NCBI GenBank assembly: GCA_002401775.2
Contig: NVUB02000027.1
Coordinates: 11,249 to 75,248 of the forward strand
DNA length: 64,000 nucleotides
Direction: 5' to 3'
From: Ectothiorhodospiraceae bacterium
Lineage (GTDB): Bacteria; Pseudomonadota; Gammaproteobacteria; SZUA-152
Positions 1-64,000 of the stretch are shown here, piece after piece (positions within the stretch are counted from its first letter, which is position 1; every line of letters starts with the position of its first letter). The notes under the pieces were generated by a model. That model had not been told where the DNA came from. It worked only from the letters and a program-made list of their open reading frames with translations, and ran no database searches. A program made the translations under genes and the position numbers.

Positions 1-125
1 ACCTGGGCAAAAATAATGGTCGAATATTGGCAATATCAGAATCTGAAATTGAATTAATGGAAATCGTTCCTGACGGACTTGGGGGCTGGATAGAACGCAC
101 TACGACTCTGGCCGTCAGCGAATAA
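1..125 (+). CDS. pilP: type IV pilus assembly protein PilP, C-terminal end (5' end outside window)
   Basis: The frame is open from the window edge to TAA 123-125, translating ...LGKNNGRILAISESEIELMEIVPDGLGGWIERTTTLAVSE. It lies directly upstream of pilQ, as in pilMNOPQ operons. Confidence 0.6.
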   Translation, partial: LGKNNGRILAISESEIELMEIVPDGLGGWIERTTTLAVSE

Positions 126-144
126 AGCCAACGAGGACTCAGTA

Positions 145-2877
145 ATGGGCATTTTCAACATGTTTTTTGGGAAAAACACTATGCGTGTACGCGGAAATAA
201 AAAGATGACAATAAAAACTCGCTACCTTGGTCTGCTATTACTTATTTGTGGATTTTGTGGAGTGGCTTTTACGGCTACCTCGGCCTTTGCTGCGGATTCT
301 CCCGAACTTTCCCTTGATTTTATTGATTTCAAAAAACTGCCCAACAATGCCGTGGAAATTCGCATGGCAATGTCCGGTGCCGTGCCCAAACTCACTGACT
401 TCACCTCAAAAAACCCTGCCCGTATTTCCCTGGACTTGTCAGGCACGAGCAATAACCTGCCCTGGAGTCTTCCTCTTCCTATTGGTGTAGGTGTTGCCAA
501 AAGTATTAAGGCAGTACAAGCCAAAGGACGCACACGCATTACGGTTAACCTCGACAAACTGGTTGGCTACGAAATGCGCACTGAAGGCAATAGTATTTAC
601 CTCACCGTAGGCGACAATATCGACATGCCTGCGCCTGGCACGCAAGTCGCGGATGCTTCGTCGATGACAAGCACCGAATCAAGTGCCATGGCTGCCAAAG
701 AAACTATCGCCGCCTCTGAAACAATGGCCGCTGCCGAAGCGAAACAAAAAGCTAAACAACCTGTCACGCAAAAAACAACGCCGATTAGAAAATCATCCCG
801 TAACGGCAGTACCACCAGCCTCAAAAACGTGACCTTTACGTCGTTACCCGGTGACAGTGTTCAAATTCGTCTTAACTTTTCCGGCCCTGCTGCCAACCCC
901 GGCAATTTCACCATTAACAACCCCGCCCGCATCGTTCTCGATTTCCCAAAAACCGGCAGTGACCTGGGTTGGAAAAACAAAAACATTGGCATTGGTTTTG
1001 CGAAAAGTATTACTGCCGTGGAAGCGGGAGATCGCACTCGTATTATTTTAAACCTTGTGCAGCTCATTCCTTTTGAAAGCGAAGTGTCTGGCAATAATGT
1101 CGTCATCACCCTGGCCGGCAGTCGCACTGCACAAACTTCACCCGCTGCCCGCTCGGCCAAAGCAGGCCCCATAGGCGCAGCAATGGAAGCCTCATCGGCC
1201 CTGCACCGGATTCGCAGCATTGACTTCCGCCGCGGCAAACAAGGTGAAGGTAAAATCATTATTGGGCTGTCAGATGGGGGCACTCCCATTAGTACCGGCG
1301 AATCGGGCCACCAGATTTTTGTCGAATTTGGTGATACTGATCTGCCTAAAAACCTGCAACAGCGCTTAGACGTCATCGACTTTGCCACCCCCGTACAATT
1401 CATCGATACCACACAATCCGGGGATCGTGTGCGCCTGGCTATTACACCGACTGGAGACTACGAATATCTCGCTTACCACGCAGGTGACAGTTACACCATT
1501 GAGGTTAAGGAAGTCCCCAAAGAAAAAATTCAAGGCGCTAAGAAAGACCAGTTTGGCTATACCGGTGAACGTCTGTCCCTCAACTTCCAGGACATTGAAG
1601 TCCGCGCCGTTCTTCAGCTAATTGCTGACTTCACCAACCTGAACATGGTCACCAGTGATTCAGTACAAGGTAATTTGACCCTGCGCCTTAAAAATGTGCC
1701 ATGGGACCAAGCCCTTGACCTCATTCTGAAAACCAAAGGCCTGGCAATGCGCAAGGCGGGCAATGTCATCATGGTAGCTCCCGCTGCAGAGATTGCCGCT
1801 CAGGAGAAACTGGAGCTGGAAGCCAATAAACAAATAGAAGAATTGGCCCCCATCAAAACCGAAATTATTCAAATTAATTTTGCCAAGGCCCAGGATATTG
1901 CTGATTTATTATCATCTGAAGGCGGCACGGTGTCGGAGCGCGGCAAGGCAACCGTTGACCAACGCACCAATACGTTATTACTGTCCGACACCGCCGACCG
2001 TCTGGTTGCCGCACGCGAGCTTATTAGGGTTCTCGACATTCCGATTCGACAGGTCATGATTGAAGCGCGCATTGTTATTGCCGATGACGACTTTGCTAAA
2101 GACCTGGGGGTACGATTCGGTGTCACGTCCATCAATGACCGTAATAGTGACTTAATCTTTGGGTCAGGTTCTTTAGATGCGACGGATTCAATGGCTGGAT
2201 CTGCCTTAGACAACTTGGCAAACACACCCGTTGGTATGGCTCCAACCCCATACCCAATAGAAATTCCTTTTGGCGCAGGCGGCATACCACAGCGCCTGAA
2301 TGTCAACATGCCTGTCGTTGGCAATAACGCTGGCCGCATCGCCCTGTCGATACTGGGCGCCAATACACTTCTTGACCTAGAACTCTCTGCCCTGCAACTG
2401 GAAGCGCGCGGCGAAGTGGTATCAAACCCGCGAGTGATTACCGCCAATCAGAAAGAAGCCCTTATTGAGCAAGGTACTGAAATCCCTTACCAACGTGCCA
2501 GTTCCAGTGGTGCCACGGCGGTGTCTTTCAAAAAGGCCGTCCTCAGTTTGAAGGTCACTCCGCAAATCACCCCGGATGACCGCATCATCCTCGATTTGAA
2601 AGTTAACAAAGATAATGTGGGTGTTCTCTTTGCGGGCATACCCAGCATCGATACCAAAGAGATTGAGACACAGATACTCATGAACAATGGCGAAACCGTG
2701 GTACTTGGTGGCGTTTATGAACAAGTGACCCGCAACGAACGGGACAGCATCCCCTTCCTGGGTGATCTACCTTTCATTGGCGCCTTGTTCCGCACTACAC
2801 GTGAAAGAAATGAAAAATCAGAATTATTGATCTTCGTGACGCCCAAGATCCTCAAAGATCAGCTCACGGCGCAATAG
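145..2877 (+). CDS. pilQ: type IV pilus secretin PilQ
   Basis: 910-aa ORF with a signal peptide (LLLICGFCGVAFTATSAFA), two AMIN-like N-terminal repeats and a C-terminal secretin domain (VVSNPRVITANQKEALIEQGTEIPY ... SELLIFVTPKIL). The true start may be the internal ATG at 205. Confidence 0.95.
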   Translation: MGIFNMFFGKNTMRVRGNKKMTIKTRYLGLLLLICGFCGVAFTATSAFAADSPELSLDFIDFKKLPNNAVEIRMAMSGAVPKLTDFTSKNPARISLDLSGTSNNLPWSLPLPIGVGVAKSIKAVQAKGRTRITVNLDKLVGYEMRTEGNSIYLTVGDNIDMPAPGTQVADASSMTSTESSAMAAKETIAASETMAAAEAKQKAKQPVTQKTTPIRKSSRNGSTTSLKNVTFTSLPGDSVQIRLNFSGPAANPGNFTINNPARIVLDFPKTGSDLGWKNKNIGIGFAKSITAVEAGDRTRIILNLVQLIPFESEVSGNNVVITLAGSRTAQTSPAARSAKAGPIGAAMEASSALHRIRSIDFRRGKQGEGKIIIGLSDGGTPISTGESGHQIFVEFGDTDLPKNLQQRLDVIDFATPVQFIDTTQSGDRVRLAITPTGDYEYLAYHAGDSYTIEVKEVPKEKIQGAKKDQFGYTGERLSLNFQDIEVRAVLQLIADFTNLNMVTSDSVQGNLTLRLKNVPWDQALDLILKTKGLAMRKAGNVIMVAPAAEIAAQEKLELEANKQIEELAPIKTEIIQINFAKAQDIADLLSSEGGTVSERGKATVDQRTNTLLLSDTADRLVAARELIRVLDIPIRQVMIEARIVIADDDFAKDLGVRFGVTSINDRNSDLIFGSGSLDATDSMAGSALDNLANTPVGMAPTPYPIEIPFGAGGIPQRLNVNMPVVGNNAGRIALSILGANTLLDLELSALQLEARGEVVSNPRVITANQKEALIEQGTEIPYQRASSSGATAVSFKKAVLSLKVTPQITPDDRIILDLKVNKDNVGVLFAGIPSIDTKEIETQILMNNGETVVLGGVYEQVTRNERDSIPFLGDLPFIGALFRTTRERNEKSELLIFVTPKILKDQLTAQ

Positions 2878-2896
2878 CCACTTTCCAGCTTTTTCC

Positions 2897-2938
2897 AACA
2901 AACAAAAACGACACCTTCGGGTGTCGTTTTTGTTTGTT
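2897..2938 (+). terminator. rho-independent terminator after pilQ
   Basis: Perfect 19-bp stem aacaaacaaaaacgacacc / ggtgtcgtttttgtttgtt with loop ttcg. The right arm is T-rich. Confidence 0.8.
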
Positions 2939-3121
2939 GCTCTATAATTGCCATGAGTGCATTGTCATCAGTACATTGTCACCAGTGCAATGCCATTTAC
3001 ACACCACCCTTCCCACACCATCAACCATAAATCACAAACTGAAAACAAAAGTCACCTCGGAATTGGTCAATTCCACACCAAACCCGATATACTCCCCCCT
3101 AAACAAGAGCTTAGAGGTAAA

Positions 3122-3640
3122 ATGGCACAAAACATTATTTTTGTTGGGCCGATGGGTGCGGGTAAAACCACCATTGGCAAAGCACTCGCCAGCCAGCTGG
3201 GGAGAACCTTTTACGACAGCGACCGGGAAATCGAAGAGCGCACGGGCGCTAATATACCGCTAATATTTGAACTCGAAGGGGAAGAAGGTTTCCGGCGAAG
3301 AGAGCAAACGGCCATCGCTGAGCTGATGGCAAAAACCGATATCGTCCTCGCCACCGGCGGAGGGGCAGTGCTTGACCCGGAAAACCGAGACCATATCACC
3401 CGGCAGGGCTTTGTCATTTACCTCAACGCTCCCCTAGAGCAGCTGTTGAAACGCACGGCAAAAGACAAAAGCCGGCCTTTATTGCAGACCGCAGACCCAC
3501 GCAAAAAATTGCAAGATATCTTGACTATCCGTGACCCTCTGTACCGTGAGATCGCCGACGTGATTATTGAAACGGACGGAGGCCCCGCACGAACGGTCGT
3601 CAAAAACTTGCTGGCGTTAATTGCAGAGCGCGGACTATAA
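3122..3640 (+). CDS. aroK: shikimate kinase
   Basis: [20 protein letters not shown] Walker A motif at the N-terminus and about 172 aa, the typical AroK length. ATG 3122 is in frame with the longer ORF-track frame (2957), whose extension has no family resemblance. Confidence 0.95.
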
Positions 3641-3748
3641 AAACGGCCTATGGAACAATGCTTACCCATCGACACACACTCAAGTGGCAGCGTTAACGTT
3701 CACCCTGCTATTCGCCACCACAATAATGGCGCATGCTCCTGCTACTAT

Positions 3749-3788
3749 TTATTACGTCGCTACACTTTTTTATTACGTCGCTACACTT
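3749..3788. repeat. 21-bp tandem direct repeat x2 (ttattacgtcgctacactt)
   Basis: Identical 19-mers at 3749-3767 and 3770-3788 in the aroK-aroB spacer. Confidence 0.8.
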
Positions 3789-3826
3789 ATCGATAAAACA
3801 CCGTTATGACGCATAAAAACAGTGAT

Positions 3827-3874
3827 ACATGAAAACGATTCAACATGAAAACTATTGCACATGAAAACACTGAC
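3827..3874 (+). repeat. 16-bp tandem repeat x3, each copy carrying acATGaaaac
   Basis: acatgaaaac occurs at 3827, 3843 and 3859. The third ATG (3861) is the aroB start. The first two open ORFs of 11 codons before a stop. Confidence 0.75.
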
Positions 3875-4952
3875 CGTTAACCTTAAAGAACGCCGTTATC
3901 CCATTTACATTGGTCAGAAACTGCTCGGCCAATCGAGCTTGCTAATGAACCATATTCGTAGCAAGCAGGTGCTGGTCGTCACCAATGAAACCATCGCACC
4001 GTTATATCTTGAAAAAACCCTCTCCGGCTTAACTGATTTTCAATGCGAAACGGTTATTTTGCCGGATGGTGAGCAATACAAAACCCTGGAAACCACTAAT
4101 CTCATCTTTGATGCGCTGCTAACTCACCGTTTCGACCGCGACTGCACCCTGGTGGCGCTTGGTGGCGGCGTCATTGGCGACATTACCGGCTTTGCTGCGG
4201 CTAGTTACCAACGCGGTGTCAACTTTATCCAGATACCCACCACCTTACTCGCACAAGTTGATTCATCCGTGGGTGGCAAAACCGGCGTTAACCATGCGCT
4301 GGGCAAAAACATGATTGGTGCCTTTCATCAGCCCCAATGTGTCCTTATTGATATTGACACGCTTAACACATTGGAAGACCAGCAGCTTTCAGCCGGACTT
4401 GCTGAAGTCATCAAATACGGATTAATTTCAGATGCAGAATTCTTTAGCTGGCTGGAATCAAACATCAATGCGCTGTTAATACGCGATGCAGAACGACTCA
4501 CCTATGCCATCGAACACTCTTGCCAAAACAAGGCCACCGTTGTCGCTGCCGACGAAAAAGAATCCGGGCAACGCGCCTTGCTTAACCTTGGCCATACCTT
4601 CGGACACGCTATCGAGTCCGGCATGGGTTATGGCCGCTGGCTTCACGGCGAAGCTGTTGGCACAGGCATGTTAATGGCCGCCAATTTGTCCCACAGGCAA
4701 GGTCACTATAGCGACGAAGACTTGCAGCGCACGCAAGCACTCATCGAAGCCGCTCACCTGCCGACGACTACGCCACCAGAAATGAACAGCCAACGTTTTC
4801 TCGACCTTATGTCTGTGGACAAAAAAGTTAAATCCGGCATCATTCGCTTAGTCTTACTCAAAGGCATTGGAACAAGCTATATTAGTGGTGATTATGACCC
4901 TAAACTGCTATTAGCCACCCTCGATGAATTTCACCATGCGGCCCGCTTATGA
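3861..4952 (+). CDS. aroB: 3-dehydroquinate synthase
   Basis: [45 protein letters not shown] and [12 protein letters not shown] motifs. The aroK-aroB order is conserved. Confidence 0.95.
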
Positions 4953-6145
4953 CAACTGCACCGAAAACCCACCCCACATCCAAACAGACTTCGGATGACG
5001 GGCTAGCCCCCTACGCTACGCGTGAAAGTCAGTCACGCGGACGTCTGGTGTCTGAACCCGCACCCAATACCCGCTCTGAGTTTCAGCGCGACCGCGACCG
5101 CATCGTGCATTCTGGCGCCTTTCGCCGCCTCGAATACAAAACCCAGGTTTTTGTGAACCACGAAGGTGATATGTTTCGCACGCGGCTCACCCATTCCATC
5201 GAAGTGGCGCAAATCAGCCGTTCTATTGCCCGCGTCCTCAATCTCAATGAAGTGTTATCCGAAACCATCGCCCTGGCTCACGACCTGGGACACACACCCT
5301 TCGGACACGCCGGACAAGATATTCTCAACGAATGCATGAACGACTACGGTGGTTTCGAGCATAACTTGCAGTCGTTGCGCATTATTGATGAACTCGAAGA
5401 AAAATATGCCGATTTCAATGGATTAAACCTGACGTTCGAGACCCGCGAAGGCATCCTCAAGCACTGTTCAAACAGCAACGCGAAAAAACTGGGGGAACTT
5501 GGTCAACGTTTCCTCGAAAAACGTCAACCGGGGCTTGAAGCACAACTGACTAATATCGCCGATGAAATCGCCTATAACAATCACGATATTGACGATGGCC
5601 TACGCGCAGGGCTCATTAGTATTGATGATTTATGCAGCGTTAAATTGTTCAAACAACAACACAAAGCGGTCATGAAAAAATACCCGAAGCTGCCTGAAAA
5701 GCGCGCTATTCATGAGATTATTCGTCGCATGATCAATGCACAGGTTTCTGACTTCCTACAGACCAGCACCCAGACACTCCTCAAAGCAGCGCCCCAGTCA
5801 CGAGAAGACGTTACCCAACAACAACAGCCCCTCGTTGGTTTCAGCGATGAAATGCGCGCCATGAACCAGGAACTCAAACAGTTTTTACGTCGCAATCTCT
5901 ATCGCCATTACCGCGTCCACAGAATGACCGCCAAAGCCGCCATCATTATTCGCTCATTGTTCGACGCCTTCCTCAACGACCCGCTATTATTACCCCCCGA
6001 GCAACAACAACATCTACACTCACTTGAAGAAAAAGACCCTGACACAGGAAGTGCTCGCGGTATCGCTGATTACATTGCCGGTATGACTGACCGTTACGCG
6101 ATTCGGGAATATGAACGCATTTTTAATGCCACTGAGTTGACTTGA
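4949..6145 (+). CDS. dGTPase-like HD-domain triphosphohydrolase
   Basis: HD-domain motifs [13 protein letters not shown] and [11 protein letters not shown], with a C-terminal [13 protein letters not shown]. The start overlaps the aroB stop (ATGA). Confidence 0.9.
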
Positions 6146-6188
6146 CAGATAGTTGACCTGACACACACCACCACGCACAATCCTGGCC

Positions 6189-6443
6189 ATGCGACTCTAT
6201 CTACAAACACCACCCACCGCAGATGGATACCCTCGCTTCTATCATCTATTCTTGCAAGAAGATTTGCTTGGCGGCTGGATGCTCGTCAAAGAATCCGGGC
6301 AGCAAGGCCTTTCCGGTAAAATCACCAAAACGCATTTTGCAGATCACGAGCAAGCCATGGCTGCACTGGTTAAAGCACGTGATGCCCAAACCAAACGCGG
6401 TTATCGAGTGGTTTTTGTTAAAGGGGATCAAGGCCCTGCTTAA
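6189..6443 (+). CDS. WGR domain-containing protein
   Basis: 84 aa. RFYHLFLQEDLLGGWMLVKESGQQG ... KRGYRVV matches the remembered WGR-domain pattern. Confidence 0.7.
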   Translation: MRLYLQTPPTADGYPRFYHLFLQEDLLGGWMLVKESGQQGLSGKITKTHFADHEQAMAALVKARDAQTKRGYRVVFVKGDQGPA

Positions 6444-6541
6444 ACATTCTTCCAAGATGCCAGGTGTGGATGCGAGACGACCAAAATGATGTTAATCAAA
6501 CGGGCACACTGTATGCCATTCACCTGCGAATTTCAGGATCT

Positions 6542-8509
6542 ATGAACGAACACATCCCCACCTCTGCGCCGTCTTATGTCATCGCTTATGGAATGAGCCG
6601 TGAGCCTTTTAGCGACGCCATCGAAAACGATTTGTATTACACAGAGCCTGCGCGAAAACAAAAGCTCGACATCCTGTTACACCTCACCCAATACGGCAAT
6701 GAATTAATGCTCGTCAATGGGCCCGCAGGCAGCGGAAAAACTACACTGCTGCAACAGTTCCAACGACACGCACTGGATATCTGGAAAGTCGCCAGCATTG
6801 ACGCCGGGGAAGGCGTCGATGAACGAAAAATCATTCAGCAGCTCTTTCACCAAATGGGTTTGGAGTTTCAGGGTGCGACCCATGTTGAGTTGCTTGAGCA
6901 CCTGGAGCACTATTTTGATTCGTTGCAACGCAACGCGCACCAGGCCGTTATGCTCATTGATAATGCTCAGCAGCTCCCCGTTACTGCACTCAAACACGTA
7001 CTTCAGCTGGCATCGCTGACCAATACGGAAAACAAACCACTACTGCGCGTTATACTTTTTGGCGACTCGAGTTTAGACGACCGTTTTTCCGACCCACTGC
7101 TAGAGCATCACGCCACTATTATTCGTCGTAATATCGTACTACCGGCTTTTACCAGTGAACACACAAGCCAATACATTCGCAGTCGTCTGGCGGCCGCACA
7201 CTACGCTCAGAAAAAACCTTTTACTGAGTCAGTTCTGCAAAAAATCCACAAACAATCCAAAGGCTGGCCAGGAAAAATCAACGAGCTGGCCCACAATGTA
7301 CTGATCGAATCGCAACCCACTGCGGCCACCAGCAACATCAGCAATGTATTCACCAGCTTCAATGCCAAACACGCCATCGCCGCTGGAATTGGCATCAGCG
7401 TGATAAGCGCATTATTGCTTTTTCAGGATGATGTCAATTCGTGGTTTGATTTCAATGACGACATACCCACACAATCTCCCTTGCAAAGTACCTCAAATCT
7501 GTCCACTGAAGCACGGGCTCCGACCACATCAATACCTGCCCTTCCGTCGGCAACACCGGCGCTCGCAACCGACAGTGAAACTATTCGCGATGCTGAAACC
7601 AAAACTGAAACCGACACTAAAAATAATACCACGAGTGAAGAAACCGACATTGCCGATGCTTCTGAGCAGACACAAAGGACTCTCAAAACAGCAGACGTTG
7701 AAGAGGTGGCGACACGCTTAAACCCAGAGCGGCAAAATGAGGCAGAGCAATCCGACATTGATAACGCGATGAATGAAATCCTTGCGGAATCTGAATCACC
7801 TTCCAAGTCTGCACTCGCCAGCATAGACACCACAGCGTCCACGACAAACGAAACGGTGGCTGTTGCTACTGAGCCTGCTATCGACAAGCCCGTAAAAAGC
7901 CTGGCCATTACCCAACAAGCTCAGGCTAACGTCGATACAAACACCAAAATGAACACCAATACGGTCACCAATACGAAAACAGCCACGGTGAGTGATAAAA
8001 TGGGCAACGCACTTTCCGTCAGCCAATCTGTTGTCGAGTCTGTAGTCGAGCCTGTGCTCGATTCTATCGTCGAACCTGTTGAAAACCGCACAACAAAAAC
8101 GTCTGCTCTCTCAACGCCGCTTTCCACCGCTCTCTCCTCCCCGGTATCCACCCCGGTATCCACTCCCCTTTCAATCATCGATATCCCCAACGACTTGCCA
8201 GGCCAACGTCATGACTGGATTCTCAAGATAAACCCTGACCACTACACCTTGCAGCTCGTCGCCGGTAACAACATCAATACCCTACGAAAATTTATTAAGC
8301 GGCACGCCCTCAATGAACCCTTTGCCTTGTACCAGGGCACCCGCAAAAACAAGCCCTGGTATGGATTGATATACCATAGCTACCCCACAAAACAGCACGC
8401 TATTAATGCCCGTAGTCAGTTAGGCAAAGCACTTCGTCGCTCAAAACCCTGGGTACGAAAATTAGCGCCTCTGCAAAAAGAACTGCGGGAAATGCGTACA
8501 CCTTTGTAA
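6542..8509 (+). CDS. AAA ATPase (ExeA/MshM-like) with C-terminal SPOR domain, DamX-like
   Basis: P-loop LVNGPAGSGKTTLLQ, a long acidic/Thr/Ser-rich low-complexity linker, and a C-terminal SPOR-like segment (HYTLQLVAGNNINTLRKFIKRH...WYGLIYHSYPTKQHAINA). It sits between aroB and gltB, as in Pseudomonas (recalled synteny). The start is chosen at ATG 6542; GTG 6464 is also possible. Confidence 0.8.
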   Translation: MNEHIPTSAPSYVIAYGMSREPFSDAIENDLYYTEPARKQKLDILLHLTQYGNELMLVNGPAGSGKTTLLQQFQRHALDIWKVASIDAGEGVDERKIIQQLFHQMGLEFQGATHVELLEHLEHYFDSLQRNAHQAVMLIDNAQQLPVTALKHVLQLASLTNTENKPLLRVILFGDSSLDDRFSDPLLEHHATIIRRNIVLPAFTSEHTSQYIRSRLAAAHYAQKKPFTESVLQKIHKQSKGWPGKINELAHNVLIESQPTAATSNISNVFTSFNAKHAIAAGIGISVISALLLFQDDVNSWFDFNDDIPTQSPLQSTSNLSTEARAPTTSIPALPSATPALATDSETIRDAETKTETDTKNNTTSEETDIADASEQTQRTLKTADVEEVATRLNPERQNEAEQSDIDNAMNEILAESESPSKSALASIDTTASTTNETVAVATEPAIDKPVKSLAITQQAQANVDTNTKMNTNTVTNTKTATVSDKMGNALSVSQSVVESVVEPVLDSIVEPVENRTTKTSALSTPLSTALSSPVSTPVSTPLSIIDIPNDLPGQRHDWILKINPDHYTLQLVAGNNINTLRKFIKRHALNEPFALYQGTRKNKPWYGLIYHSYPTKQHAINARSQLGKALRRSKPWVRKLAPLQKELREMRTPL

Positions 8510-8688
8510 TCGCCTTCCTTCAAAAATAAGCTCACTTTTCACTGTATTGAACCGAATCTGGCTCACCGGTATAATGCTGGGCCATTTTGTTCTCGGGAAG
8601 GCCAGTGCTGCACGCCGAACATGGCAGTAAGCATCTGATATTCAACAAAATATCGCCTTCCTACAGAAAACGACGACGTGAGACTAGC

Positions 8689-11600
8689 GTGAAAAAAGCA
8701 GCCAACCAGCCACCAAATACAGACAGCCTATACCGCCCAAGCTTTGAAAAAGACAATTGCGGTTTCGGCCTTATCGCCCAAATGGACAATAAAGCCAGCC
8801 ATTGGCTGCTAGAAACAGCCATTGGCGCCCTCGCGCGCCTCACCCATCGTGGCGCCGTTGCCGCCGACGGTAAAACCGGTGATGGCTGTGGTTTGTTGAT
8901 GAAAAAACCCGACGGTTTCTTGCGCCTGTGCGCGGATGAGTTGGGTTTCAAGCTAGCCGACAACTACGCCGTTGGTATGATCTTTCTCAACAACGATGAT
9001 GCGCTTGCGAATTTTGCCCGGCAGCAACTCGAAACAGAGCTGCGCGCAGAAGGCCTGGAAGTCCTTGGCTGGCGTACCGTGCCAACGGATACCAGCGCCT
9101 GCGGTGAAGAAGCGCTGATTTCCCTGCCGTTAATCGAGCAGATTTTTGTTAACGCGCCCGCTGGCATGGATACCACCACGTTCGAGCAACACCTTTATAT
9201 TGCCCGCCGTCGTTGTGAAAAGGCTATCGAAGCCAATACAAGCTCAGGTACAGATGAGGTTTTTTACGTACTCACCCTGTCCTCACGCGTTATCTCTTAC
9301 AAAGGTCTGGTGATGCCGGAATTTTTGCCGGTGTTTTACCAAGACTTGAAAGACCCACGCATGGAAACGGCTGTAGCGGTGTTCCACCAACGTTTTTCCA
9401 CAAACACCTGGCCGCAGTGGCGTTTGGCCCAGCCCTTCCGTTACATCGCCCATAATGGTGAAATCAACACGATAGAAGGCAACCGCAACTGGTCCGTTGC
9501 CCGTGGCCACAAGTTTGAAAGCCCTACCCTACCGATGGACGATGTGCGTCCGCTGGTTTCCATGACCGGATCTGACTCCAACAGCATGGACAATATGCTG
9601 GAAGCCTTGCTGGCCGGTGGCATGGACATTTTCCGCGCCATGCGCCTGTTAGTGCCACCCGCCTGGCAAAACGTCACCAACATGAACGCCGACCTGCGCG
9701 CCTTCTACGAATACAATTCCATGCACATGGAACCCTGGGATGGCCCGGCCGGTATCGTTATGACCGACGGCCGCTATGCCGCCTGCTCGACAGACCGTAA
9801 CGGCCTGCGCCCGGCGCGCTGGGTGATCACCAAAGACCGCCACATCACATTGGCCTCCGAAGTGGGTGTGTACGACTACAAACCCGAAGACGTAGTGGCC
9901 AAAGGCCGCTTAAAGCCTGGCCAAATGCTGGCCGCCGACACGGAAACCGGCAAACTGTTATTGCCAGAAGATGTCGACGCCATGCTGCAAGGACGTCAAC
10001 CCTATAAAAAGTGGCTCTCCGAAGGGGCCAAGCGCATCACTACGGCGCTGAATGGCGAAACCTGTGGCCTGCCCATGGACAGCGACACTCTTGATACCTA
10101 CCAGAAACTGTTTCAGGTGAGTTTTGAAGAGCGTGATCAAGTGCTGCGCGTACTGGCGGAAGCCGGCCAGGAAGCCATTGGTTCCATGGGCGACGACACC
10201 CCCATGCCCGTGCTGTCGCGCAAAGTGCGTTCTTTGTATGATTATTTTCGCCAGCAGTTTGCGCAGGTGACGAACCCGCCCATTGATCCCATCCGCGAAC
10301 AAATCGTCATGTCCCTGGAGACCTGTTTCGGCCGTGAAATGAACATGTTCGAAGAATCACCCACACATGCCAACCGCTTGCTGATGAATTCGCCGGTACT
10401 GTCCACCACCAAGTTTGAGCAGCTCACCCGCCTCGATTGTGCAGACTATGCGAACATTCGTATTGACTTACATTACGACGAATCTGCAACCCTGGAAGAT
10501 GCCATCAAGGACATTACTGACCAGGCCGTAGCCGCGGTTAACGCCGGCAAAGTGATCTTGGTATTGTCCGACCGTGACATCGTTGCCGGCCGCATACCGA
10601 TGCATGCACTACTGGCCACAGGCGCAGTACATCACCGCTTGATCCGTGAAGGCCTGCGTTGCGATGCCAACATTGTGGTGGAAACCGGCACTGCCCGCGA
10701 CCCACACCACATGGCCGTACTGATCGGTTATGGCGCAACCGCCGTATATCCCTATCTGGCCTATGCCTGTATCCAGGACATGCAAAACACGGGGGAAATC
10801 ACCGACAAAGATTGCGCCAACCTCATGCACAAATATCGCATGGGCATCAATAAAGGCCTGTTTAAAGTCACCTCAAAAATGGGGATTTCCACCATTTCCA
10901 GTTATCGCGGCGCGCAACTGTTTGAATCCGTGGGCCTGCATCAGGACGTGGTTGATTTGTGTTTCAGCGGTACCACCAACCGTCTGCAAGGTACCCACTT
11001 TGAAGACATGGATACCGACCAGCGCACCCTCGCCAAACTGGCCTGGAACCCGCGCAAAAATATCGACCAGGGTGGCCTGCTCAAGTTTGTGCACGGCGGA
11101 GAAGAACACGCCTATAACCCGGACGTGGTTCAAGCCCTGCAACGCGCCGTGAAATCCGGCGACCAGGCGGCCTATGACGAATACGCCACCATGGTCAACG
11201 AACGCCCAACACTGGCCTTGCGTGATATGCTGCGCTTGCGCACCGGACAAGCCGGCATCACCCCGGTTTCCATTGATGACGTTGAGCCCATGTCGGAAAT
11301 CGTCAAACGCTTCGACTCTGCGGCGATGTCATTAGGCGCACTCTCGCCCGAGGCGCATGAAACTCTGGCGATGGCCATGAACCACCTCGGCGCGCGCTCT
11401 AATTCGGGCGAAGGTGGCGAAGACCCGAAACGCTACGGCACGAACAAACGCTCCAAAATTAAACAGGTGGCTTCCGGCCGTTTCGGTGTCACACCCGCTT
11501 ATTTGCGGTCTGCGGAAGTCATGCAGATTAAAGTCGCCCAGGGTGCCAAGCCCGGTGAAGGGGGTCAGCTGCCCGGCCAAAAGGTCAACGAGCTCATCGC

Positions 11601-13188
11601 CGAATTGCGTTATTGCAAAACCGGAGTGGCCCTCATTTCACCCCCGCCGCATCACGATATTTATTCCATCGAAGATCTGGCGCAACTCATCTATGACCTC
11701 AAGCAGGTCAATCCTGATGGACTGGTCTCGGTGAAACTGGTCGCCGAAGCCGGTGTTGGCACTATTGCCGCCGGTGTCGCCAAGGCCTACGCTGATTTGA
11801 TCACCATTTCCGGTTACGATGGCGGCACCGCAGCCAGCCCCCTCGCCTCTGTGAAGTACGCTGGCAGCCCGTGGGAACTGGGACTCACCGAGACCCACCA
11901 AATCCTGCGCGCCAACAACTTACGTGGCAAAATTCGCTTACAAACAGACGGTGGTCTGAAGACTGGCCTGGACGTGGTGAAAGCCGCGATCCTCGGTGCT
12001 GAAAGTTTCGGCTTTGGCACCGGCCCCATGGTCGCCATGGGCTGTAAGTTCTTGCGCATCTGTCACCTGAATAACTGCGCCACCGGTGTGGCAACACAGG
12101 ACAACGTACTGCGTAGCAAATACTTCATCGGCGAAGTCGACATGGTCACTAACTATTTCCGCTTCATCACCGAAGAAGCTCGTGAACTCATGGCGGGTTT
12201 GGGTGTGCGCACGCTGAACGAACTCATTGGTCGCACTGATTTGCTGGAAGCCATTAAAGGCTCTACCAACAAGCAACAACGCCTTGATCTGTCACCGATA
12301 CTGTCTGACGGTGGTGTACCCGCCGACAAGCCACAATATTGCATCACGCCAAAGAACGAGCCTTTTGATAAAGGTGAATTGGCCGAGCAAATGGTGGCTG
12401 ACGCATTGTCCGCGATTGAAAATAAAACCGGTGGTGATTTCAGCTACGCGGTAAAAAATATCGACCGCTCCATCGGCGCGCGCCTCTCGGGTGAGATCGC
12501 CGTGCGCCACGGTAATCTAGGAATGGAAGATAATCCTATCCACCTTCAGCTCACCGGTTCTTCCGGCCAGAGCTTTGGGGTGTGGAATGCGGGCGGCCTG
12601 AATATGAGCCTGGAAGGCGATGCCAACGATTATGTCGGCAAAGGTATGGCAGGCGGCAAGTTGAGCATCTATCCTCCCAAAGGCAGTGTCTTCAAATCCC
12701 ACGAGACGACGATTATTGGTAACACCTGTCTCTACGGGGCGACGGGCGGCAAATTATTTGCTGCGGGCCTAGCTGGTGAACGCTTCGCCGTTCGTAACTC
12801 CGGCGCCCACACCGTGGTTGAAGGCATCGGCGACCACGGCTGCGAATACATGACCGGCGGTTTTGTCACCGTACTGGGGCCGACAGGCGTTAACTTCGGT
12901 GCCGGTATGACCGGCGGTTTTGCCTATGTGCTGGATCAGGACAACAGTTTTGTCGACAAACACAACCACGAACTCATCGAAATCCGTCGTGTTAACGTCG
13001 AAGAAATGGATTCCCACGCGACACATCTGCGTGAAACCATTCAGGAATTTGTGGAAGAAACCGGCAGCGAATGGGGACAACATATCCTCGACAACTTCGC
13101 GGACTTGGTCGGCAAATTCTGGCTGGTAAAACCCAAGGCGGCTGAAATGACCACCCTGATTGAAGACCTGCAAAGTAGAGCAGCTTAA
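8689..13188 (+). CDS. gltB: glutamate synthase large subunit
   Basis: [13 protein letters not shown] amidotransferase Cys near the N-terminus and about 1500 aa colinear with GltB. The GTG 8689 start is preferred over the upstream TTG 8587 of the ORF track. Confidence 0.97.
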
Positions 13189-13203
13189 AAAGAAACGTAA
13201 AAA

Positions 13204-13280
13204 GTAGGTTGGGGTGAGCAACGCGAACCCCAACGAATTAACGCACAATGTTGGGGTTCGCTACGCTCACCCCAACCTAC
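13204..13280. repeat. REP-like inverted repeat in gltB-gltD spacer
   Basis: gtaggttggggtgagcaacgcgaaccccaac (13204-13234) pairs with gttggggttcgctacgctcaccccaacctac (13250-13280). About 28 of 31 positions are complementary. Confidence 0.75.
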
Positions 13281-13287
13281 ACACTAG

Positions 13288-14706
<1,419 letters not shown>

Positions 14707-14720
14707 ATTTACGAGGAGAT

Positions 14721-14997
14721 AACGCAAAGGACGCAAAGGCGCAGAGAACGCAAAGATTTTATTACATCCCTGTTAACAGAACGTAACAAAACCTAACAAA
14801 ACTCAGTTTGAGGTTAAATGTTGCCATTTAATAACCGATTCTGTTGTTGTAGGGTGGGCACCGCCCACCAATTGTGCCTTATTCCCGGCATTAATGGTGG
14901 GCGGTGCCCACCCTACACTAAGAAACTAAGTTTTCTTTAAGGCATGTTTTATGATGTATATTCTTTGCGACCTTTGCGTCTTTGCGGCCTTTGCGTT
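14721..14997. repeat. composite BIME-like palindromic element
   Basis: The outer arms are aacgcaaaggacgcaaaggcgcagagaacgcaaag (14721-) and ctttgcgacctttgcgtctttgcggcctttgcgtt (-14997). The inner arms are a perfect 21-bp inverted repeat: gtagggtgggcaccgcccacc (14849-14869) and ggtgggcggtgcccaccctac (14896-14916). Confidence 0.75.
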
Positions 14998-15011
14998 TAC
15001 AACACAAAAAT

Positions 15012-16088
15012 ATGACAAAACTAAAAAATGATCGATTCTTACGCGCACTAAACCGCGAACCCGTAGACGTCACTCCTGTGTGGATGATGCGCCAGGCCGG
15101 ACGCTATTTACCGGAGTACCGTGCTACCCGCAAAAAAGCGGGCAGTTTCATGGATCTGTGCCGCAATGCCGAACTGGCTTGTGAAGTCACCCTCCAGCCT
15201 TTGGAGCGCTACCCTCTGGATGCGGCAATTTTATTCTCCGACATTCTCACTATTCCAGATGCCATGGGCTTGGGCCTGACCTTCAATACCGGCCACGGCC
15301 CACAGTTTGACCGTCCTGTGCGCTCTGCCGCAGACGTAAAAGCCCTGCCGATCCCTGATCCCGAAGGTGAGTTACAGTATGTAATGAACGCCGTACGCAC
15401 CATCCGCAAAGAACTGGATGGCCGCGTACCGTTGATTGGTTTTTCAGGCAGCCCGTGGACACTGGCCACCTACATGGTAGAAGGCGGTGGCACCAAAGAA
15501 TACGGCTATATCAAAGGTATGCTCTTCGATCAGCCTAAAACACTTCACCTGTTGCTGGACAAACTCGCAAAATCCGTCATTTTGTATCTCAATGGACAAA
15601 TTGCCGCTGGCGCACAGTGCGTGCAAATTTTTGATACCTGGGGCGGCGTACTCACCCCCCGTGACTATCAAGAGTTCTCGTTGAACTACATGCAGCAAAT
15701 CGTCGATGGTCTGACCCGCAATGCGGATGGCCGCAAAGTCCCGGTGATTCTCTTCACCAAGGGTGGCGGGCGGTGGTTGGATAAAATGGCCGCGACCGGG
15801 GCTGATTGCCTCGGCGTTGACTGGACCATTGACCTTGACGATGCCCGGACTATGGTTTCTAAAAACGGCCGGCAACAAATCGCCCTGCAAGGCAACATGG
15901 ACCCCTGCATTCTCTACTCTAACCCTGAACGCATCCGCGAAGAGGTTGCTAAGGTACTGGCTAGCTACGGCAAGGGCAATGGCCACATTTTCAATCTGGG
16001 CCACGGCATTCACCCTAAAATCGACCCGGAAAATGTCGGCGCATTCATTAATGCCGTGCATGAATTGAGTGCCCAGTACCACCAATAA
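15012..16088 (+). CDS. hemE: uroporphyrinogen decarboxylase
   Basis: [16 protein letters not shown] signature near the N-terminus, 358 aa from ATG 15012. Confidence 0.97.
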
Positions 16089-16115
16089 CCATCTCCATAC
16101 CAAGCAATATAACTG

Positions 16116-16149
16116 AAGGCGTATAGGGATTTCCCTGCACGCCTTTTTT
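16116..16149 (+). terminator. rho-independent terminator after hemE
   Basis: Stem aaggcgt / acgcctt followed by tttt. Confidence 0.7.
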
Positions 16150-16218
16150 GTAAGTTCTGGTATTGTTCACCATCGGTTAATAAATGGTAATAAGCATAGA
16201 TTTAACGAGGATGTAGCA

Positions 16219-16533
16219 ATGATAATATCTAACCTTGAATTGATTCCCGGAAAACGCGTCACCAAACATTTAGGGCTTGTGCAGGGCAGCACGGTTCGTT
16301 CAAAGCATGTGGGGCGAGATTTTATGGCGGGCCTGAAGAATATCTTTGGCGGTGAGCTCAAAGGGTATACTGAGCTATTGCAAGATGCCCGCGAAGAAGC
16401 CGTATCCAGAATGACGGAACAGGCAAGTTCCATCGGCGCCAATGCGATACTCAATGTTCGCTTCTCCACGTCCTCAATTACGTCAGGCGCCGCCGAACTG
16501 TTCGCCTACGGTAGCGCGGTCATCATGGAGTAA
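16219..16533 (+). CDS. YbjQ family (UPF0145) protein
   Basis: 104 aa, LGLVQGSTVRSKHVGRDFMAGLKNIFGGELKGYTELL...ANAILNVRF, the typical YbjQ pattern. Confidence 0.85.
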   Translation: MIISNLELIPGKRVTKHLGLVQGSTVRSKHVGRDFMAGLKNIFGGELKGYTELLQDAREEAVSRMTEQASSIGANAILNVRFSTSSITSGAAELFAYGSAVIME

Positions 16534-16538
16534 GTGTC

Positions 16539-17009
16539 ATGTTTGATTTCATTGTATTTTTAGTCTTACTCGCACTTGGATATGGCTTTGGCCAGTATTT
16601 TGAACGTCGCCATTACCAGTCAATTCGCGAACGCGAACAAGAATTGAAAGACATTCTCATTATTCAGACCAAAATTATTCCCCGAGATTACACCAACCAT
16701 CATGACACATTTATTGTTAACGGTAGTGTTGTCATCTCTGTCGATTATTTTAAGCGATTCGTCGCGGGACTGAAAAATCTCGTTGGCGGCCGCATCACAC
16801 CTTATGAAACCTTACTCGACAGAGCGCGTCGAGAAGCGATACTGCGCATGAAAGAAGAAGCTCATGCTTCCGGCGCCAAAGTCATACTCAACGTAAAGTA
16901 TGAAATCTGCTCTATATACAAGGGACGTCGTAATCAAATTGGTTCCGTAGAAGCACTTGCCTATGGCACCGCCTTCCAGGCGACCAAGCAAACACTTGGG
17001 GGAAGCTAA
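16539..17009 (+). CDS. membrane-anchored YbjQ-domain protein
   Basis: N-terminal TM helix (FDFIVFLVLLALGYGFG) followed by a YbjQ-like core (FVAGLKNLVGGRITPYETLLDRARREAILRMKEEA). It starts 5 nt after the previous gene. Confidence 0.75.
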   Translation: MFDFIVFLVLLALGYGFGQYFERRHYQSIREREQELKDILIIQTKIIPRDYTNHHDTFIVNGSVVISVDYFKRFVAGLKNLVGGRITPYETLLDRARREAILRMKEEAHASGAKVILNVKYEICSIYKGRRNQIGSVEALAYGTAFQATKQTLGGS

Positions 17010-17080
17010 CACTGGACGTTTCAAATCCATTACCACGGGAAGATATCAACATTACTAAAACACACCCACTGAAAGAGTTT

Positions 17081-17899
17081 ATGCTGTTAAGTGGTGGCGT
17101 TTTATTGGTCATTGTTATTATCGTATTAAGTTTAAGTGTCGCCGCCGACAAACTTATCCAGTACATCCCCTTTGAAACCGAACTATCGTTGGTCCGCACA
17201 GTTGACATTGACACCCCTGCCGTCAGCACCGGTATAACACCCGACTACCTGCAAGCTCTGGCCGATGATTTAAGCCAACAAATGAACCTGCCGGAAGGTA
17301 TGGTTATTAGCATATCTATCGTTAACAGTGAGACCGTAAACGCCTTTGCCACACTGGGTGGCAATATCGTGTTTTTTACCGGGCTGCTAGACATTATTCC
17401 CGATGAAAATACCCTCGCAATGGTCATGGCACATGAAATAGCCCATATTAAATTGCGTCATCCCCTGCGCGCCCTTGGCCGGGGTGTTGTCGTTGGTGTT
17501 GCCATCGCTACAGTAGCGGGTGTTGCCGGTAATGATATCGTCGCTAAGTTGGTCGGTGACACCAGTTTGCTCACCACACTCAATTTTAGCAGAGACCAGG
17601 AAAGTGCGGCAGACAGCCTTGCCGTTGCGGCATTGGCCAAACACTACGGCCATATCAATGGAGCCTCGCAATTGTTTGATGTATTACATCAAGGCCACGA
17701 GGAAGGCAGCTATTCAACACCTGAATTTCTGACCACTCACCCACTGAATAAAAACCGTACAACGGCCTTAAAAGTGCTTGCTCAGCAAAATGGATGGCCT
17801 GTGAATGGGAATGTCAGCGCTATACCGGAACGTGTCAGAAATGATATAAAGGGTCTTCTTACGAAATTGACCACTAAAAATACTGACAGTAAACCGTAA
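17081..17899 (+). CDS. M48 family metallopeptidase
   Basis: N-terminal TM segment and the zinc motif MAHEIAHIKLRH (HExxH). Confidence 0.85.
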   Translation: MLLSGGVLLVIVIIVLSLSVAADKLIQYIPFETELSLVRTVDIDTPAVSTGITPDYLQALADDLSQQMNLPEGMVISISIVNSETVNAFATLGGNIVFFTGLLDIIPDENTLAMVMAHEIAHIKLRHPLRALGRGVVVGVAIATVAGVAGNDIVAKLVGDTSLLTTLNFSRDQESAADSLAVAALAKHYGHINGASQLFDVLHQGHEEGSYSTPEFLTTHPLNKNRTTALKVLAQQNGWPVNGNVSAIPERVRNDIKGLLTKLTTKNTDSKP

Positions 17900-18056
17900 A
17901 GCATTCCCGAAGCATTCCATTGCAATACATTATTTTCACAACCGTATGCATTCCCACGCGGAACGTACAAACGAGATATTGTAGGGGTGCCCCTTCAGTA
18001 TGAATATAGTTAATTGTGGTGTTACTAATAAATCACTAGAAAGCAAGAAGTAACGC

Positions 18057-18716
18057 ATGGATAACCTGACACTGATAATAGGCAATAAAAACTACTCATC
18101 GTGGTCTCTTAGACCCTGGGTATTCATGCGACAAAACAATATTGAATTCACTGAAAAAAGAGTTGCATTATTTACTGAAACCACCGATGAAGCGCTTTCA
18201 CAATACGGCTCCGACAGCAAAGTCCCGGTATTAAAAGACGGTAATGTTGTCGTGTGGGATTCTTTGGCCATTCTCGAACACCTCTCAGAAAAACACCTGA
18301 ATTCCACGGGCTGGCCCCTTGACCCTGAAGCCCGTGCTTTCGCGAGATCCATAAGTTGTGAAATGCACTCCAGTTTTTCTAACATGAGAAATGAACTCCC
18401 CATGAACTGCCGCAAGGAATTTCATGACCGGGTACTTTCTTCCGACGCCGAACGGGAAATTGACAGAATAAAATCACTTTGGGTGCAATGTCGATCTCAA
18501 TTCGGAAAAGACGGAGAATGGCTATTTGGACAATACTCCATCGCCGACGCCATGTTTGCGCCTATCGCACTGCGCTTTATTGGTTATAACATCCCTCTCA
18601 CTGGTGAGGAAAAATCTTACGTCAATAGCGTAGTAAACCAGCCCTGCATTATCGAATGGATAGCGTCCGGAAAAGCAGAAACAGAAATCATCGAAGAAGA
18701 CGAAATAACACCCTAA
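18057..18716 (+). CDS. glutathione S-transferase family protein
   Basis: 219 aa. LIIGNKNYSSWSLRPW N-terminus and a thioredoxin-like N-domain (VPVLKDGNVVVWDSLAILEHL), typical of YfcF-like GSTs. Confidence 0.85.
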   Translation: MDNLTLIIGNKNYSSWSLRPWVFMRQNNIEFTEKRVALFTETTDEALSQYGSDSKVPVLKDGNVVVWDSLAILEHLSEKHLNSTGWPLDPEARAFARSISCEMHSSFSNMRNELPMNCRKEFHDRVLSSDAEREIDRIKSLWVQCRSQFGKDGEWLFGQYSIADAMFAPIALRFIGYNIPLTGEEKSYVNSVVNQPCIIEWIASGKAETEIIEEDEITP

Positions 18717-18811
18717 AATTTCGACCGCGATGAGCTATTGTCTCATTGAGGCGCTAACAAAGAGCGGCGTTCATACAAATGATGTTTATTATAAAAAGAA
18801 ACTGATTTTCT

Positions 18812-19135
18812 CTAGGTCAGAGATAAGCGAGCCTCTAAAAAATATGCGGTACGCTGAATAAATCGCCAAATTCGGTTCACATCAGCGCCAAACGCAAAAG
18901 ATCCTTTACTGGTAATCACCTGACACCACAGCGATACATCCCGTATCAGCACTAGCGGCATCCCCCATAAACACTCCACATTACTAGCAGTAAGCACCAG
19001 GGATAATCCCGCTAATACAAAAATATTACTTCCAATAATGCGAAACTTAAAGTTACCATAGAGCGTCCTTAACGTTGAGCTGAATGCAACCGACACATAA
19101 AACGGCCTTGACACCGCCTGATAATGATTCATCAA
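18812..19135 (-). CDS. hypothetical protein (weak call)
   Basis: 107-aa ORF with hydrophobic stretches, and the only sizeable ORF in a 500-bp gap. No family resemblance was recognised. Confidence 0.25.
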   Translation of the reverse strand: MMNHYQAVSRPFYVSVAFSSTLRTLYGNFKFRIIGSNIFVLAGLSLVLTASNVECLWGMPLVLIRDVSLWCQVITSKGSFAFGADVNRIWRFIQRTAYFLEARLSLT

Positions 19136-19234
19136 AAAAATAATTCAGCTAACAACTACATATTATTATCTGTCATTTTTTCCGTATGGTTATGTATACG
19201 CACATAGGGTGACATAAGACCAGGGAAGAGAAAA

Positions 19235-22200
19235 ATGCAAGCCTCGAGACCGTACTTATCACTACTCAACTATGTGTTTTTATTCTCACTGGCTTTCATT
19301 TTAACCGGGTGCGGCGCAGGATCTGATAGTAACACTGGCAATGGCGGCAACAATCCCTCCATCGAAATACCATCGCCAAATGAACCGCGAGTTTCCAATA
19401 GCGCAATATTCGCTGATGCCGGGAAAATCATTGCCGTTCGCGTAACGGAAAGTGTCACCCTGGATGGCAGCGCATCCAGCACTTCATTATCAGCGCCGTT
19501 AATTTTTGACTGGTCTTTCCTTGCCATACCCGAAACCAGCTTGGTTGAGTTGTCCAATGAGACCACCGCCAACCCAGTCTTTATTCCTGATGTCGCCGGC
19601 ACTTACACGGTACAACTCATCGTCAGTGCCGGCGGTCTGGTCAGTCAACGCGCCATTGCTTTCATCGAAGTCACCGTTAACGGACATTCCACAGGTACAC
19701 GGGTACACACCAGTTTTCCTGCCCGATGCGCTGATTGCCACGATGGCCGGTTTGCCCAAGGTGATGGGCCCATTGATCCTATTCCCCCGAAATCAGGCGA
19801 TCATATCGCTACCAGCAATGCCTGTGAGGCCTGTCATACCACGTTTGGGTTTGAGCAGATTCAATTTGTCGATCATCTTGCGGTATTTGGTGTTTGCAGC
19901 AGTTGTCACGATGGCGAAACCGCCATTGGTAAATCTGAATTCCATATAGAGACATCGGCCGAATGTGACGACTGCCACACCACCTCCGGATTTCTAACCT
20001 TAAATATCGATGGCAACTTTGATCACACCGGTATTACACGCGGCTGTGATACCTGTCATAACGGCATCACCGCTATTGGTAAAAACGAAGGCCACTTTGT
20101 CACCGATGCGGAATGTAGTGCCTGCCATAACACCAGCAACTTCAAAGACGCCTTTGTCGACCACAGCACCATCACGGAAAATTGCGCAAGCTGCCACGAT
20201 GGTACAACCGCAACCGGCCAAACCATCGGCCACCCTGAAATGTCCGTCGATTGTGGCATTTGCCACAGCACCAGCATCTTTAGTCTCGACGGCGTATTCA
20301 ATCACCGAGTGGTTGATGCCAGCGTACAGCCCTGTGAAGACTGCCATACCGACAGCAACAGCATTAGCGCCCGTGGCAAGGCGGCAGCGGTCAACCATCC
20401 CCCAACAACTGCCGACTGCGGCGTATGCCATGGCGTCGGCGGCGGGAATTTTGCAGACGGTATTTTCGACCACACCGGCATCGTCAATAATTGCAACAAA
20501 TGCCACGGTGATGCCGGAAATGGTTCAGGGCTGGGTAAATCCATCACTCACATACCGACGAGTGCCGATTGCAGTGTTTGCCACACCGTTGGCACCTTCA
20601 CGACCGGGTTCTTTACTCATAACTCGGAAATCGTCGACCCCGTTAGCTGCACAAGCTGCCATGACGGCACCTTCACCCTCGGTCTGACAGAAAACCACTT
20701 ACCCACCACAGAAGATTGTCGCCTCTGCCACCTCAACACAGACACCTTCACCGATGCGACGTTTGACCACGCTGGGGTAGATACCCGTAATTGCTCCGTA
20801 TGCCACAACGGCGATATCAGCACCGGCAAGAACACCAACCATCTGCCGACAATCCGCGACTGTTCCGACTGCCACAACAGCAGTCAATTCACCGATTTCA
20901 AAGGCGCGAGCTTTGACCATCAAGACACAGACACTATTTGTGCGTCGTGCCATGACGGCATCATTGCTATCGACAAAACCGCAGACCACATCCCGGCACA
21001 AAAAGAATGCAGCCAATGCCATACCGACACCACCACCGGCGGCTTTGCCATGTCCATCTTTATGGACGACGTTCACCCTGGGCTTTCCAGTGGTTGTGAA
21101 GGCTGCCACACCCTTCGCTTCTTTGCCGATACACCGACGGCTCTCAAGTCAACCAACCACATACCCACGAGCCAGGACTGCCGTGTGTGTCATACCAATA
21201 CTGCCTTCAGCCCCAATATATTTGATCACACCGGCATTACCGGTAATTGCACCTCCTGCCATGACGGTAATTTTGTTGACCCCGCTGGCGCGCTCGGCAT
21301 AACGCCTGATCACCTCGTCACAACAGAAGATTGCGGACTGTGCCACGGCATCGGAGCCAACTTCACTGATGGCGTGTTTGACCATACGGGCATCGTTGAT
21401 AGCTGCTCTGATTGTCATGGCGACAACGGTACAGGCGCCATCACCAAGAAAAATGCCGGTCATGTCCCCACTACACAGGATTGCAGCGTCTGCCACGTCG
21501 TTGGTACTTTTGCCACGGCGGTATTTGACCATGTTGGCATTGTCGATAATTGCACTGCCTGTCACGACGGCTCTATCGCCATTGCTACGGTCAAAAACAT
21601 CAGCCACATCCCCACCACAGAAGACTGTTCGGTATGCCATAACACCACCGTTTTTGCCGGAGCAAAGTTTGATCACACCGGCATTTTGAACAACTGCGCC
21701 ACTTGCCACGACGGGAATACCACCATCGGCAAAGACGGCTCACATGTCCCCACCAACGACGATTGCAACGTGTGCCATCAAACCACCGGCTTTATCCCCG
21801 CCACATTTGATCACACCGGCATCGTCGACAACTGCCAATCCTGTCACGATGGCACACTCGCGCAAGGCAAAGGCAACAACCATGTGCAAACCACCGCAGA
21901 CTGTGGTCTCTGCCATACTCCCACAGGCTTCGTACCCGCTACCTTTGACCACAGCGCCATCTCCAACAATACACGCTGTGATTCTTGCCACGGCGTAACC
22001 GCCACCGGTACGGATGCAAAAACCAACCCACCTCACATTCCCACCAGCTTGGATTGTCGCTCCTGCCACACCACCGCAACCTTCGCAGGCGGCACCTGGA
22101 CACACGATTCCAGCAGTACAGGCCGCTGTGATAGCTGCCATAACAATACCGGTGGCGGCGCAACGCCCAAGCCCACTCGCGGCCACATTTCAACAAACCT

Positions 22201-22507
22201 GCAATGTGACGATTGCCATACCACCAACGCCTGGGCACCCACTAGCTTCAACCATGACCCCAGCGGAAATTACCCAGGCGACCACAGAAAGAAACTGGCC
22301 TGCGGCGCATGCCACGGTAATGTCGTCACCACGCCGTTTGCTTACCCCTTTAGCCAGTACGCCCCCTTCTGCGCAGCGTGCCACAAAAATGATTTTGAAC
22401 GGGAAGGCGACCACATCGGCGGGAAAAATGGCTCCGTGGCACAAAACAAAGATTGCAGCGGCGGAGGCAGAGGCTGCCATCGAGTCAGTGATAGAAATTT
22501 TGATTAA
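19235..22507 (+). CDS. multiheme c-type cytochrome lipoprotein (36 CxxCH motifs) with N-terminal PKD/Ig-like domain
   Basis: Lipobox FILTG-C at aa 22-26. A PKD-like segment lies at about aa 60-147 (VTLDGSASS...FDWSF...AGTYTVQLIV). I counted 36 CxxCH motifs by hand from aa 165 to about 1050, arranged in alternating di-heme units. Confidence 0.9.
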   Translation: MQASRPYLSLLNYVFLFSLAFILTGCGAGSDSNTGNGGNNPSIEIPSPNEPRVSNSAIFADAGKIIAVRVTESVTLDGSASSTSLSAPLIFDWSFLAIPETSLVELSNETTANPVFIPDVAGTYTVQLIVSAGGLVSQRAIAFIEVTVNGHSTGTRVHTSFPARCADCHDGRFAQGDGPIDPIPPKSGDHIATSNACEACHTTFGFEQIQFVDHLAVFGVCSSCHDGETAIGKSEFHIETSAECDDCHTTSGFLTLNIDGNFDHTGITRGCDTCHNGITAIGKNEGHFVTDAECSACHNTSNFKDAFVDHSTITENCASCHDGTTATGQTIGHPEMSVDCGICHSTSIFSLDGVFNHRVVDASVQPCEDCHTDSNSISARGKAAAVNHPPTTADCGVCHGVGGGNFADGIFDHTGIVNNCNKCHGDAGNGSGLGKSITHIPTSADCSVCHTVGTFTTGFFTHNSEIVDPVSCTSCHDGTFTLGLTENHLPTTEDCRLCHLNTDTFTDATFDHAGVDTRNCSVCHNGDISTGKNTNHLPTIRDCSDCHNSSQFTDFKGASFDHQDTDTICASCHDGIIAIDKTADHIPAQKECSQCHTDTTTGGFAMSIFMDDVHPGLSSGCEGCHTLRFFADTPTALKSTNHIPTSQDCRVCHTNTAFSPNIFDHTGITGNCTSCHDGNFVDPAGALGITPDHLVTTEDCGLCHGIGANFTDGVFDHTGIVDSCSDCHGDNGTGAITKKNAGHVPTTQDCSVCHVVGTFATAVFDHVGIVDNCTACHDGSIAIATVKNISHIPTTEDCSVCHNTTVFAGAKFDHTGILNNCATCHDGNTTIGKDGSHVPTNDDCNVCHQTTGFIPATFDHTGIVDNCQSCHDGTLAQGKGNNHVQTTADCGLCHTPTGFVPATFDHSAISNNTRCDSCHGVTATGTDAKTNPPHIPTSLDCRSCHTTATFAGGTWTHDSSSTGRCDSCHNNTGGGATPKPTRGHISTNLQCDDCHTTNAWAPTSFNHDPSGNYPGDHRKKLACGACHGNVVTTPFAYPFSQYAPFCAACHKNDFEREGDHIGGKNGSVAQNKDCSGGGRGCHRVSDRNFD

Positions 22508-22623
22508 TACTACGGGTTCATTAGTAAATACAGAGATCCAAACCTCTCCCTAAATGGGAGAGGGAGCATTCTTTGACTTTTTGGTACAATACGACACCTT
22601 CACCGACTTAAGTTGTCATTGCC

Positions 22624-23400
22624 ATGTTAATTGTTATATCTCCCGCCAAAACGCTGGACTACGAAACACCGCCAAAAACCAAGATATCGACGCTGCCAGA
22701 CTACCTGGAAAGCGCCGAGGAACTGGTCCATCGCCTGCGCGACTTATCGTCGCTCGACATCAGCGAATTAATGAAAGTCAGCACCAAAATTGCCGACCTT
22801 AATTTTGATCGCTACGAGGCATGGGACAAAAAATTCACCCCCCAAAATGCCAAGCAATCCGTACTGGCGTTTAAAGGCGATGTTTACACCGGTCTGGATG
22901 CTGAAACGTTTACTGCTGCTGATTTCAAATTCGCACAAAAACACCTGCGCGTACTGTCTGGTTTGTACGGCCTGCTCCGGCCACTGGATTTAATGCAAGC
23001 CTACCGCCTGGAAATGGGCACCCGGCTGAATACCGAGCACGGCAAAAATCTGTACGAATTCTGGGGGACCACCATAACCGAAGGTTTGAACACACAGCTC
23101 AAAAAGCTTAAATCAGATCGCCTGATTAACCTGGCATCCAATGAATATTTCAAGTCAGTAAAACCAAAAACCTTAAATGCCGAGATCATTACCCCCGCCT
23201 TCAAAGAATTCAAAAATGGCGAATACAAGATGATTAGTTTTTTTGCCAAAAAGGCACGCGGGATGTTGAGCCGCTACATCATCAAAAACCAGCTCTCCAA
23301 TCCAGAAGACATCAAAGAGTTCGACGACGATAATTACAAATTCAACAAAAAACTATCGAAGGGAAACAGCTGGGTCTTTACTCGCAAAACCAACGCTTAA
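22624..23400 (+). CDS. yaaA: peroxide stress protein YaaA (DUF328)
   Basis: MLIVISPAKTLDYETPP N-terminus and the KGDVYTGLDA motif, 258 aa. Confidence 0.9.
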   Translation: MLIVISPAKTLDYETPPKTKISTLPDYLESAEELVHRLRDLSSLDISELMKVSTKIADLNFDRYEAWDKKFTPQNAKQSVLAFKGDVYTGLDAETFTAADFKFAQKHLRVLSGLYGLLRPLDLMQAYRLEMGTRLNTEHGKNLYEFWGTTITEGLNTQLKKLKSDRLINLASNEYFKSVKPKTLNAEIITPAFKEFKNGEYKMISFFAKKARGMLSRYIIKNQLSNPEDIKEFDDDNYKFNKKLSKGNSWVFTRKTNA

Positions 23401-23450
23401 AAAATATTCATTCTTCCAAGACAGAAATGAATAAAAGGTAAGACAAACAC

Positions 23451-23726
23451 ATGGTCACAACGCCTGAAAAACTGTTAAAAAAGCATCAGGAACTCACCCA
23501 TTCAGACACGATGAAAGTCTTGTCGCACATGCAAAGAACCGATGGCGACTGGATCATGAATACCCTCATGATCGACGGTTGTAACGTGCCCTTTAAATAC
23601 AAAAGAACCAAACGCTATAAAAACCTAAAAGGTCAGCGCATTAACCTTACCTATTACCCCAGTTCGGACGTAGTCGCGGGCATTGAATTCGACATCATGA
23701 ACGTCGTACGCATAAAAATTTCCTGA
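23451..23726 (+). CDS. hypothetical protein
   Basis: 91-aa ORF in its own intergenic slot. No family was recognised. Confidence 0.5.
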   Translation: MVTTPEKLLKKHQELTHSDTMKVLSHMQRTDGDWIMNTLMIDGCNVPFKYKRTKRYKNLKGQRINLTYYPSSDVVAGIEFDIMNVVRIKIS

Positions 23727-23749
23727 CCTCTCAACCCAAAAAAACCTTT

Positions 23750-24028
23750 CTAACGATTACCCCAAATTTTAGACACCGCGCGCTCATTGCCCAATAAGCC
23801 GACCACCAGCGTAACGAACGCAATACCTGAAAACACCAGCACAGGTATCAAAAAACCCACTTCACCAGCATCCAGCGATAAATAAGCCACCACCGAAGCC
23901 AACCCTGAAAAAAGCACACCGATCACCAGCAATATTTTCCGGTTCAGCGGTTTATACGCATAAGGGTCATCACCGCTCTCAAAGATATTCAACACCGGAG
24001 AAAATAATTTTCGAAAACTGTTCTTCAT
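23750..24028 (-). CDS. small two-TM membrane protein
   Basis: 92 aa with two clear hydrophobic helices (ILLVIGVLFSGLASVVAYL; FLIPVLVFSGIAFVTLVVGLL). Confidence 0.55.
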   Translation of the reverse strand: MKNSFRKLFSPVLNIFESGDDPYAYKPLNRKILLVIGVLFSGLASVVAYLSLDAGEVGFLIPVLVFSGIAFVTLVVGLLGNERAVSKIWGNR

Positions 24029-24266
24029 ATTTCACTTTACCTGCGACAGCCATTAACCAACCCAGCCCAACCCAATCCAACAACAGCTTACCTGTTTTCA
24101 CACCGCGATTTAAGAAATTATGACGGCTATTGATAATCCGTCTTCCGCGTACCCTGCTTTTACACTAACGTTGCACAAAATTGCTTTTGTACGTGTCTCA
24201 GAAGTACAACCCAGACGTGACTCGATCAAACATGCTCAATAAATCATCAAACTCATTTTTCCGTTG

Positions 24267-24444
24267 AACCTAAATTAATCAGTTGGATCGTAGCGAGGGT
24301 GTCTAAGGTGCTGAAGATAAACTGTTTTTCCAGTTTTTAAGGCGATCTCGTAGTCATTCTACGGGTGAATCTTAAAAACTGGAAAAATATTTTAGATTCA
24401 GTGCATTAGACGGCCGCAGTAGATCCAACTGATTAATTTAGGTT
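24267..24444. mobile_element. 178-bp MITE-like nested palindrome
   Basis: Perfect 23-bp terminal inverted repeats aacctaaattaatcagttggatc (24267-24289) and gatccaactgattaatttaggtt (24422-24444). There is also an inner perfect 17-bp inverted repeat, tttttccagtttttaag (24325-24341) and cttaaaaactggaaaaa (24371-24387), and a central cgtag/ctacg stem. Confidence 0.6.
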
Positions 24445-24645
24445 GAGCCCCTCTGGATACCGGGTCAAGCCCGGCATAACGGTTGAGTGTTACCTTGGAG
24501 TAACCGGGAAAATAATGGCGTTTCTTTACCGCTTTCTCCGCGCCCTTTGCGTCTCTGCGACCTCTACGTGAACAACGCCCTCCTAAAAACATCCTCACAC
24601 CCCAATGGCACGAAGTTAAGTCAAAACTCCACTCCATCCGTCATT

Positions 24646-24710
24646 CCGGCGAATACCCTCTGGGGCACAAGTAACCAAAGGTCACAAGTGCCCCAGAGGG
24701 TATTCGCCGG
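24646..24710. repeat. REP-like perfect 23-bp inverted repeat
   Basis: ccggcgaataccctctggggcac (24646-24668) pairs with gtgccccagagggtattcgccgg (24688-24710). Confidence 0.8.
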
Positions 24711-24816
24711 GAAGATGGCAGTATTCGGCTTAATTTCATGCCATTCTCCTCACACCCCAATTTCCGGTATAATTCGCCGCATTAAATCACCAGCAAGCCC
24801 AGAGGTACCGTACACC

Positions 24817-25401
24817 ATGAGCACAGAAAGCATTTTACTTGAACGCAGTGAGTCCAAATGCGAAATGTGTGGCGCTACAAACGAATTAAACGTTTACGGT
24901 GTTCCTCCGCACGATAATGACAAACCCGAAGGGTGCATACTGGTCTGTGGCACCTGCCACGAGCAAATTAAAACACCGGAAAAAGTCGATGCCAACCACT
25001 GGCGCTGCCTGAACGACAGCATGTGGAGCCAAACCCCGGCGGTACAGGTCATGGCCTGGCGCATGCTCACCCGACTTCGGACAGAAGGCTGGCCGCAGGA
25101 TTTACTTGATATGCTCTATTTAGAAGACGACACCCTGACATGGGCGCAGAGCACCGGTGAAGGTCAGACCGAAGACGAAGACGCCGTCATACACCTCGAC
25201 AGCAACGGCGCAGTGCTCACCGCAGGTGATACCGTCACCCTCATCAAGGATTTAAACGTGAAGGGCGCAGGCTTTACCGCCAAACGTGGCACAGCAGTAC
25301 GCGGCATTTCTCTGGTGCCGGACAATGCCGAGCATATTGAAGGGCGTGTCGAGGGCCAGCACATTGTGATCCTCACCCAGTTTGTGAAAAAATCAAACTA
25401 A
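24817..25401 (+). CDS. phnA: PhnA family zinc-ribbon protein
   Basis: N-terminal zinc ribbon CEMCGA...CGTCH and a C-terminal PhnA domain (DSNGAVLTAGDTVTLIKDLNVKGAGFTAKRGTAVRGI). ATG 24817 is used instead of the ORF-track start 24487, which reads through REP elements. Confidence 0.9.
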   Translation: MSTESILLERSESKCEMCGATNELNVYGVPPHDNDKPEGCILVCGTCHEQIKTPEKVDANHWRCLNDSMWSQTPAVQVMAWRMLTRLRTEGWPQDLLDMLYLEDDTLTWAQSTGEGQTEDEDAVIHLDSNGAVLTAGDTVTLIKDLNVKGAGFTAKRGTAVRGISLVPDNAEHIEGRVEGQHIVILTQFVKKSN

Positions 25402-25460
25402 GCCGGCTCTCCTCGACTCAACCAAAGCAATTTAACACAAAGTAAAAGCACACATTCACC

Positions 25461-27395
25461 ATGCTACGTTTCCAATCAGTCACCTTACGCCGCGGTACCC
25501 GCGTCCTGTTACACGACATCAACCTCACCATACAAACTGGCGAACGCTGGGGCATCGTCGGACGTAACGGCAGTGGCAAATCCAGTTTACTCGCATTGGT
25601 ACTAGGCATACGCGACCCGGCCGGCCTACACGCAGATACGGGAGAAGTACAACTGGCCGCGACACTCGCCATGTCCCACGTCGCCCAGGAAACCCCGGCC
25701 GTCGACCGCAGCGCCATTGATTACGTTATCGACGGTGACACTGAGCTACGCGAACTGGAACAACAACTTGCCGCCTGTAACAGCACGAATGACGATACGG
25801 ACGATGGCAAACAGCAAGCCACGCTCTTCGGCCAATTAGAAACCATCGACGGTTACACCGCGCCTACTCGTGCCGCGCGTCTCATGAACGGCCTCGGCTT
25901 TAGTGAAGCGCAATTGAACTCACCTGTTACCCGCTTTTCCGGCGGCTGGCGTATGCGTCTTAACCTGGCGCAAGCGTTGATGTGCCGCTCCGACATTCTG
26001 TTGCTTGATGAACCCACCAACCATCTGGATCTGGACGCCGTACTCTGGCTGCAAACCTGGCTGCAAAATTATTCTGGCACCGTGTTGCTAATTTCTCATG
26101 ACCGCGACTTTCTCGACATCTGCGTCGACCATATCGCCCTGCTTTCTGAGCAATCGGTACACGCCTATACCGGCAACTACAGCGCCTATGAAAAACAACA
26201 TGCCAGCCGCCTCGAACAACAACAGTCTGCCCATCTCAAACAACAACGGACTATTTCGCACCTGCACAGCTACATCGACCGTTTTCGCGCCCAGGCCACC
26301 AAAGCCAAGCAGGCCCAGAGCCGCTTGAAAGCCCTCGCCCGACTCGAAGAGATCGCCCCGGCCCATGTTGACTCCCCTTTTGAGTTCACTTTTTTGCCGC
26401 CCAAACAAGTGCCCAACCCATTACTAAAACTCACAGACGCCAACCTGGGCTATGGCAGCAACACTCTGTTGAGCAACATCAACATCAACTTATTACCGGG
26501 AGACCGCATCGGGCTTCTGGGGCCCAACGGCGCAGGCAAATCTACCCTCATCAAAGCATTAACCGGTGAACTGGAACTGCTCACCGGCAGTCTCGCACCG
26601 GCACAAGCCTTGCGCATTGGCTATTTTGCGCAACACCAACTGGAACAACTCCATGCCGACGACACCCCGCTCGTACACTTACAGCGGTTAAACAAACAGG
26701 CCACCGAACAAGAACTACGCAGTTATCTCGGCGGCTTTGGTTTTAACGGTGAACAGGCACTTGACCCCGTCGGCCCCTTTTCCGGTGGCGAAAAAGCACG
26801 GCTGGTACTCGCCCTGCTCATTTACCAGCGCCCTAATTTATTATTGCTCGATGAACCCACCAACCACCTTGACCTGGAAATGCGCCACGCCTTAACGCTG
26901 GCCCTGCAAGGGTTTGAAGGTGCGTTATTAGTAGTCTCACATGACCGCCACCTGCTACGCACCGTGTGTGACCAGTTCATGCTCGTCGCCGAAGGCAGTG
27001 CCCAGACTTACGACGGAGACCTCGATGACTACGCGCAATGGCTGAGCCAGCACCGGCGCAACGCCAGTAACACCGAAAGCACAACGCCTGATAAAGAATC
27101 AAAACCCGGCCTCGACAAACGTCAGCAGCGCCAGCAAGACGCCGAGCGTCGCCAACAGCTCAAACCCTTGCGTAACCAGCTCAACAAATGTGAAAAATTG
27201 CTCAACAGCCTGCAACAAGAACTGCAACAACTTGAACAACAACTGGCCGACAGCACTATTTACAGCGCAGAAAACAAAGATCAGCTGAAAAAAATACTGT
27301 CCCAACAAACAACCCTAAAACAACAACACCAGCAAGCAGAAACAGACTGGCTAACCGCCGCAGAAGCCCTGGAGTTGGCAGAAAACACCGACTAG
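25461..27395 (+). CDS. ABC-F family ATPase (YheS-like)
   Basis: Two ABC cassettes (GRNGSGKSSLL / LSGGWRMRLNLA / LLLDEPTNHLD, then GPNGAGKSTLI / FSGGEKARLVLA / LLLDEPTNHLD), no TM domain, and a coiled-coil Q-rich tail. Confidence 0.9.
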   Translation: MLRFQSVTLRRGTRVLLHDINLTIQTGERWGIVGRNGSGKSSLLALVLGIRDPAGLHADTGEVQLAATLAMSHVAQETPAVDRSAIDYVIDGDTELRELEQQLAACNSTNDDTDDGKQQATLFGQLETIDGYTAPTRAARLMNGLGFSEAQLNSPVTRFSGGWRMRLNLAQALMCRSDILLLDEPTNHLDLDAVLWLQTWLQNYSGTVLLISHDRDFLDICVDHIALLSEQSVHAYTGNYSAYEKQHASRLEQQQSAHLKQQRTISHLHSYIDRFRAQATKAKQAQSRLKALARLEEIAPAHVDSPFEFTFLPPKQVPNPLLKLTDANLGYGSNTLLSNININLLPGDRIGLLGPNGAGKSTLIKALTGELELLTGSLAPAQALRIGYFAQHQLEQLHADDTPLVHLQRLNKQATEQELRSYLGGFGFNGEQALDPVGPFSGGEKARLVLALLIYQRPNLLLLDEPTNHLDLEMRHALTLALQGFEGALLVVSHDRHLLRTVCDQFMLVAEGSAQTYDGDLDDYAQWLSQHRRNASNTESTTPDKESKPGLDKRQQRQQDAERRQQLKPLRNQLNKCEKLLNSLQQELQQLEQQLADSTIYSAENKDQLKKILSQQTTLKQQHQQAETDWLTAAEALELAENTD

Positions 27396-27670
27396 CGTAG
27401 GCTAGCAATAATGGATTCACCCTTTTTAATCGTTATTTTTATGTGAATACTCCACCCGCTAAAGCCAGAGGCTTCAGATTACGACTAAAAACCGGATTGG
27501 TCGGCCATACGGCCGATTGTCCCCTTTTATGCCCCAGAGGGCACTCCCCTCTGGGGGAAAGGGAGCAAAAGAAACTATGCCGGATAAAAGCATGACATTG
27601 ACTAATAAATCAGCAGTAAACCCCCTACTTAAACATTTTAAATACCCTTTTAATTTACAACGGAAATATT

Positions 27671-27943
27671 ATGTCTGAAGAAAAACAGAAAACACCCTTT
27701 TTTGACCTCGCCGACCGATACATCAATTTGGCCAACGAGCTTGCCCAAAAAGAAGGCACCGCCGATGCGGGAACCGCACTGCGTTATGCCGCCGCGCGTT
27801 ACAATACCTTTGAAGCCTCACTCAGCACCAAAGACCTGTCTGGCGATCATGAAAAAATGATTGATATGCTGTGTGATGACTTTCGTGAAATGCTCAAGGT
27901 CAACATGAAAGATTACATTCAACGCATTGCCGCGAATAATTAA
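27671..27943 (+). CDS. DUF3144-like small protein
   Basis: 90 aa. FFDLADRYINLANELAQ...ALRYAAARYNTFE resembles the remembered DUF3144 pattern. Confidence 0.6.
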   Translation: MSEEKQKTPFFDLADRYINLANELAQKEGTADAGTALRYAAARYNTFEASLSTKDLSGDHEKMIDMLCDDFREMLKVNMKDYIQRIAANN

Positions 27944-27992
27944 TTCTGTCGTTCTTAAACTCTGTCGTTCATAGCTACAGGTAAAGCTACTT

Positions 27993-28367
27993 ATGCCCAA
28001 CAAAAATGCCAATGATGCCGCGCTAGACAAAATTGTCAGCGATGCCCGCCGTCATCAGGACGAACGCGCAAAAACCTATCGCGAACAGGCACTAAAACTT
28101 TACCCGTGGATATGTGGCCGCTGTGAAAGGGAGTTCACCCGTGCCAACCTGCCTGAGCTTACCGTTCACCATCGCAATCATAACCACGATGACAATCCCG
28201 CCGACGGCAGCAATTGGGAACTGTTGTGCCTTTATTGTCACGACAACGAACACCAACGCCAACTCGAAGCCCACGGCCAAAGCAGCACGGGCTCAGCAGA
28301 AAAAATAACGTCGGGCGCAACCCATAATCCTTTTGCAGACCTCAAAGGTCTGCTGGATAAAAAATAG
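27993..28367 (+). CDS. yajD: HNH endonuclease YajD-like
   Basis: CGRCEREF...LTVHHRNHNHDDNPADGSNWELLCLYCHDNEH HNH/zinc motif, 124 aa. Confidence 0.85.
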   Translation: MPNKNANDAALDKIVSDARRHQDERAKTYREQALKLYPWICGRCEREFTRANLPELTVHHRNHNHDDNPADGSNWELLCLYCHDNEHQRQLEAHGQSSTGSAEKITSGATHNPFADLKGLLDKK

Positions 28368-28375
28368 GTTCAAAA

Positions 28376-28741
28376 ATGGCAGTACGGCTTTTCCCGCTTC
28401 GCAATGTACCGGATGACGAAGCAGACGACGTCCGGGAATTACTCACCGACCATCAAATTGAGTTTTACGAAACATTCGGTGGAAACTGGGGTGTCTCCAT
28501 GCCCGCCATCTGGCTGCGCGACAACAGCCAGTTACAAGACGCCAAAGCACTCATCGCAGAATATCAAACCGAGCGCACCCAGCAACAACGCGCGATTTAT
28601 AAGCAGCTAAAAAATGAAGGAAAACATCGCACGTTCTGGGACATGCTTCAGGAAGAACCACTAAAAATTATCGCTTACATCAGCATAGTGTTTGCCATTC
28701 TCTATTTTTCCACCAAACCGTTTTTGTCGCTGGGTGAATAA
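28376..28741 (+). CDS. conserved hypothetical protein with C-terminal TM anchor
   Basis: 121 aa, starting 8 nt after yajD, with a C-terminal helix IIAYISIVFAILYF. Confidence 0.6.
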   Translation: MAVRLFPLRNVPDDEADDVRELLTDHQIEFYETFGGNWGVSMPAIWLRDNSQLQDAKALIAEYQTERTQQQRAIYKQLKNEGKHRTFWDMLQEEPLKIIAYISIVFAILYFSTKPFLSLGE

Positions 28742-28990
28742 AGACTAAATCTGGAAATTTTCACAACAACATCAAACAGCAACTTTTTGCTTTGGTGTTG
28801 CCACCGAAACTATCCGTATTGCTGAATCATATGCGTATAACAAACCACGCTTTTTAATTACGCATTTTCAAATCAATAACGTAAAATTGCATTAATCCAG
28901 ACGTAGGAGAGGCTTCAGCCTCGATCAGACTTCGAGCAACAACTGGTCGCGGCTAATGCTGCACCTACAAGCAGGTGCTCGAAAACAGCT

Positions 28991-29290
28991 TTATGGCAGA
29001 GTGTCGTAGGGGGTGGCCATTGACTGATCCGCCGTAAGGAATGGAAATTAAATAACTTATGCATCTTGCCTCTCATCTTCAGCGCGTCTTGGCGCATTCT
29101 TTCATCATAAAAGTTCAAAACGGCTATTCCTGCGTTTTTATTCAGTCAGAACGCACCAATACAGACTAAATCTGAGCGCCATATGAACACGTTATTTAAT
29201 TTCCAGTCCTTAGCAACTGGATCAGTTTCGGGTGTACAAAAAGCTTTTCTTTTCCCGCAGCACGCTAATTGCAGTTTTTGCGAGCGCCGA
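28991..29290 (-). pseudogene. 3' remnant of a Fic-family gene, split by an insertion
   Basis: The minus strand reads ...AAGKEKLFVHPKLIQLL (29290-29214) and LTADQSMATPYDTLP* (29038-28991). The intact Fic C-terminus at 30478 reads TAGKERLFVHLKLIRLLTADKPTVTPYDTLP*. The DNA similarity continues about 25 bp past the stop codon. Confidence 0.8.
29043..29204. mobile_element. 162-bp MITE-like insertion inside the Fic remnant
   Basis: Perfect 14-bp terminal inverted repeats ggaaattaaataac (29043-29056) and gttatttaatttcc (29191-29204), extendable imperfectly to about 23 bp. The element interrupts sequence that is contiguous in the intact copy (ccgccgtaag|caatcggatcag). Confidence 0.65.
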
Positions 29291-29393
29291 CTATCCGTAA
29301 AACGAACTACTACTGAGTTGTTTCAGTATAGTAAACGCGCTCTTGAAAGAGCCAGGCGTCGCTTTTGGTGGACGCTGAGTCCGCTACGCCCGG

Positions 29394-29428
29394 CGATAAA
29401 ACCGACCGACTTTAGTCGGTCGGTTGTT
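29394..29428 (-). terminator. rho-independent terminator of the 246-aa orphan gene
   Basis: The minus strand reads aaccgaccgac taaa gtcggtcggtt followed by ttat. Confidence 0.7.
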
Positions 29429-29459
29429 TAGTGCCGCCAGATAGACAGTTGAGTAAACT

Positions 29460-30200
29460 TCAGACTTCCCAGTTACTATCCTTGCCAGTGTTTTCACCCC
29501 AAAAATAATTGTCGATATCATCTTTCCAACCAACGGGAAAGATGAAATGACCCTTATGAAGGAAGCATGCCTTGGCTATTCTTCTGTCACCATCCGGGCC
29601 GCGGAACATACTCCAGCCATGATCACCTACAATAGGGCTGTCACCATCACCGCTGCCATGTATATTGTCCCAATAATCATTTCCTGCCAATAGCGCCCAT
29701 TCGGTGCCTAGATTCATTTGCTCAGCAATGTCTTTAACACGATCGGGGTTCATATTATTGTTTGAGCATGTTTGATTAAAAGAGTCATCGACCTGTGTAA
29801 ATAACGCTTGGAGCTCATCATCAGTCATGCCATCCTCCTCTAATATCTCCTGAATGACATCTACGGTGAGACCAAAGACATCGGCCATATAATTTTTAAT
29901 CTCTTTTGGGCTTGGCGGATAAGGGGGAATGCACATCATCGTGATGTCTTTGATTAGACGTAAACCATCCTTGATTAAAGGCCACCAATCTCCAAAGCTA
30001 ACCACAAAGTTAGCTGGGCAGTATACGTCATTAGTCGCTTGTCCAGCGGGTCCATAAGCAACTTCACCCGGCTTCCAGCAGCAAGGGCGTCCATCGTGCC
30101 ACTTAGTCATTGCACATCCGGCATGGTGCGCTCTAATGATTACGCCACCTGAATGAAAAACTCTGAAATGAAACTGCCAGTCGATATCATTAGTAGACAT
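29460..30200 (-). CDS. orphan hypothetical protein (246 aa, Trp/Asp/Gly-rich, 7 Cys)
   Basis: Long uninterrupted ORF with its own terminator. No signal peptide and no motif I can assign to a family. Confidence 0.7.
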   Translation of the reverse strand: MSTNDIDWQFHFRVFHSGGVIIRAHHAGCAMTKWHDGRPCCWKPGEVAYGPAGQATNDVYCPANFVVSFGDWWPLIKDGLRLIKDITMMCIPPYPPSPKEIKNYMADVFGLTVDVIQEILEEDGMTDDELQALFTQVDDSFNQTCSNNNMNPDRVKDIAEQMNLGTEWALLAGNDYWDNIHGSGDGDSPIVGDHGWSMFRGPDGDRRIAKACFLHKGHFIFPVGWKDDIDNYFWGENTGKDSNWEV

Positions 30201-30276
30201 ACATCATATTCCTTATGATTGATTGAACCAGCGTCCACCGTACTCCAAACTTGACTATACGTAAAGCGTATCTTTA

Positions 30277-30429
30277 ATTAAACCACAGGAAAATAAAGAA
30301 CGGCTGTTGAAAGCTGGAAAAGTAAAAATGCAGGCTCTAGCTGCTGCCATGAAGAAATTAATACAAATTTATTTTGGTGTTATTAAGCATCAAAGCGAAT
30401 ACCAACCCCGGACTATAATACAGGTTTGA
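30277..30429 (+). pseudogene. IS110-family transposase C-terminal stump
   Basis: Translates ...RLLKAGKVKMQALAAAMKKLIQIYFGVIKHQSEYQP... This matches the remembered IS110 C-terminal signature (GKxxKVALvAxMRKLLxIlnaml). An upstream in-frame stop at 30274 shows that only the tail survives. Confidence 0.6.
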
Positions 30430-30477
30430 GATTGGTGTTGAGAGATGGTATTTACAAGCAAGTGCTCGAAAGCAGCC

Positions 30478-31593
30478 TTATGGCAGAGTGTCGTAGGGGG
30501 TGACCGTTGGTTTATCCGCCGTAAGCAATCGGATCAGCTTCAGGTGTACAAAAAGCCTTTCTTTTCCCGCAGTAATTTCACGCAGTACGCCAATTTCAGT
30601 TAGCTGCTTTAGGTAGGCCGCCGCCGTTTGGCGTTTAGCAATGCCAGCTTCCACCAAATTGGCAATACGGCAATATGGTTGCTCAAAAATAAGCTGTGTC
30701 AGCTCATGGCTATAAATTTTTGGTAGGCGGTCGCGTATATGACTACTTGTAGTGGCAATCAATTCCCGAATAGCGGCAATCTTGGCAGTGGTCCACTGCG
30801 CAGTTTCGGCGACGGCCTGCAACATAAACAGCAGCCAGGGTTGCCAGTCATCATCGCGTGTCACTCCAGTTAACAATCGATAGTAATCAATTTTATGTTG
30901 CACGATGTAACGACTGAGATAGAGCACAGGTAAAGTCAGCAGGTCTTTTTCTATGAGGTAGAGAATATTAAGTACACGCCCAGTTCGGCCATTCCCATCT
31001 AGAAACGGATGGATAGCTTCAAACTGATAATGCGCCACCGCCATTACCACCAGCGGGTCAAGACTGGATTGTTCATCGTGAATAAACTTCTCCCAATTAC
31101 CCAGCAAATCACGTAATCGTCCCTCGCCATCCGGGGGGGTGTAGATAGTCTCGCCCGTTGCAGCATTAGCGATAGTCGTACCCGGTACTTTCCGAATATC
31201 CATATCCCGTCCCTTAATAGTGGAACAAATTGTGGTTGCAGTGGCCGTACACAATGGGCGCCGTCCCAGCGCCAGGTAGCCTTGATACAAGGCTGTACGA
31301 TATCGTAGAGCCTCTTTGGTGGGCATGTCCGCCTGAGCTTCCGCCTGAGCATATTGAAACAACCTGTCGGTGGTAGTGACAATATTCTCAATCTCAGAAC
31401 TGTCTTTTGCCTCAAGCATTGGCAGGCTATTGATCAGAATCGTTTGATTAGGCAAAAGCTCGGCAGCCTGCCGCAGTTCGGCCAGAGCAGCTCGTGCAGG
31501 AATACAGGCCTTAAGCACTTCACGAGACTCAAGATCAGAACGCGGAGGAATTTGCGGCAACTCGTTATAGGGAGCCCGAGGGTCAAAAGTCAT
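30478..31593 (-). CDS. Fic family protein (class II-type, with C-terminal wHTH)
   Basis: Fic motif HPFLDGNGRTGR. An N-terminal inhibitory-helix motif SSEIEN ([ST]xxxE[GN]) is present. The C-terminal part resembles a winged helix (RQTAAAYLKQLTEIGVLRE). Confidence 0.9.
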   Translation of the reverse strand: MTFDPRAPYNELPQIPPRSDLESREVLKACIPARAALAELRQAAELLPNQTILINSLPMLEAKDSSEIENIVTTTDRLFQYAQAEAQADMPTKEALRYRTALYQGYLALGRRPLCTATATTICSTIKGRDMDIRKVPGTTIANAATGETIYTPPDGEGRLRDLLGNWEKFIHDEQSSLDPLVVMAVAHYQFEAIHPFLDGNGRTGRVLNILYLIEKDLLTLPVLYLSRYIVQHKIDYYRLLTGVTRDDDWQPWLLFMLQAVAETAQWTTAKIAAIRELIATTSSHIRDRLPKIYSHELTQLIFEQPYCRIANLVEAGIAKRQTAAAYLKQLTEIGVLREITAGKERLFVHLKLIRLLTADKPTVTPYDTLP

Positions 31594-31613
31594 GTTTATT
31601 TTTTCACCTTATT

Positions 31614-31692
31614 TCGACACATCATAAGTTTATGTCGACCGCATCGACATGTCGAGCACTTATGTCGATAAAAGGCAAAAATATCGACACAT
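31614..31692. promoter_or_regulatory. array of six TCGACA/TGTCGA half-sites upstream of the Fic gene (putative operator)
   Basis: TCGACA occurs at 31614, 31644 and 31684. TGTCGA occurs at 31633, 31650 and 31663. The array includes the palindrome TCGACATGTCGA (31644-31655). The half-sites lie 21-96 bp upstream of the start codon at 31593. Confidence 0.4.
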
Positions 31693-32071
31693 TCTGACCT
31701 CAACCCCACCATTACCCCTTAGCCCTCAACCCTGTAGGGGGAGGCTTCATCCTCGATAGCAAGTGGTTGATACAGCCTTCGCGGCTGAAGCCGTTCCTAC
31801 ACCCAGCCCCATTAATCAACTCTGTAGGAATAAAATTTCTACAGCTTCTTGGGAGATGTGAAGGGAAGAACTTGGTAATTTAACCGTTCGGTTTACTTGA
31901 AAAAATCCGCCCACAACCAAAGGAACCATTCCACCCTGCCATCATTCAGATATTACATAGCAGACCTTTTCGAAAGGTCTGTAGTAAGAACAAACGATAA
32001 AACCACGATAGCAGAAACACATTACAGGAATGTAGAACCACCCCAGTCCTTAGTCCTCATCTCTTAATCCC

Positions 32072-32797
32072 TTAAAAAATCACGCCAACCTCGAATTTAA
32101 CCACGGCGGCGTTGGGATAATATTTCAATATGCTTTCAACATCTTCGATATCATCTTTGTCTTCTTGAGAGTCTGCGAACCTGGAGGCGCTTGTGATTAC
32201 TTTTCCGTCATAAGGAATATCCAGCGAAAACCAATCGACGGCGACGGTATATTTTCGTTTAAAGTGCCACTGGTTACCAAAACCAAAACGGATGAACTTT
32301 GATTCAAATTCAGACGCGGTTTCGGAATAATTAGTGGTAACCAGGTCAAATAAATCCCTGGCGAACCTTATCTCTGTCGATCTTTTACCAATGCCAAATT
32401 TAACATTAAAGCTATTACCAAAAAATCGCCGCGCTTGTATCGCGTAAGTTCTTTCCTGGATTTCTCCAAATTCAACGGAAAACAGGCCAAGGGCTTTATT
32501 GCTGCGCAAATAATCAACCCCAATCATCCAGTTTCCATTGATTATATAATTCGCATTCACGCCCCACGCGAGTGGAAATGGAAAGTTGGCCGGCGATATA
32601 TTGAGGTTAAGCGCTATATTTTTATCTTCTCGGAGATCCCGGTCTTCTTTCTTCGATAAGTTTTCTTGCACTGCACTCGATGCCTTTTTTGTGCTTATTT
32701 TAATATCATTCCAAAGCTCACCACCTTGTACTGAACTTGCTAAAACTAGCATCATCAAAACAGCGATACTTCTCATAAAAACAACAATACTCCTCAT
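32072..32797 (-). CDS. putative outer-membrane beta-barrel protein
   Basis: Signal peptide MRSIVVFMRSIAVLMMLVLASSVQG, alternating-hydrophobic strands, and a C-terminal ...KFEVGVIF ending in Phe. The start ATG 32797 has AAGGAA upstream. Confidence 0.6.
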   Translation of the reverse strand: MRSIVVFMRSIAVLMMLVLASSVQGGELWNDIKISTKKASSAVQENLSKKEDRDLREDKNIALNLNISPANFPFPLAWGVNANYIINGNWMIGVDYLRSNKALGLFSVEFGEIQERTYAIQARRFFGNSFNVKFGIGKRSTEIRFARDLFDLVTTNYSETASEFESKFIRFGFGNQWHFKRKYTVAVDWFSLDIPYDGKVITSASRFADSQEDKDDIEDVESILKYYPNAAVVKFEVGVIF

Positions 32798-32878
32798 ACT
32801 TAAAATTTCCTTATTATAGTTATATAACCGCACGGTGATTTTTTACCCGAGAACGAACGAATGATGATGAAAAAACCA

Positions 32879-33601
32879 TTAATCCGAAAAATAAATGTCC
32901 CCAAAATAGGCCGTTGCGGCCTGTCCGGTGTTGTCGCCATCGATCATTACGGCGATGGCATCTATTTTTTTCACGTCCTCGCCGAAAAATCGTTTTAAGT
33001 CTTCGCGTACGTTTCGGCGTTCTTGTACCCATTGCCCAAGCTGTTTTTCACCTGAGCGTACCGCTAGCATTTTTGCATTGCCGGTAAAGGCATTAGGCCA
33101 TTCACTGCCTTGTGGCTGATTGCTGGACCATACGTAATTAATCGCTTTGGTATTCCAGAAAAAAACGCCGCCCGATACTACGACATAAATACGTGCGGGG
33201 TAATCATCGCCTTTTTTACTGTGCTCGTCGTTACCCTTAAACAGGCTTTGCACTTGCCAAGACCAGTTGATGTACGGTGTTTTTGTTAAGTCGATACTGA
33301 CTTCTTTAAATAAGCCGGATGCCTGGCCATCGGTACTGGCCTGTAAAACTTGTTTGTCACCTTTTAACTTATCGCTTTTGATGCCCGCCTTTTGCACGCT
33401 AACAAACTGATACTGACTATTGCCCTCGAAAGATTTTTCTTCCCAGTCCACCAGATCCCCCTGACTGAAATTAGCCACTTCATATTTCAGTCCATCGCCC
33501 GCAATCAATGCGGAAGATACAAGCACGGTTAACGCAAATGCACTTGTTTTCAATAAAGGCACATTCAATAAAGACGCTTTCTTAAAAGAAAAGGGTCGCA
33601 T
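32879..33601 (-). CDS. DUF3047 domain-containing protein
   Basis: Signal peptide, then DDYPARIYVVV...INYVWSS...AIAVMIDGDNTG, which matches the remembered DUF3047 pattern. ATG 33601 avoids overlap with the malic enzyme gene. Confidence 0.75.
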   Translation of the reverse strand: MRPFSFKKASLLNVPLLKTSAFALTVLVSSALIAGDGLKYEVANFSQGDLVDWEEKSFEGNSQYQFVSVQKAGIKSDKLKGDKQVLQASTDGQASGLFKEVSIDLTKTPYINWSWQVQSLFKGNDEHSKKGDDYPARIYVVVSGGVFFWNTKAINYVWSSNQPQGSEWPNAFTGNAKMLAVRSGEKQLGQWVQERRNVREDLKRFFGEDVKKIDAIAVMIDGDNTGQAATAYFGDIYFSD

Positions 33602-33614
33602 TCGTTTTTGTCCG

Positions 33615-34883
33615 TTAATCGGTAATTTCAGGATAATCCGCAGGGTACGGTAACTGCGCAACACCGCTTTCCACGGCAGCCTTGGCAACGGCTGATGCGA
33701 CAAATTCCAACAGTCTTGGGTGGAAGGGTTTTGGAATGATGTAATCCGGCCCGAAGGACATTTCAGTTACTCCGTAGGCTTCACACACTTCCATCGGTAC
33801 TGGCTCGTGGGTTAATTTTTGCAATGCATGTACTGCTGCAATCATCATGTCTTCATTGATGCGGCGCGCGCGCACGTCCAATGCCCCACGGAAGATAAAG
33901 GGGAAGCCAAGCACGTTGTTGACCTGGTTAGGGTGATCACTGCGGCCCGTTGCCATAATCATGTCATCACGGACTTTATGCGCCAACTCAGGTGAAATTT
34001 CCGGATCAGGATTGGAAAGCGCAAATACGATGGGTTTAGGCGCCATCGCCAGTAGTGCTTCTTCATTCAACAGATTGGCACCGGAGACGCCGATGAACAC
34101 ATCGGCTCCAGCCATGGCTTCCAGCAAGGTATTTTTACTGGTGTCTTCAGTGGCGAAGGCCCATTTATACGGATTGAGTCCTTTTCGGTCCGTATGTAGC
34201 ACGCCCTTGCGATCTAACATTAAGATGTTGTCGCGATGTGCGCCAAGGGATACCAACAGTCGCATAGAGGCAATACCGGCAGAGCCTGCACCCAGGCAAA
34301 CGATTTTGGCATCGCCAATGGTTTTACCCTGGATTTGCAAGGCATTAAGCAGGCCTGCCGCAACAATAATAGCGGTGCCGTGCTGGTCATCATGAAACAC
34401 GGGAATATCCAGCTGGTCGATGAGCGTTTGCTCGATCTCGAAACAACGCGGAGCAGCGATATCTTCCAAATTGATGCCACCGAAAGTAGGGGCGATTGCG
34501 GCAACGGTGGTAATAAATTCTGCGGTGCTGGATGCATTCACTTCGATATCAAACACATCGATATCGGCAAACTTTTTAAATAACACGCCCTTGCCTTCCA
34601 TCACTGGCTTGGCTGCCAGTGCACCGGTATTTCCCAGCCCCAGCACCGCACTGCCATCGGTCACAACACCCACCAGATTACCCTTGGCGGTGTACTTGTA
34701 GGCCGCCTCTGGGTCCTCGGCAATGGCGCGTACTGGCTCGGCAACACCCGGCGTATAGGCCAGCGATAAATCATGTTGAGTGTCGCAGGCTTTGGTAATT
34801 TGAATCGCGATCTTACCGGGGCGTCCGCCGTCCTTTGTCGCTGCGTGGTAATCCAGGGCTTTTTGTTTCATGTCATCACTCAT
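33615..34883 (-). CDS. NAD(P)-dependent malic enzyme (short form, 422 aa)
   Basis: LSLAYTPGVAEPVR, VVTDGSAVLGLGN and CLGAGSAGIA motifs typical of malic enzymes. There is no PTA-like C-terminal domain. Confidence 0.92.
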   Translation of the reverse strand: MSDDMKQKALDYHAATKDGGRPGKIAIQITKACDTQHDLSLAYTPGVAEPVRAIAEDPEAAYKYTAKGNLVGVVTDGSAVLGLGNTGALAAKPVMEGKGVLFKKFADIDVFDIEVNASSTAEFITTVAAIAPTFGGINLEDIAAPRCFEIEQTLIDQLDIPVFHDDQHGTAIIVAAGLLNALQIQGKTIGDAKIVCLGAGSAGIASMRLLVSLGAHRDNILMLDRKGVLHTDRKGLNPYKWAFATEDTSKNTLLEAMAGADVFIGVSGANLLNEEALLAMAPKPIVFALSNPDPEISPELAHKVRDDMIMATGRSDHPNQVNNVLGFPFIFRGALDVRARRINEDMMIAAVHALQKLTHEPVPMEVCEAYGVTEMSFGPDYIIPKPFHPRLLEFVASAVAKAAVESGVAQLPYPADYPEITD

Positions 34884-34999
34884 AATTGTTAATCGGGTAC
34901 TGAATTTGGAATGTTAATAGATCCACCGCTTATCATAGCGGCCTTCGACTTGCCCGTCTGCACTGTTGAACCCACATGAATACAGGCTGACTCAGTCAA

Positions 35000-35809
35000 T
35001 TATGGCTTTACTTCGAGGCTGGCGGGGTGACGTACACGCATCACTAACTGCTTTTTGTAGGTGTACATCCAGCCACGCACCGTTACCGTTTTGTTCGGTA
35101 AAAAACGCGACAGTGCTTGTTTCTGGGAATTTGTTGGCCAGCCTTCGTATAATTTTATATCTTTGTGCGAAATACGCACCGCAAAACCTTCACGCGGCGC
35201 TTCGCCGGGGCGACGGGGGAAATTGATCCAGAGCGAACGCTTACTCTTCCCAACTCGCGTTACGCGCCCCGTTATTATTCGAAAACCTCGCGTATCCCTC
35301 GGCAGTTGTTCCACGGGAACGGGCTGATAAATACCTCGCCACACGCCTTTATTGGTCTGGCGGGCAATACGCTCTGCCGCCCGATAACATTCCAGATGCT
35401 CTACATTGGGGGGCACGACAATCTGCGCGCCCCAGCCTTGTTTCAGCATGTATTCCTCTACGCTTTTACCATCCGGTAAATACACGTGCGCCAGCAGTCG
35501 TCCATAACGGTCGTGTTTTTCCTGTCCGTATTGCAGTCCGATTTCAGGACGGCTTTTACCATTGGCGCCTAAAAATCGCTTGAGAGCGGCGCCCGCTTTT
35601 CGTGCCAATGGCTCAGAAGGCTTGCCCTTGCGTCCAATTTCTGGGGTATTAATACCGATTAACCGAACCGAGCGTCCATCCGACAATCGCACCGTATCGC
35701 CGTCAATAACCTGTGCCACCGTCGCGGTTTCATCTACCGGCCCGCCAGCACAGCCTAAGCCCGCCGCCATAGCACTGCTGGCAAACGCGGCACAAAGCAG
35801 TAAACTCAT
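35000..35809 (-). CDS. thermonuclease (SNase) family protein, secreted
   Basis: Signal peptide MSLLLCAAFASSAMA, then VIDGDTVRLSDGRSVRLIGINTPE, typical of staphylococcal-nuclease homologues. The start lies downstream of the rpmE terminator. Confidence 0.8.
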   Translation of the reverse strand: MSLLLCAAFASSAMAAGLGCAGGPVDETATVAQVIDGDTVRLSDGRSVRLIGINTPEIGRKGKPSEPLARKAGAALKRFLGANGKSRPEIGLQYGQEKHDRYGRLLAHVYLPDGKSVEEYMLKQGWGAQIVVPPNVEHLECYRAAERIARQTNKGVWRGIYQPVPVEQLPRDTRGFRIITGRVTRVGKSKRSLWINFPRRPGEAPREGFAVRISHKDIKLYEGWPTNSQKQALSRFLPNKTVTVRGWMYTYKKQLVMRVRHPASLEVKP

Positions 35810-35819
35810 AAACAGACAA

Positions 35820-35860
35820 GCAACAAAAAGGGCGTCCCATGGGGACGCCCTTTTTGTTGC
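35820..35860 (-). terminator. terminator hairpin after rpmE
   Basis: gcaacaaaaagggcgtccc at ggggacgccctttttgttgc is a perfect 19-bp stem flanked by A/T runs on both sides. Confidence 0.8.
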
Positions 35861-35949
35861 TTCATGAACTGCTACACGATCCAACAGCGTTACCGTATCA
35901 GCTGGCCAACTTACAAGCCGGCAGCCAATACGCATGAGCAAATCGGGAT

Positions 35950-36156
35950 TTATTTCGTGCCATACTTCTGACGGAACTTATCAACACGGCCGCCCGTATC
36001 AACAATTTTCTGTTTGCCAGTGTAGAAAGGGTGGCATGATGAACATACGTCCAACGTCAGCTCTTTCTTTTCCATCGTGGAACGGGTTTCAAAGGTATTC
36101 CCGCAGCTACATTTCACTGAAATCTCGTGGTAAGCGGGATGAATTTCCGATTTCAT
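35950..36156 (-). CDS. rpmE: 50S ribosomal protein L31
   Basis: [27 protein letters not shown]...[13 protein letters not shown], the canonical L31 sequence. Confidence 0.95.
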
Positions 36157-36438
36157 GCTATCAACCTCAAATCTGTTCGTTAAATATGCGAATTTGTTCG
36201 TAAATAGACGAACCAACAGTCATGCAACAGCCACAAAGCCTGAAGGTACGCTTTCGAGCCGCGCATTTTAAGGGACTTTTACCAATACAGCAAGCCACTA
36301 AACACAACTACCCGCAATTACAAACAACTATTTTGTGAACTCGTTGTAAATACGCCCAATATAGCGTCGTATATCACGAATTCAATGATTAGTACCTATC
36401 GGTACAAAATAGTTCACTCATGCGTAAAGTTATTTCAA

Positions 36439-36783
36439 CTACGCCAAAACCCTCATCCGTGTACCAAGACTGTGCGACAGGGTAATTTCTTCCACAGACA
36501 ACGACTTAGGAAACAATGCACCGGATATTTTGGCGGTGTGAATACTTGCCCCCGCCAATTTACAATTCGAAAAATCGATGCCACGCAAATCTGCTTGGCG
36601 AAAATAAGCGCCCGAAAGATCCAAGCCAGCAGGTTCCCAGCCAAATAACTCAAGTCCACGAAAATCTGCATTAGTCAGATCACAGGCCTCACCTGCCGCC
36701 CAGCGACGATTAAAATCGCCAACATTGCCCTGGCGAAGCAACACATAAAGAGGATCATCATTTTTGATCATGGGTGCTGGCAT
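36439..36783 (-). CDS. pentapeptide repeat protein
   Basis: Runs of A(D/N)LxG-type pentapeptides (DLTNADFRGLELFG...DLSGAYFRQADLRGIDFSNCKLAGASI). Confidence 0.8.
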   Translation of the reverse strand: MPAPMIKNDDPLYVLLRQGNVGDFNRRWAAGEACDLTNADFRGLELFGWEPAGLDLSGAYFRQADLRGIDFSNCKLAGASIHTAKISGALFPKSLSVEEITLSHSLGTRMRVLA

Positions 36784-36840
36784 AGTGCGCCTCCTAGTTT
36801 AAAACCGTTGATAGGTAATCTGTACCTGAGTATTGTCGCT

Positions 36841-37623
36841 TTACACCGGGTTGTCGATATCAACAAATTCAAAGGACACGCCAAATTTTTCGGCAAGATG
36901 CCCCCCCAAGGCCTGCACTCCGCCTCGCTCAGTGGCGTGATGCCCAGCGCTGAAAAAATGGATGCCTAGCTCACGGGCAACATGTACCGTTTGTTCTGAA
37001 ATTTCACCCGTTAAAAAAGCATCCACACCCAGTGCAGCTGCTTGCTCAAGATAACTTTGCGCAGCCCCAGTACACCAGGCGATAGTGTGTATTTCATCGC
37101 CGCCCTCGCGCGCGTGCTCAAGCCCACCGTTAATATGCAACGGCTTACGGCCCAGTTTATGGGCTAGCCGCTCAGCAAACGCCTTCGCGCTTAGTGGCTG
37201 CTCCAGTCGACCATATTGACCAATATCGACCCCGCCGCTCCCTCCACCAAAGCTACCGTCCACTTGCAGCCCCAATAATTGTGCCAACTGTGCGTTATTG
37301 CCCAACTCAGGATGTGCATCCAGGGGCAAATGGTAAGCCAACAAGTTAATATCATTTGCCAACAACGCGCCTAATCGCTGCTTTTTCATGCCCGTAACGC
37401 AGGCAGACTCTCCCTTCCAAAAATATCCGTGATGCACTAAAAGCGCATCTGCACCCTTTTGCACGGCCGCATCCACCAATGCCTGACAGGCCGTCACTCC
37501 GCCGATGATCGTTTTAATCTCGCCACGCCCTTCTACCTGCAAGCCATTAGGGGCGTAGTCAGAAAAGGTGTTTACCGTGAGTAAATCTGCCAAATAAGCC
37601 ACTAATTTATCGCGCTGAATCAT
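36841..37623 (-). CDS. Nif3-like dinuclear metal centre protein (YbgI family)
   Basis: DYAPNGLQVEG...ADALLVHHGYFWK...HHATE pattern, 260 aa. Confidence 0.9.
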   Translation of the reverse strand: MIQRDKLVAYLADLLTVNTFSDYAPNGLQVEGRGEIKTIIGGVTACQALVDAAVQKGADALLVHHGYFWKGESACVTGMKKQRLGALLANDINLLAYHLPLDAHPELGNNAQLAQLLGLQVDGSFGGGSGGVDIGQYGRLEQPLSAKAFAERLAHKLGRKPLHINGGLEHAREGGDEIHTIAWCTGAAQSYLEQAAALGVDAFLTGEISEQTVHVARELGIHFFSAGHHATERGGVQALGGHLAEKFGVSFEFVDIDNPV

Positions 37624-37841
37624 TTATTTCTTCCTCGTCCTTCTACAACGTGCCCACATTCACGCAGGTACGCATCAATAATCGTCGTAAATATTGTGAT
37701 TTTTCCCAAAGAAAAGAGCAACAGACTAATGAATTATCAGGAAAAAGATACCCTGTGTGCAAAAGCAATATGTCTGAAAATAATTATGCAACGATTAATA
37801 TCCGAAACCAACGTCGAAAAGCCGTGGTATTATTTCGCCCC

Positions 37842-39032
37842 ATGAACACCCCTAATACAGATAACCACAATCCCTTCATGTTTATTTTAAAAGCCACCAT
37901 CGTTGGCTTGGCGGCGGCATTCGTCATTTTAATATTCCGCCCGGACCTGTTGGGTATGCAAACATCCACACCACAACGGCCCGTCGTCGAACTCAAACAA
38001 AGCCCTTCAGTCGCCACCCAGCCCGGCGGATTTGGTTATGGCCCAGTGTCTTATGCCCAGGCCGTTAATGCGGCCGCCCCTGCGGTGGTGAATGTTTACA
38101 CCACCAAGGTCATCACTGAGCGGGCCAACCCCTTATTGCGTTACTTTTTCGGCGACCAATACACCCCGCGCCAACATTTGGAAAGCAGCCTTGGCTCTGG
38201 CGTTATCGTCAGCGACACCGGCTTTATCATCACCAATAATCACGTCATCGACGGTGCAGCAGGCATTGAAGTGCTGTTGCGCGACGGCCGCAGTGCCGAG
38301 GCCAAACTGGTCGGCACCGACCCGGAAACCGACGTCGCCATACTGAAAATCGATCTTGATAACGTGCCCAGCATTACCTTTAACATGGCAGGCGGCATGC
38401 GCGTGGGTGACGTCGTGCTCGCCATTGGCAACCCCTTTGGCGTGGGCCAAACCGTCACCATGGGCATTATTAGCGCCACAGGGCGAGACCAGGTCGGCAT
38501 CAGCACCTTTGAAAGCTTCATCCAGACCGATGCCGCGATTAACCCCGGTAATTCCGGAGGAGCTCTCATCGACGCTTACGGTAATCTGGTGGGCATCAAC
38601 ACCGCCATCTTTACAAAGTCTGGCGGCTCACAAGGCATCGGCTTCGCCATCCCCATGAGCATCGCCCGCAATGTCATGCAACAACTCATCGAAACCGGGC
38701 GCGTCTCCCGTGGCTGGCTGGGCGTGGAAACACAAGACATCACCCCGCAATTAGCAGAATCCTTCAGCCTGCAAAATATCACCGGTATCATCGTCGCAGG
38801 CATCCAGCGCAATGGCCCCGCCGCACAAGCCGGCCTCCGCCCCGGCGACATCATCCTGTCCATCAATGGCGAAGCCTCCGGCAACAGCAAAACCGTCATG
38901 AACCAAATTGCCCGCGTATCTCCCGGCGGAAAACTGCAAATGAAAATACTGCGCAACGGTAAAGAACTCGATACTCAGGCCATTGTCGGGGAGCGGCCAG
39001 CGCCACGTCGACAGCGGATGAACCGGGGTTAA
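37842..39032 (+). CDS. DegS/AlgW-type periplasmic serine endoprotease (one PDZ domain)
   Basis: N-terminal TM segment, catalytic motifs ITNNHVI, DVAILKI and GNSGGALI, and a single PDZ (GIIVAGIQRNGPAAQAGLRPGDIILSING). The start ATG 37842 precedes the TM helix. Confidence 0.9.
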   Translation: MNTPNTDNHNPFMFILKATIVGLAAAFVILIFRPDLLGMQTSTPQRPVVELKQSPSVATQPGGFGYGPVSYAQAVNAAAPAVVNVYTTKVITERANPLLRYFFGDQYTPRQHLESSLGSGVIVSDTGFIITNNHVIDGAAGIEVLLRDGRSAEAKLVGTDPETDVAILKIDLDNVPSITFNMAGGMRVGDVVLAIGNPFGVGQTVTMGIISATGRDQVGISTFESFIQTDAAINPGNSGGALIDAYGNLVGINTAIFTKSGGSQGIGFAIPMSIARNVMQQLIETGRVSRGWLGVETQDITPQLAESFSLQNITGIIVAGIQRNGPAAQAGLRPGDIILSINGEASGNSKTVMNQIARVSPGGKLQMKILRNGKELDTQAIVGERPAPRRQRMNRG

Positions 39033-39090
39033 CAAGCCCTCACAACAATTATTTATACACCACAAATGAATCACTCTAAAAGGAAATTAA

Positions 39091-39672
39091 ATGTATTACC
39101 GTATTATCCCCGCGCTACTCCTCTTATTAATTTTTAGTACTGCACAAGCCGACACTTTCTCATACCACTACCTGGGTGTTTTTAAAGATGATGGCGACAT
39201 TGACATAGGCAGAGGTCAAACTGTCGATGTGGATTTGATCGGCATTACTGGATCTATTCCTATAAATAAAACAGTATTCGCCACCGCATCATATGCAGAT
39301 GGAGACATTGAGGACAGCGTAGATATTGAAGCCTGGTCAATTGGTTTGGGCGCACACTTCCCGCTTAATCATACGACAGATTTTGTCGTCGGCATAAGTC
39401 ACAGCGAAGCAACGCTAAGCAATGGAAGTCAAAGCTTTACCGCTGACGGGGAAGACATCAGTCTCGGCCTCCGCGCTCAAGTGAATCCACAACTAGAAGT
39501 CTTTGCATATTACAGTATAGAAATTAGCAGCAGCGAAGGCGAGGAAGACAATAACTCAATAGGCTTTGGCGGGCTAATAAATATATCCCCCACGGTAGCG
39601 TTAGGTTTCGGCCTCGAAAAAAGCGATGACTTTGACTCCACCACAATAAATTTACGCGTGTATTTCGATTAA
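39091..39672 (+). CDS. putative small outer-membrane beta-barrel protein
   Basis: Signal peptide MYYRIIPALLLLLIFSTAQA followed by an alternating beta-strand pattern. No specific family was recognised. Confidence 0.6.
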   Translation: MYYRIIPALLLLLIFSTAQADTFSYHYLGVFKDDGDIDIGRGQTVDVDLIGITGSIPINKTVFATASYADGDIEDSVDIEAWSIGLGAHFPLNHTTDFVVGISHSEATLSNGSQSFTADGEDISLGLRAQVNPQLEVFAYYSIEISSSEGEEDNNSIGFGGLINISPTVALGFGLEKSDDFDSTTINLRVYFD

Positions 39673-39860
39673 ATCAAAAAATAACTTTTTCAAAAACACA
39701 GAAAAAGGGAAACAGCCTTCCTCTGTTATAGCGGTAGATTCAAGCGTCCATAAGGGGTCCGTCCATAAGGGGTCAGAGCCCTTTTAGTACTTTGGATAGA
39801 CCTAACGCCAAGGAAAAACTGGCCGGCCTTCCCAATATCCCCTAAACACATTCATTCCAA

Positions 39861-40130
39861 CTACGTCATAACCCCAATAAATTTAGTACCACTACCATGT
39901 TTGGGGTTACGATTAGGCCCCCGGCCACCTTTTTCTTCTCGAACAAGGGTGACCTTTTTACCTATTAAGCTTTGCTTAACTGGATAGCACTCAAATTCAA
40001 CAATTGCTCCAACTTTTAAATACTGGCATCGAACAAGATCTGATTTACGAACTAAGATGTCTGGGCCTGATCCATTGTCAAGAAACCCATATTCTTTATC
40101 TTTGAACCACTTTTTAACGACTGTTTGCAA
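39861..40130 (-). CDS. cold-shock-domain-like OB-fold protein with basic Gly-rich tail (paralogue 1)
   Basis: TTG start 5 nt after AGAGGTG. VVKKWFKDKEYGFLDNGSGPDILV...VGAIVEFE resembles the CspA pattern (KWFnxxKGFGFI...DvFvH...Gq.V.F). The tail is GGRGPNRNPKHGSGTKFIGVMT. Confidence 0.65.
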   Translation of the reverse strand: MQTVVKKWFKDKEYGFLDNGSGPDILVRKSDLVRCQYLKVGAIVEFECYPVKQSLIGKKVTLVREEKGGRGPNRNPKHGSGTKFIGVMT

Positions 40131-40187
40131 TTTACACCTCTAAAATTTAATAGTCTTTATTTAAACACCATTGGGTATAGCTCTGGA

Positions 40188-40613
40188 CTAGTCCTGAGCT
40201 ATACCCTCTTTTCTAGCACTAACAGCAAGACTGAAGGCTTTATCATTTCCATATTCTAAAATGGCAAATCTGCGCCGCTTTGGCTTTCTCTTTGCCCCTT
40301 CTCCTGACCGCCAGCTTGCTTCCCAGGAATAATAAGTCTCGCCATTTTTTCTGGTTGTTGATGTCATATGAACACCAATGACGCCACTGATATTATTGTC
40401 GCTGATAGTCTTTGGTGATCGCTTACCAGCAATCATAATCTTTTTGTCATGCTCTACCGCCATTTTGTCTCGATAAGCTTTAGCGGCAACCAATGCCTTG
40501 CGACTACTTCCGTAACCCGCGTACGTAAAATTACGGTTTACCAGCAGTATATATTTCAACTGCATCCTCACGGTATAACATTTAGATTTTTTGTTAAATG
40601 TTATGTAATGCAT
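40188..40613 (-). CDS. AP2-domain (AP2/ERF-like) DNA-binding protein
   Basis: GVIGVHMTSTTRKNGETYYSWEASWRSGEG...FAILEYGNDKAFSLAVSARKEG fits the AP2 pattern. A second, weaker AP2-like unit lies at the N-terminus. ATG 40613 has AGGA upstream; the TTG at 40631 is an alternative start. Confidence 0.6.
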   Translation of the reverse strand: MHYITFNKKSKCYTVRMQLKYILLVNRNFTYAGYGSSRKALVAAKAYRDKMAVEHDKKIMIAGKRSPKTISDNNISGVIGVHMTSTTRKNGETYYSWEASWRSGEGAKRKPKRRRFAILEYGNDKAFSLAVSARKEGIAQD

Positions 40614-40634
40614 TCCTATAACCTGTACCAATCA

Positions 40635-40832
40635 TCAATTAATGAGATGTTTCTGTATGCATTGTGGTTCCACTAAAACTCTGCCGACACCATCATCACT
40701 AAATTCAAAACTGTCAGCTTCCATGGAATGAGCAAGAGCGAGAAGCATTCTGGAAAGAACTTTACTCGCCTCTTCAGCGCCATGCTCTTTCGTGAATTCG
40801 CCCATATGTTTCGCTAACTCACTTTTAGTCAT
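40635..40832 (-). CDS. small acidic hypothetical protein (65 aa)
   Basis: The ORF is tightly coupled to the AP2 gene, with its stop 3-21 nt from the AP2 start. No family was recognised. Confidence 0.45.
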   Translation of the reverse strand: MTKSELAKHMGEFTKEHGAEEASKVLSRMLLALAHSMEADSFEFSDDGVGRVLVEPQCIQKHLIN

Positions 40833-40864
40833 ATCTGTACTTTTCCTATATCGACTTATACCGA

Positions 40865-41134
40865 CTAAGTCATAACCCCAATAAATTTAGTCCCGCCACT
40901 ATTTTTGGAGTTGTGATTAGGCCCTCGCCCACCTTTATTATCTCGAACAAGGGTTACTTTTTTAGCGATCAGGCCTCCTTTAACTGGATGGCACTCAAAC
41001 TCAACGGATACTCCAACCTTTAAATACTGGCACCGGACTAGGTCTACTTTACGAATTAAAATGTCTGGACCTGCTCCATTGTTGAGATATCCACACTCTT
41101 TATCTTTGAGCCACTTTTTAACTATAGCTTGCAA
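40865..41134 (-). CDS. cold-shock-domain-like OB-fold protein with basic Gly-rich tail (paralogue 2)
   Basis: Same architecture, the same TTG start after AGAGGTG, and the same C-terminal TKFIGVMT as 39861-40130. I estimate about 70% aa identity by eye. Confidence 0.65.
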   Translation of the reverse strand: MQAIVKKWLKDKECGYLNNGAGPDILIRKVDLVRCQYLKVGVSVEFECHPVKGGLIAKKVTLVRDNKGGRGPNHNSKNSGGTKFIGVMT

Positions 41135-41303
41135 TTTTCACCTCTATTACTTAATTGTCTATATTGTCTATATTGTAAACATCATTGGTGTCACTTTTTT
41201 TAAGAAATTTTGACGGTTTCAAAATCACCGTAAATTTCCACGTTTCTAAATTCTTCATTCATAGACTATTGACCATAACGCCACCATAAAATACACGCCT
41301 AGA

Positions 41304-42728
41304 CTATGAACCGACGACATCTTCAGCATCTAAAGAACGTAGATTATTGAGTTCATCGAACTTGGCCGCCATAGTGGGATTGCGCCGAATCAGCTTCTTG
41401 ATCGTTACATCCTGTGCCTTGTTATTGGCAAGACGTAGGTTTCTGTCTGTACCCAGCAAAGCGTCCTTCGTTTTTTGCAGGTGGTCGATTGACTTATCTA
41501 TCTCATCGATCGCTTTTTGAAACTTCTTGGAGGCAAGATCATAGTTCTTCCCGAATGCGTTCTTAAAATTATCAAGGTCGTCTTCGAAGTTTGTTATGTC
41601 GACGTTCTGTGCTTTTACAAGCGCCAGCTCCTTCTTGTATTCAAGCGACTTCATCGCCGCGTTACGCAGCAGCGTAATGATTGGTAGAAAGAACTGCGGC
41701 CGAACGATGTACATCCTCGGGTAGCGGTGAAACACATCGACGATCCCAGAGTTGTAGAGTTCACTGTCGGGTTCAAGCAGGGACACCAGCACGGCGTACT
41801 CGCACCCTTTCTCTGTGCGATCCTTGTCGAGCTCCTTTAGAAAGTCCTCGTTCTTTTTCTTAGTTGCCGTGGTATCACTTTCGTTCTTCATTTCAAACAT
41901 GATCGAAACAATCTCAGTACCCGCCTCGTCCGAGTCGCGAAAAATAAAGTCGCCCTTACTGCCGGTCGATGCATCATTATCTTTTTCGAAATAGGCCCTC
42001 GGAAACGCGGTTGCTCGAATGCGGTTGAACTCAGTATCGCAGTGCTGTTCAAGGGTTTCGCCAACCATCTTGGTCGAGAGTCGGGCCTTCATGTCCCGGA
42101 GGCGCTCAATCGCATCGTCGCGATCCTTGATCTGTGTCTCGTACTTGTCCTTGAGCGACTTTTCGGCGAGTTGTTTTTCAAGCTCTGCTTGCTTAAGGCC
42201 GCTCTTGAATTCGTCGCGCTCTTTCTCGACCGCACTGACTGCGCCGGTGATCGCGACCTTCTGCTCAACCTGGGTGGCATCGAGCTTAGTTTTTAAATTC
42301 TGGATTTCTTTATCTTTTGTTGCAGCAGTCTCCTGTAGCGCTTTAGCAAACCTCACATCGGCAAGTTCAGAAGCGGCTTGCTTATCGCGCTTCGTCTGTT
42401 CAAGCTCGCTAGCCAAGGCATGCCTCTCTTTTTCGACTTCGCCCAGCGCCTCGGTCACGGCGAGTTTCCTGGTCACTTCACCGGTATCTAATTGAGCTTT
42501 TAACGCTTGAATTTCAGCATCCTTGCTGGCGGCGGCCTTTTGCATTTCACTACCGACTTCGCTCTTGGCAAGTTCTACCGCGTTTAGCTTGTCCTTCTCA
42601 GCGAGTTCAAGCCGCTCGTGCAACTGTTGCTCAAACTCGACGTCGCGAACCTGCTTCAGAATGTCTGCATACCCTGCTTCGTCAACTTTGAAGGCTTTAT
42701 CGCAGTGCGGGCAGGTAATTTCATGCAT
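41304..42728 (-). CDS. DUF2130-like protein: zinc ribbon + long coiled coil + PD-(D/E)xK-like C-terminal domain (RmuC-like architecture)
   Basis: N-terminal CPHCDKAF, then about 200 aa of heptad-rich E/K/A/L sequence. The C-terminal part carries GDFIFRD...IMFEMKNE, resembling a nuclease motif. Confidence 0.8.
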
Positions 42729-42818
42729 ATCTTATTCTCTCACTTTTGACGAAAATTCGTATTTTCATACCTTGCGTAACTCCGGCGACCCATGCTTATT
42801 TCGCTCCGCTTTCAACAT

Positions 42819-43081
42819 TTACAACGCCCTTACCTCACGCATTATTTTATCGTGAATACTCGGGTGAAATGATTTTTCTGTCGCCATATCAACTTTACGC
42901 TGTACCCGTTTAGAAACCGTATCTAAAAAGCCTCTAAGGCAAAACCAGATCGTCCCTCTTCCAGCTCAACTAACAAATCAAGGTCACTTGATTCATTAGC
43001 CTCATTACGCGCCATTAAGCCGAAAACATGCACATTACGTATACCTTTTTCACGCGTAATGGATAAAATTTTGCGTCTGTT
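42819..43081 (-). pseudogene. MNT-type nucleotidyltransferase, disrupted (no start codon, frameshift in a T-run)
   Basis: The minus strand reads NRRKILSITREKGIRNVHVFGLMARNEANESSDLDLLVELEEGRSGFALEAF* (stop at 42925-42923). In the adjacent frame it continues DTVSKRVQRKVDMATEKSFHPSIHDKIMREVRAL*. The break lies in the run gctttttag. The first codon directly follows the TAA of the upstream wHTH gene in the same frame. Confidence 0.7.
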
Positions 43082-43399
43082 TTATTCAACCAGCGCATCC
43101 ATCTTAGGCATGCCTGTATTATTTTTCGACTGATGGGTTATTTGAAATATTTCGGTAAGCGCATCGAGCATTAAACAATCCGGGTTCACCTCATAAAAAA
43201 CCTGATTACCTATAGACGCTTTACGCAACAAACCCGCTTCAGCAAGCTTGCTCAGCTCCTTATGTAAGGTGCCCGCTACCGTATCCGTCAGACGAGCGAT
43301 TTCACGAACATGATACTGTTGCTCAGGGTGTCGCAGCAATAAATCAAGCACCCGGCGACGGTAGCCTTTAAACAGTAAATCAATTAATGACGTATTCAC
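43082..43399 (-). CDS. winged-helix (ArsR/MarR-like) DNA-binding protein
   Basis: 105 aa. YHVREIARLTDTVAGTLHKELSKLAEAGLLRK is a classic HTH plus wing. GTG start. Confidence 0.7.
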   Translation of the reverse strand: MNTSLIDLLFKGYRRRVLDLLLRHPEQQYHVREIARLTDTVAGTLHKELSKLAEAGLLRKASIGNQVFYEVNPDCLMLDALTEIFQITHQSKNNTGMPKMDALVE

Positions 43400-43413
43400 T
43401 CAATTACTCTCAC

Positions 43414-43436
43414 AGTGAAGCAAATTATGCTTCACT
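43414..43436. promoter_or_regulatory. palindrome just upstream of the wHTH gene (possible auto-operator)
   Basis: agtgaagca aatta tgcttcact lies 15 nt upstream of the GTG at 43399. Confidence 0.3.
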
Positions 43437-43601
43437 TGTAGCCTGTATGGCTACGAAAGTCAATAATCAGAAAGTCACCAATCAATAGTGGAGTGATGTA
43501 TGTCCAATATGCCATAAATAGAATTTATTGGCATTAAGGCTTAACGAATCCTAGGATATGCTAAATATAACATATCGATAAACGGAATTTTAGAATGGGA
43601 A

Positions 43602-43952
43602 ATGATGACAAACCATTTAGTCTGGGTGGGGGACTCACTCGATAAGCTAAAGGAATTTCCCGCTGATGTGTAAGATTATGTCGGGTTTGCTTTACGGTCT
43701 GCCCAGTGCGGTGATAAACACCCAGATGCGAAACCATTAAATAAGGGCACACTTAAAGGTAAAGGCATATGAAATAGTTGAGCCTTATGATGGTGATACA
43801 TATAGAGCGGTTTACACCGTTAAACTTTAAGGCCGTATTTATGCACTGCATTCGTTTAAAAAAAATCACATAAAGGCAAAGCAACACTCCAACCCGATAT
43901 TGATTTAATCGAGAGCCGATTTAAAGACGCAAAAAAATTCACGATGAATTAG
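43602..43952 (+). pseudogene. decayed RelE/HigB (Gp49-like) toxin gene
   Basis: Three frames read piecewise MMTNHLVWVGDSLDKLKEFPADV* / DYVGFALRSAQCGDKHPDAKPLNKGTLKGKGI* / EIVEPYDGDTYRAVYTVKL* / GRIYALHSF.KK.H... There are several stops and frameshifts. The pattern and the position upstream of an XRE antitoxin are typical of Gp49-type toxins. Confidence 0.7.
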
Positions 43953-44021
43953 AAGCTAAAAACGCTAACTTCATCAAACGGTATCTGAAATAATATCGGA
44001 CAACACAAAGAGGCTAATGTT

Positions 44022-44348
44022 ATGTCAAACCTAAATTATACCGTCAGCAGCGGCAATGTTTTTGAAGGCATGGGCCATAATGCTTCTGCTGCAATGAAAA
44101 TAAAAGCCGATGCAGTCATGATCCTATCTAAAACGATTACCGCCAGCGGCATGACACAAACGCAAGCAGCGGCGAAACTGGGCATTGATCAACCGAAGGT
44201 ATCTAAAATCCTTCGCGGCCAATTTAAAAGCCTGTCACTGGATAAAATATTTAGCTATCTCACTGCATTGGATAAAGATATAAACATCACGGTGACTGAA
44301 AAAACAGACGATACTGCACACATGAATATGTATCTTAGCGGAAGCTGA
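44022..44348 (+). CDS. XRE-family HTH antitoxin (HigA-like)
   Basis: MTQTQAAAKLGIDQPKVSKILRGQF HTH, 108 aa, with a strong SD (AAAGAGG). Confidence 0.8.
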   Translation: MSNLNYTVSSGNVFEGMGHNASAAMKIKADAVMILSKTITASGMTQTQAAAKLGIDQPKVSKILRGQFKSLSLDKIFSYLTALDKDINITVTEKTDDTAHMNMYLSGS

Positions 44349-44357
44349 TTTTTTAAA

Positions 44358-45734
44358 TTATCGGTTCGAAGCCTTTCTATATTTTCTAATGGTGAACCGT
44401 GAGGGGCTCAATGCCTGCCAAATAGAATCAGATACCGCTAACGGCTCATCGTTTAGCTGAGTGGCAATCACCTCCGCTGAGAGGAAGGCCGATGTCAAAC
44501 CTCGCGCACCATGCCCTGCATTCACGTACAAGCCTGCAAGATATTTGGCACTGGCATATTTTTCTACAGGCCTACCTTTGTGCAAATCATGATAATTTTC
44601 TGCAAAAAAAACCGCATCAGCGACAGGGCCGACCAAAGGTAACCTGTCTGGCGTTGTCGCACGCACAGCAGCGCGACTATTCACTATTGATATTTCACCT
44701 GATGGCTCACCTGAAAATAAGTCTGGCAGTGCGTTTCGCAACCGGTTGATATTTTCTCTATCATCTTCTAATCGTGTCTCTACACTATCATCTCCCGCGA
44801 TAAAGCTGGCACCAATCACATGCTTGCCATTAGATTCCGGGATAATATAACCATCATGACATATCACACAGGATAACTTCTGGCTGCTTTCGGTTGATGA
44901 AACCACACTTATCTGGCCACGTGCATAATTCAACGGTAAAAAATCAGTTTGTGTAAAGTGACTTGCCGCACTCGCATTCGCAAGGATAACGCTATCTGAT
45001 TGCGCAACGAGTGATTGTTTTTCATCACGCAAGATCCATACACCCTCATCAACCTCAATTGACCCAACATGGCAATTGTTCGTTAGCTGAACGCTATCCC
45101 CCGCCTGCTTTAATAACAACCGACAGAGTTGCACTGGGTCAATCCAACCGGCCTGAGGAAAATACAACGCTTCTTCCTCTATCTTAATACCCGCTATTTC
45201 ACTAGCGGCTTTAGAACTTAGTACCTGCACTTCCTTACAAACAGATTTATGATCTGTTTGTAAATCATAAGACGTACCTTTGAAATGCGCTATTTGTTTT
45301 TTAATTCGCGCAGTACTGCCCAGCTGCAATACACCACCCTGCTGCCAATTAAGTTCAGGGAATTGTTGTTTAAGCTGCTCAAGTTCGCTTAAGGTTTTAA
45401 GGAATGCCGCATCATAAAATACTCCCTCCGCACTATTCCCAATATTAATGCGCGGCAATACGATTCCCTGAGGGTTTCCAGAACCACCTTGGGCAATCGC
45501 TTCGTTGGATTCAATTATCTCAACAGTCCATCCACGTTTAGCCAGCGCACAGGCTGTAGTTATCCCTGCAATGCCTGCGCCAACGACAACAGCATGCCGC
45601 CTATCATTTAGTTGTGGTCTTGCTTTATACGTGGGCAAATCAAACCACGGCGGACGACTTTTACTCTCAGCCTTTTTTGTCGCCCTTTTTGTCGGCTTGT
45701 TTACTTCCTTTTTTATGAGTACACCCCGTAGCAT
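44358..45734 (-). CDS. mnmC: FAD-dependent oxidoreductase corresponding to the C-terminal (oxidase) domain of MnmC; apparently 5'-truncated
   Basis: PPWF linker then VVVGAGIAGITTACALAKRGW and DGYIIP...HVIGASF...GHGARGL, colinear with the remembered E. coli MnmC C-terminal half. The in-frame sequence upstream of the ATG reads SVDKIKGYGNKRE(MLRGV), i.e. the last residues of the methyltransferase domain. Confidence 0.8.
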   Translation of the reverse strand: MLRGVLIKKEVNKPTKRATKKAESKSRPPWFDLPTYKARPQLNDRRHAVVVGAGIAGITTACALAKRGWTVEIIESNEAIAQGGSGNPQGIVLPRINIGNSAEGVFYDAAFLKTLSELEQLKQQFPELNWQQGGVLQLGSTARIKKQIAHFKGTSYDLQTDHKSVCKEVQVLSSKAASEIAGIKIEEEALYFPQAGWIDPVQLCRLLLKQAGDSVQLTNNCHVGSIEVDEGVWILRDEKQSLVAQSDSVILANASAASHFTQTDFLPLNYARGQISVVSSTESSQKLSCVICHDGYIIPESNGKHVIGASFIAGDDSVETRLEDDRENINRLRNALPDLFSGEPSGEISIVNSRAAVRATTPDRLPLVGPVADAVFFAENYHDLHKGRPVEKYASAKYLAGLYVNAGHGARGLTSAFLSAEVIATQLNDEPLAVSDSIWQALSPSRFTIRKYRKASNR

Positions 45735-45781
45735 CTCCCGTTTATTCCCATACCCTTTTATCTTATCAACTGACTGTGAAC

Positions 45782-46321
45782 TCAGGTGGTCTGGGTCACA
45801 ATATGTACCCCGAACAGGTCTTTGTAGACCACAAGGCGAGCACTTTTGGTCTTTCTCAAACTTGAGTACAAACTATAACTTAATGGCAAGACGGCCACCC
45901 TTTCCTTGTGCATTATATCGATAGCTGCTCTAGTGGTAATGGCTAGGTAATTGACCATATTTGCTCTGATGAGATTAAATTCAGTATGCCGCATACCAAT
46001 AATCAAGCATTAGCTTTGTAGCCCCCTTCCCAGAGACTACCACTACTGCCGTAGGTGTGTGGTATAGGACACGTTTCGCCTACCGACATATTGCATCATT
46101 CGGCTAATTCCCTGTTTCTCGTGAGGTATGGCCTAGATGTGGATAAGATTGGAATCAACACCGAGTTGTGAATGTCACAATGGTATCGTTTAGCAACCTC
46201 GTCCAAACACCCGGGGCAAGGTCTGATGTCACTGACCTCAAAGCGCACCGAATCAAAGCTGTGGGCCTCGTTGTACTATGTTGGCTGGCACATCCGCAAG
46301 AAATGTCGAGTTTGCGTGGAA
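45782..46321 (-). pseudogene. decayed Y1 (IS200/RAYT-like, REP-associated) tyrosine transposase
   Basis: Minus-strand fragments in shifting frames read VPANIVQRG / RFEVSDIRPCPGCLDEVAKRYHCDIHNSVLIPI / YVGRRNVSYTTHLRQ*W*SLGRGLQS*CLI / MRHTEFNLIRANMVNY. These are colinear with remembered family motifs (HVxQRG; HAYVLMxNHVHLL; GxLWQGRFKSCLV; RYIELNPVRAxMV). Confidence 0.55.
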
Positions 46322-46631
46322 TACTCTCTATTCTATCGTGATTGTAGCCAAAGCTACCACCAACATAACGCCTCTTTAAAGGGCTCTGACCCCTTTTTAC
46401 CTTTTTACTCGCTTTTTACTCCGCTGACCCCTTTTTAGATGCTTTTTGCACTTTTTACAGGAAATGTACCTCTTTTTTACACCAATTTTTCGGGTTTATT
46501 CATAAAGACAACAAACCTCAACAGACATGTTCTCCCTCGTTTTACATCGCCAATCCAGGCACCATAACCTACACTTAGTGCAGCAATTCGTATCTCCACC
46601 ATTTCTAATAACGCTTACAGGGGAGGACAGC

Positions 46632-47555
46632 ATGAAAAAAATCGCCATCATTGGTGCCGGCCGGGTCGGTGAATCTACTGCACAGATTCTGGCCAAGGAA
46701 GAACTCTGCCGTGAGCTGGTATTGCTGGATATCCATGACGGGCTGCCACAGGGTGTGGCATTGGATATTCAGGAATCAGCTTCGCTTTTGCGTTTTGATA
46801 CGCGTGTAACAGGTGATACAAACCCGGCAGCCATGGCTGATGCGGACATTATTATCGTGACGGCGGGCATCCCACGCAAGCCAGGCATGTCTCGTTCAGA
46901 TGTTCTGGAAACCAACCTTTCCATCATCGATAAAATCGTCAGTGATGCACTTCAATATGCGCCCAACGCCATGATGATTATGGTCACCAATCCTGTGGAC
47001 GTTTTAACCTGGTATGCCTGGCAAAAATCAGGCTGGCCACGCCAGCGGGTATTTGGCCAGTCCGGCGCGCTGGATACCGCGCGCATGACCAGTTTTATTG
47101 CCATGGAAACCGGGTATTCAGTGAAGGATATTTCTGCGCTGGTATTGGGAGGGCATGGAGACGCCATGGTGCCGCTACCACGCTTTACGGATATTGCTGG
47201 CATTCCCATCTCACATTTTTTGAGTGAAGAAAAAATCCAAAAAATTAATCAACGCACCCGTCAGGGCGGTGGTGAAATTCTCGCGCTGAAACAACACTCT
47301 AGCGCCTACGACTCTCCGGCGGCGGCAGTGGCAGAAATGGTAGATGCCATCAGTCACAATCGGCGGCGGATATTACCGTGCGTCAGTGTGCTAGAGGGCG
47401 AATATGGCCAACACGACATCGCCATGGGCGTACCCTCGGTGCTCGATGAATCCGGACTCAGCGACATCATCGAACTGGAATTAACTACCGATGAACTCGC
47501 CGAGTTTCAAGCGTCCGCCAAAATGGTGTCTGCCGATATTGCTACGTTACGTTAG
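46632..47555 (+). CDS. mdh: NAD-dependent malate dehydrogenase (LDH-like MDH family)
   Basis: MKKIAIIGAGRVGESTA Rossmann start after GGGGAGGA, and the ITAGIPRKPGMSRSD and GGHGDAMVP motifs. 307 aa. Confidence 0.92.
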   Translation: MKKIAIIGAGRVGESTAQILAKEELCRELVLLDIHDGLPQGVALDIQESASLLRFDTRVTGDTNPAAMADADIIIVTAGIPRKPGMSRSDVLETNLSIIDKIVSDALQYAPNAMMIMVTNPVDVLTWYAWQKSGWPRQRVFGQSGALDTARMTSFIAMETGYSVKDISALVLGGHGDAMVPLPRFTDIAGIPISHFLSEEKIQKINQRTRQGGGEILALKQHSSAYDSPAAAVAEMVDAISHNRRRILPCVSVLEGEYGQHDIAMGVPSVLDESGLSDIIELELTTDELAEFQASAKMVSADIATLR

Positions 47556-47643
47556 CGGTTTACGTTAGCGGTTTACGTTAGCCATAGCGCTTGTCTTTGC
47601 ATTAGCATTTTCGTTGACGTTTTCGCTGGCATTGACGTTTGAG

Positions 47644-49527
47644 TTATTTTTCCTGCGCCTGTTCTGCCAGTAAATTTACTTGCGACGGATAGTCAAAGGC
47701 CGCTTGCTTCAATTGCACATGCCCCGCTACCAGTGCCTTTTTGGTGCGCGCCATTAACATTTTGTCGCCCGTACGGCTAGCAATCTCCAGGGAGATGCGC
47801 AGCAAGGTAGTGGAGGGTGAGGGCAATGGGCTTTCGTCCAGCACGGGCACACCAAAACCGCTGGGTAGCAGGGTTTGGTCTGACAAACGCCAGCCTGTGT
47901 CGTCATGAAAACGTCGCCAGCCATCCTTTACCCATCGAGCGGCTAACTGTAAATCACTGTTATTATCCGTCAAGACTGACCACGCCAGCAATCCTTCAGC
48001 CGCAAAGGCATAATCCTCGAGCCCTGCCTGCCCCAGCTCACCTTTTTTGCTTCTGGCTTTGGCTCTCAACAAGCGCGAGCCATCCCACAGGGAGTTTACG
48101 ATATAGTCTCGTACACCGTGCGCGGCCCGTTTATATTTCTCGCCACCCGACAACTGCGCACCTTGCACCAGTGCCGTTAACGCCAAACCATTCCAAGCTG
48201 CCAGCCGTTTATCGTCCACGGGTAAGTTACGCCGCCCACGTACTTTTAATAATTTTTCTCGCGCCGATTGATAACGTTTTTGCGCAAGCGATGCCTCTAT
48301 TTTCAATGCGTCCGCCGCCTCACCCAAGGTCATCTGCAAACGCGCAAGATAACCGGCATCAAACAAACTCTGCCCCTCCAGCCCCCAGAGTATTTTCATC
48401 AAGGCATATTCTTCACGCGACAAAATGCCTAACAATGTTTCGGTTTCCCATAAATAATAGCCGCCCTCAACACCGGCAGCATCCACTGCAGAAAAACTGG
48501 CCACCATTGCGCCCGGCGTATTCTGCCCAACCAACGGCCTACGCATTTTCACCAACATAAAATCCAGTGTTTCACGGCCGATGTTTTCGTAATCGACACG
48601 ATTAAAAACCTTGGCTGCCCGCAAATACAAGCCCGATAAGAGTGCATTGTCATACAGCATTTTTTCAAAATGGGGTGTTTGCCAACCAGGGTCCGTGGTG
48701 TAGCGATAAAAACCACCGCCTAAATGGTCGCGCATCCCTTGGCTCGCCATACGATCCAGCGTCAACGTCAAAAAGGCCTTTAATTGGGGAATGGGTTTAC
48801 GCTGATATGCACTGAGCAAACTATCCAGCTGCGGCACCATAGGAAACTTGGTTTGCTCACCGAAACCACCTTCCATTTCATCGCCTAATTGCATCGCCTG
48901 TTGCAAAAAAATCGTTTCATAGCGCCGGGCATCATCAGGCTTGAGCGCCGGGTCTGGCAACGCGGGCTGCCCTTTCATTGCGGCGGCCGCCCTCGCAGCC
49001 GCTTGAGTCAGGTAAGCTGGCGCGGTTTCCCACTGTTGCTGCAACTCCATCAGCAGCGTTAAAAAACGATCTTTCGGTAAATAAGTCAGGCCGACCAGTG
49101 GATTACCATCGGGCGTCAGAAAAACATTCAAAGGCCAACCGGCGGCACCCCGGGTGCGCATGACAAAATCGATAAGATACGCATCCAGCGCTGGGTTCAG
49201 CTCACGGTCCACCTTCACCGAAATAAAGCCCTTATTAAGGATTTTAGCCACCTGCGGGTCGCGGTAGCTCTCGCGTTGCATTACATGGCACCAATGGCAG
49301 GCAAAATAACCAATGGACACAAACAGCAGCTTGTTCTGTTTTTTGGCCTGCTCGAGGACCTCCGCCGACCAATCGTGCCACTCAACCGGGTCATCGCCAT
49401 GCATGGCCAAATAGGGAGAATCATGCCCCGTCAGACGGTTTTCGGCGGCCAGCGGCAGAGTAAGTACCCACAAACACAAGGCAACTCCCATTAAAAAAGG
49501 CACTTTCACAGACATTTTGACGTACAT
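47644..49527 (-). CDS. DUF255 thioredoxin-domain protein (YyaL-like) with signal peptide
   Basis: SPYLAMHGDDPVEWHDW...LFVSIGYFACHWCHVMQRESY motif followed by an alpha/alpha-toroid-like region. Confidence 0.9.
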   Translation of the reverse strand: MYVKMSVKVPFLMGVALCLWVLTLPLAAENRLTGHDSPYLAMHGDDPVEWHDWSAEVLEQAKKQNKLLFVSIGYFACHWCHVMQRESYRDPQVAKILNKGFISVKVDRELNPALDAYLIDFVMRTRGAAGWPLNVFLTPDGNPLVGLTYLPKDRFLTLLMELQQQWETAPAYLTQAAARAAAAMKGQPALPDPALKPDDARRYETIFLQQAMQLGDEMEGGFGEQTKFPMVPQLDSLLSAYQRKPIPQLKAFLTLTLDRMASQGMRDHLGGGFYRYTTDPGWQTPHFEKMLYDNALLSGLYLRAAKVFNRVDYENIGRETLDFMLVKMRRPLVGQNTPGAMVASFSAVDAAGVEGGYYLWETETLLGILSREEYALMKILWGLEGQSLFDAGYLARLQMTLGEAADALKIEASLAQKRYQSAREKLLKVRGRRNLPVDDKRLAAWNGLALTALVQGAQLSGGEKYKRAAHGVRDYIVNSLWDGSRLLRAKARSKKGELGQAGLEDYAFAAEGLLAWSVLTDNNSDLQLAARWVKDGWRRFHDDTGWRLSDQTLLPSGFGVPVLDESPLPSPSTTLLRISLEIASRTGDKMLMARTKKALVAGHVQLKQAAFDYPSQVNLLAEQAQEK

Positions 49528-49950
49528 CTCCCATTGTTTTACTGGCGTTTAAATTACGTTTAACTTATGTTTAAATAACATAACTCAGCAGGTTGGATCA
49601 TCAGACAATGCGTTTGTTACGCCCAATTAAGACTACATTCAGCCTTTTTTGACACCGGTTTGCTGACAATTTCAACCATTCTCAAGCGCTAACGGAACCC
49701 TCAAACGGGTTTCCGCTCAAACATACCAGAACGAGTCTAAATTGACCCCTCAGAGTGGATGTGTTTCTTCGCCACAGAGAGTGCTAGAATCATTCCAGCA
49801 GTGCTGTGCCTCGTCACGGCTAGCCCGACTTGCTAGCGAGCGCTACCGACCAGACTATTATTAACGGTTACTCAATTATTTGTGACAAATAGCCGCTAAT
49901 CAGTCACCTGGCCAGCCAGTCATTTCCAGCAAATAACCTAATTTTGGAGC

Positions 49951-50337
49951 ATGCATATGAGCGCTTTACCCGAATTCAACAACGTCGTCACCGACCAGAT
50001 TAAAGTCATGCCAGCTGCCCACGGCAAGCTCCGTGAACTGATCGATGCCGAAGACGAAATCAACGGCGTACGCATCTTCGTATCCGGCGGCGGTTGTGGC
50101 GGCATGACCTACGGCATGACCTTCTCCGATGCCCCCAGCCACTTTGACAGCATACTCGAACAGGACGGCCTCACTTTATATGTAGACGCCGTCGCCCTCA
50201 GCTTTCTGACCGGCGTGGAAATTGATTTCGTCGAACAAGGCATGGGTGCTAGCTTTGTGTTTAAAAATGCCTTCGCAGCAACCGGCGGCTCCGGCTCCTG
50301 CGGTGCTTGTGGCTCATCTAGCGGTGGCTGCAGTTAA
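49951..50337 (+). CDS. HesB/IscA-family Fe-S carrier-like protein with atypical Gly/Ser/Cys tail
   Basis: RIFVSGGGCGGMTYGMTF and GASFVFKNA core typical of IscA/ErpA. The C-terminus is GGSGSCGACGSSSGGCS instead of the usual CGCG-x-SF. Confidence 0.8.
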   Translation: MHMSALPEFNNVVTDQIKVMPAAHGKLRELIDAEDEINGVRIFVSGGGCGGMTYGMTFSDAPSHFDSILEQDGLTLYVDAVALSFLTGVEIDFVEQGMGASFVFKNAFAATGGSGSCGACGSSSGGCS

Positions 50338-50598
50338 CGTTGGCGATAACCATTCCGCATAACTAACACTCCCCGTCGTGCGAGAATCAATCCTCGCACT
50401 AAAATGCCCCCTCTCCCAAAACTGGGAGTACCCTCGGGGGCATAAAAGGGTCGGGGTGAGGGTTCAAGAAACAACCTCTCTTCTCTCACTCCACACCACA
50501 TTTATTTTTACTACTCACCACGAGCACACCTTTCCCAATAACCTGAAAACAAATGCACACCTCCCTAATCCGCTTCTCCCTATTCCTCATTTCCTAAT

Positions 50599-51858
50599 GT
50601 GAACCCAATCCGCCCCCGCCTACTGCTCGTTGCCCCCCACAGCAGCTACCGCATTGCCCCCTATTTACGCGCAGCTGAAAAACTGGGAGTAGACGTCCTT
50701 ATTGCCTCCACCAGCGAGCACTCACTCGTCAGCGCAGTGGCAGAAGGCCTGCGCATCGACCTAGACCAACCTGAAAAAAACCTCGACACCCTGCTCTCCG
50801 CCGCCCGAGAACGACCATTTGCCGGCGTAGTCGCCACCGATGATAAAGCCGTAGACCTTGCCGCTCTGGTCGCAGAACGGCTAGGCCTACCACACAATTC
50901 ACCCTCTTCCGTACTGCTCACTCACCGTAAAGACCAGGCCCGCGCCCGGCTAGCCCAGCACGGCGTACCCGTGCCCGGTTTTACTCTACTAGACTTACAC
51001 GCAGACCATGCCGCACAAGCAGCCACGGTAACTTACCCCTGCGTCATCAAACCTCTTAGCCTGTCTGGCAGCCGCGGCGTCATCCGTGCCGACAATATAG
51101 AACAAGCTCTAGCCGCCATACAGCGCATAGCCGCCATCGTCAGCGAACTGAGCGGCGAAGACGAAACCCGATATCTGCTCGTAGAAGACTACTTGCCCGG
51201 CATCGAAGTTGCACTAGAAGCCATGTTACATAACGGTGAATTGCAAGTGCTGGCACTGTTTGATAAGCCCGACCCACTGGAAGGCCCCTACTTTGAAGAA
51301 ACCTATTACATTACACCGTCGCGTTTACCCGAATCACAACAGGCACTCATCGCAAAGCGTGTAAAGGAAGCCTGTGATGCCTACGGACTAAAGCACGGCC
51401 CCATTCATGCCGAGCTACGTTTACACAAAAACGAGGCACACCAGCCACAAGCATGGATACTGGAAGTCGCCGCCCGCACCATCGGCGGTCAATGCGCACA
51501 ACTATTAAAACAAGGTAGCGGGCACGGGCTGGAAGAACTCGTCATCGCACAAGCCATCGGCAAGCCCCTAGCCACACAATCATCAAATAGCGCCGCTGGA
51601 GTATTGATGATACCCATCCCTAAAGTCGGCATCTTGCGTCGTGTAGAAGGCCTCACCGCCGCCCGCAAAATCAAACACATCGTCGACATAGAAATATACG
51701 TACGAGAAGGCTATGAACTTATTCCACTCCCCGAAGGCGCAGCCTATCTAGGATTTATCTTTGCAAAAGCAAAAAAACCCGCAGAAGTAGAAGCCGCATT
51801 ACGAGAAGCACACAAGCACCTAAATTTTGTCACTGCCCCCCTGTGGAAACTGCAATAA
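50599..51858 (+). CDS. ATP-grasp domain protein
   Basis: YPCVIKPLSLSGSRGVIRA, LVEDYLPGIEVALEAM and GPIHAELRL match the ATP-grasp fold pattern. GTG start. Confidence 0.8.
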   Translation: MNPIRPRLLLVAPHSSYRIAPYLRAAEKLGVDVLIASTSEHSLVSAVAEGLRIDLDQPEKNLDTLLSAARERPFAGVVATDDKAVDLAALVAERLGLPHNSPSSVLLTHRKDQARARLAQHGVPVPGFTLLDLHADHAAQAATVTYPCVIKPLSLSGSRGVIRADNIEQALAAIQRIAAIVSELSGEDETRYLLVEDYLPGIEVALEAMLHNGELQVLALFDKPDPLEGPYFEETYYITPSRLPESQQALIAKRVKEACDAYGLKHGPIHAELRLHKNEAHQPQAWILEVAARTIGGQCAQLLKQGSGHGLEELVIAQAIGKPLATQSSNSAAGVLMIPIPKVGILRRVEGLTAARKIKHIVDIEIYVREGYELIPLPEGAAYLGFIFAKAKKPAEVEAALREAHKHLNFVTAPLWKLQ

Positions 51859-52360
51859 TACAAACGCTTAACACCCAACACAAAAAAACCCACCGTAGGG
51901 TGGACACGCTTCACAGTGCCCACGCGATTAAACCACCAAACTCACGCTGAATTCACGCTGAACTCGCCCCAAACTATTTCAGTAAACTTAACACACAAAA
52001 CAAAACCATCATTCACTCTTCCAACGAAAAACTATCCCTATACTCCACCAAAAAATAATCAGGCGTAGTGACCATCAGAGTCACCATCAGCTTCGCTTTA
52101 TTCATATCGACACGCGCAACCATTATCTCAATTGGCCCGTGAAAAAATAAACCGCCCGCAGACATCCTCTCATTCACATGCTCACCCAAACCAATTTGAA
52201 TCACCTGACCTGGCTGCCTGTCTGTCTACAAATACCCTTTTAACCCCCATCAACTCACTCCTTGTTGAAATCACACCTCAACCAACACTACGTAAAACAT
52301 AGTTCACAGCCAAGCCGAATCCTACGAAAATCGTAGTTTATCAAACAGTCGGACATTCGC

Positions 52361-52663
52361 ATGGCAATAGACTCACCCATAAAGATACGTCTCAAAGAAG
52401 CAAGACTGCGTGCAGGTTTAACCCAGGAAAAACTCGGTATTCTAGCGGGAATTGATGAAAACAATGCCAGCGCCAAGATGAATCAATACGAGAAAGGGAC
52501 CCACATTCCCAAATACCCTCGACTAAAAGACCTTGCTGACGCACTTGGCGTACCAAGCGCCTATTTTTATGCCGAAACGGACGAATTAGCCGAATTGATA
52601 TACTGTTATGGAAAGCTCAATAGTAAAGCTAAACAAAAACTTCTAAAGAACGCACAACCCTAA
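52361..52663 (+). CDS. XRE-family HTH transcriptional regulator
   Basis: IRLKEARLRAGLTQEKLGILAGIDENNASAKMNQYEKG HTH, 100 aa. Confidence 0.75.
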   Translation: MAIDSPIKIRLKEARLRAGLTQEKLGILAGIDENNASAKMNQYEKGTHIPKYPRLKDLADALGVPSAYFYAETDELAELIYCYGKLNSKAKQKLLKNAQP

Positions 52664-52945
52664 CCTAAAATATCATATACCCGTTCTGGAAAAAAGGTGC
52701 GTATTACTCAAAATAAGCATATGTATATACTGAACCCATGAACATTTAGATGTAGCTGCCACTTTTAATTATTTTTTCAGGCTGCTCACAAGCATCTGTA
52801 CAAGCGAGAATTAAAGAAAATTCCTATTGTCAGGTTATTAATAAAAGCATCAACCATCCGTCACTACAGCAGTATTTTCATATCGACATTTTACCGGAAA
52901 TATCCCCTCTTTTTATAACAGTAGACAACTTTACTGGAAGTGTGC

Positions 52946-53260
52946 TCAATTAACAAAGTTTGGAAAACAGGTAAAAATTATAAACAACTCCAACTCTCCA
53001 AAATGTATATTTTTTAAGATCTCAATAACTAATACTACACCAACCACTTTTGACTCGACATTCTTATACAAGCCCGAAGGCATTAATGGAGTAGCGAAGC
53101 TTAAAAAGGAAAAATCCAAATGGTATGCCAGCGAATCAAGAATAGTTGAAATGTGAGACAGGTATACTTTTTCAACAAAACTTATTTCACTTGTATGGGA
53201 TTGATAAATCCCCCAAAATTTACGTCCTGGTTTGATTTCGCCTTTAGGGATGGCAGGCAC
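52946..53260 (-). CDS. hypothetical protein (weak call)
   Basis: 104-aa ORF in AT-rich DNA. No family was recognised. Confidence 0.3.
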   Translation of the reverse strand: MPAIPKGEIKPGRKFWGIYQSHTSEISFVEKVYLSHISTILDSLAYHLDFSFLSFATPLMPSGLYKNVESKVVGVVLVIEILKNIHFGELELFIIFTCFPNFVN

Positions 53261-53313
53261 TATTCTAAGGCAATCATCTGGTTTTGGCCCTCCACGTAAT
53301 AAGGGTCTACTCT

Positions 53314-53664
53314 ATGAGAATCAACGATTTTATAATTTCCCTTTCAGTCCCGTTATTATGTATTTCACTAACAGCCTGCCAGATTGATGAACAAAAACCC
53401 TCATACACCACCATAAACAACACACTGAGTGATGGCGGCGAAACCATTACCTGGAAAGAAGGCCAAGGCTTGCTTAATATTAATAATATTCAACACAAAC
53501 TCAACGAAGAAGATAAGCTATTATTCTCAAAATCACTTGAATGGTTTGCCACAGAATCACATTTTAGTTTTGAAAAGCTGTCGGGGAAAACCGAAAAGCA
53601 AACTGTTGATATTATAAACTGCATAAAATTATCTAAGCCAAATATGCAGAAATCATGCTTTTAA
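53314..53664 (+). CDS. putative lipoprotein
   Basis: MRINDFIISLSVPLLCISLTAC with lipobox LTAC. 116 aa from ATG 53314. Confidence 0.55.
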   Translation: MRINDFIISLSVPLLCISLTACQIDEQKPSYTTINNTLSDGGETITWKEGQGLLNINNIQHKLNEEDKLLFSKSLEWFATESHFSFEKLSGKTEKQTVDIINCIKLSKPNMQKSCF

Positions 53665-53778
53665 AGAGTGCAGCCAACTTAGCATTAAAAACATAAACAA
53701 CCCTAAGTCGTGACAATATCACAAAAATTTATATAACTATCCAGACTCGTTCGATTGATATTAAACGGTTATATCGCT

Positions 53779-54999
53779 TCATCCCAGCAGCTTTAATGCA
53801 CGGCGAAACGGTTGAGTTAGTTTTTTGGGGTGGGTTTTAGTCAATGATACCGAGTCACAATTTTGAAAATAACAGAATTGTTTGATAGCTTCTACAAATG
53901 CAGTAGTAACTAACTCTTGATCAAAGCTGTGTTGTTCAAAATGCAAATATTTTATCTCTAATTGGTTGGTTTTTCGATGGGCTTTACAGTCCATCCGCCC
54001 AATAAATTCATCGCCGTAAAGTAACGGTAGGCAAAAGTAACCATACTCACGTTTGGCGGCAGGCACATAACACTCTAATTGGTAACCGTATTGAAACAGT
54101 GCCTTGAGGCGTTCGCGCTGAATGACGCTGTTGTCGAAGGGTGAAAGAATCAATATGCGTTTTTTTAACCGAGGAAGAGGGCGTTCGAGAGCATCCGATT
54201 CCACTAAAAATACTTCACCACTGCTCATTTGCACTTGTTCTAAAGTGCGCTGCGCCAACTTTTCGCTTATTAAGGCTTTCACCGCTTTACGTAGTTCAAC
54301 ATTTCGGCGCTGGTAAGTCAGCCCTTTGAGAGAAGCAATCCCGTGACAGCGCAACTGTTGATCTACAATGTGCGCCGCAAACGCTTCCATGCTGGGCATT
54401 CGTGAATTTACCGAGTCAGGCAATACCCGCTCCGTTAGATCATATGTTTTTTGGAAACCTTCGCGGTCGCTGACCATTATGTCACCTTGCATATACAGCT
54501 GTTCGAGAGCCTTTTTGGCGGGTTTCCAGTCCCACCAGCCTGCACGTTTTGTACTGTTAGATTCGACATCGCGGGATCGTAACGGGCCATCTGAACGTAT
54601 ACGGGCCAATAATTCACTCATGAGTTTCATATCACGGTCTTTATACCAATGAGTTTGCCCGCTTTTAATAGCATGTTTGTAGGGTAGGGAGAAACGAAAA
54701 TCTGCGATAGGCAGAAAAGCTGCCGCATGTGTCCAATACTCGAAAATATCTCCATCGAGTAACATTTGATTTGTCATGGCTGGTTTGAAATTAGGTACTC
54801 TTGAGTAAAAAACATGATGGTGTGCTCGCTCCACCACCGATAAGGTATCGATCTGAACATAACCTATGTGGTTAATAGCGTTACGGGCCCCTACCAAACC
54901 GCACCCATAAGGTTTCGCCTGAAGCAAACCTTGCGCAGCCAGAGCAAGGCGGCGTAATCGTACTCGTTCTTGTGGTCGTTTAATTTCAATCATGGTCAT
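53779..54999 (-). CDS. YcaQ/AlkZ-like winged-helix DNA glycosylase family protein
   Basis: IGYVQIDTLSVVERAHHHVFYSRVPNF...FEYWTHAAAFLP resembles the remembered YcaQ (DUF1006) signature. 406 aa. Confidence 0.85.
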   Translation of the reverse strand: MTMIEIKRPQERVRLRRLALAAQGLLQAKPYGCGLVGARNAINHIGYVQIDTLSVVERAHHHVFYSRVPNFKPAMTNQMLLDGDIFEYWTHAAAFLPIADFRFSLPYKHAIKSGQTHWYKDRDMKLMSELLARIRSDGPLRSRDVESNSTKRAGWWDWKPAKKALEQLYMQGDIMVSDREGFQKTYDLTERVLPDSVNSRMPSMEAFAAHIVDQQLRCHGIASLKGLTYQRRNVELRKAVKALISEKLAQRTLEQVQMSSGEVFLVESDALERPLPRLKKRILILSPFDNSVIQRERLKALFQYGYQLECYVPAAKREYGYFCLPLLYGDEFIGRMDCKAHRKTNQLEIKYLHFEQHSFDQELVTTAFVEAIKQFCYFQNCDSVSLTKTHPKKLTQPFRRALKLLG

Positions 55000-55813
55000 A
55001 CTTGCCTAACATTGAGTTCAGCAGACTGGAATTTACGTGGTTTTTGCTGCGTTACAGAGAATCACCACCAAAACACTGTAATATTCGAGCCTGCGTATAA
55101 CATTTTTTATTTTACGAAATATAACTGTTTTTACATCCAGCTACAAATAAAATAAAAATAGCGGCGATGAACATCTACATGCTTGTAATATCAAGCATGT
55201 AGATCGCTCACGGGTTGTGAGGCCAGATATTCGAGACAATGAGCGTGTTTAATGAGTATTTCAACGGATTTTTACCCATACTTCTGAGAAACCTCGAAAA
55301 AACAACACGATAGCCTAAAGTGGAACCCACCTATTCTCAATCTCCTAATAAAATACTAGGAGTTCCCACGCGAACTTGCCGGGTATTCGTCATATGTGTT
55401 GACAATCCAGCCTATACAGATACACCCAGGCACAAGCAACGTGCTCCTACCAAGCCGACTTTAAGACAATAACTTATAGAATCCGGATTCAGCTTCAGTC
55501 ACTTTTATGAGTAAGAGTGACCGCAACCCTAAAATCACAGTTGCTCCACGGGGTATTGGCAGGAGCCTCAGACGGCTAATGAAAGCACTCAATAGGTTCT
55601 CGAGGGTATACCGACAGGAGCTGCCGGCGAGATCACCAAAAAAGATGATAGCGAGTAAAAAAATGGTACGAAGTTTTATTTCACCTCGGGAAAAAGTCGA
55701 GACTCATCATTGAACTGGGAAGTTTGAAATGAGCGTAGTGGGCGGTTATTCCAGTGGTGACTAAAGTGTGCATTGTTCAAGCTGGCAATGTGCACAACGA
55801 TTAAACAACGTTG

Positions 55814-55921
55814 TCACGGATTCGAAGAGCCCAGCACCATACAAGCAATCGGGACACCACTAACCTTACAAGCGACAAGACATGCCACGAGCGTACTAAT
55901 GATAAGCGCACAGAATGACAT
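55814..55921 (-). CDS. possible 35-aa hydrophobic peptide (below ORF-track cutoff)
   Basis: GGGAGGGATT-ATG then MSFCALIISTLVACLVACKVSGVPIACMVLGSSNP*. There is a strong SD at correct spacing, and the ORF is followed by short palindromes. It is supported by the SD and hydrophobicity only. Confidence 0.3.
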   Translation of the reverse strand: MSFCALIISTLVACLVACKVSGVPIACMVLGSSNP

Positions 55922-56142
55922 AATCCCTCCCACCCACAATCTCACCTCCATTCCCATTGGTAGTATCAATGTATTGATATCATAAACTGATGCTATATCA
56001 ATAGCTCAATCAACTCTAACAACCAATCAATCATCGAACATCCCAACATACTACACACACGAACATTACTTATAAAGGGCTCTGACCCCTTATATACACA
56101 CGTTCACACGCGGGTGCGTGGGAACGAGACATCAGCTTGCCT

Positions 56143-56760
56143 TCACTTTTTGTCTTCCATGTCTTCGGTTTTATAAAGGGTATAGCCTTCATAGTAATAG
56201 CTGGCATCAATACCTTTCATATAGATGGCACTGTCATGGATTTTTTCTGTTAAGGCTTGTTTGAGTAACACCTTAATTTCAACATCTTTAACGGGGCTGC
56301 GTTCCATTGCCAGCAGGTAGTTATCTTTATCGACACTACTCCAATCCACTACTCGGTGCAGTTGGTGTTTTAAGAGGAGATCCAGCCATATGCGTGTGCT
56401 TCGTCCATTGCCTTCTCGAAAGGGGTGGGCAATGTTCATTTCTACATACTTTTCGATAATTTCATCAAAGCTCGATTGCGGCATGGCTTCTATATGGTCT
56501 AGAGCAGCTTTTAGATACATTACGGGTGCAAATCTGAAATTTCCCTTTGCGATATTCACGCTGCGAAGTTTGCCTGCAAAGTCATAAATATCACTAAAAA
56601 GAAACTGGTGAATATCTGCCAATGCCTGAAAACTGCCTGCCTTGAGGCTATCAAAAAAACCGCTACTAAACAGCTGATGCGCTTTGGCTTTGCTGAGCTT
56701 TTCTTCAACTCTTGCCAGTTCAACCGCATCGGTGATGTTTAACTTATTCTCTAAGGTCAT
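56143..56760 (-). CDS. fic: Fic family protein (class III-type, about 200 aa)
   Basis: Fic motif HPFREGNGRSTR and a C-terminal inhibitory motif SYYYEG ([ST]xxxE[GN]). The size and layout resemble single-domain Fic proteins. Confidence 0.9.
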   Translation of the reverse strand: MTLENKLNITDAVELARVEEKLSKAKAHQLFSSGFFDSLKAGSFQALADIHQFLFSDIYDFAGKLRSVNIAKGNFRFAPVMYLKAALDHIEAMPQSSFDEIIEKYVEMNIAHPFREGNGRSTRIWLDLLLKHQLHRVVDWSSVDKDNYLLAMERSPVKDVEIKVLLKQALTEKIHDSAIYMKGIDASYYYEGYTLYKTEDMEDKK

Positions 56761-56896
56761 CCGTGCATTTCCTCTACGTTAGACAAACATCTTTGCAAGC
56801 AGGCTTGTTTGGTCTGTTTTCTCATGTCTCATTCCCACGCGGGAGTGTGGGAATGAGACATGGATCACCATTGTGCACAAAACAGCCAGCAACACT

Positions 56897-57061
56897 CTTC
56901 ATTTGAGTTTTTCCTTCAATTACACCGTACTGGGTGGTATGTGCAAATTTTGCACTAACGACGTCTTCCGTTAGTTCGACTTCGTTAAAAGTATTGCGGA
57001 TATGCGTTATGATGTCCGTTCTATCTCGCTGAAACAGTTCTGCTATTTGTTCCGTAGATAA
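56897..57061 (-). pseudogene. fragment resembling the N-terminus of a RhuM-type protein
   Basis: LSTEQIAELFQRDRTDIITHIRNTFNEVELTEDVVSAKFAHTTQ... is preceded by stop codons. The frame then runs into a REP hairpin. The resemblance to the WLxxxQIAxLFxxxxxxIxxHIxNIFxExEL pattern is from memory. Confidence 0.4.
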
Positions 57062-57099
57062 CTATTAAACCGGACACCCATATTTATAAATGTACTATA

Positions 57100-57162
57100 A
57101 TTTAACTACAAACCATCTGTGCCACTACAGTCGCGAAGGTCGATGCCTGGCCTTGTTAAGTG
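57100..57162 (-). other. attC site of cassette 5
   Basis: The minus strand reads CACTTAAC...GTTAAAT. The inverse core matches RYYYAAC and the core matches GTTRRRY. CACTTAAC is the exact complement of the first bases of cassette 5 (G|TTAAGTG). Confidence 0.7.
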
Positions 57163-57174
57163 TGGACGGCTTAT

Positions 57175-57594
57175 TCATTTTGCAGCTGATAGTTTTGAAT
57201 CAACACTACCTATAAAATCACTACACAACGTACACTCGCGCCCCGGACAATTGGATATTTGCAATCTATAGACGGAAGCATCTAGTTGTACAATTTGAAG
57301 TAAAAACTTCATTGGTGACCCTGCGACATAATGCTTGCTAATAAGATCCTTTGAGTCCTTAGTATCCAACCCTCCATACATCGAGTTTTTTTCAGCGAAG
57401 TCTCGCACTCTGTTGAAAAATGTTAAAGCCTCTGTTCCCGCCAACTTATAGTCCTTCTGGAATGAGTAGATAAAATCAGCAGGCTTTTCTCCATTTGGAC
57501 CTAGAAAATATTCTTTGTGGTTTTTTTCTTCACTACAACCAGCACACAGTAAGACTGTAAAAATTAAGAAATATATTAGCTTGCCATAATACAT
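57175..57594 (-). CDS. cassette 5 ORF: putative lipoprotein
   Basis: MYYGKLIYFLIFTVLLCAGC lipobox. AT-rich. Confidence 0.6.
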   Translation of the reverse strand: MYYGKLIYFLIFTVLLCAGCSEEKNHKEYFLGPNGEKPADFIYSFQKDYKLAGTEALTFFNRVRDFAEKNSMYGGLDTKDSKDLISKHYVAGSPMKFLLQIVQLDASVYRLQISNCPGRECTLCSDFIGSVDSKLSAAK

Positions 57595-57619
57595 CTTTCT
57601 AGATCCCACTGGTGTTGTC

Positions 57620-57677
57620 ACTTAACGTTCACTTCACTCGCGCGCTTTTCAGCGTCGAGTGGAAGTGTTGGTTATGC
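57620..57677 (-). other. attC site of cassette 4
   Basis: The minus strand reads GCATAAC caa CACTTC(C)ACTCG ...loop... CGAGTGAAGTG aac GTTAAGT. It is 58 bp long, and its stem has one extrahelical C. Confidence 0.65.
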
Positions 57678-57695
57678 GTAATTCCGCAAAATCTG

Positions 57696-58262
57696 TTAAA
57701 AGTTCCACCCTAATATAACTCCTATACCAGCATGAATATTCGACTTTGTATTATCATTTAAGAAATTAACAACATCATTGCTTTCATTTTGTACAATATT
57801 TTCTTTTGAGCTATTTTTTATCAAAAATGCAGGCCCCCCTAAAACTGACACATTAAATCCATTACTCCAAAACCACTGATATCCGAAACTAGATACTATA
57901 TCTATAAAGGTAACTCTTGCTTCAGAACCTAATTCAGTCTTAAATTTAGATTTTTCTACCCCTATTAATAGCTGCATTATGAAGCTATCTTTAAATACAC
58001 CACTTTTGGAATATCTCCAAGGAACAAAAAAACGGCTAAATGTGTTTTTCACATTATCATTAGAACTACCGAAAGATGGGCGATCCGATTTACATTCATT
58101 CCGTGCAAGTACACCTAACGTACTATTCTCTGATACAGCCATTTCGAAACCCATTTGATGGCATTTATATGGATCTGGGAGAATAATCAGATTAACGAAA
58201 TCTTTCGAATAACATATGTCTGAAAGAAAAAAAAGAAAGCTTATTAAGAACAACCTACTCAT
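57696..58262 (-). CDS. cassette 4 ORF: exported protein, probable small beta-barrel
   Basis: Signal peptide MSRLFLISFLFFLSDICYS. The C-terminus ...GVILGWNF ends in Phe. Confidence 0.6.
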   Translation of the reverse strand: MSRLFLISFLFFLSDICYSKDFVNLIILPDPYKCHQMGFEMAVSENSTLGVLARNECKSDRPSFGSSNDNVKNTFSRFFVPWRYSKSGVFKDSFIMQLLIGVEKSKFKTELGSEARVTFIDIVSSFGYQWFWSNGFNVSVLGGPAFLIKNSSKENIVQNESNDVVNFLNDNTKSNIHAGIGVILGWNF

Positions 58263-58347
58263 AAAACACTAACATAATGTAATATCATAAATCACCTCTC
58301 TGATTTTCTGCATTAAGTTCAACATACTATCCGTTACTATCATGACG

Positions 58348-58420
58348 CTCTAACGCTTTAATAACCTGGCGTTTTTTCTTGCGGCAGCTTTATGCCGTAA
58401 AAAAATGATCAGCGTTAATT
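58348..58420 (-). other. attC site of cassette 3
   Basis: The minus strand reads (TA)AATTAACGC...internal hairpin cggca taaagc tgccg...GCGTTAGAG. It overlaps the ORF stop codon. Core complementarity is weaker than in the other sites. Confidence 0.5.
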
Positions 58421-58788
58421 TACTTGTTAGCAAAATTTCTAGTTTGAAGTATATTTCTATTACAGTAATTCGCATTTTCAAATTCTATAATATTAGCACC
58501 TATATTAGGAACAGTAGGTAATATTGAAGTTAATTCTTGTACTATTTTCTTAGTTAAATTCGCTTTTTGCTCATTGCTTCTACCTTCCATTATATTTGAA
58601 AATACATGGATAAAATCTTCTATTTTATTTCCCGTTGAATATTTTTTAAACGAATTAACTCTTACTTTTATATCATTTTCATTAAACAGTTCAGTTGATT
58701 TAGCAGCAAAGTGAACTTGCTCAATTATTTGTTCTTCAGATTGCAATCTAAATATACTTTCAGAGCAATCTATTAAAAAATGAGGCAT
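58420..58788 (-). CDS. cassette 3 ORF: 5-carboxymethyl-2-hydroxymuconate isomerase-like (tautomerase superfamily)
   Basis: MPHFLIDCSESI N-terminus (catalytic Pro1 after Met) and about 120 aa, typical of the CHMI family. SD AGGAG. Confidence 0.7.
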   Translation of the reverse strand: MPHFLIDCSESIFRLQSEEQIIEQVHFAAKSTELFNENDIKVRVNSFKKYSTGNKIEDFIHVFSNIMEGRSNEQKANLTKKIVQELTSILPTVPNIGANIIEFENANYCNRNILQTRNFANK

Positions 58789-58814
58789 AGTTTCTCCTGT
58801 GCTTATTCTTCTAC

Positions 58815-58896
58815 TGCTAACGCCTAATTAAGTGGCCGCAGCGAAGCGGAGGTCTAAGCGCGCTTTTTGCGTGTGCATTAATATCTTGTTAGAGGC
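58815..58896 (-). other. attC site of cassette 2
   Basis: The minus strand reads GCCTCTAAC aagat ATTAA ... TTAAT taggc GTTAGCA, the canonical R''-spacer-L''/L'-spacer-R' layout. CCTCTAAC is the exact complement of the start of cassette 2 (G|TTAGAGG). Confidence 0.75.
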
Positions 58897-58899
58897 TTG

Positions 58900-59205
58900 T
58901 TAATCACAGCACGCCTCTGTTTTATTGCACAGATTACCATGTGCGACTTGTCTATATATTGTATATGGCAAGACAATTGTGTCAGCTATAAAGCTGAATG
59001 GCATATCTAATATTGTTAAGCCTTCATCTGTATATTTCTTTCCCATTAAAAAGCGATAGTCATTAGCTACGCCTGAATAAGCTCTTGGTATTTTAAAAGG
59101 TGGGTCACATTTAAAATTATCTTCATTCGCTGATAATGTAGCAACAGTAGAGCAGCCTTGAAGTAACAATTGCAATGCTAATATAAATATTATAATTCTT
59201 GTCAT
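58900..59205 (-). CDS. cassette 2 ORF: YceK/YidQ-like lipoprotein
   Basis: Lipobox LLQGC. YSGVANDY and LDMPFSFIADTIVLPYTIY resemble the YceK/YidQ (DUF1375) pattern. Confidence 0.65.
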   Translation of the reverse strand: MTRIIIFILALQLLLQGCSTVATLSANEDNFKCDPPFKIPRAYSGVANDYRFLMGKKYTDEGLTILDMPFSFIADTIVLPYTIYRQVAHGNLCNKTEACCD

Positions 59206-59222
59206 TGCTAGTTTTTATGCAC

Positions 59223-59268
59223 CTCTAACGTTTAAAAATACGTCCGTGTTAATTTTTTTGTTAGGTGC
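59223..59268 (-). other. attC site of cassette 1
   Basis: The minus strand reads GCACCTAAC aaaaaaattaacacggacgtatttttaaac GTTAG(A)GGTGC. The outer stem is 9 bp with one bulged A. The inverse core ACCTAAC matches RYYYAAC. Confidence 0.65.
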
Positions 59269-59357
59269 TCGGTGCATAATGCACTTCACTTTCTATCGGC
59301 ATTACCGGAGCTAGACCCCATAGGGCTGACATTTCTACACCATCAACGATTTTTCCA

Positions 59358-59723
59358 TCAATTTTCGATACTACGTATAATTGCATGGGTACCTTTAGTT
59401 ATATTTATAATTACTGGATATCCTGAGTTTATACATTTATATTTTATTTCGCTAATTTTATCACAAGCTGCTTCAAATTTACTTACATCATTTTTCTTAA
59501 AATAAAAATCAACAAATATGCTAGGCACATCTACTCTATGACGCTCGTTGATGTTGTGGGCTGATTCAGGAATAAAACTAGGAACCCATCCTTTGCCAAT
59601 TAACTCCGATTTTCTTACAGCCTCATAATTTATAAAATAATTTGATTTTTTTTCACTTTGTAACATCAACACAATTGTTGCAACTGCAAATATGGATACC
59701 ATTATGATTGCGACACTTTTCAT
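59358..59723 (-). CDS. cassette 1 ORF: membrane-anchored hypothetical protein
   Basis: N-terminal TM MKSVAIIMVSIFAVATIVLML. 121 aa. No family was assigned. Confidence 0.55.
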   Translation of the reverse strand: MKSVAIIMVSIFAVATIVLMLQSEKKSNYFINYEAVRKSELIGKGWVPSFIPESAHNINERHRVDVPSIFVDFYFKKNDVSKFEAACDKISEIKYKCINSGYPVIINITKGTHAIIRSIEN

Positions 59724-59734
59724 TTACTCTTGGC

Positions 59735-59741
59735 ATCTAAC
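59735..59741 (-). other. attI-type recombination junction (core GTTAGAT) preceding cassette 1
   Basis: The minus strand has GTTAGAT, which matches GTTRRRY, 11 nt upstream of the cassette-1 ATG. TTAGATGC pairs with GCACCTAA of attC1 with one mismatch. Confidence 0.45.
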
Positions 59742-60052
59742 AGTTGTATATAACGCACGCTCGTTTACCCATTTTCAACACATCCCGAGTATCGCCATAA
59801 GCTAATGAATTTACTAGATTTTCACAATATAACGCATTTAAACGGTGTTGCAAAATGAGCGTGCCTCATATCCCCCCATTTATGGTCGCAGTATACACCG
59901 ACCGAATTATCACAACCCATTGTTTTTGCTGTATTTGTTAAGACATCACAAGATAAAAATGCGCATCTTCAGGTTGCAAAACGAGAACATTTATTGGCTT
60001 CTCAAAAATACACTGTGGAAATGACCAGCAGTTAGCCGTCAAGGAGTCCATA

Positions 60053-60176
60053 GTGAAATATCCCTTTATTCAGTCTATTCGCGCTGACATTCGCCTTCGT
60101 GGGTATAGCATTCGGCGTACTACATTAAAAACAAGGAAAACAAACACCCATTTTACAGAAAGTGGTCAGCCTAAAT
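60053..60176 (+). pseudogene. intI: integron integrase (intI) N-terminal stump
   Basis: AAGGAG-N6-GTG then VKYPFIQSIRADIRLRGYSIR, which matches the remembered IntI N-terminus (PFLxSVxxxxRxRHYSxRTE). After a frameshift or deletion it reads AYYIKNKENKHP (compare AYxxWIxxxIxFHNKxHP), then stops. It is divergent from the cassette array. Confidence 0.6.
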
Positions 60177-60247
60177 TTTAATTGTGATTTACTGACATGG
60201 TACGAGTAAATTCCTAAAACTTAAACGCTGACACCATACTATACAAC

Positions 60248-60500
60248 ACGATAACCTAACAAATGGAGTCCAATTACTCTCAATTTACAGATATAAACCC
60301 AGGTATTTTCTGCTTAAATAAATCTGATATCCGTCTTACGTGTCGGCAGTTCAGCCTGGGCATATACAACGTACCCGCCCTCGCTAATTGAACTTAACAA
60401 CAACGATAACAACAACACAATAACCTAATATACAGTAGACACGATAACCTAAAAATAGTACAACCTAATAACCTAAATATAGGGAAACCGATTAACCTAA
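60248..60500 (+). repeat. six copies of AACCTAA (two as ACGATAACCTAA) upstream of the 516-aa Fic gene
   Basis: Copies start at 60253, 60422, 60446, 60462, 60470 and 60494. The last five lie within 80 bp of the ATG at 60509, with spacings of 24, 16, 8 and 24 nt. Confidence 0.7.
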
Positions 60501-60508
60501 TAACAGGG

Positions 60509-62059
60509 ATGATTATGGCTGCACCACCTGACAAGCTGGCACTCTCTTTGGAGGCATTAAAAACCCTACAGGATTATGGGCTTACTGCTATTCATACGAC
60601 GAAAATAACCCGCACTCACCGCGAACGGCTGCTTAAAAACGGGTTTATCAAGGAGGTGTTTAAGGGGTGGTATATTTCGTCTCGCCCTGACGAGCCGACA
60701 GGTGAAAGTACCGCCTGGTACGCCTCATTCTGGGGCTTTTGTGCTGATTATTTACATTCCCGCTTTGATGAGAGCTGGTGCCTTTGCCCTGAGCAGTCTC
60801 TTAGCATCCATACCGGTAATTGGAGCGTTCCCAAGCAATTGTTGGTACGCTCTCCACAAGGTGGCAATAAGCCTATATCCCTGCTCCACGAAACATCTAT
60901 TTTCGATGTCCGTCTGGCGCTGCCTGATCAACAAGACCTGACAACTATCGACGGTATTCAAATTTTAAGCCTTCCCGCAGCGTTGGTTACTTGCTCACCG
61001 CGACATTTTACTGCGCACCCTATTGAAACGCGCGCGGCATTGGCGATGATTTCCAATGCTTCTGACATTTTGCACCGATTATTACGCGGTGATCACAGTA
61101 AGGTGGCTGGCCGCCTAGCGGGCGCCTTCCGGAACATTGGTCGGGATTCTATTGCTGACAATATTGTTCAAACAATGAAGTCAGCTGGGTATGCCGTGTC
61201 GGAGAATGACCCCTTTCACGATAAGCCACCAATCCCACTTTCAACACGCGAAGTATCTCCTTACGTCAATCGACTACGGATGAGCTGGGCCGCTATGCGC
61301 GCGACTGTCATAAATCATTTTCCCTCTCCACCGTCCCAAAAAATTGATGCGCAAAGCTATCTCAAGCACGTTGATGATCTCTATGTTACCGATGCCTATC
61401 ATTCCTTATTTATCGAAGGCTATCAGGTGAGTGCTGAATTAATAGAGCGCGTACGCAGTGGCGATTGGAATCCGGATACAGATTCTGCTACTTCTCCTGA
61501 CATTGACCGTAACCACAAAGATGCATTGGCTGCGCGAGGATATTGGCAAGCATTCCAAGCGGTTAAAGAAAGCGTTATACAGGTACTCGGTGATAATCAG
61601 GAAGGGGCTGCTGGCAAGGTCGCCGAAAAAGATTATGAAAAATGGTACAGAGAATTATTTTCGCCAAGCGTGACAGCAGGTATTATTGATGCCACAGATT
61701 TAGCCGGTTACCGCAATCACCCTGTCTATATTCGTCACTCAAAGCACGCGCCGCCGAATTACCAGGCAGTGCGCGAGCTAATGCCCACTTTTTTTGATTT
61801 ATTACAAAATGAAAAAGACCCTGCTGTTAATATAGTGTTGGGACATTACTTTTTTGTTTATATCCATCCGTACATGGATGGCAATGGACGCATTGGGCGA
61901 TTTTTAATGAATGTCATGCTGGCAAGCGGCGGCTACCCTTGGACGGTTGTTCCCGTTGAGCAGCGCAGTGCTTATATGGCCGCTCTGGAAGAAGCCAGCG
62001 TTAACCACAACATTATTCCCTTCACTCAGTTTTTGGCGCAATTAGTTAAAACTGAATAA
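60509..62059 (+). CDS. large Fic-domain protein (516 aa) with about 250-aa N-terminal extension
   Basis: Fic motif HPYMDGNGRIGR and the upstream inhibitory motif SLFIEG. The N-terminal half is of unassigned family, possibly an AbiEi-like wHTH. Confidence 0.85.
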   Translation: MIMAAPPDKLALSLEALKTLQDYGLTAIHTTKITRTHRERLLKNGFIKEVFKGWYISSRPDEPTGESTAWYASFWGFCADYLHSRFDESWCLCPEQSLSIHTGNWSVPKQLLVRSPQGGNKPISLLHETSIFDVRLALPDQQDLTTIDGIQILSLPAALVTCSPRHFTAHPIETRAALAMISNASDILHRLLRGDHSKVAGRLAGAFRNIGRDSIADNIVQTMKSAGYAVSENDPFHDKPPIPLSTREVSPYVNRLRMSWAAMRATVINHFPSPPSQKIDAQSYLKHVDDLYVTDAYHSLFIEGYQVSAELIERVRSGDWNPDTDSATSPDIDRNHKDALAARGYWQAFQAVKESVIQVLGDNQEGAAGKVAEKDYEKWYRELFSPSVTAGIIDATDLAGYRNHPVYIRHSKHAPPNYQAVRELMPTFFDLLQNEKDPAVNIVLGHYFFVYIHPYMDGNGRIGRFLMNVMLASGGYPWTVVPVEQRSAYMAALEEASVNHNIIPFTQFLAQLVKTE

Positions 62060-62167
62060 AAGTGTAAATCCGTGCAAAAATTAATGCGCTCAAGGCGACA
62101 ATAATGTCCAATGGGTTTGTTAAAAATGTACACACGTTATTTAACGCTAACAAATGAAACAGTAAAT

Positions 62168-62623
62168 ATGAAAATTTGGGTAGATGCGGACGCTTGTCCT
62201 GTGGTGATTAAAGAAATTTTGTTCAAGGCGGCGATGCGTACGGGTGTTGAAACGACGCTTGTGGCGAATCAGTCGGTACGTATTCCACCTTCTCCACATA
62301 TTAAAATGCTACAAGTGAAGCCCGGTTTTGATGTGGCGGATGATGAGATTGTTAAGCTGGTGAATGTGGGTGATTTGGTGATTACGGCGGATATTCCGCT
62401 GGCGGCGGAGGTTATTGAAAAAGGTGGGCTTGCGCTGAATCCGCGCGGTGAGATGTATACGACGGATGATATTCGCGCTAAGTTAAATATGCGCGACTTT
62501 ATGGATACGATGCGGGCGAGTGGTGTTAATTCTGGTGGGCCACCGCCGTTAAACCAGAATGACCGGCAGACGTTTGCTAATAATTTGGACCGGTGGCTGA
62601 CGCGGGTGAAGAAAGGGCTGTAG
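62168..62623 (+). CDS. yaiI: YaiI/YqxD family protein (UPF0178/DUF188)
   Basis: [23 protein letters not shown]-terminus, characteristic of the family. 151 aa from ATG 62168. Confidence 0.85.
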
Positions 62624-62892
62624 CCGTTTACTGACCAGTCGGGTCGCTGGCTGACACATATAAAGAAGTTGTCATAATGATGAATGGTTCAATCTGCGAT
62701 TCTTCATCACCGCCTACTACGTACGCTTTCGAGGGATTTACAATAAGACCTCTGCCTTTTATTTTTACGTCCTACCCATACCATCCATGCAACTTATTGA
62801 TAAATAGAAACAATCCATATTTTTCTTCCGCCCCACCTGTTCTAAAGTCCAACAATTCTTGACATATATTCCTTATCAGTTATATTCCTTAT

Positions 62893-63249
62893 ATGGAATG
62901 GGAAATCGAGTATACGGATGAATTCGAGGTATGGTGGAATAGTCTCAACGAGGCCGAGCAGGAGGATGTTGCGGCGGTAATTGGACTGCTAGCGCTAAAG
63001 GGCCCTCAGCTACCTTTTCCTCACAGCTCAGGCATTTCTAATTCCAGGCATAGCCATTTGCGTGAGTTACGCATTCAACATGCCGGAAAACCCTACCGTA
63101 CACTTTATGCTTTTGATCCTCGCCAGATGGCGATATTGCTGATTGGTGGCGATAAGACCGGCAATAGCCGATGGTACGATCAAAACATACCACTGGCTGA
63201 CAAGCTTTACGATGAGCACCTTGAAGAAATAGAGAACGAATTAACGTAG
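62893..63249 (+). CDS. type II toxin, RelE/HigB (Gp49-like) family
   Basis: 118 aa. LRELRIQHAGKPYRTLYAFDPRQMAILLIGGDK is typical. It is followed 10 nt later by an XRE antitoxin gene. Confidence 0.8.
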   Translation: MEWEIEYTDEFEVWWNSLNEAEQEDVAAVIGLLALKGPQLPFPHSSGISNSRHSHLRELRIQHAGKPYRTLYAFDPRQMAILLIGGDKTGNSRWYDQNIPLADKLYDEHLEEIENELT

Positions 63250-63259
63250 GAGAGTAGTA

Positions 63260-63592
63260 ATGGCCAAAAAATTCAGAGATTTACGGCAAACCATGAGTCC
63301 TGACGCTCAGGCACGCGCGCACGAAAAAACAATGGCAATGAAGACCGCTCTACCACTTGCGGAACTTCGTCAGGCTCGCCATTTCTCTCAAGTGCAGTTA
63401 GCTTCCGAGCTTGAAATTAAACAACCCGCTGTTGCCAAACTCGAAAAAAAAACGGACATGTATATTTCCACTTTACGCCGTTTTATTGAAGCAATGGGTG
63501 GGCAACTGGAAATTCGCGCACGTTTTGCCGAAGGCGATGTAGAAATAAATCAGTTTGAAGAGCTGGAAGATAAGCAACAATCGACCGGGTAA
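63260..63592 (+). CDS. XRE-family HTH antitoxin (HigA-like)
   Basis: LAELRQARHFSQVQLASELEIKQPAVAKLEKKTDMYISTLRRFIEAMGG HTH pattern. Confidence 0.85.
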   Translation: MAKKFRDLRQTMSPDAQARAHEKTMAMKTALPLAELRQARHFSQVQLASELEIKQPAVAKLEKKTDMYISTLRRFIEAMGGQLEIRARFAEGDVEINQFEELEDKQQSTG

Positions 63593-63836
63593 CTTTTCGT
63601 ACAAGACATATTATTTCTCGTCGCTCCGGCGCATCCCCTTTAGTGCATAGCCAGAGTTCCGAGGCAATTAGATGGCTTCTCGATTCCGGCACTTATGCCT
63701 CGGAGGGTATGCACTGGAAAAACGGGGTATGACTTAGCACTCAGCACTCAGTTTTTTCACGCCCTCATCCCGGCCTTCTCCCCATAGGGGAGAAGGGGAA
63801 ACCCGAGCTTCTACGCTAATTCTTAACTTTCTATCC

Positions 63837-64000
63837 TTAACTTTCTATCGTTGACTCTTTATCTTTGCTTTTTGGTTTAACTTTCAGCTTGGTGCGTTTT
63901 TCAGTTTTGCTGGCTGACGCTTTTTTTGTGACGGGTTTGTCACCTGCCGTTGCTGTCTTTCCCTCTGCATCTGCGCGGGTGATTTTTAACGCTCTGCCTG
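63837..64000 (-). CDS. C-terminal Lys-rich tail of an unidentified gene (5' end outside window)
   Basis: The minus-strand frame is open from the window edge to TAA (63839-63837): ...ALKITRADAEGKTATAGDKPVTKKASASKTEKRTKLKVKPKSKDKESTIES*. Confidence 0.35.
   Translation of the reverse strand, partial: GRALKITRADAEGKTATAGDKPVTKKASASKTEKRTKLKVKPKSKDKESTIES

Follow-up and report, generated by a model that had tools for sequence, protein, structure and literature searches.

A predicted 37-heme lipoprotein cytochrome of the giant PCC3 type, encoded apart from its usual partner genes

Can a gene that stands alone on its contig encode part of a long electron-transfer chain? This question is raised by a 1,090-amino acid open reading frame (ORF) at positions 19235-22507, on the forward strand, of a 64-kb stretch of contig DNA from the North Pond crustal aquifer, referred to here as the window. 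An initial annotation described its product as an isolated lipoprotein carrying a regular chain of hemes, and placed the gene between a GST gene upstream and the peroxide-stress gene yaaA downstream. Both neighbors are present in the window annotation. The frame is also sound. A frameshift would have counted heavily against the initial annotation, and the ORF is uninterrupted and 100% identical in seven independent North Pond crustal-fluid assemblies. The elements of the locus are as follows.

18717..19234, + strand: upstream intergenic region of 518 nt (direct sequence reading)
19223-19230, + strand: SD-like purine-rich sequence GGGAAGAG, 4 nt 5' of the ATG (direct sequence reading)
19235..19312, + strand: lipoprotein signal peptide, aa 1-26, with lipobox L-T-G-C26 (sequence; Cys26 conservation)
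19313..19411, + strand: Gly/Ser/Asn/Pro low-complexity tether, aa 27-59 (sequence; pLDDT <50 for aa 25-54)
19412..19678, + strand: PKD/Ig-like β-sandwich domain, aa 60-148 (Pfam PF22352, AF2, Foldseek, invariant core residues)
19706..22300, + strand: array of 17 di-heme units, aa 158-1022, hemes 1-34 (two CxxCH and two conserved distal His in each)
22301..22507, + strand: conserved C-terminal cap, aa 1023-1090, with hemes 35 and 36, C1074-x6-C1081-H1082 and the TAA stop
22543..22583, + strand: hairpin CCTCTCCC-TAAAT-GGGAGAGG with a T-rich tract after it, ahead of yaaA; resembles a weak terminator (sequence reading)

A consensus scan finds one weak sigma-70-like promoter match (19209-19236) that is no better than chance, and it calls no terminator at the hairpin. 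Scans of the window for tRNAs and Rfam families give no matches. The gene is predicted to be monocistronic and transcribed alone.

A regular-expression count on the protein gives exactly 36 CxxCH motifs from aa 165 to aa 1046, at intervals of 23-32 residues, in agreement with the 36 originally counted by inspection between aa 165 and about 1050. Shuffled versions of the same protein contain a mean of 0.34 such motifs and a maximum of 3. The terminal C-x6-CH that had also been pointed out follows the last CxxCH as C1074-x6-C1081-H1082. The protein contains 75 Cys, 75 His and only 4 Met, is composed of 12.8% T, 10.4% G, 7.1% S and 7.1% A, and has 29.5 amino acids per heme overall and 24.8 in the heme region. 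Two motif flavors do alternate, as had been described: odd-numbered hemes follow the pattern CxxCH(D/N)G..GK..H(I/V)PT..D and even-numbered hemes the pattern CxxCH.T..F..FDH.GI. The repeat period is two hemes. The alternating di-heme build therefore stands, but the estimate of about 18 tandem units is better given as 17 regular units of 46-58 aa each plus a divergent C-terminal pair.

Conservation across an alignment of 94 homologs (mean column identity 49%) bears on how many hemes are bound, and how. Every one of the 36 CxxCH motifs is invariant, and so is the C-terminal CxnCH, which takes the form Cx6CH in 52 sequences, Cx4CH in 41 and Cx5CH in 1. Outside the motifs there are 37 conserved histidines, 35 of them present in at least 97% of the homologs and two in 76%. 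The window protein itself has all 74 heme-binding cysteines, all 37 proximal histidines and all 37 distal histidine positions. The match between 37 extra histidines and an invariant terminal CxnCH makes a total of 37 hemes likely, rather than the 36 given by the canonical sites. C1074-x6-C1081-H1082 is thus probably a non-canonical 37th heme site. The extra histidines that had been assigned to bis-His hemes are accounted for by one conserved distal His per heme, and the ligand arithmetic fits 37 hemes that are all His/His-ligated. The 94-homolog alignment has no conserved Met, so that His-Met hemes are not expected in the window protein.

The window protein also lacks a CxxCK or similar site and a hematite-binding motif. 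Since a sixth ligand is conserved at every heme and CxxCK is absent, no open catalytic heme is evident. This argues against one form of the least probable explanation considered here, namely that the protein is a catalytic multiheme reductase or, alternatively, a redox-stress or peroxide-related protein. Scores for NCBIfam octaheme and decaheme enzyme models, which are far under their cutoffs, weigh in the same direction.

The N-terminal portion of the protein was called correctly from the outset. The lipobox given as FILTG-C is found as ILTG-C26, with Cys26 invariant in the 94 homologs and a Gly-rich linker following it. The PKD/Ig-like module placed at about aa 60-147 is recovered by Pfam at aa 62-148 (K319L-like_PKD, PF22352; 28.5 bits against a cutoff of 27) and is the only non-heme domain. 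It is also the sole part of the protein that AF2 models confidently (pLDDT 87-96). Foldseek matches this model to the PKD domains of AAVR/KIAA0319 and ColG/ColH with TM scores of up to 0.80, and the core residues of the domain are invariant in the 94 homologs. A full-length AF2 model made with the 94-sequence alignment has a mean pLDDT of 57 and a pTM of 0.31, and is therefore unusable for judging shape or length; when used as a Foldseek query, it yields matches to the PKD domain only.

Profile searches place the heme units with c7, c3 and Paired_CXXCH repeats, the last of which had been named as the likely relatives. Pfam Cytochrome_C7 matches 16 stretches (3e-49), MtrC/MtrF domain II/IV scores 67 bits, Paired_CXXCH_1 (PF09699) matches two stretches with 29.8 bits against a gathering cutoff of 20.6, and the NCBIfam c7-type triheme domain (TIGR04257) matches four stretches with 82.6 bits against a cutoff of 40. 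The OmcA/MtrC decaheme family (TIGR03507; 82.6 bits, cutoff 209.3) and the DmsE/MtrA periplasmic decaheme family (TIGR03508; 120.6 bits, cutoff 192.2) stay under their cutoffs. In a PDB sequence search only MtrC is matched, and weakly (E = 4e-5).

Such a long concatenation fused to a PKD domain had been thought unusual. This view is not borne out, because the protein has more than 950 homologs; among the 120 closest, 89 have 36 CxxCH motifs and another 27 have 35 together with a variant motif. Within this subfamily the number of hemes hardly departs from 36+1, and some relatives have duplicated the whole array to reach 73-90 hemes. A search with the C-terminal cap alone finds related lipoprotein cytochromes, the more distant of which have 13-49 hemes, and 'exactly 36 hemes' is accordingly rejected as a trait of the whole family. 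Individual di-heme units are 53-56% identical to their positional orthologs versus 39% to their paralogs, and the best match of most units is the positional ortholog. Together with the lack of any DNA tandem repeat in the array, these values rule out recent tandem amplification. The heme array is, by these sequence comparisons, ancient and fixed. A literature search for a '36 heme' protein found nothing relevant.

The genes that surround relatives of this protein suggest what it does. Of the related loci, 36 include 2.5 kb or more of upstream flank; in 11 of these, a β-barrel gene is located upstream of the ortholog, mostly directly adjacent (in L011 it is about 8 kb off and on the opposite strand). 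A 9-heme paralog is nearby in 14 of these loci, and a 21-heme cytochrome in 7. In about one-third of the related loci, the ortholog lies directly 3' of a module that encodes an inner-membrane protein, a 21-heme periplasmic cytochrome, a 9-heme cytochrome and a β-barrel of about 22-24 strands. The barrel protein is modeled (pLDDT 86) as a SPOR-like region, TPRs and the barrel itself. Two WX3HX13H motifs and an SGXXG are present in each of the eight neighboring inner-membrane proteins.

These features recall PCC3, a porin-cytochrome cluster predicted bioinformatically by He et al. 2017 (PMC5566968). Their definition of the cluster comprises a β-barrel porin, a periplasmic cytochrome with about 21 hemes, and an inner-membrane protein, some 300 aa in length, that has SGXXG and two WX3HX13H motifs. 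The relatives' inner-membrane proteins have these same motifs, and their module therefore matches PCC3 as it is defined there. The window protein is 49-55% identical, over nearly its full length, to the PCC3-linked genes of five loci (L013, L020, L044, L053 and L055), in a comparison made among the related loci. On this basis, the window gene is an ortholog of the PCC3 extracellular multiheme cytochrome, itself a predicted class.

Agreement with published accounts of that class extends to size and composition. The extracellular cytochromes surveyed in PMC5566968 have a median of 34 hemes, and the published count for the Riftia symbiont is 39, at an aa:heme ratio of 26, compared to 36+1 and 25-29 for the window protein. 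Shared as well, as far as these accounts describe them, are a Thr/Gly/Ser/Ala-rich composition, internal repeats of about 46 aa and a predicted outer-membrane or extracellular location. There are also differences. Relative to the cluster described in those papers, the marine gammaproteobacterial version adds the 9-heme paralog, a Sel1/ankyrin protein and a membrane-anchored Fe-S flavoprotein. Gallionellaceae versions are given as ranging from 10 to 35 hemes, unlike the essentially fixed count of the window subfamily, and a PKD domain, a lipobox and a CxnCH cap go without mention in passages of PMC5566968 and PMC10734462 that concern these proteins.

A further difference is that the window gene is unlinked from the PCC3 core. 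As had been stated for 64 kb with regard to porin, partner and ccm genes, the window has no gene for a porin, another multiheme cytochrome, an inner-membrane partner, cytochrome c maturation (ccm) or type II secretion, and none occurs in the 10 kb past either end (about 84 kb in total). The PCC3 arrangement is found around orthologs and not in this interval. 'Stand-alone' is thus an accurate description of the locus, but not of the system, whose orthologous genes cluster with porin, 21- and 9-heme cytochromes and inner-membrane protein. In the clade that includes the window gene (WIN, L016, L083, L001, L018 and L015), no member has a linked porin or PCC3 core. These proteins are 56-64% identical and keep all heme ligands, and the unlinked clade is old. 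Stand-alone loci make up about half of all related loci. The sequence evidence thus points to a 37-heme protein of an already-predicted family of giant PCC3 cytochromes, encoded here apart from its usual partner genes.

Loss of linkage could mean that the gene is left over, orphaned, from a PCC3 system that has been lost, and no longer has a function. We regard this as highly improbable. The distance to any partner within about 84 kb and the absence of the gene even from public gene calls on long contigs are what such a remnant might show, but its heme-binding cysteines and proximal and distal histidine positions are complete, the old unlinked clade preserves every ligand, the ORF is identical and uninterrupted in seven assemblies, and the gene has its own SD-like site and downstream hairpin.

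Neighboring genes also bear on the redox-stress explanation introduced above. The GST and yaaA genes, and AhpC/TSA-Redoxin genes that adjoin orthologs in 9 of the 36 loci, would seem to favor it. However, GST and yaaA are not conserved neighbors across related loci, and the proteins annotated as 'AhpC/TSA' are secreted, have a thioredoxin fold and contain a WASWCGPC site, which is typical of CcmG/DsbE-like apocytochrome reductases and not of peroxiredoxins. A peroxide or redox-stress link through these genes is therefore rejected. A CcmI/CycH-like chaperone gene also adjoins orthologs, and the CcmI- and CcmG-like maturation genes appear to be dedicated helpers.

We favor, with somewhat better than even confidence, the interpretation that the window protein is an outer-membrane-anchored bis-His cytochrome c lipoprotein, orthologous to the PCC3 extracellular cytochrome, that serves as a surface wire or reservoir for extracellular electron transfer. 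An electron wire, conduit or store, as first proposed, is still the best reading of its predicted role. Electrons would enter from the quinone pool or a cytoplasmic Fe-S flavoprotein to a di-heme-b inner-membrane protein, and would pass to the 21-heme periplasmic cytochrome, to the 9-heme cytochrome inside the barrel of about 22-24 strands and on to the 37-heme cytochrome at the surface. There, the protein could act as both wire and electron reservoir, tens of nanometers long, exchanging electrons in either direction with redox partners that are insoluble or distant; mineral Fe(II)/Fe(III) or Mn would be a plausible partner in a basaltic aquifer. In the window lineage the gene is separated from the PCC3 core, which would presumably be encoded elsewhere in the host genome. 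The surface exposure of the protein, with which its lipobox (invariant Cys26) and PKD domain are compatible, is likewise inferred, as are the linear geometry and length of the heme chain and the direction of electron flow.

Alternatively, the protein may be a porin-independent lipoprotein on the periplasmic face of the outer membrane, where it would span the periplasm as a conduit or buffer redox changes as a capacitor, with no extracellular role. This is unlikely, but less so than the explanations above. In E. coli, the Lol rule directs a lipoprotein with Gly at position +2 to the outer membrane and leaves the face unspecified; the window protein has Gly at this position, which is consistent with either face. 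The lack of a linked porin throughout the window clade and at about half of all loci favors a periplasmic location, and capacitor-like storage is raised for PCC3 cytochromes in the discussion by Hoover et al. 2023 (PMC10734462). In contrast, other lineages encode full-length orthologs, 50-55% identical, immediately after the porin gene, PKD domains typically occur in proteins that are extracellular or at the cell surface, and the 21-heme protein already fills the periplasmic role in PCC3 clusters. By analogy, with MtrA and GSU1996 as yardsticks, a 37-heme chain would also be expected to exceed the width of the periplasm.

Because the whole window clade lacks linkage to the PCC3 core, and because every heme ligand has been kept through a long genomic uncoupling from the porin-cytochrome module, the protein may work independently of a porin. 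We consider it doubtful, somewhat more so than the periplasmic alternative, that it is a self-sufficient long-range wire or capacitor at the envelope, for example, harvesting or storing electrons from rock-bound Fe(II). If true, such a porin-independent wire or capacitor, in a bacterium that lives in cold and oxic basaltic crust, would represent a form of electron-transfer architecture that is so far undescribed.

Two known systems resemble the surface cytochrome that we favor. Like MtrC and OmcA of Shewanella MtrCAB, it is a lipoprotein with a Gly/Ser/Asp/Asn-rich tether and bis-His hemes, would be the surface partner of a porin-cytochrome conduit, and shares Pfam MtrC/MtrF domain II/IV. In contrast, those proteins have 10 hemes rather than 36-37, and their split β-barrel domains I/III are missing from the window protein, which has PKD instead. 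The partner barrel of related loci has no specific similarity to MtrB. The Geobacter poly-c7 'nanowire' cytochromes GSU1996, GSU0592 and GSU2210 (TIGR04257) are similarly long, repetitive c7/c3-like chains with about 25 aa per heme. However, they have a three-heme period rather than a strictly alternating two-heme unit, and are soluble and periplasmic rather than PKD-bearing lipoproteins. GSU1996 has one His-Met heme per domain. The Tenderiales Uet system was rejected as a match, being a different, undecaheme-based cluster.

Giant cytochromes of the PCC3 type are widespread and rank with the largest heme wires predicted in biology: there are more than 950 relatives of the window protein and more than 2,300 PCC3 inner-membrane proteins. 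The search with the PCC3 inner-membrane protein returned 2,316 matches, of which the best 120 are listed, and the porin search returned 126, without even the known-linked porins of L011 and L013. Expression data from other bacteria weigh against a PCC3-type role: PCC3 transcripts are only moderately abundant in strain CL21, and the extracellular PCC3 cytochrome was not detected in Sideroxydans ES-1 proteomes. In the North Pond crustal aquifer, some of the biomass is considered to be sustained by rock-bound ferrous iron (PMC5739024), and the window gene from this site is a concrete candidate for microbe-basalt electron exchange. The conserved 36+1 heme count, the duplicated arrays of 73-90 hemes, the CcmI- and CcmG-like helpers and the unlinked clade offer testable handles.

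One observation concerns gene catalogues. Gene callers have overlooked this ORF in several public assemblies, and calls on long contigs place short antisense ORFs there instead, which is why an exact-sequence look-up of the 1,090-aa protein gives no match. Such omissions suggest that proteins of this kind are under-counted in gene catalogues.

The plus-strand open frame at 19235-22507 comprises 1,090 codons and encodes exactly 36 CxxCH motifs by regular-expression count, spaced 23 to 32 residues apart between residues 165 and 1046. Shuffles of the same protein contain 0.34 such motifs on average. There are 75 Cys, 75 His and just 4 Met residues, and the only Cys outside CxxCH motifs are the lipobox Cys26 and C1074/C1081, which form a terminal Cx6CH motif. 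Two motif flavours strictly alternate in 17 regular di-heme units of 46-58 residues each, which are followed by a divergent C-terminal cap carrying hemes 35 and 36 and the Cx6CH motif. The PKD/Ig-like module proposed in the initial annotation is a K319L-like PKD domain (residues 62-148) that scores slightly over the Pfam cutoff. This segment is the sole high-confidence part of the AlphaFold2 model (pLDDT 87-96), and in Foldseek it aligns with solved PKD structures from AAVR/KIAA0319 and from clostridial collagenases at TM-scores of up to 0.80. Every particular of the initial observation, including the lipobox, the motif count with its terminal C-x6-CH and the alternation of flavours, is confirmed, far beyond chance. 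The mature apoprotein has a computed mass of 111 kDa, or ~134 kDa if it carries 37 hemes.

Heme ligation was assessed in an alignment of 94 homologs, in which column identity averages 49%. Every one of the 36 CxxCH motifs is invariant, as are C1074, C1081 and H1082, with the C-terminal motif taking the form Cx6CH in 52 proteins, Cx4CH in 41 and Cx5CH in one. Cx4CH is a known variant of heme c attachment. There are also 37 His outside the motifs, of which 35 are kept in at least 97% of the homologs and two in 76%, and the alignment contains no conserved Met. Because the 36 CxxCH motifs and the invariant C-terminal CxnCH are matched by 37 non-motif His, the counts fit a protein with 37 hemes, each having a proximal and a distal His. 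The earlier suggestion that the extra His residues serve bis-His hemes agrees with this count. A stress-related or catalytic role is poorly supported; catalysis would call for an open heme position, and none of the 37 appears to be left.

The protein had been described as unusual, but this view did not hold. A search of 5.8 billion protein clusters at E <= 1e-10 returned 953 relatives. Of these 953, the best 120 come from uncultured Gammaproteobacteria, bear the annotation 'hypothetical' or 'cytochrome c3 family', and are nearly all 1,050-1,140 residues long with 50-70% identity to the window protein. Exactly 36 CxxCH motifs occur in 89 of the 120, and in 27 others there are 35 together with a Cx3-4CH variant. 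With few exceptions, these proteins have their lipobox Cys close to position 26, and a Gly-rich linker comes next. This ranking is biased toward proteins of equal length, and the cap alone was therefore used as a query against 1.84 billion representatives. Complete-looking cap-bearing lipoproteins from this search have 13-49 hemes, most commonly 30-36. Thus, the 36+1 count is fixed only within the subfamily sharing at least 50% identity, and not in the wider family.

The heme array itself is old. It contains no DNA-level tandem repeat, and paralogous units average 39% identity versus 53-56% for positional orthologs from proteins that are ~50% identical overall. The positional ortholog is the best match for 9-13 of the 17 units. 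Three larger relatives of 2,072-2,496 residues were found on fetched contigs:

L064 1753-8058, 73 CxxCH motifs
L078 63-6281, 76 CxxCH motifs
L082 3015-10505, 90 CxxCH motifs

These look like head-to-tail duplications of the whole array, with one lipobox and PKD domain at the front and the same C-terminal cap at the end.

Genes were called and neighbours clustered for 80 metagenomic loci, three genomic loci and several long contigs. A recurrent module of six genes lies directly upstream of the 36-heme gene, ordered as follows:

Gene 1, Sel1/ankyrin protein
Gene 2, membrane-anchored 2×[4Fe-4S] flavoprotein
Gene 3, inner-membrane protein of ~270 residues
Gene 4, 21-heme cytochrome with a Sec signal
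Gene 5, 9-heme cytochrome with the same di-heme units as the window protein
Gene 6, heme-free protein of ~700 residues

This module corresponds to the PCC3 porin-cytochrome cluster predicted from genomes by He et al. 2017 (PMC5566968). Their cluster consists of a porin, an extracellular cytochrome with a median of 34 hemes (reaching 63 and 85), a periplasmic cytochrome (median 21) and an inner-membrane protein. The last is ~300 residues long, has five helices and contains SGXXG together with two WX3HX13H motifs; it was read as a di-heme cytochrome b. PCC3 was placed in Alpha-, Beta- and Gammaproteobacteria, among them tubeworm symbionts and bacteria of marine sediments and vents, and the supplement gives 39 hemes at 26 residues per heme for the Riftia symbiont extracellular cytochrome (PMC5566968). 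Many Gallionellaceae are described as having PCC3, with extracellular cytochromes of 10-35 hemes (PMC10734462). The extracellular component went undetected in Sideroxydans ES-1 proteomes (PMC12016527), and PCC3 transcripts are moderately abundant in strain CL21 (PMC12442390). Our literature search found no paper beyond He et al. on the marine gammaproteobacterial subfamily.

All eight inner-membrane proteins from the module carry two WX3HX13H motifs with SGXXG in between. Of 16 copies of the ~700-residue protein, all except three have an aromatic residue at the C-terminus, and its model (pLDDT 86) has an N-terminal SPOR-like domain, TPR-like helices and a β-barrel of ~22-24 strands. The predicted barrel is similar to outer-membrane barrels in general and to ushers with 24 strands, and has no specific similarity to MtrB. 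The gene for the 9-heme cytochrome (L053 6649-7425 and equivalents, ~250-330 aa) follows that of the 21-heme cytochrome and precedes the barrel gene; its product shares 34-40% identity with several stretches of the window protein and may be the barrel-inserted cytochrome. Upstream flank of 2.5 kb or more was available at 36 loci; among these, the barrel gene is present in 11, the 9-heme gene in 14 and the 21-heme gene in seven; about half have none. Some loci have the 9-heme gene with only a CcmG-like gene beside the 36-heme gene. At several loci (L011 5112-6440, L013 2012-3337, L044 11008-12309, L056 2520-4085), a membrane-anchored 2×[4Fe-4S] and FAD/NAD(P)-binding oxidoreductase is divergent to the di-heme-b-like protein gene, and the two resemble a split NOX/FRE-type transmembrane electron module.

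Two further recurrent neighbours may be helpers dedicated to maturing the giant apocytochrome. One, encoded directly downstream in 12 of 58 loci, is an apocytochrome chaperone of the CcmI/CycH type (Ig_CycH, E = 1.5e-30), and the second is a secreted CcmG/DsbE-like thioredoxin-fold protein with the motif WASWCGPC. Examples include L053 13301-14149 and L011 8433-9705, among others; the chaperone combines TPR and Ig_CycH regions.

The window gene has a different setting, flanked by housekeeping genes. Public contigs that share these genes add a further 10 kb to either side:

Left extension: pilMNOP, PBP1A, VapC toxin, heme-free RHS/YD-repeat protein
Window, upstream: pilQ, aroK, aroB, dGTPase-like HD protein, DamX-like SPOR protein, gltB, gltD, hemE, two YbjQ paralogs, M48 peptidase, GST
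Window 19235-22507 (+): 36-heme gene
Window, downstream: yaaA, PhnA/YjdM protein, ABC-F ATPase, others
Right extension: DeaD, methyltransferase, tatAB, his genes

A 518-nt intergenic region precedes the gene, with an SD-like GGGAAGAG 4 nt upstream of the ATG, and a hairpin lies past the stop codon. A tblastn search of the window with all PCC3 partners and the CcmI-like and CcmG-like proteins returned only the 36-heme gene itself, and no other ORF in the window has more than one CxxCH. The description of a gene standing between GST and yaaA, with no porin, partner or ccm gene in 64 kb, is upheld.

In a neighbour-joining tree, the window protein groups with those of loci L016, L083, L001, L018 and L015, and every member of this clade with enough flank is unlinked from the PCC3 core. 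PCC3-linked genes are spread over several other clades. The genes around those of L083 and L016 have no relation to electron transfer, except for a Fe-S flavoprotein homolog ~10 kb upstream of the stand-alone 36-heme gene in L083 (L083 1-631). The window protein is not an oddity but a new, unlinked representative of the PCC3 extracellular cytochromes, a family recognised through genome analysis. That it is a functionless remnant is poorly supported: the gene, or the part present on each contig, is 100% identical in seven independent assemblies from several samples, with no frameshift or stop; the initial annotation had named frameshifts on resequencing as refuting. These contigs are named TULL18-1_SAMN0757124x, and their BioSamples are North Pond crustal-fluid metagenomes (Tully et al.).

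An exact-sequence look-up of the window protein gave no match because public gene calls omit the ORF. In four longer public contigs (L100, L101, L102 and L105), the DNA is 100% identical and the 1,090-codon plus-strand ORF is intact, but 5-7 short antisense ORFs (45-186 aa) are listed instead. Gene catalogues may under-count giant cytochromes of this type.

An electron-conduit role, as initially proposed, is a reasonable reading. In the best-supported model, the protein is a heme wire anchored in the outer membrane and probably exposed at the surface, where it would form the distal element of a PCC3-type conduit. MtrCAB provides the template for placing the other parts. By this analogy, the 9-heme cytochrome would occupy the barrel, the 21-heme cytochrome would span the periplasm, and the di-heme-b protein would link to the quinone pool or the adjacent Fe-S flavoprotein. 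MtrA and GSU1996 have ~0.8-1 nm per heme. At this spacing, 37 hemes in line would reach ~30 nm, a length inferred by analogy because the structure model is unreliable. A rival reading, compatible with the solitary locus, has the protein face the periplasm and work as a conduit or capacitor independent of any porin; both long-range conduction and capacitor-like storage have been proposed for PCC3 cytochromes in one study (PMC10734462). As to the direction of electron flow, He et al. favoured uptake from Fe(II) (PMC5566968). The NOX/FRE-like inner-membrane protein, paired with a flavoprotein, would suit electron export equally. The analysis adds several details: a 37th heme site (probable), conservation of the PKD domain and of the C-terminal cap, a heme number fixed in the subfamily, relatives with a duplicated whole array, maturation genes that seem dedicated, a clade unlinked from the core, the origin from North Pond and the failure of gene calling.

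Several other genes were observed nearby. The heme-free RHS/YD-repeat protein (L096 1-1958 (-), >1,100 aa), ~8 kb left of the window start, adjoins a VapC/HTH pair upstream of the pilMNOPQ cluster. The adjacent YbjQ-family (putative heavy-metal-binding) paralogs at 16219-17009 precede the M48 peptidase gene, and the same trio lies near the 36-heme gene in L083 on the opposite side, indicating local rearrangement. The only thiol-redox protein in the window is a 627-aa DUF255/thioredoxin-like (DsbH-type) protein at 47644-49527 (-), which is not beside the cytochrome gene. Three Fic-domain proteins are encoded at 30478-31593 (-), 56143-56760 (-) and 60509-62059 (+), the last two in or beside a low-GC stretch (0.34-0.40) at 52000-60000. 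This stretch also holds an AlkZ-like glycosylase gene, HTH/Gp49-type small genes and several ORFs without a Pfam match, and is probably a mobile or defence island.

What the first reader, a model, noticed from the sequence alone, without database searches (positions are those of the whole stretch)
57100..59741. Five co-oriented integron gene cassettes with attC sites (a decayed chromosomal integron array)
Reading the minus strand from 59741 to 57100, five short ORFs point the same way. Each is followed by a 46-82 bp imperfect palindrome that begins with an inverse-core-like RYYYAAC and ends with a core-like GTTRRRY.

The attC sites are:
- attC1: GCACCTAAC...GTTAGAG
- attC2: GCCTCTAAC...GTTAGCA
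- attC3: AATTAAC...GTTAGAG
- attC4: GCATAAC...GTTAAGT
- attC5: CACTTAAC...GTTAAAT

Integron recombination cuts at G|TT. The bases after each G therefore belong to the next cassette and should pair with that cassette's own inverse core. This is observed:
- Cassette 2 starts TTAGAGG and ends CCTCTAAC.
- Cassette 5 starts TTAAGTG and ends CACTTAAC.
- Cassette 1 starts TTAGATGC (after GTTAGAT at 59741-59735) and ends GCACCTAAC, with one mismatch.
- Cassettes 3 and 4 show only 4-5 bp of such pairing.

attC2 has the canonical R''-5 nt-L'' / L'-5 nt-R' layout, and attC4 has a stem with an extrahelical base. Cassette lengths are 408-728 bp and the DNA is visibly AT-rich. I could not define further cassettes below 57100.
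Basis: partly seen in the sequence, partly recalled or inferred. Interest (0 to 1): 0.8.

Follow-up and report, generated by a model that had tools for sequence, protein, structure and literature searches.

The report
Integrase-less integron cassette array (CALIN)
This is a short row of five captured integron gene cassettes with no integrase gene nearby, a common and well-described kind of element. Only one of the five recombination sites is still fully intact.

Summary
Window 59741-57100 (minus strand) carries five co-oriented small ORFs in an AT-rich stretch (33-37% GC against about 48%).

- **Cassette 4.** Its attC (57677-57620) is the only attC-model hit in the whole 64-kb window (27.2 bits, then 34.2 bits, E about 1e-6). 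Homologs of its ORF sit between attC sites in dense arrays in many metagenome contigs and share its GCATAAC inverse core.
- **Cassette 5.** A homolog (74% aa) lies in an integron with a degraded intI. Homology to the window starts exactly at the G|TT crossover.
- **Cassettes 2, 3 and 5.** Each starts with 7-8 nt that are perfectly complementary to its own inverse core (shuffle P 0.002-0.005; combined P 8e-6). Cassette 1 has 9 of 10.
- **Weak sites.** attC1, attC2 and attC3 score only 7-9 bits, which is noise level. attC5 keeps only its 5' part.
- **Correction.** The inverse core of attC3 is TGCTAAC (58432-58426), not AATTAAC.
- **Context.** No intI gene or remnant was found in the 64 kb. The array lies in a 10-kb island that the nearest syntenic relative lacks, and it is identical in all contigs recovered from at least ten samples.

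Verdict: an ordinary, static, partly decayed CALIN. It is a new member of a known kind and of modest interest.

The parts
59735..59741 (-). Upstream boundary core GTTAGAT. The crossover G is at 59741, and cassette 1 begins with the TT that follows.
   Evidence: Read directly from the sequence. GTTAGATGC matches the reverse complement of the cassette 1 inverse core (GTTAGGTGC) at 9 of 10 positions. No attC was detected upstream of it.
59229..59740 (-). Cassette 1 (512 bp). ORF1 is 59723-59358 (121 aa, N-terminal hydrophobic segment). attC1 is 59266-59223, a 44-nt mini-hairpin.
   Evidence: ORF. The precomputed annotation lists PF26610 YbbD_head, but my own hmmscan found nothing. attC1 fold z = -2.65, L box 7/9, covariance model only 7.2-8.3 bits. 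It is shorter than any of the 19 real attC sites I collected (57-127 nt).
58821..59228 (-). Cassette 2 (408 bp). ORF2 is 59205-58900 (101 aa, DUF1375/YceK-like lipoprotein with a lipobox LQGC). attC2 is 58894-58815.
   Evidence: Pfam DUF1375, E 4.8e-7. The cassette starts GTTAGAGG and ends CCTCTAAC, an 8/8 complement (P = 0.002). Spacing is R''-5 nt-L''/L'-5 nt-R', but only about 6 L-box pairs form. Fold z = +1.37. Model score 6.9 bits, with an alternative R'' at 58905.
58354..58820 (-). Cassette 3 (467 bp). ORF3 is 58788-58420 (122 aa, CHMI/tautomerase-like). attC3, re-registered, is 58432-58348.
   Evidence: Pfam CHMI, E 3.6e-9. R'' TGCTAAC overlaps the last codons of the ORF. It is 7/7 complementary to the cassette start GTTAGCA (P = 0.005). 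The L box is AAT[T]AAC/GTTATT with one extrahelical T (sequence). The site folds end to end as one hairpin with z = -1.64, like a genuine AT-rich attC in L149 (z = -1.76). Model score 8.6 bits.
57626..58353 (-). Cassette 4 (728 bp). ORF4 is 58262-57696 (188 aa, signal peptide plus a probable 8-stranded outer-membrane beta-barrel). attC4 is 57677-57620 and is the one intact, canonical attC.
   Evidence: attC4 scores 27.2 bits (E 4e-4) as the only hit in the window, and 34.2 bits (E 1.3e-6) with the second model. L box 9/9 with one extrahelical base. Fold z = -3.24. ORF4 homologs are flanked by attC sites in L128, L136, L116, L140, L111 and L121 and share R'' GCATAAC. The structure model has pLDDT 89.7, and its best matches are Ail, CarO, OmpA and NspA barrels. 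The 5' junction reads GTTAGAG rather than the family's GTTATGC.
57100..57625 (-). Cassette 5. ORF5 is 57594-57175 (139 aa lipoprotein with a lipobox CAGC). Of attC5, only R'' CACTTAAC plus the spacer (about 57163-57150) is recognisable. The rest, down to 57100, is not attC-like.
   Evidence: A homolog with 74% aa identity lies in integron loci L149-L157. In the DNA alignment, homology starts exactly at G|TTAAGT and stops about 12 nt after R''. Start and R'' are 8/8 complementary (P = 0.002). Fold z = +0.61. No model hit.
59742..60508 (.). A 767-nt non-coding leader between the divergent Fic gene (60509-62059, + strand) and cassette 1. No intI and no recognisable attI. It contains 17-mer repeats and one promoter-like site facing the array.
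   Evidence: No ORF of 60 aa or more. tblastn with IntI1 was negative. Repeats TTAGGYTATCGTGTTGT are at 60243-60476. A promoter-like site TTGCAA-16-TATATT is at 59853-59826 on the minus strand, though the overall number of such sites is not above chance.
56825..57061 (-). A start-less 79-codon frame directly after the array. It is probably the 5'-truncated remnant of a gene's DNA-binding module and marks the distal breakpoint of the array.
   Evidence: Six-frame fragments. The only similarity is a weak Rha-like HTH match, E 0.007, below the Pfam cut-off. Its resemblance to RhuM/Fic N-termini rests on my memory only.

Best explanation
The region is a cluster of integron gene cassettes lacking an integron integrase (a CALIN). 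Five promoterless, co-oriented cassettes were each once a circular ORF-plus-attC unit. An integron integrase inserted them by recombination at the G|TT of the core site.

**Shown**
- Cassettes 4 and 5 belong to families that occur as cassettes in other integron arrays, with the same boundaries.
- attC4 is a canonical attC: R''-spacer-L'' with one extrahelical base, then L'-spacer-R'.
- Cassettes 1, 2, 3 and 5 begin with bases complementary to their own inverse core. That is the footprint of G|TT crossover.

**Inferred**
- The array is now inert in cis. There is no intI or attI within 64 kb.
- attC1, attC2 and attC3 are weakened (short, or poorly paired L boxes).
- attC5 has lost its 3' arm at a breakpoint that also truncates the next gene.
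- The 5' junction of cassette 4 no longer matches its inverse core.
- If an IntI were supplied in trans, the folded bottom strand of attC4, and possibly of attC3, would be the only good substrates. Cassette 4 is therefore the most likely unit still able to be excised.
- Expression would have to come from read-through from the 767-nt leader or from internal promoters.
- Four of the five products are envelope or secreted proteins: two lipoproteins, one small outer-membrane barrel and one protein with a signal or transmembrane segment.
For: - **attC model.** Covariance models were built only from class 1 integron attC sites. attC4 is the single hit in the window (27.2 bits; 34.2 bits, E 1.3e-6).
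- **Model validation.** The same model finds 13-15 same-strand attC sites in L128 and L136, at 26-48 bits, around ORF4 homologs. It scores held-out real sites dfrA15, dfrA1 and catB6 at 22.3, 13.1 and 10.0 bits.
- **Cassette 4 family.** ORF4-family cassettes in at least six arrays start G|TTATGC and end GCATAAC. The window's attC4 has the same inverse core, and the stop-to-attC spacing is 19 nt against 20 nt in L128 and L136.
- **Cassette 5 family.** The homolog sits beside an intI remnant that matches IntI1 residues 5-144 and 276-327. Homology to the window begins exactly at G|TTAAGT.
- **Crossover footprint.** Shuffle P values are 0.13, 0.002, 0.005, 0.35 and 0.002 for cassettes 1-5; combined P = 7.7e-6. 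In real arrays the same measure is 7-12 nt.
- **Clustering of weak hits.** Weak model hits fall on attC1, attC2 and attC3, on the correct strand. Five hits lie in 2.6 kb where 0.71 are expected (P = 8e-4).
- **Not terminators.** No T-tract terminators follow the ORFs.
- **Foreign DNA.** Low GC, and the array lies in an island absent from syntenic relative L012.
Against: - Only one of the five proposed attC sites passes an attC model. attC1, attC2 and attC3 score 6.9-8.6 bits, no better than about 10 unrelated noise hits in the same search.
- attC2 and attC5 fold no better than shuffled sequence.
- Cassette 4, which has the best attC, lacks complementarity between its start and its inverse core: GTTAGAG against the expected GTTATGC.
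- attC1 is 44 nt, shorter than any real attC I collected.
- Homologs of ORF3 on Vibrio and Pseudoalteromonas plasmids are not in obvious arrays.
- No comparative data could be obtained for cassettes 1-3.
- My models are proxies. The IntegronFinder model itself was not run.
Confidence: 0.8

Rival explanations
1. Only cassettes 4 and 5 derive from an integron, for example by insertion at a secondary genomic site. ORF1, ORF2 and ORF3 are ordinary small genes of an AT-rich genomic island. Their TAAC/GTTA motifs would then be chance products of AT-rich sequence.
For: attC1, attC2 and attC3 score at noise level. attC2 does not fold better than shuffles. There are 148 TAAC...GTTA pairs in the window, counting both orientations. 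ORF3 homologs occur outside obvious arrays. ORF2 belongs to a family (DUF1375/YceK) that, from my own knowledge, is also an ordinary chromosomal gene.
Against: Cassettes 2 and 3 show exact start-to-inverse-core complementarity of 8 and 7 nt. The shuffle P values are 0.002 and 0.005, and the cognate pairing is the best in the all-against-all matrix. attC1, attC2 and attC3 share the layout TAAC-5 nt-(A)ATTAA. All sites lie in the short gaps after the ORFs, on one strand. A genuine attC in integron locus L149 also scores only 7.8 bits with z = -1.76, so low scores do not exclude real AT-rich attC sites.
Confidence: 0.13
2. The array is not dead. It is a satellite array of a functional integron whose intI lies elsewhere in the same genome, and its cassettes are still exchanged in trans.
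For: About half of CALINs are in replicons or genomes that encode IntI (PMC4889954, read). attC4 is intact. The window covers only 64 kb of the genome.
Against: The array is identical in every contig recovered from at least ten metagenome samples. The only differences are one 15-nt in-frame deletion plus one SNP in ORF5, and changes outside the array. There is no cassette gain, loss or reordering. Four of the five sites are structurally poor.
Confidence: 0.2
3. The palindromes are not recombination sites at all. They would be transcription terminators, REP-like elements or chance inverted repeats following small genes.
For: Each lies just after a stop codon, as a terminator would. Two of the five are not significant hairpins.
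Against: No stem-plus-T-tract terminator lies on the minus strand. There is no Rfam hit. attC4 matches an attC model at E about 1e-6. Terminators and REPs do not explain the complementarity between cassette start and end. They also do not explain homology to cassettes in other integrons that starts exactly at G|TT.
Confidence: 0.02

Closest known systems
[quoted passage not shown] 2016, PMC4889954; IntegronFinder)
   Same: Several co-oriented cassettes with attC sites on one strand, less than 4 kb apart. No intI nearby and no recognisable intI pseudogene, as for 95% of CALINs. It is small, as 83% of CALINs have fewer than six attC sites. The cassettes have unknown function and are not resistance genes.
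   Different: Only one attC passes my proxy model. A strict run might therefore report a single site (SALIN) unless the local, more sensitive search recovers the others. The distal attC is truncated.
Sedentary chromosomal integrons of Gammaproteobacteria (for example Vibrio superintegrons) and the environmental arrays L128 and L136 found here
   Same: Promoterless, co-oriented small ORFs, each followed by an attC. The ORF4-family cassette, with the same GCATAAC/GTTATGC R box, is present in those arrays.
   Different: Those arrays have many (13 or more) near-identical 59-65-nt attC sites, apart from one 81-nt site, scoring 26-48 bits. The window has five heterogeneous, mostly weak sites, no intI/attI platform, and lies in a 10-kb island that a syntenic relative lacks.
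The degenerate integron in Tara Oceans and other marine contigs L149-L157 (internally deleted intI plus array)
   Same: It contains the cassette 5 homolog with the same G|TTAAGT start. It is another example of an integron in decay.
   Different: It still has an intI remnant and complete attC sites around the cassette. The window has neither.
Off-site (attG) cassette insertion, SALINs and small CALINs (bioRxiv 10.1101/2022.09.11.507474)
   Same: Cassettes found away from any integron platform, inside or beside disrupted genes. That paper proposes such a route for small CALINs.
   Different: That route has been shown for single cassettes. A five-cassette block would need a multi-cassette circle or repeated events. 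No target-site evidence was obtained here.

Membership tests
CALIN (IntegronFinder definition) | At least two attC sites, detected by the attC covariance model, on the same strand and less than 4 kb apart | tested here: inconclusive
   I used proxy models built from class 1 attC sites. One site is significant: attC4 at 27.2 and 34.2 bits. attC3, attC1 and attC2 score 8.6, 7.2 and 6.9 bits, at the predicted coordinates and strand but at noise level. attC5 gives no hit. The proxy also scores some real held-out or AT-rich attC sites at only 7.8-13 bits. The original IntegronFinder model was not available.
CALIN (IntegronFinder definition) | No integron integrase gene close to the cluster | tested here: met
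   tblastn with IntI1 against the whole 64-kb window gives a best E of 3. Pfam scans of 20 ORFs, including the candidate-sized ones of about 300-370 aa, show no tyrosine recombinase.
Integron gene cassette / attC site | attC architecture: R''-spacer-L''...L'-spacer-R', folding as an imperfect hairpin with extrahelical base(s) on the L'' side | tested here: inconclusive
   Met for attC4: 9/9 L-box pairs plus one extrahelical base, z = -3.24. Roughly met for the re-registered attC3: AAT[T]AAC/GTTATT, z = -1.64. Partly met for attC2. Not met for attC1 (44 nt, no canonical L box) or attC5 (no L').
Integron gene cassette / attC site | Crossover footprint: the bases after G|TT at the cassette start are complementary to that cassette's own inverse core | tested here: met
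   c2 8/8, c3 7/7, c5 8/8, c1 9/10, c4 only 4. Shuffle P values are 0.002, 0.005, 0.002, 0.13 and 0.35, with Fisher P = 7.7e-6. Positive control: real arrays show 7-12 nt for most adjacent pairs.
Integron gene cassette / attC site | The same cassette occurs in other arrays, with homology bounded by the recombination points (evidence of mobility) | tested here: met
   Met for cassette 4 (ORF4 homologs between attC sites in six or more arrays, same R box). Met for cassette 5 (homology with L149 starts at G|TTAAGT).
Complete integron (intI + attI + Pc + cassettes) | An intI gene divergent from the array, with attI at the first cassette junction | tested here: not met
   The gene divergent from the array is a 516-aa Fic-domain protein. 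No IntI similarity exists anywhere in the window. The 767-nt leader has no recognisable attI, but attI sites are not conserved, so this part cannot be tested by sequence.
Active (currently recombining) array | Cassette gain, loss or reordering between closely related genomes | tested here: not met
   All contigs from at least ten samples carry the same five cassettes in the same order, at 99.6-100% identity.

The most novel reading that the evidence does not exclude
The five-cassette block did not decay in place from an integron. Instead it was delivered as one multi-cassette circle, or by successive events, by a trans-acting integrase into a non-att genomic site (attG type) inside a Fic/HTH toxin-like locus. 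This truncated that gene and left a hybrid, non-functional distal attC. That would be a natural example of a CALIN arising by off-site insertion.
Probability: 0.12. Interest if true: 0.5.

Novelty: new member of a known kind. Interest (0 to 1): 0.3.

Why it matters
CALINs are common. One survey found 2961 of them in 21,105 complete genomes (bioRxiv 10.1101/2022.09.11.507474). This element is therefore not surprising.

Its modest value is threefold:
- It documents a cassette reservoir in an uncultured sulfur-oxidiser-like gammaproteobacterium. The nearest syntenic relative is a MAG labelled Ectothiorhodospiraceae.
- It shows stages of attC decay side by side: one intact site, three weakened sites and one truncated site.
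- It identifies a previously unnamed small outer-membrane beta-barrel family as a widely travelled integron cassette with a conserved GCATAAC/GTTATGC R box.

It also illustrates that attC models trained on clinical integrons score AT-rich genuine attC sites near noise. In such cases the crossover footprint is the more useful evidence.

Tried and rejected
1. I first read the different gene calls in L001-L010 (152 against 188 aa; DUF1375 ORF missing) as cassette polymorphism. DNA alignment showed the loci are 99.6-100% identical, so the differences are gene-calling artefacts.
2. A strict RYYYAAC...GTTRRRY scan finds only the attC5 pair in the array and seven unrelated pairs elsewhere. It is too strict to be useful.
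3. Rfam gave nothing relevant, and no tRNA genes were found.
4. It missed 7 real attC sites in its own source loci and scored attC4 at only 12.2 bits.
5. Model R2 with filters off could not return hits longer than about 60 nt. I rebuilt it as R3 from a model-guided full-length alignment.
6. The first four ORF4-homolog contexts (L103-L108) were ambiguous, with only two attC hits, both in L105. The metagenome scan resolved this.
7. The model hit at 62847-62885 (+ strand) is in the higBA promoter/operator region and is not an attC.
8. The search for an intI pseudogene was negative, both by tblastn with IntI1 and by six-frame fragments of the non-coding stretches.
9. tblastn of ORF1, ORF2, ORF4 and ORF5 against plasmids found no match. 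ORF3 homologs on Vibrio and Pseudoalteromonas plasmids are not in evident arrays.
10. None of the island genes is present in the 80 yaiI loci from other species.
11. A possible sixth site upstream of 59741 could not be supported. It is an inverted repeat, 59748-59766 with 59853-59871. Its fold z is -1.06, it gives no model hit, and it has no TAAC inverse core.


Full report
**What is in the sequence**

Read on the minus strand from 59741 to 57100, there are five co-oriented ORFs:
- ORF1, 59723-59358
- ORF2, 59205-58900
- ORF3, 58788-58420
- ORF4, 58262-57696
- ORF5, 57594-57175

GC content here is 0.33-0.37, against about 0.48 for most of the window. Pfam identifies ORF2 as a DUF1375/YceK-like lipoprotein and ORF3 as a CHMI/tautomerase-like protein. 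ORF2 and ORF5 carry lipoboxes, and ORF1 and ORF4 have N-terminal hydrophobic segments (read from the translations).

**Are the inter-ORF palindromes attC sites?**

I separated sequence motif, structure and an independent model.

- *Motif.* Only the attC5 pair meets the strict RYYYAAC/GTTRRRY consensus. The other sites share only TAAC...GTTA.
- *Bottom-strand DNA folds*. attC4 gives z = -3.24 (0 of 200 shuffles as good), attC1 z = -2.65 and attC3 z = -1.67. attC2 (+1.37) and attC5 (+0.61) are no better than shuffled sequence.
- *Real attC set.* I recalled the class 1 attI1 region from memory. It matched at least 5000 plasmid records at 100% identity. From 12 fetched arrays I extracted 19 authentic attC sites.
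- *Register test.* This counts L''/L' pairs with one extrahelical base. The real sites score 7-9 of 9. In the window, attC4 scores 9, attC1 scores 7 and the others 5-6. That is the background level for all 148 TAAC...GTTA pairs in the window.

**Covariance models**

Model R2 was built from 16 class 1 attC ends with the canonical structure. It has exactly one hit in the 64-kb window: 57677-57620 on the minus strand, which is attC4, at 27.2 bits and E 4e-4.

Model R3 was rebuilt from a model-guided full-length alignment. It scores attC4 at 34.2 bits, E 1.3e-6. It recovers held-out real sites dfrA15, dfrA1 and catB6 at 22.3, 13.1 and 10.0 bits.

attC3, attC1 and attC2 appear at 8.6, 7.2 and 6.9 bits, at the predicted ends and on the predicted strand. 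About ten unrelated hits score in the same range. Five hits in this 2.6-kb strand, where 0.71 are expected, gives P = 8e-4. attC5 is not found.

The model places the inverse core of attC3 at TGCTAAC (58432-58426), overlapping the last codons of ORF3. With this register the L box is AAT[T]AAC/GTTATT, with one extrahelical T. The 85-nt site folds end to end as one hairpin with z = -1.64. A genuine attC in an integron locus (L149 5433-5518) folds no better (z = -1.76) and scores only 7.8 bits. Weak scores therefore do not exclude real AT-rich attC sites.

**Crossover footprint**

Integron recombination cuts at G|TT, so a cassette's first bases should pair with its own inverse core. The exact complementarity found is:

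| Cassette | Complementarity | Shuffle P |
|---|---|---|
| 1 | 5 nt exact (9 of 10 with one mismatch) | 0.13 |
| 2 | 8 nt | 0.002 |
| 3 | 7 nt | 0.005 |
| 4 | 4 nt | 0.35 |
| 5 | 8 nt | 0.002 |

The cognate pair is the best in the all-against-all matrix for cassettes 2, 3 and 5. The Fisher combined P is 7.7e-6. As a positive control, adjacent cassettes in the real arrays found below show 7-12 nt.

**Comparative evidence for cassette 4**

ORF4 has 23 homologs at 41-64% identity. A metagenome scan with their alignment returned 40 loci. R3 finds dense same-strand attC arrays around the homologs. L136 has 15 sites and L128 has 13, and there are further sites in L116, L111, L121, L117 and L140, at 26-48 bits. 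Examples of the layout:
- L128: attC 411-473, ORF 515-1069, attC 1089-1151.
- L136: attC 2429-2509, ORF 2551-3123, attC 3143-3205.

In L128, L136, L140, L116, L111 and L121 these cassettes start G|TTATGC. In L128, L136, L140, L116, L111 and L121 they also end with the inverse core GCATAAC. The window's attC4 has the same GCATAAC. It starts 19 nt after the stop codon, against 20 nt in L128 and L136. Cassette 4 is therefore a bona fide, widely travelled cassette.

Its 5' junction in the window reads GTTAGAG, not GTTATGC, so that junction is non-canonical. A structure model of ORF4 (pLDDT 89.7) is a small beta-barrel. Its best, weak, matches are Ail, CarO, the OmpA transmembrane domain and NspA.

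**Comparative evidence for cassette 5**

A homolog of ORF5 at 74% identity (P0027) lies in marine contigs L149-L157, next to a divergent gene with an integrase N-terminal domain. That gene matches IntI1 residues 5-144 (41-42% identity, E 1e-26 to 2e-27) and 276-327, so it is an internally deleted intI. An attC at 27.6 bits precedes the homolog and a weak one follows it.

In the DNA alignment, similarity between the window and L149 begins exactly at G|TTAAGT. It runs through the ORF, the inverse core and the spacer, and stops near window 57150. Downstream, L149 has a proper L' and R', and the window has neither. attC5 is therefore truncated or replaced.

Directly after it comes a start-less 79-codon frame (57061-56825) with weak HTH similarity. 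This is consistent with a breakpoint at the end of the array.

**Context**

No integron integrase or remnant exists in the window. tblastn with IntI1 gives a best E of 3, and Pfam scans of candidate ORFs show no tyrosine recombinase. The divergent neighbour is a 516-aa Fic protein, separated from the array by a 767-nt non-coding leader.

The nearest syntenic relative is L012, a MAG labelled uncultured Ectothiorhodospiraceae, with 74-83% nt identity in the flanking genes. It has mdh-dsbH-erpA-ATP-grasp followed directly by yaiI and deaD. Window 51860-62110 is therefore a 10.25-kb island, and higBA (62893-63592) is a second insertion.

The array is identical in every contig recovered from at least ten samples. 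The only differences are a 15-nt in-frame deletion plus one SNP in ORF5 in one contig, and changes outside the array. There is thus no sign of ongoing cassette exchange. No T-tract terminators follow the ORFs, and there are no Rfam hits.

**Interpretation**

The best reading is an integrase-less cassette array (CALIN): five cassettes, one intact attC, three weakened and one truncated, currently static (confidence about 0.8).

The main rival is that only cassettes 4 and 5 are integron-derived (about 0.13). The significant footprints of cassettes 2 and 3 argue against it. A reading as terminators, REP elements or chance is effectively excluded.

I cannot decide whether the block decayed in place, was moved by rearrangement, or arrived by off-site insertion as in bioRxiv 10.1101/2022.09.11.507474.

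**Novelty**

CALINs are abundant and well described (PMC4889954; 2961 in 21,105 genomes). This is a new member of a known kind and of modest interest.

Noticed in passing
window 51860-62110, compared with L012 8787-8831: The array lies in a 10.25-kb island that the nearest syntenic relative lacks. There the ATP-grasp gene and yaiI are only 44 nt apart. Besides the array, the island holds an HTH gene, two small ORFs, an AlkZ-like glycosylase, 1.1 kb of non-coding DNA and two Fic genes.
   Followed up: partly
window 62893-63592: The higB/higA-like toxin-antitoxin pair (Gp49 plus HTH_37) is a second, separate insertion between yaiI and deaD. It is absent from L012. It is not bounded by attC sites: the weak model hit at 62847-62885 is its promoter/operator region.
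   Followed up: partly
window 55302-55341 and 55479-55681, against 60243-60284 and 61468-61660: The 1.1-kb non-coding stretch below Fic205 contains a decayed, internally deleted duplicate of the Fic516 upstream region and gene (79% and 66% identity, same orientation). Remnant and intact copies of one locus therefore bracket the array plus Fic205.
   Followed up: partly
window 55302-55318, 60243-60259, 60412-60428, 60436-60452, 60460-60476 (minus strand): A 17-mer, TTAGGYTATCGTGTTGT, occurs five times where 0.23 are expected. Four copies cluster just upstream of the Fic516 gene and one lies at the decayed copy. It may be an operator or iteron-like repeat.
   Followed up: no
window 56116-56132 (-), 56824-56840 (+), 56845-56861 (-): 17-nt inverted repeats, ATGTCTCRTTCCCACGC, bracket the 205-aa Fic gene (56143-56760). 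On one side they form a perfect 16-nt palindrome (56823-56862). This looks like the ends of a small mobile module or a REP-like element.
   Followed up: no
window 30478-31593, 56143-56760, 60509-62059: The 64-kb window holds three Fic/DOC-domain genes of different architectures: SoFic-like (371 aa), a short 205-aa form and a 516-aa form.
   Followed up: no
window 57696-58262; loci L109-L148: The ORF4 family has no Pfam match. It has a signal peptide, a C-terminal GWxF and a confident 8-stranded beta-barrel model. It is a recurrent integron cassette with a conserved GCATAAC/GTTATGC R box, while the body of its attC differs from array to array.
   Followed up: yes
L149 2732-3259 (also L150-L152): A marine (Tara Oceans and JGI) integron whose intI keeps only the parts matching IntI1 residues 5-144 and 276-327. 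The catalytic middle is deleted, yet a cassette array with good attC sites follows.
   Followed up: partly
L117 1116-1400: Directly after an attC (ending GTTAGAG at 1116) comes GC-rich, structured-looking sequence, unlike a normal cassette start. It may be a group II intron of the kind known to target attC sites. Not tested.
   Followed up: no
window 56098: A 15-nt tandem duplication polymorphism (TGTATATAAGGGGTC) separates the window from several metagenome contigs of the same strain. It is the main difference across 5.6 kb.
   Followed up: no
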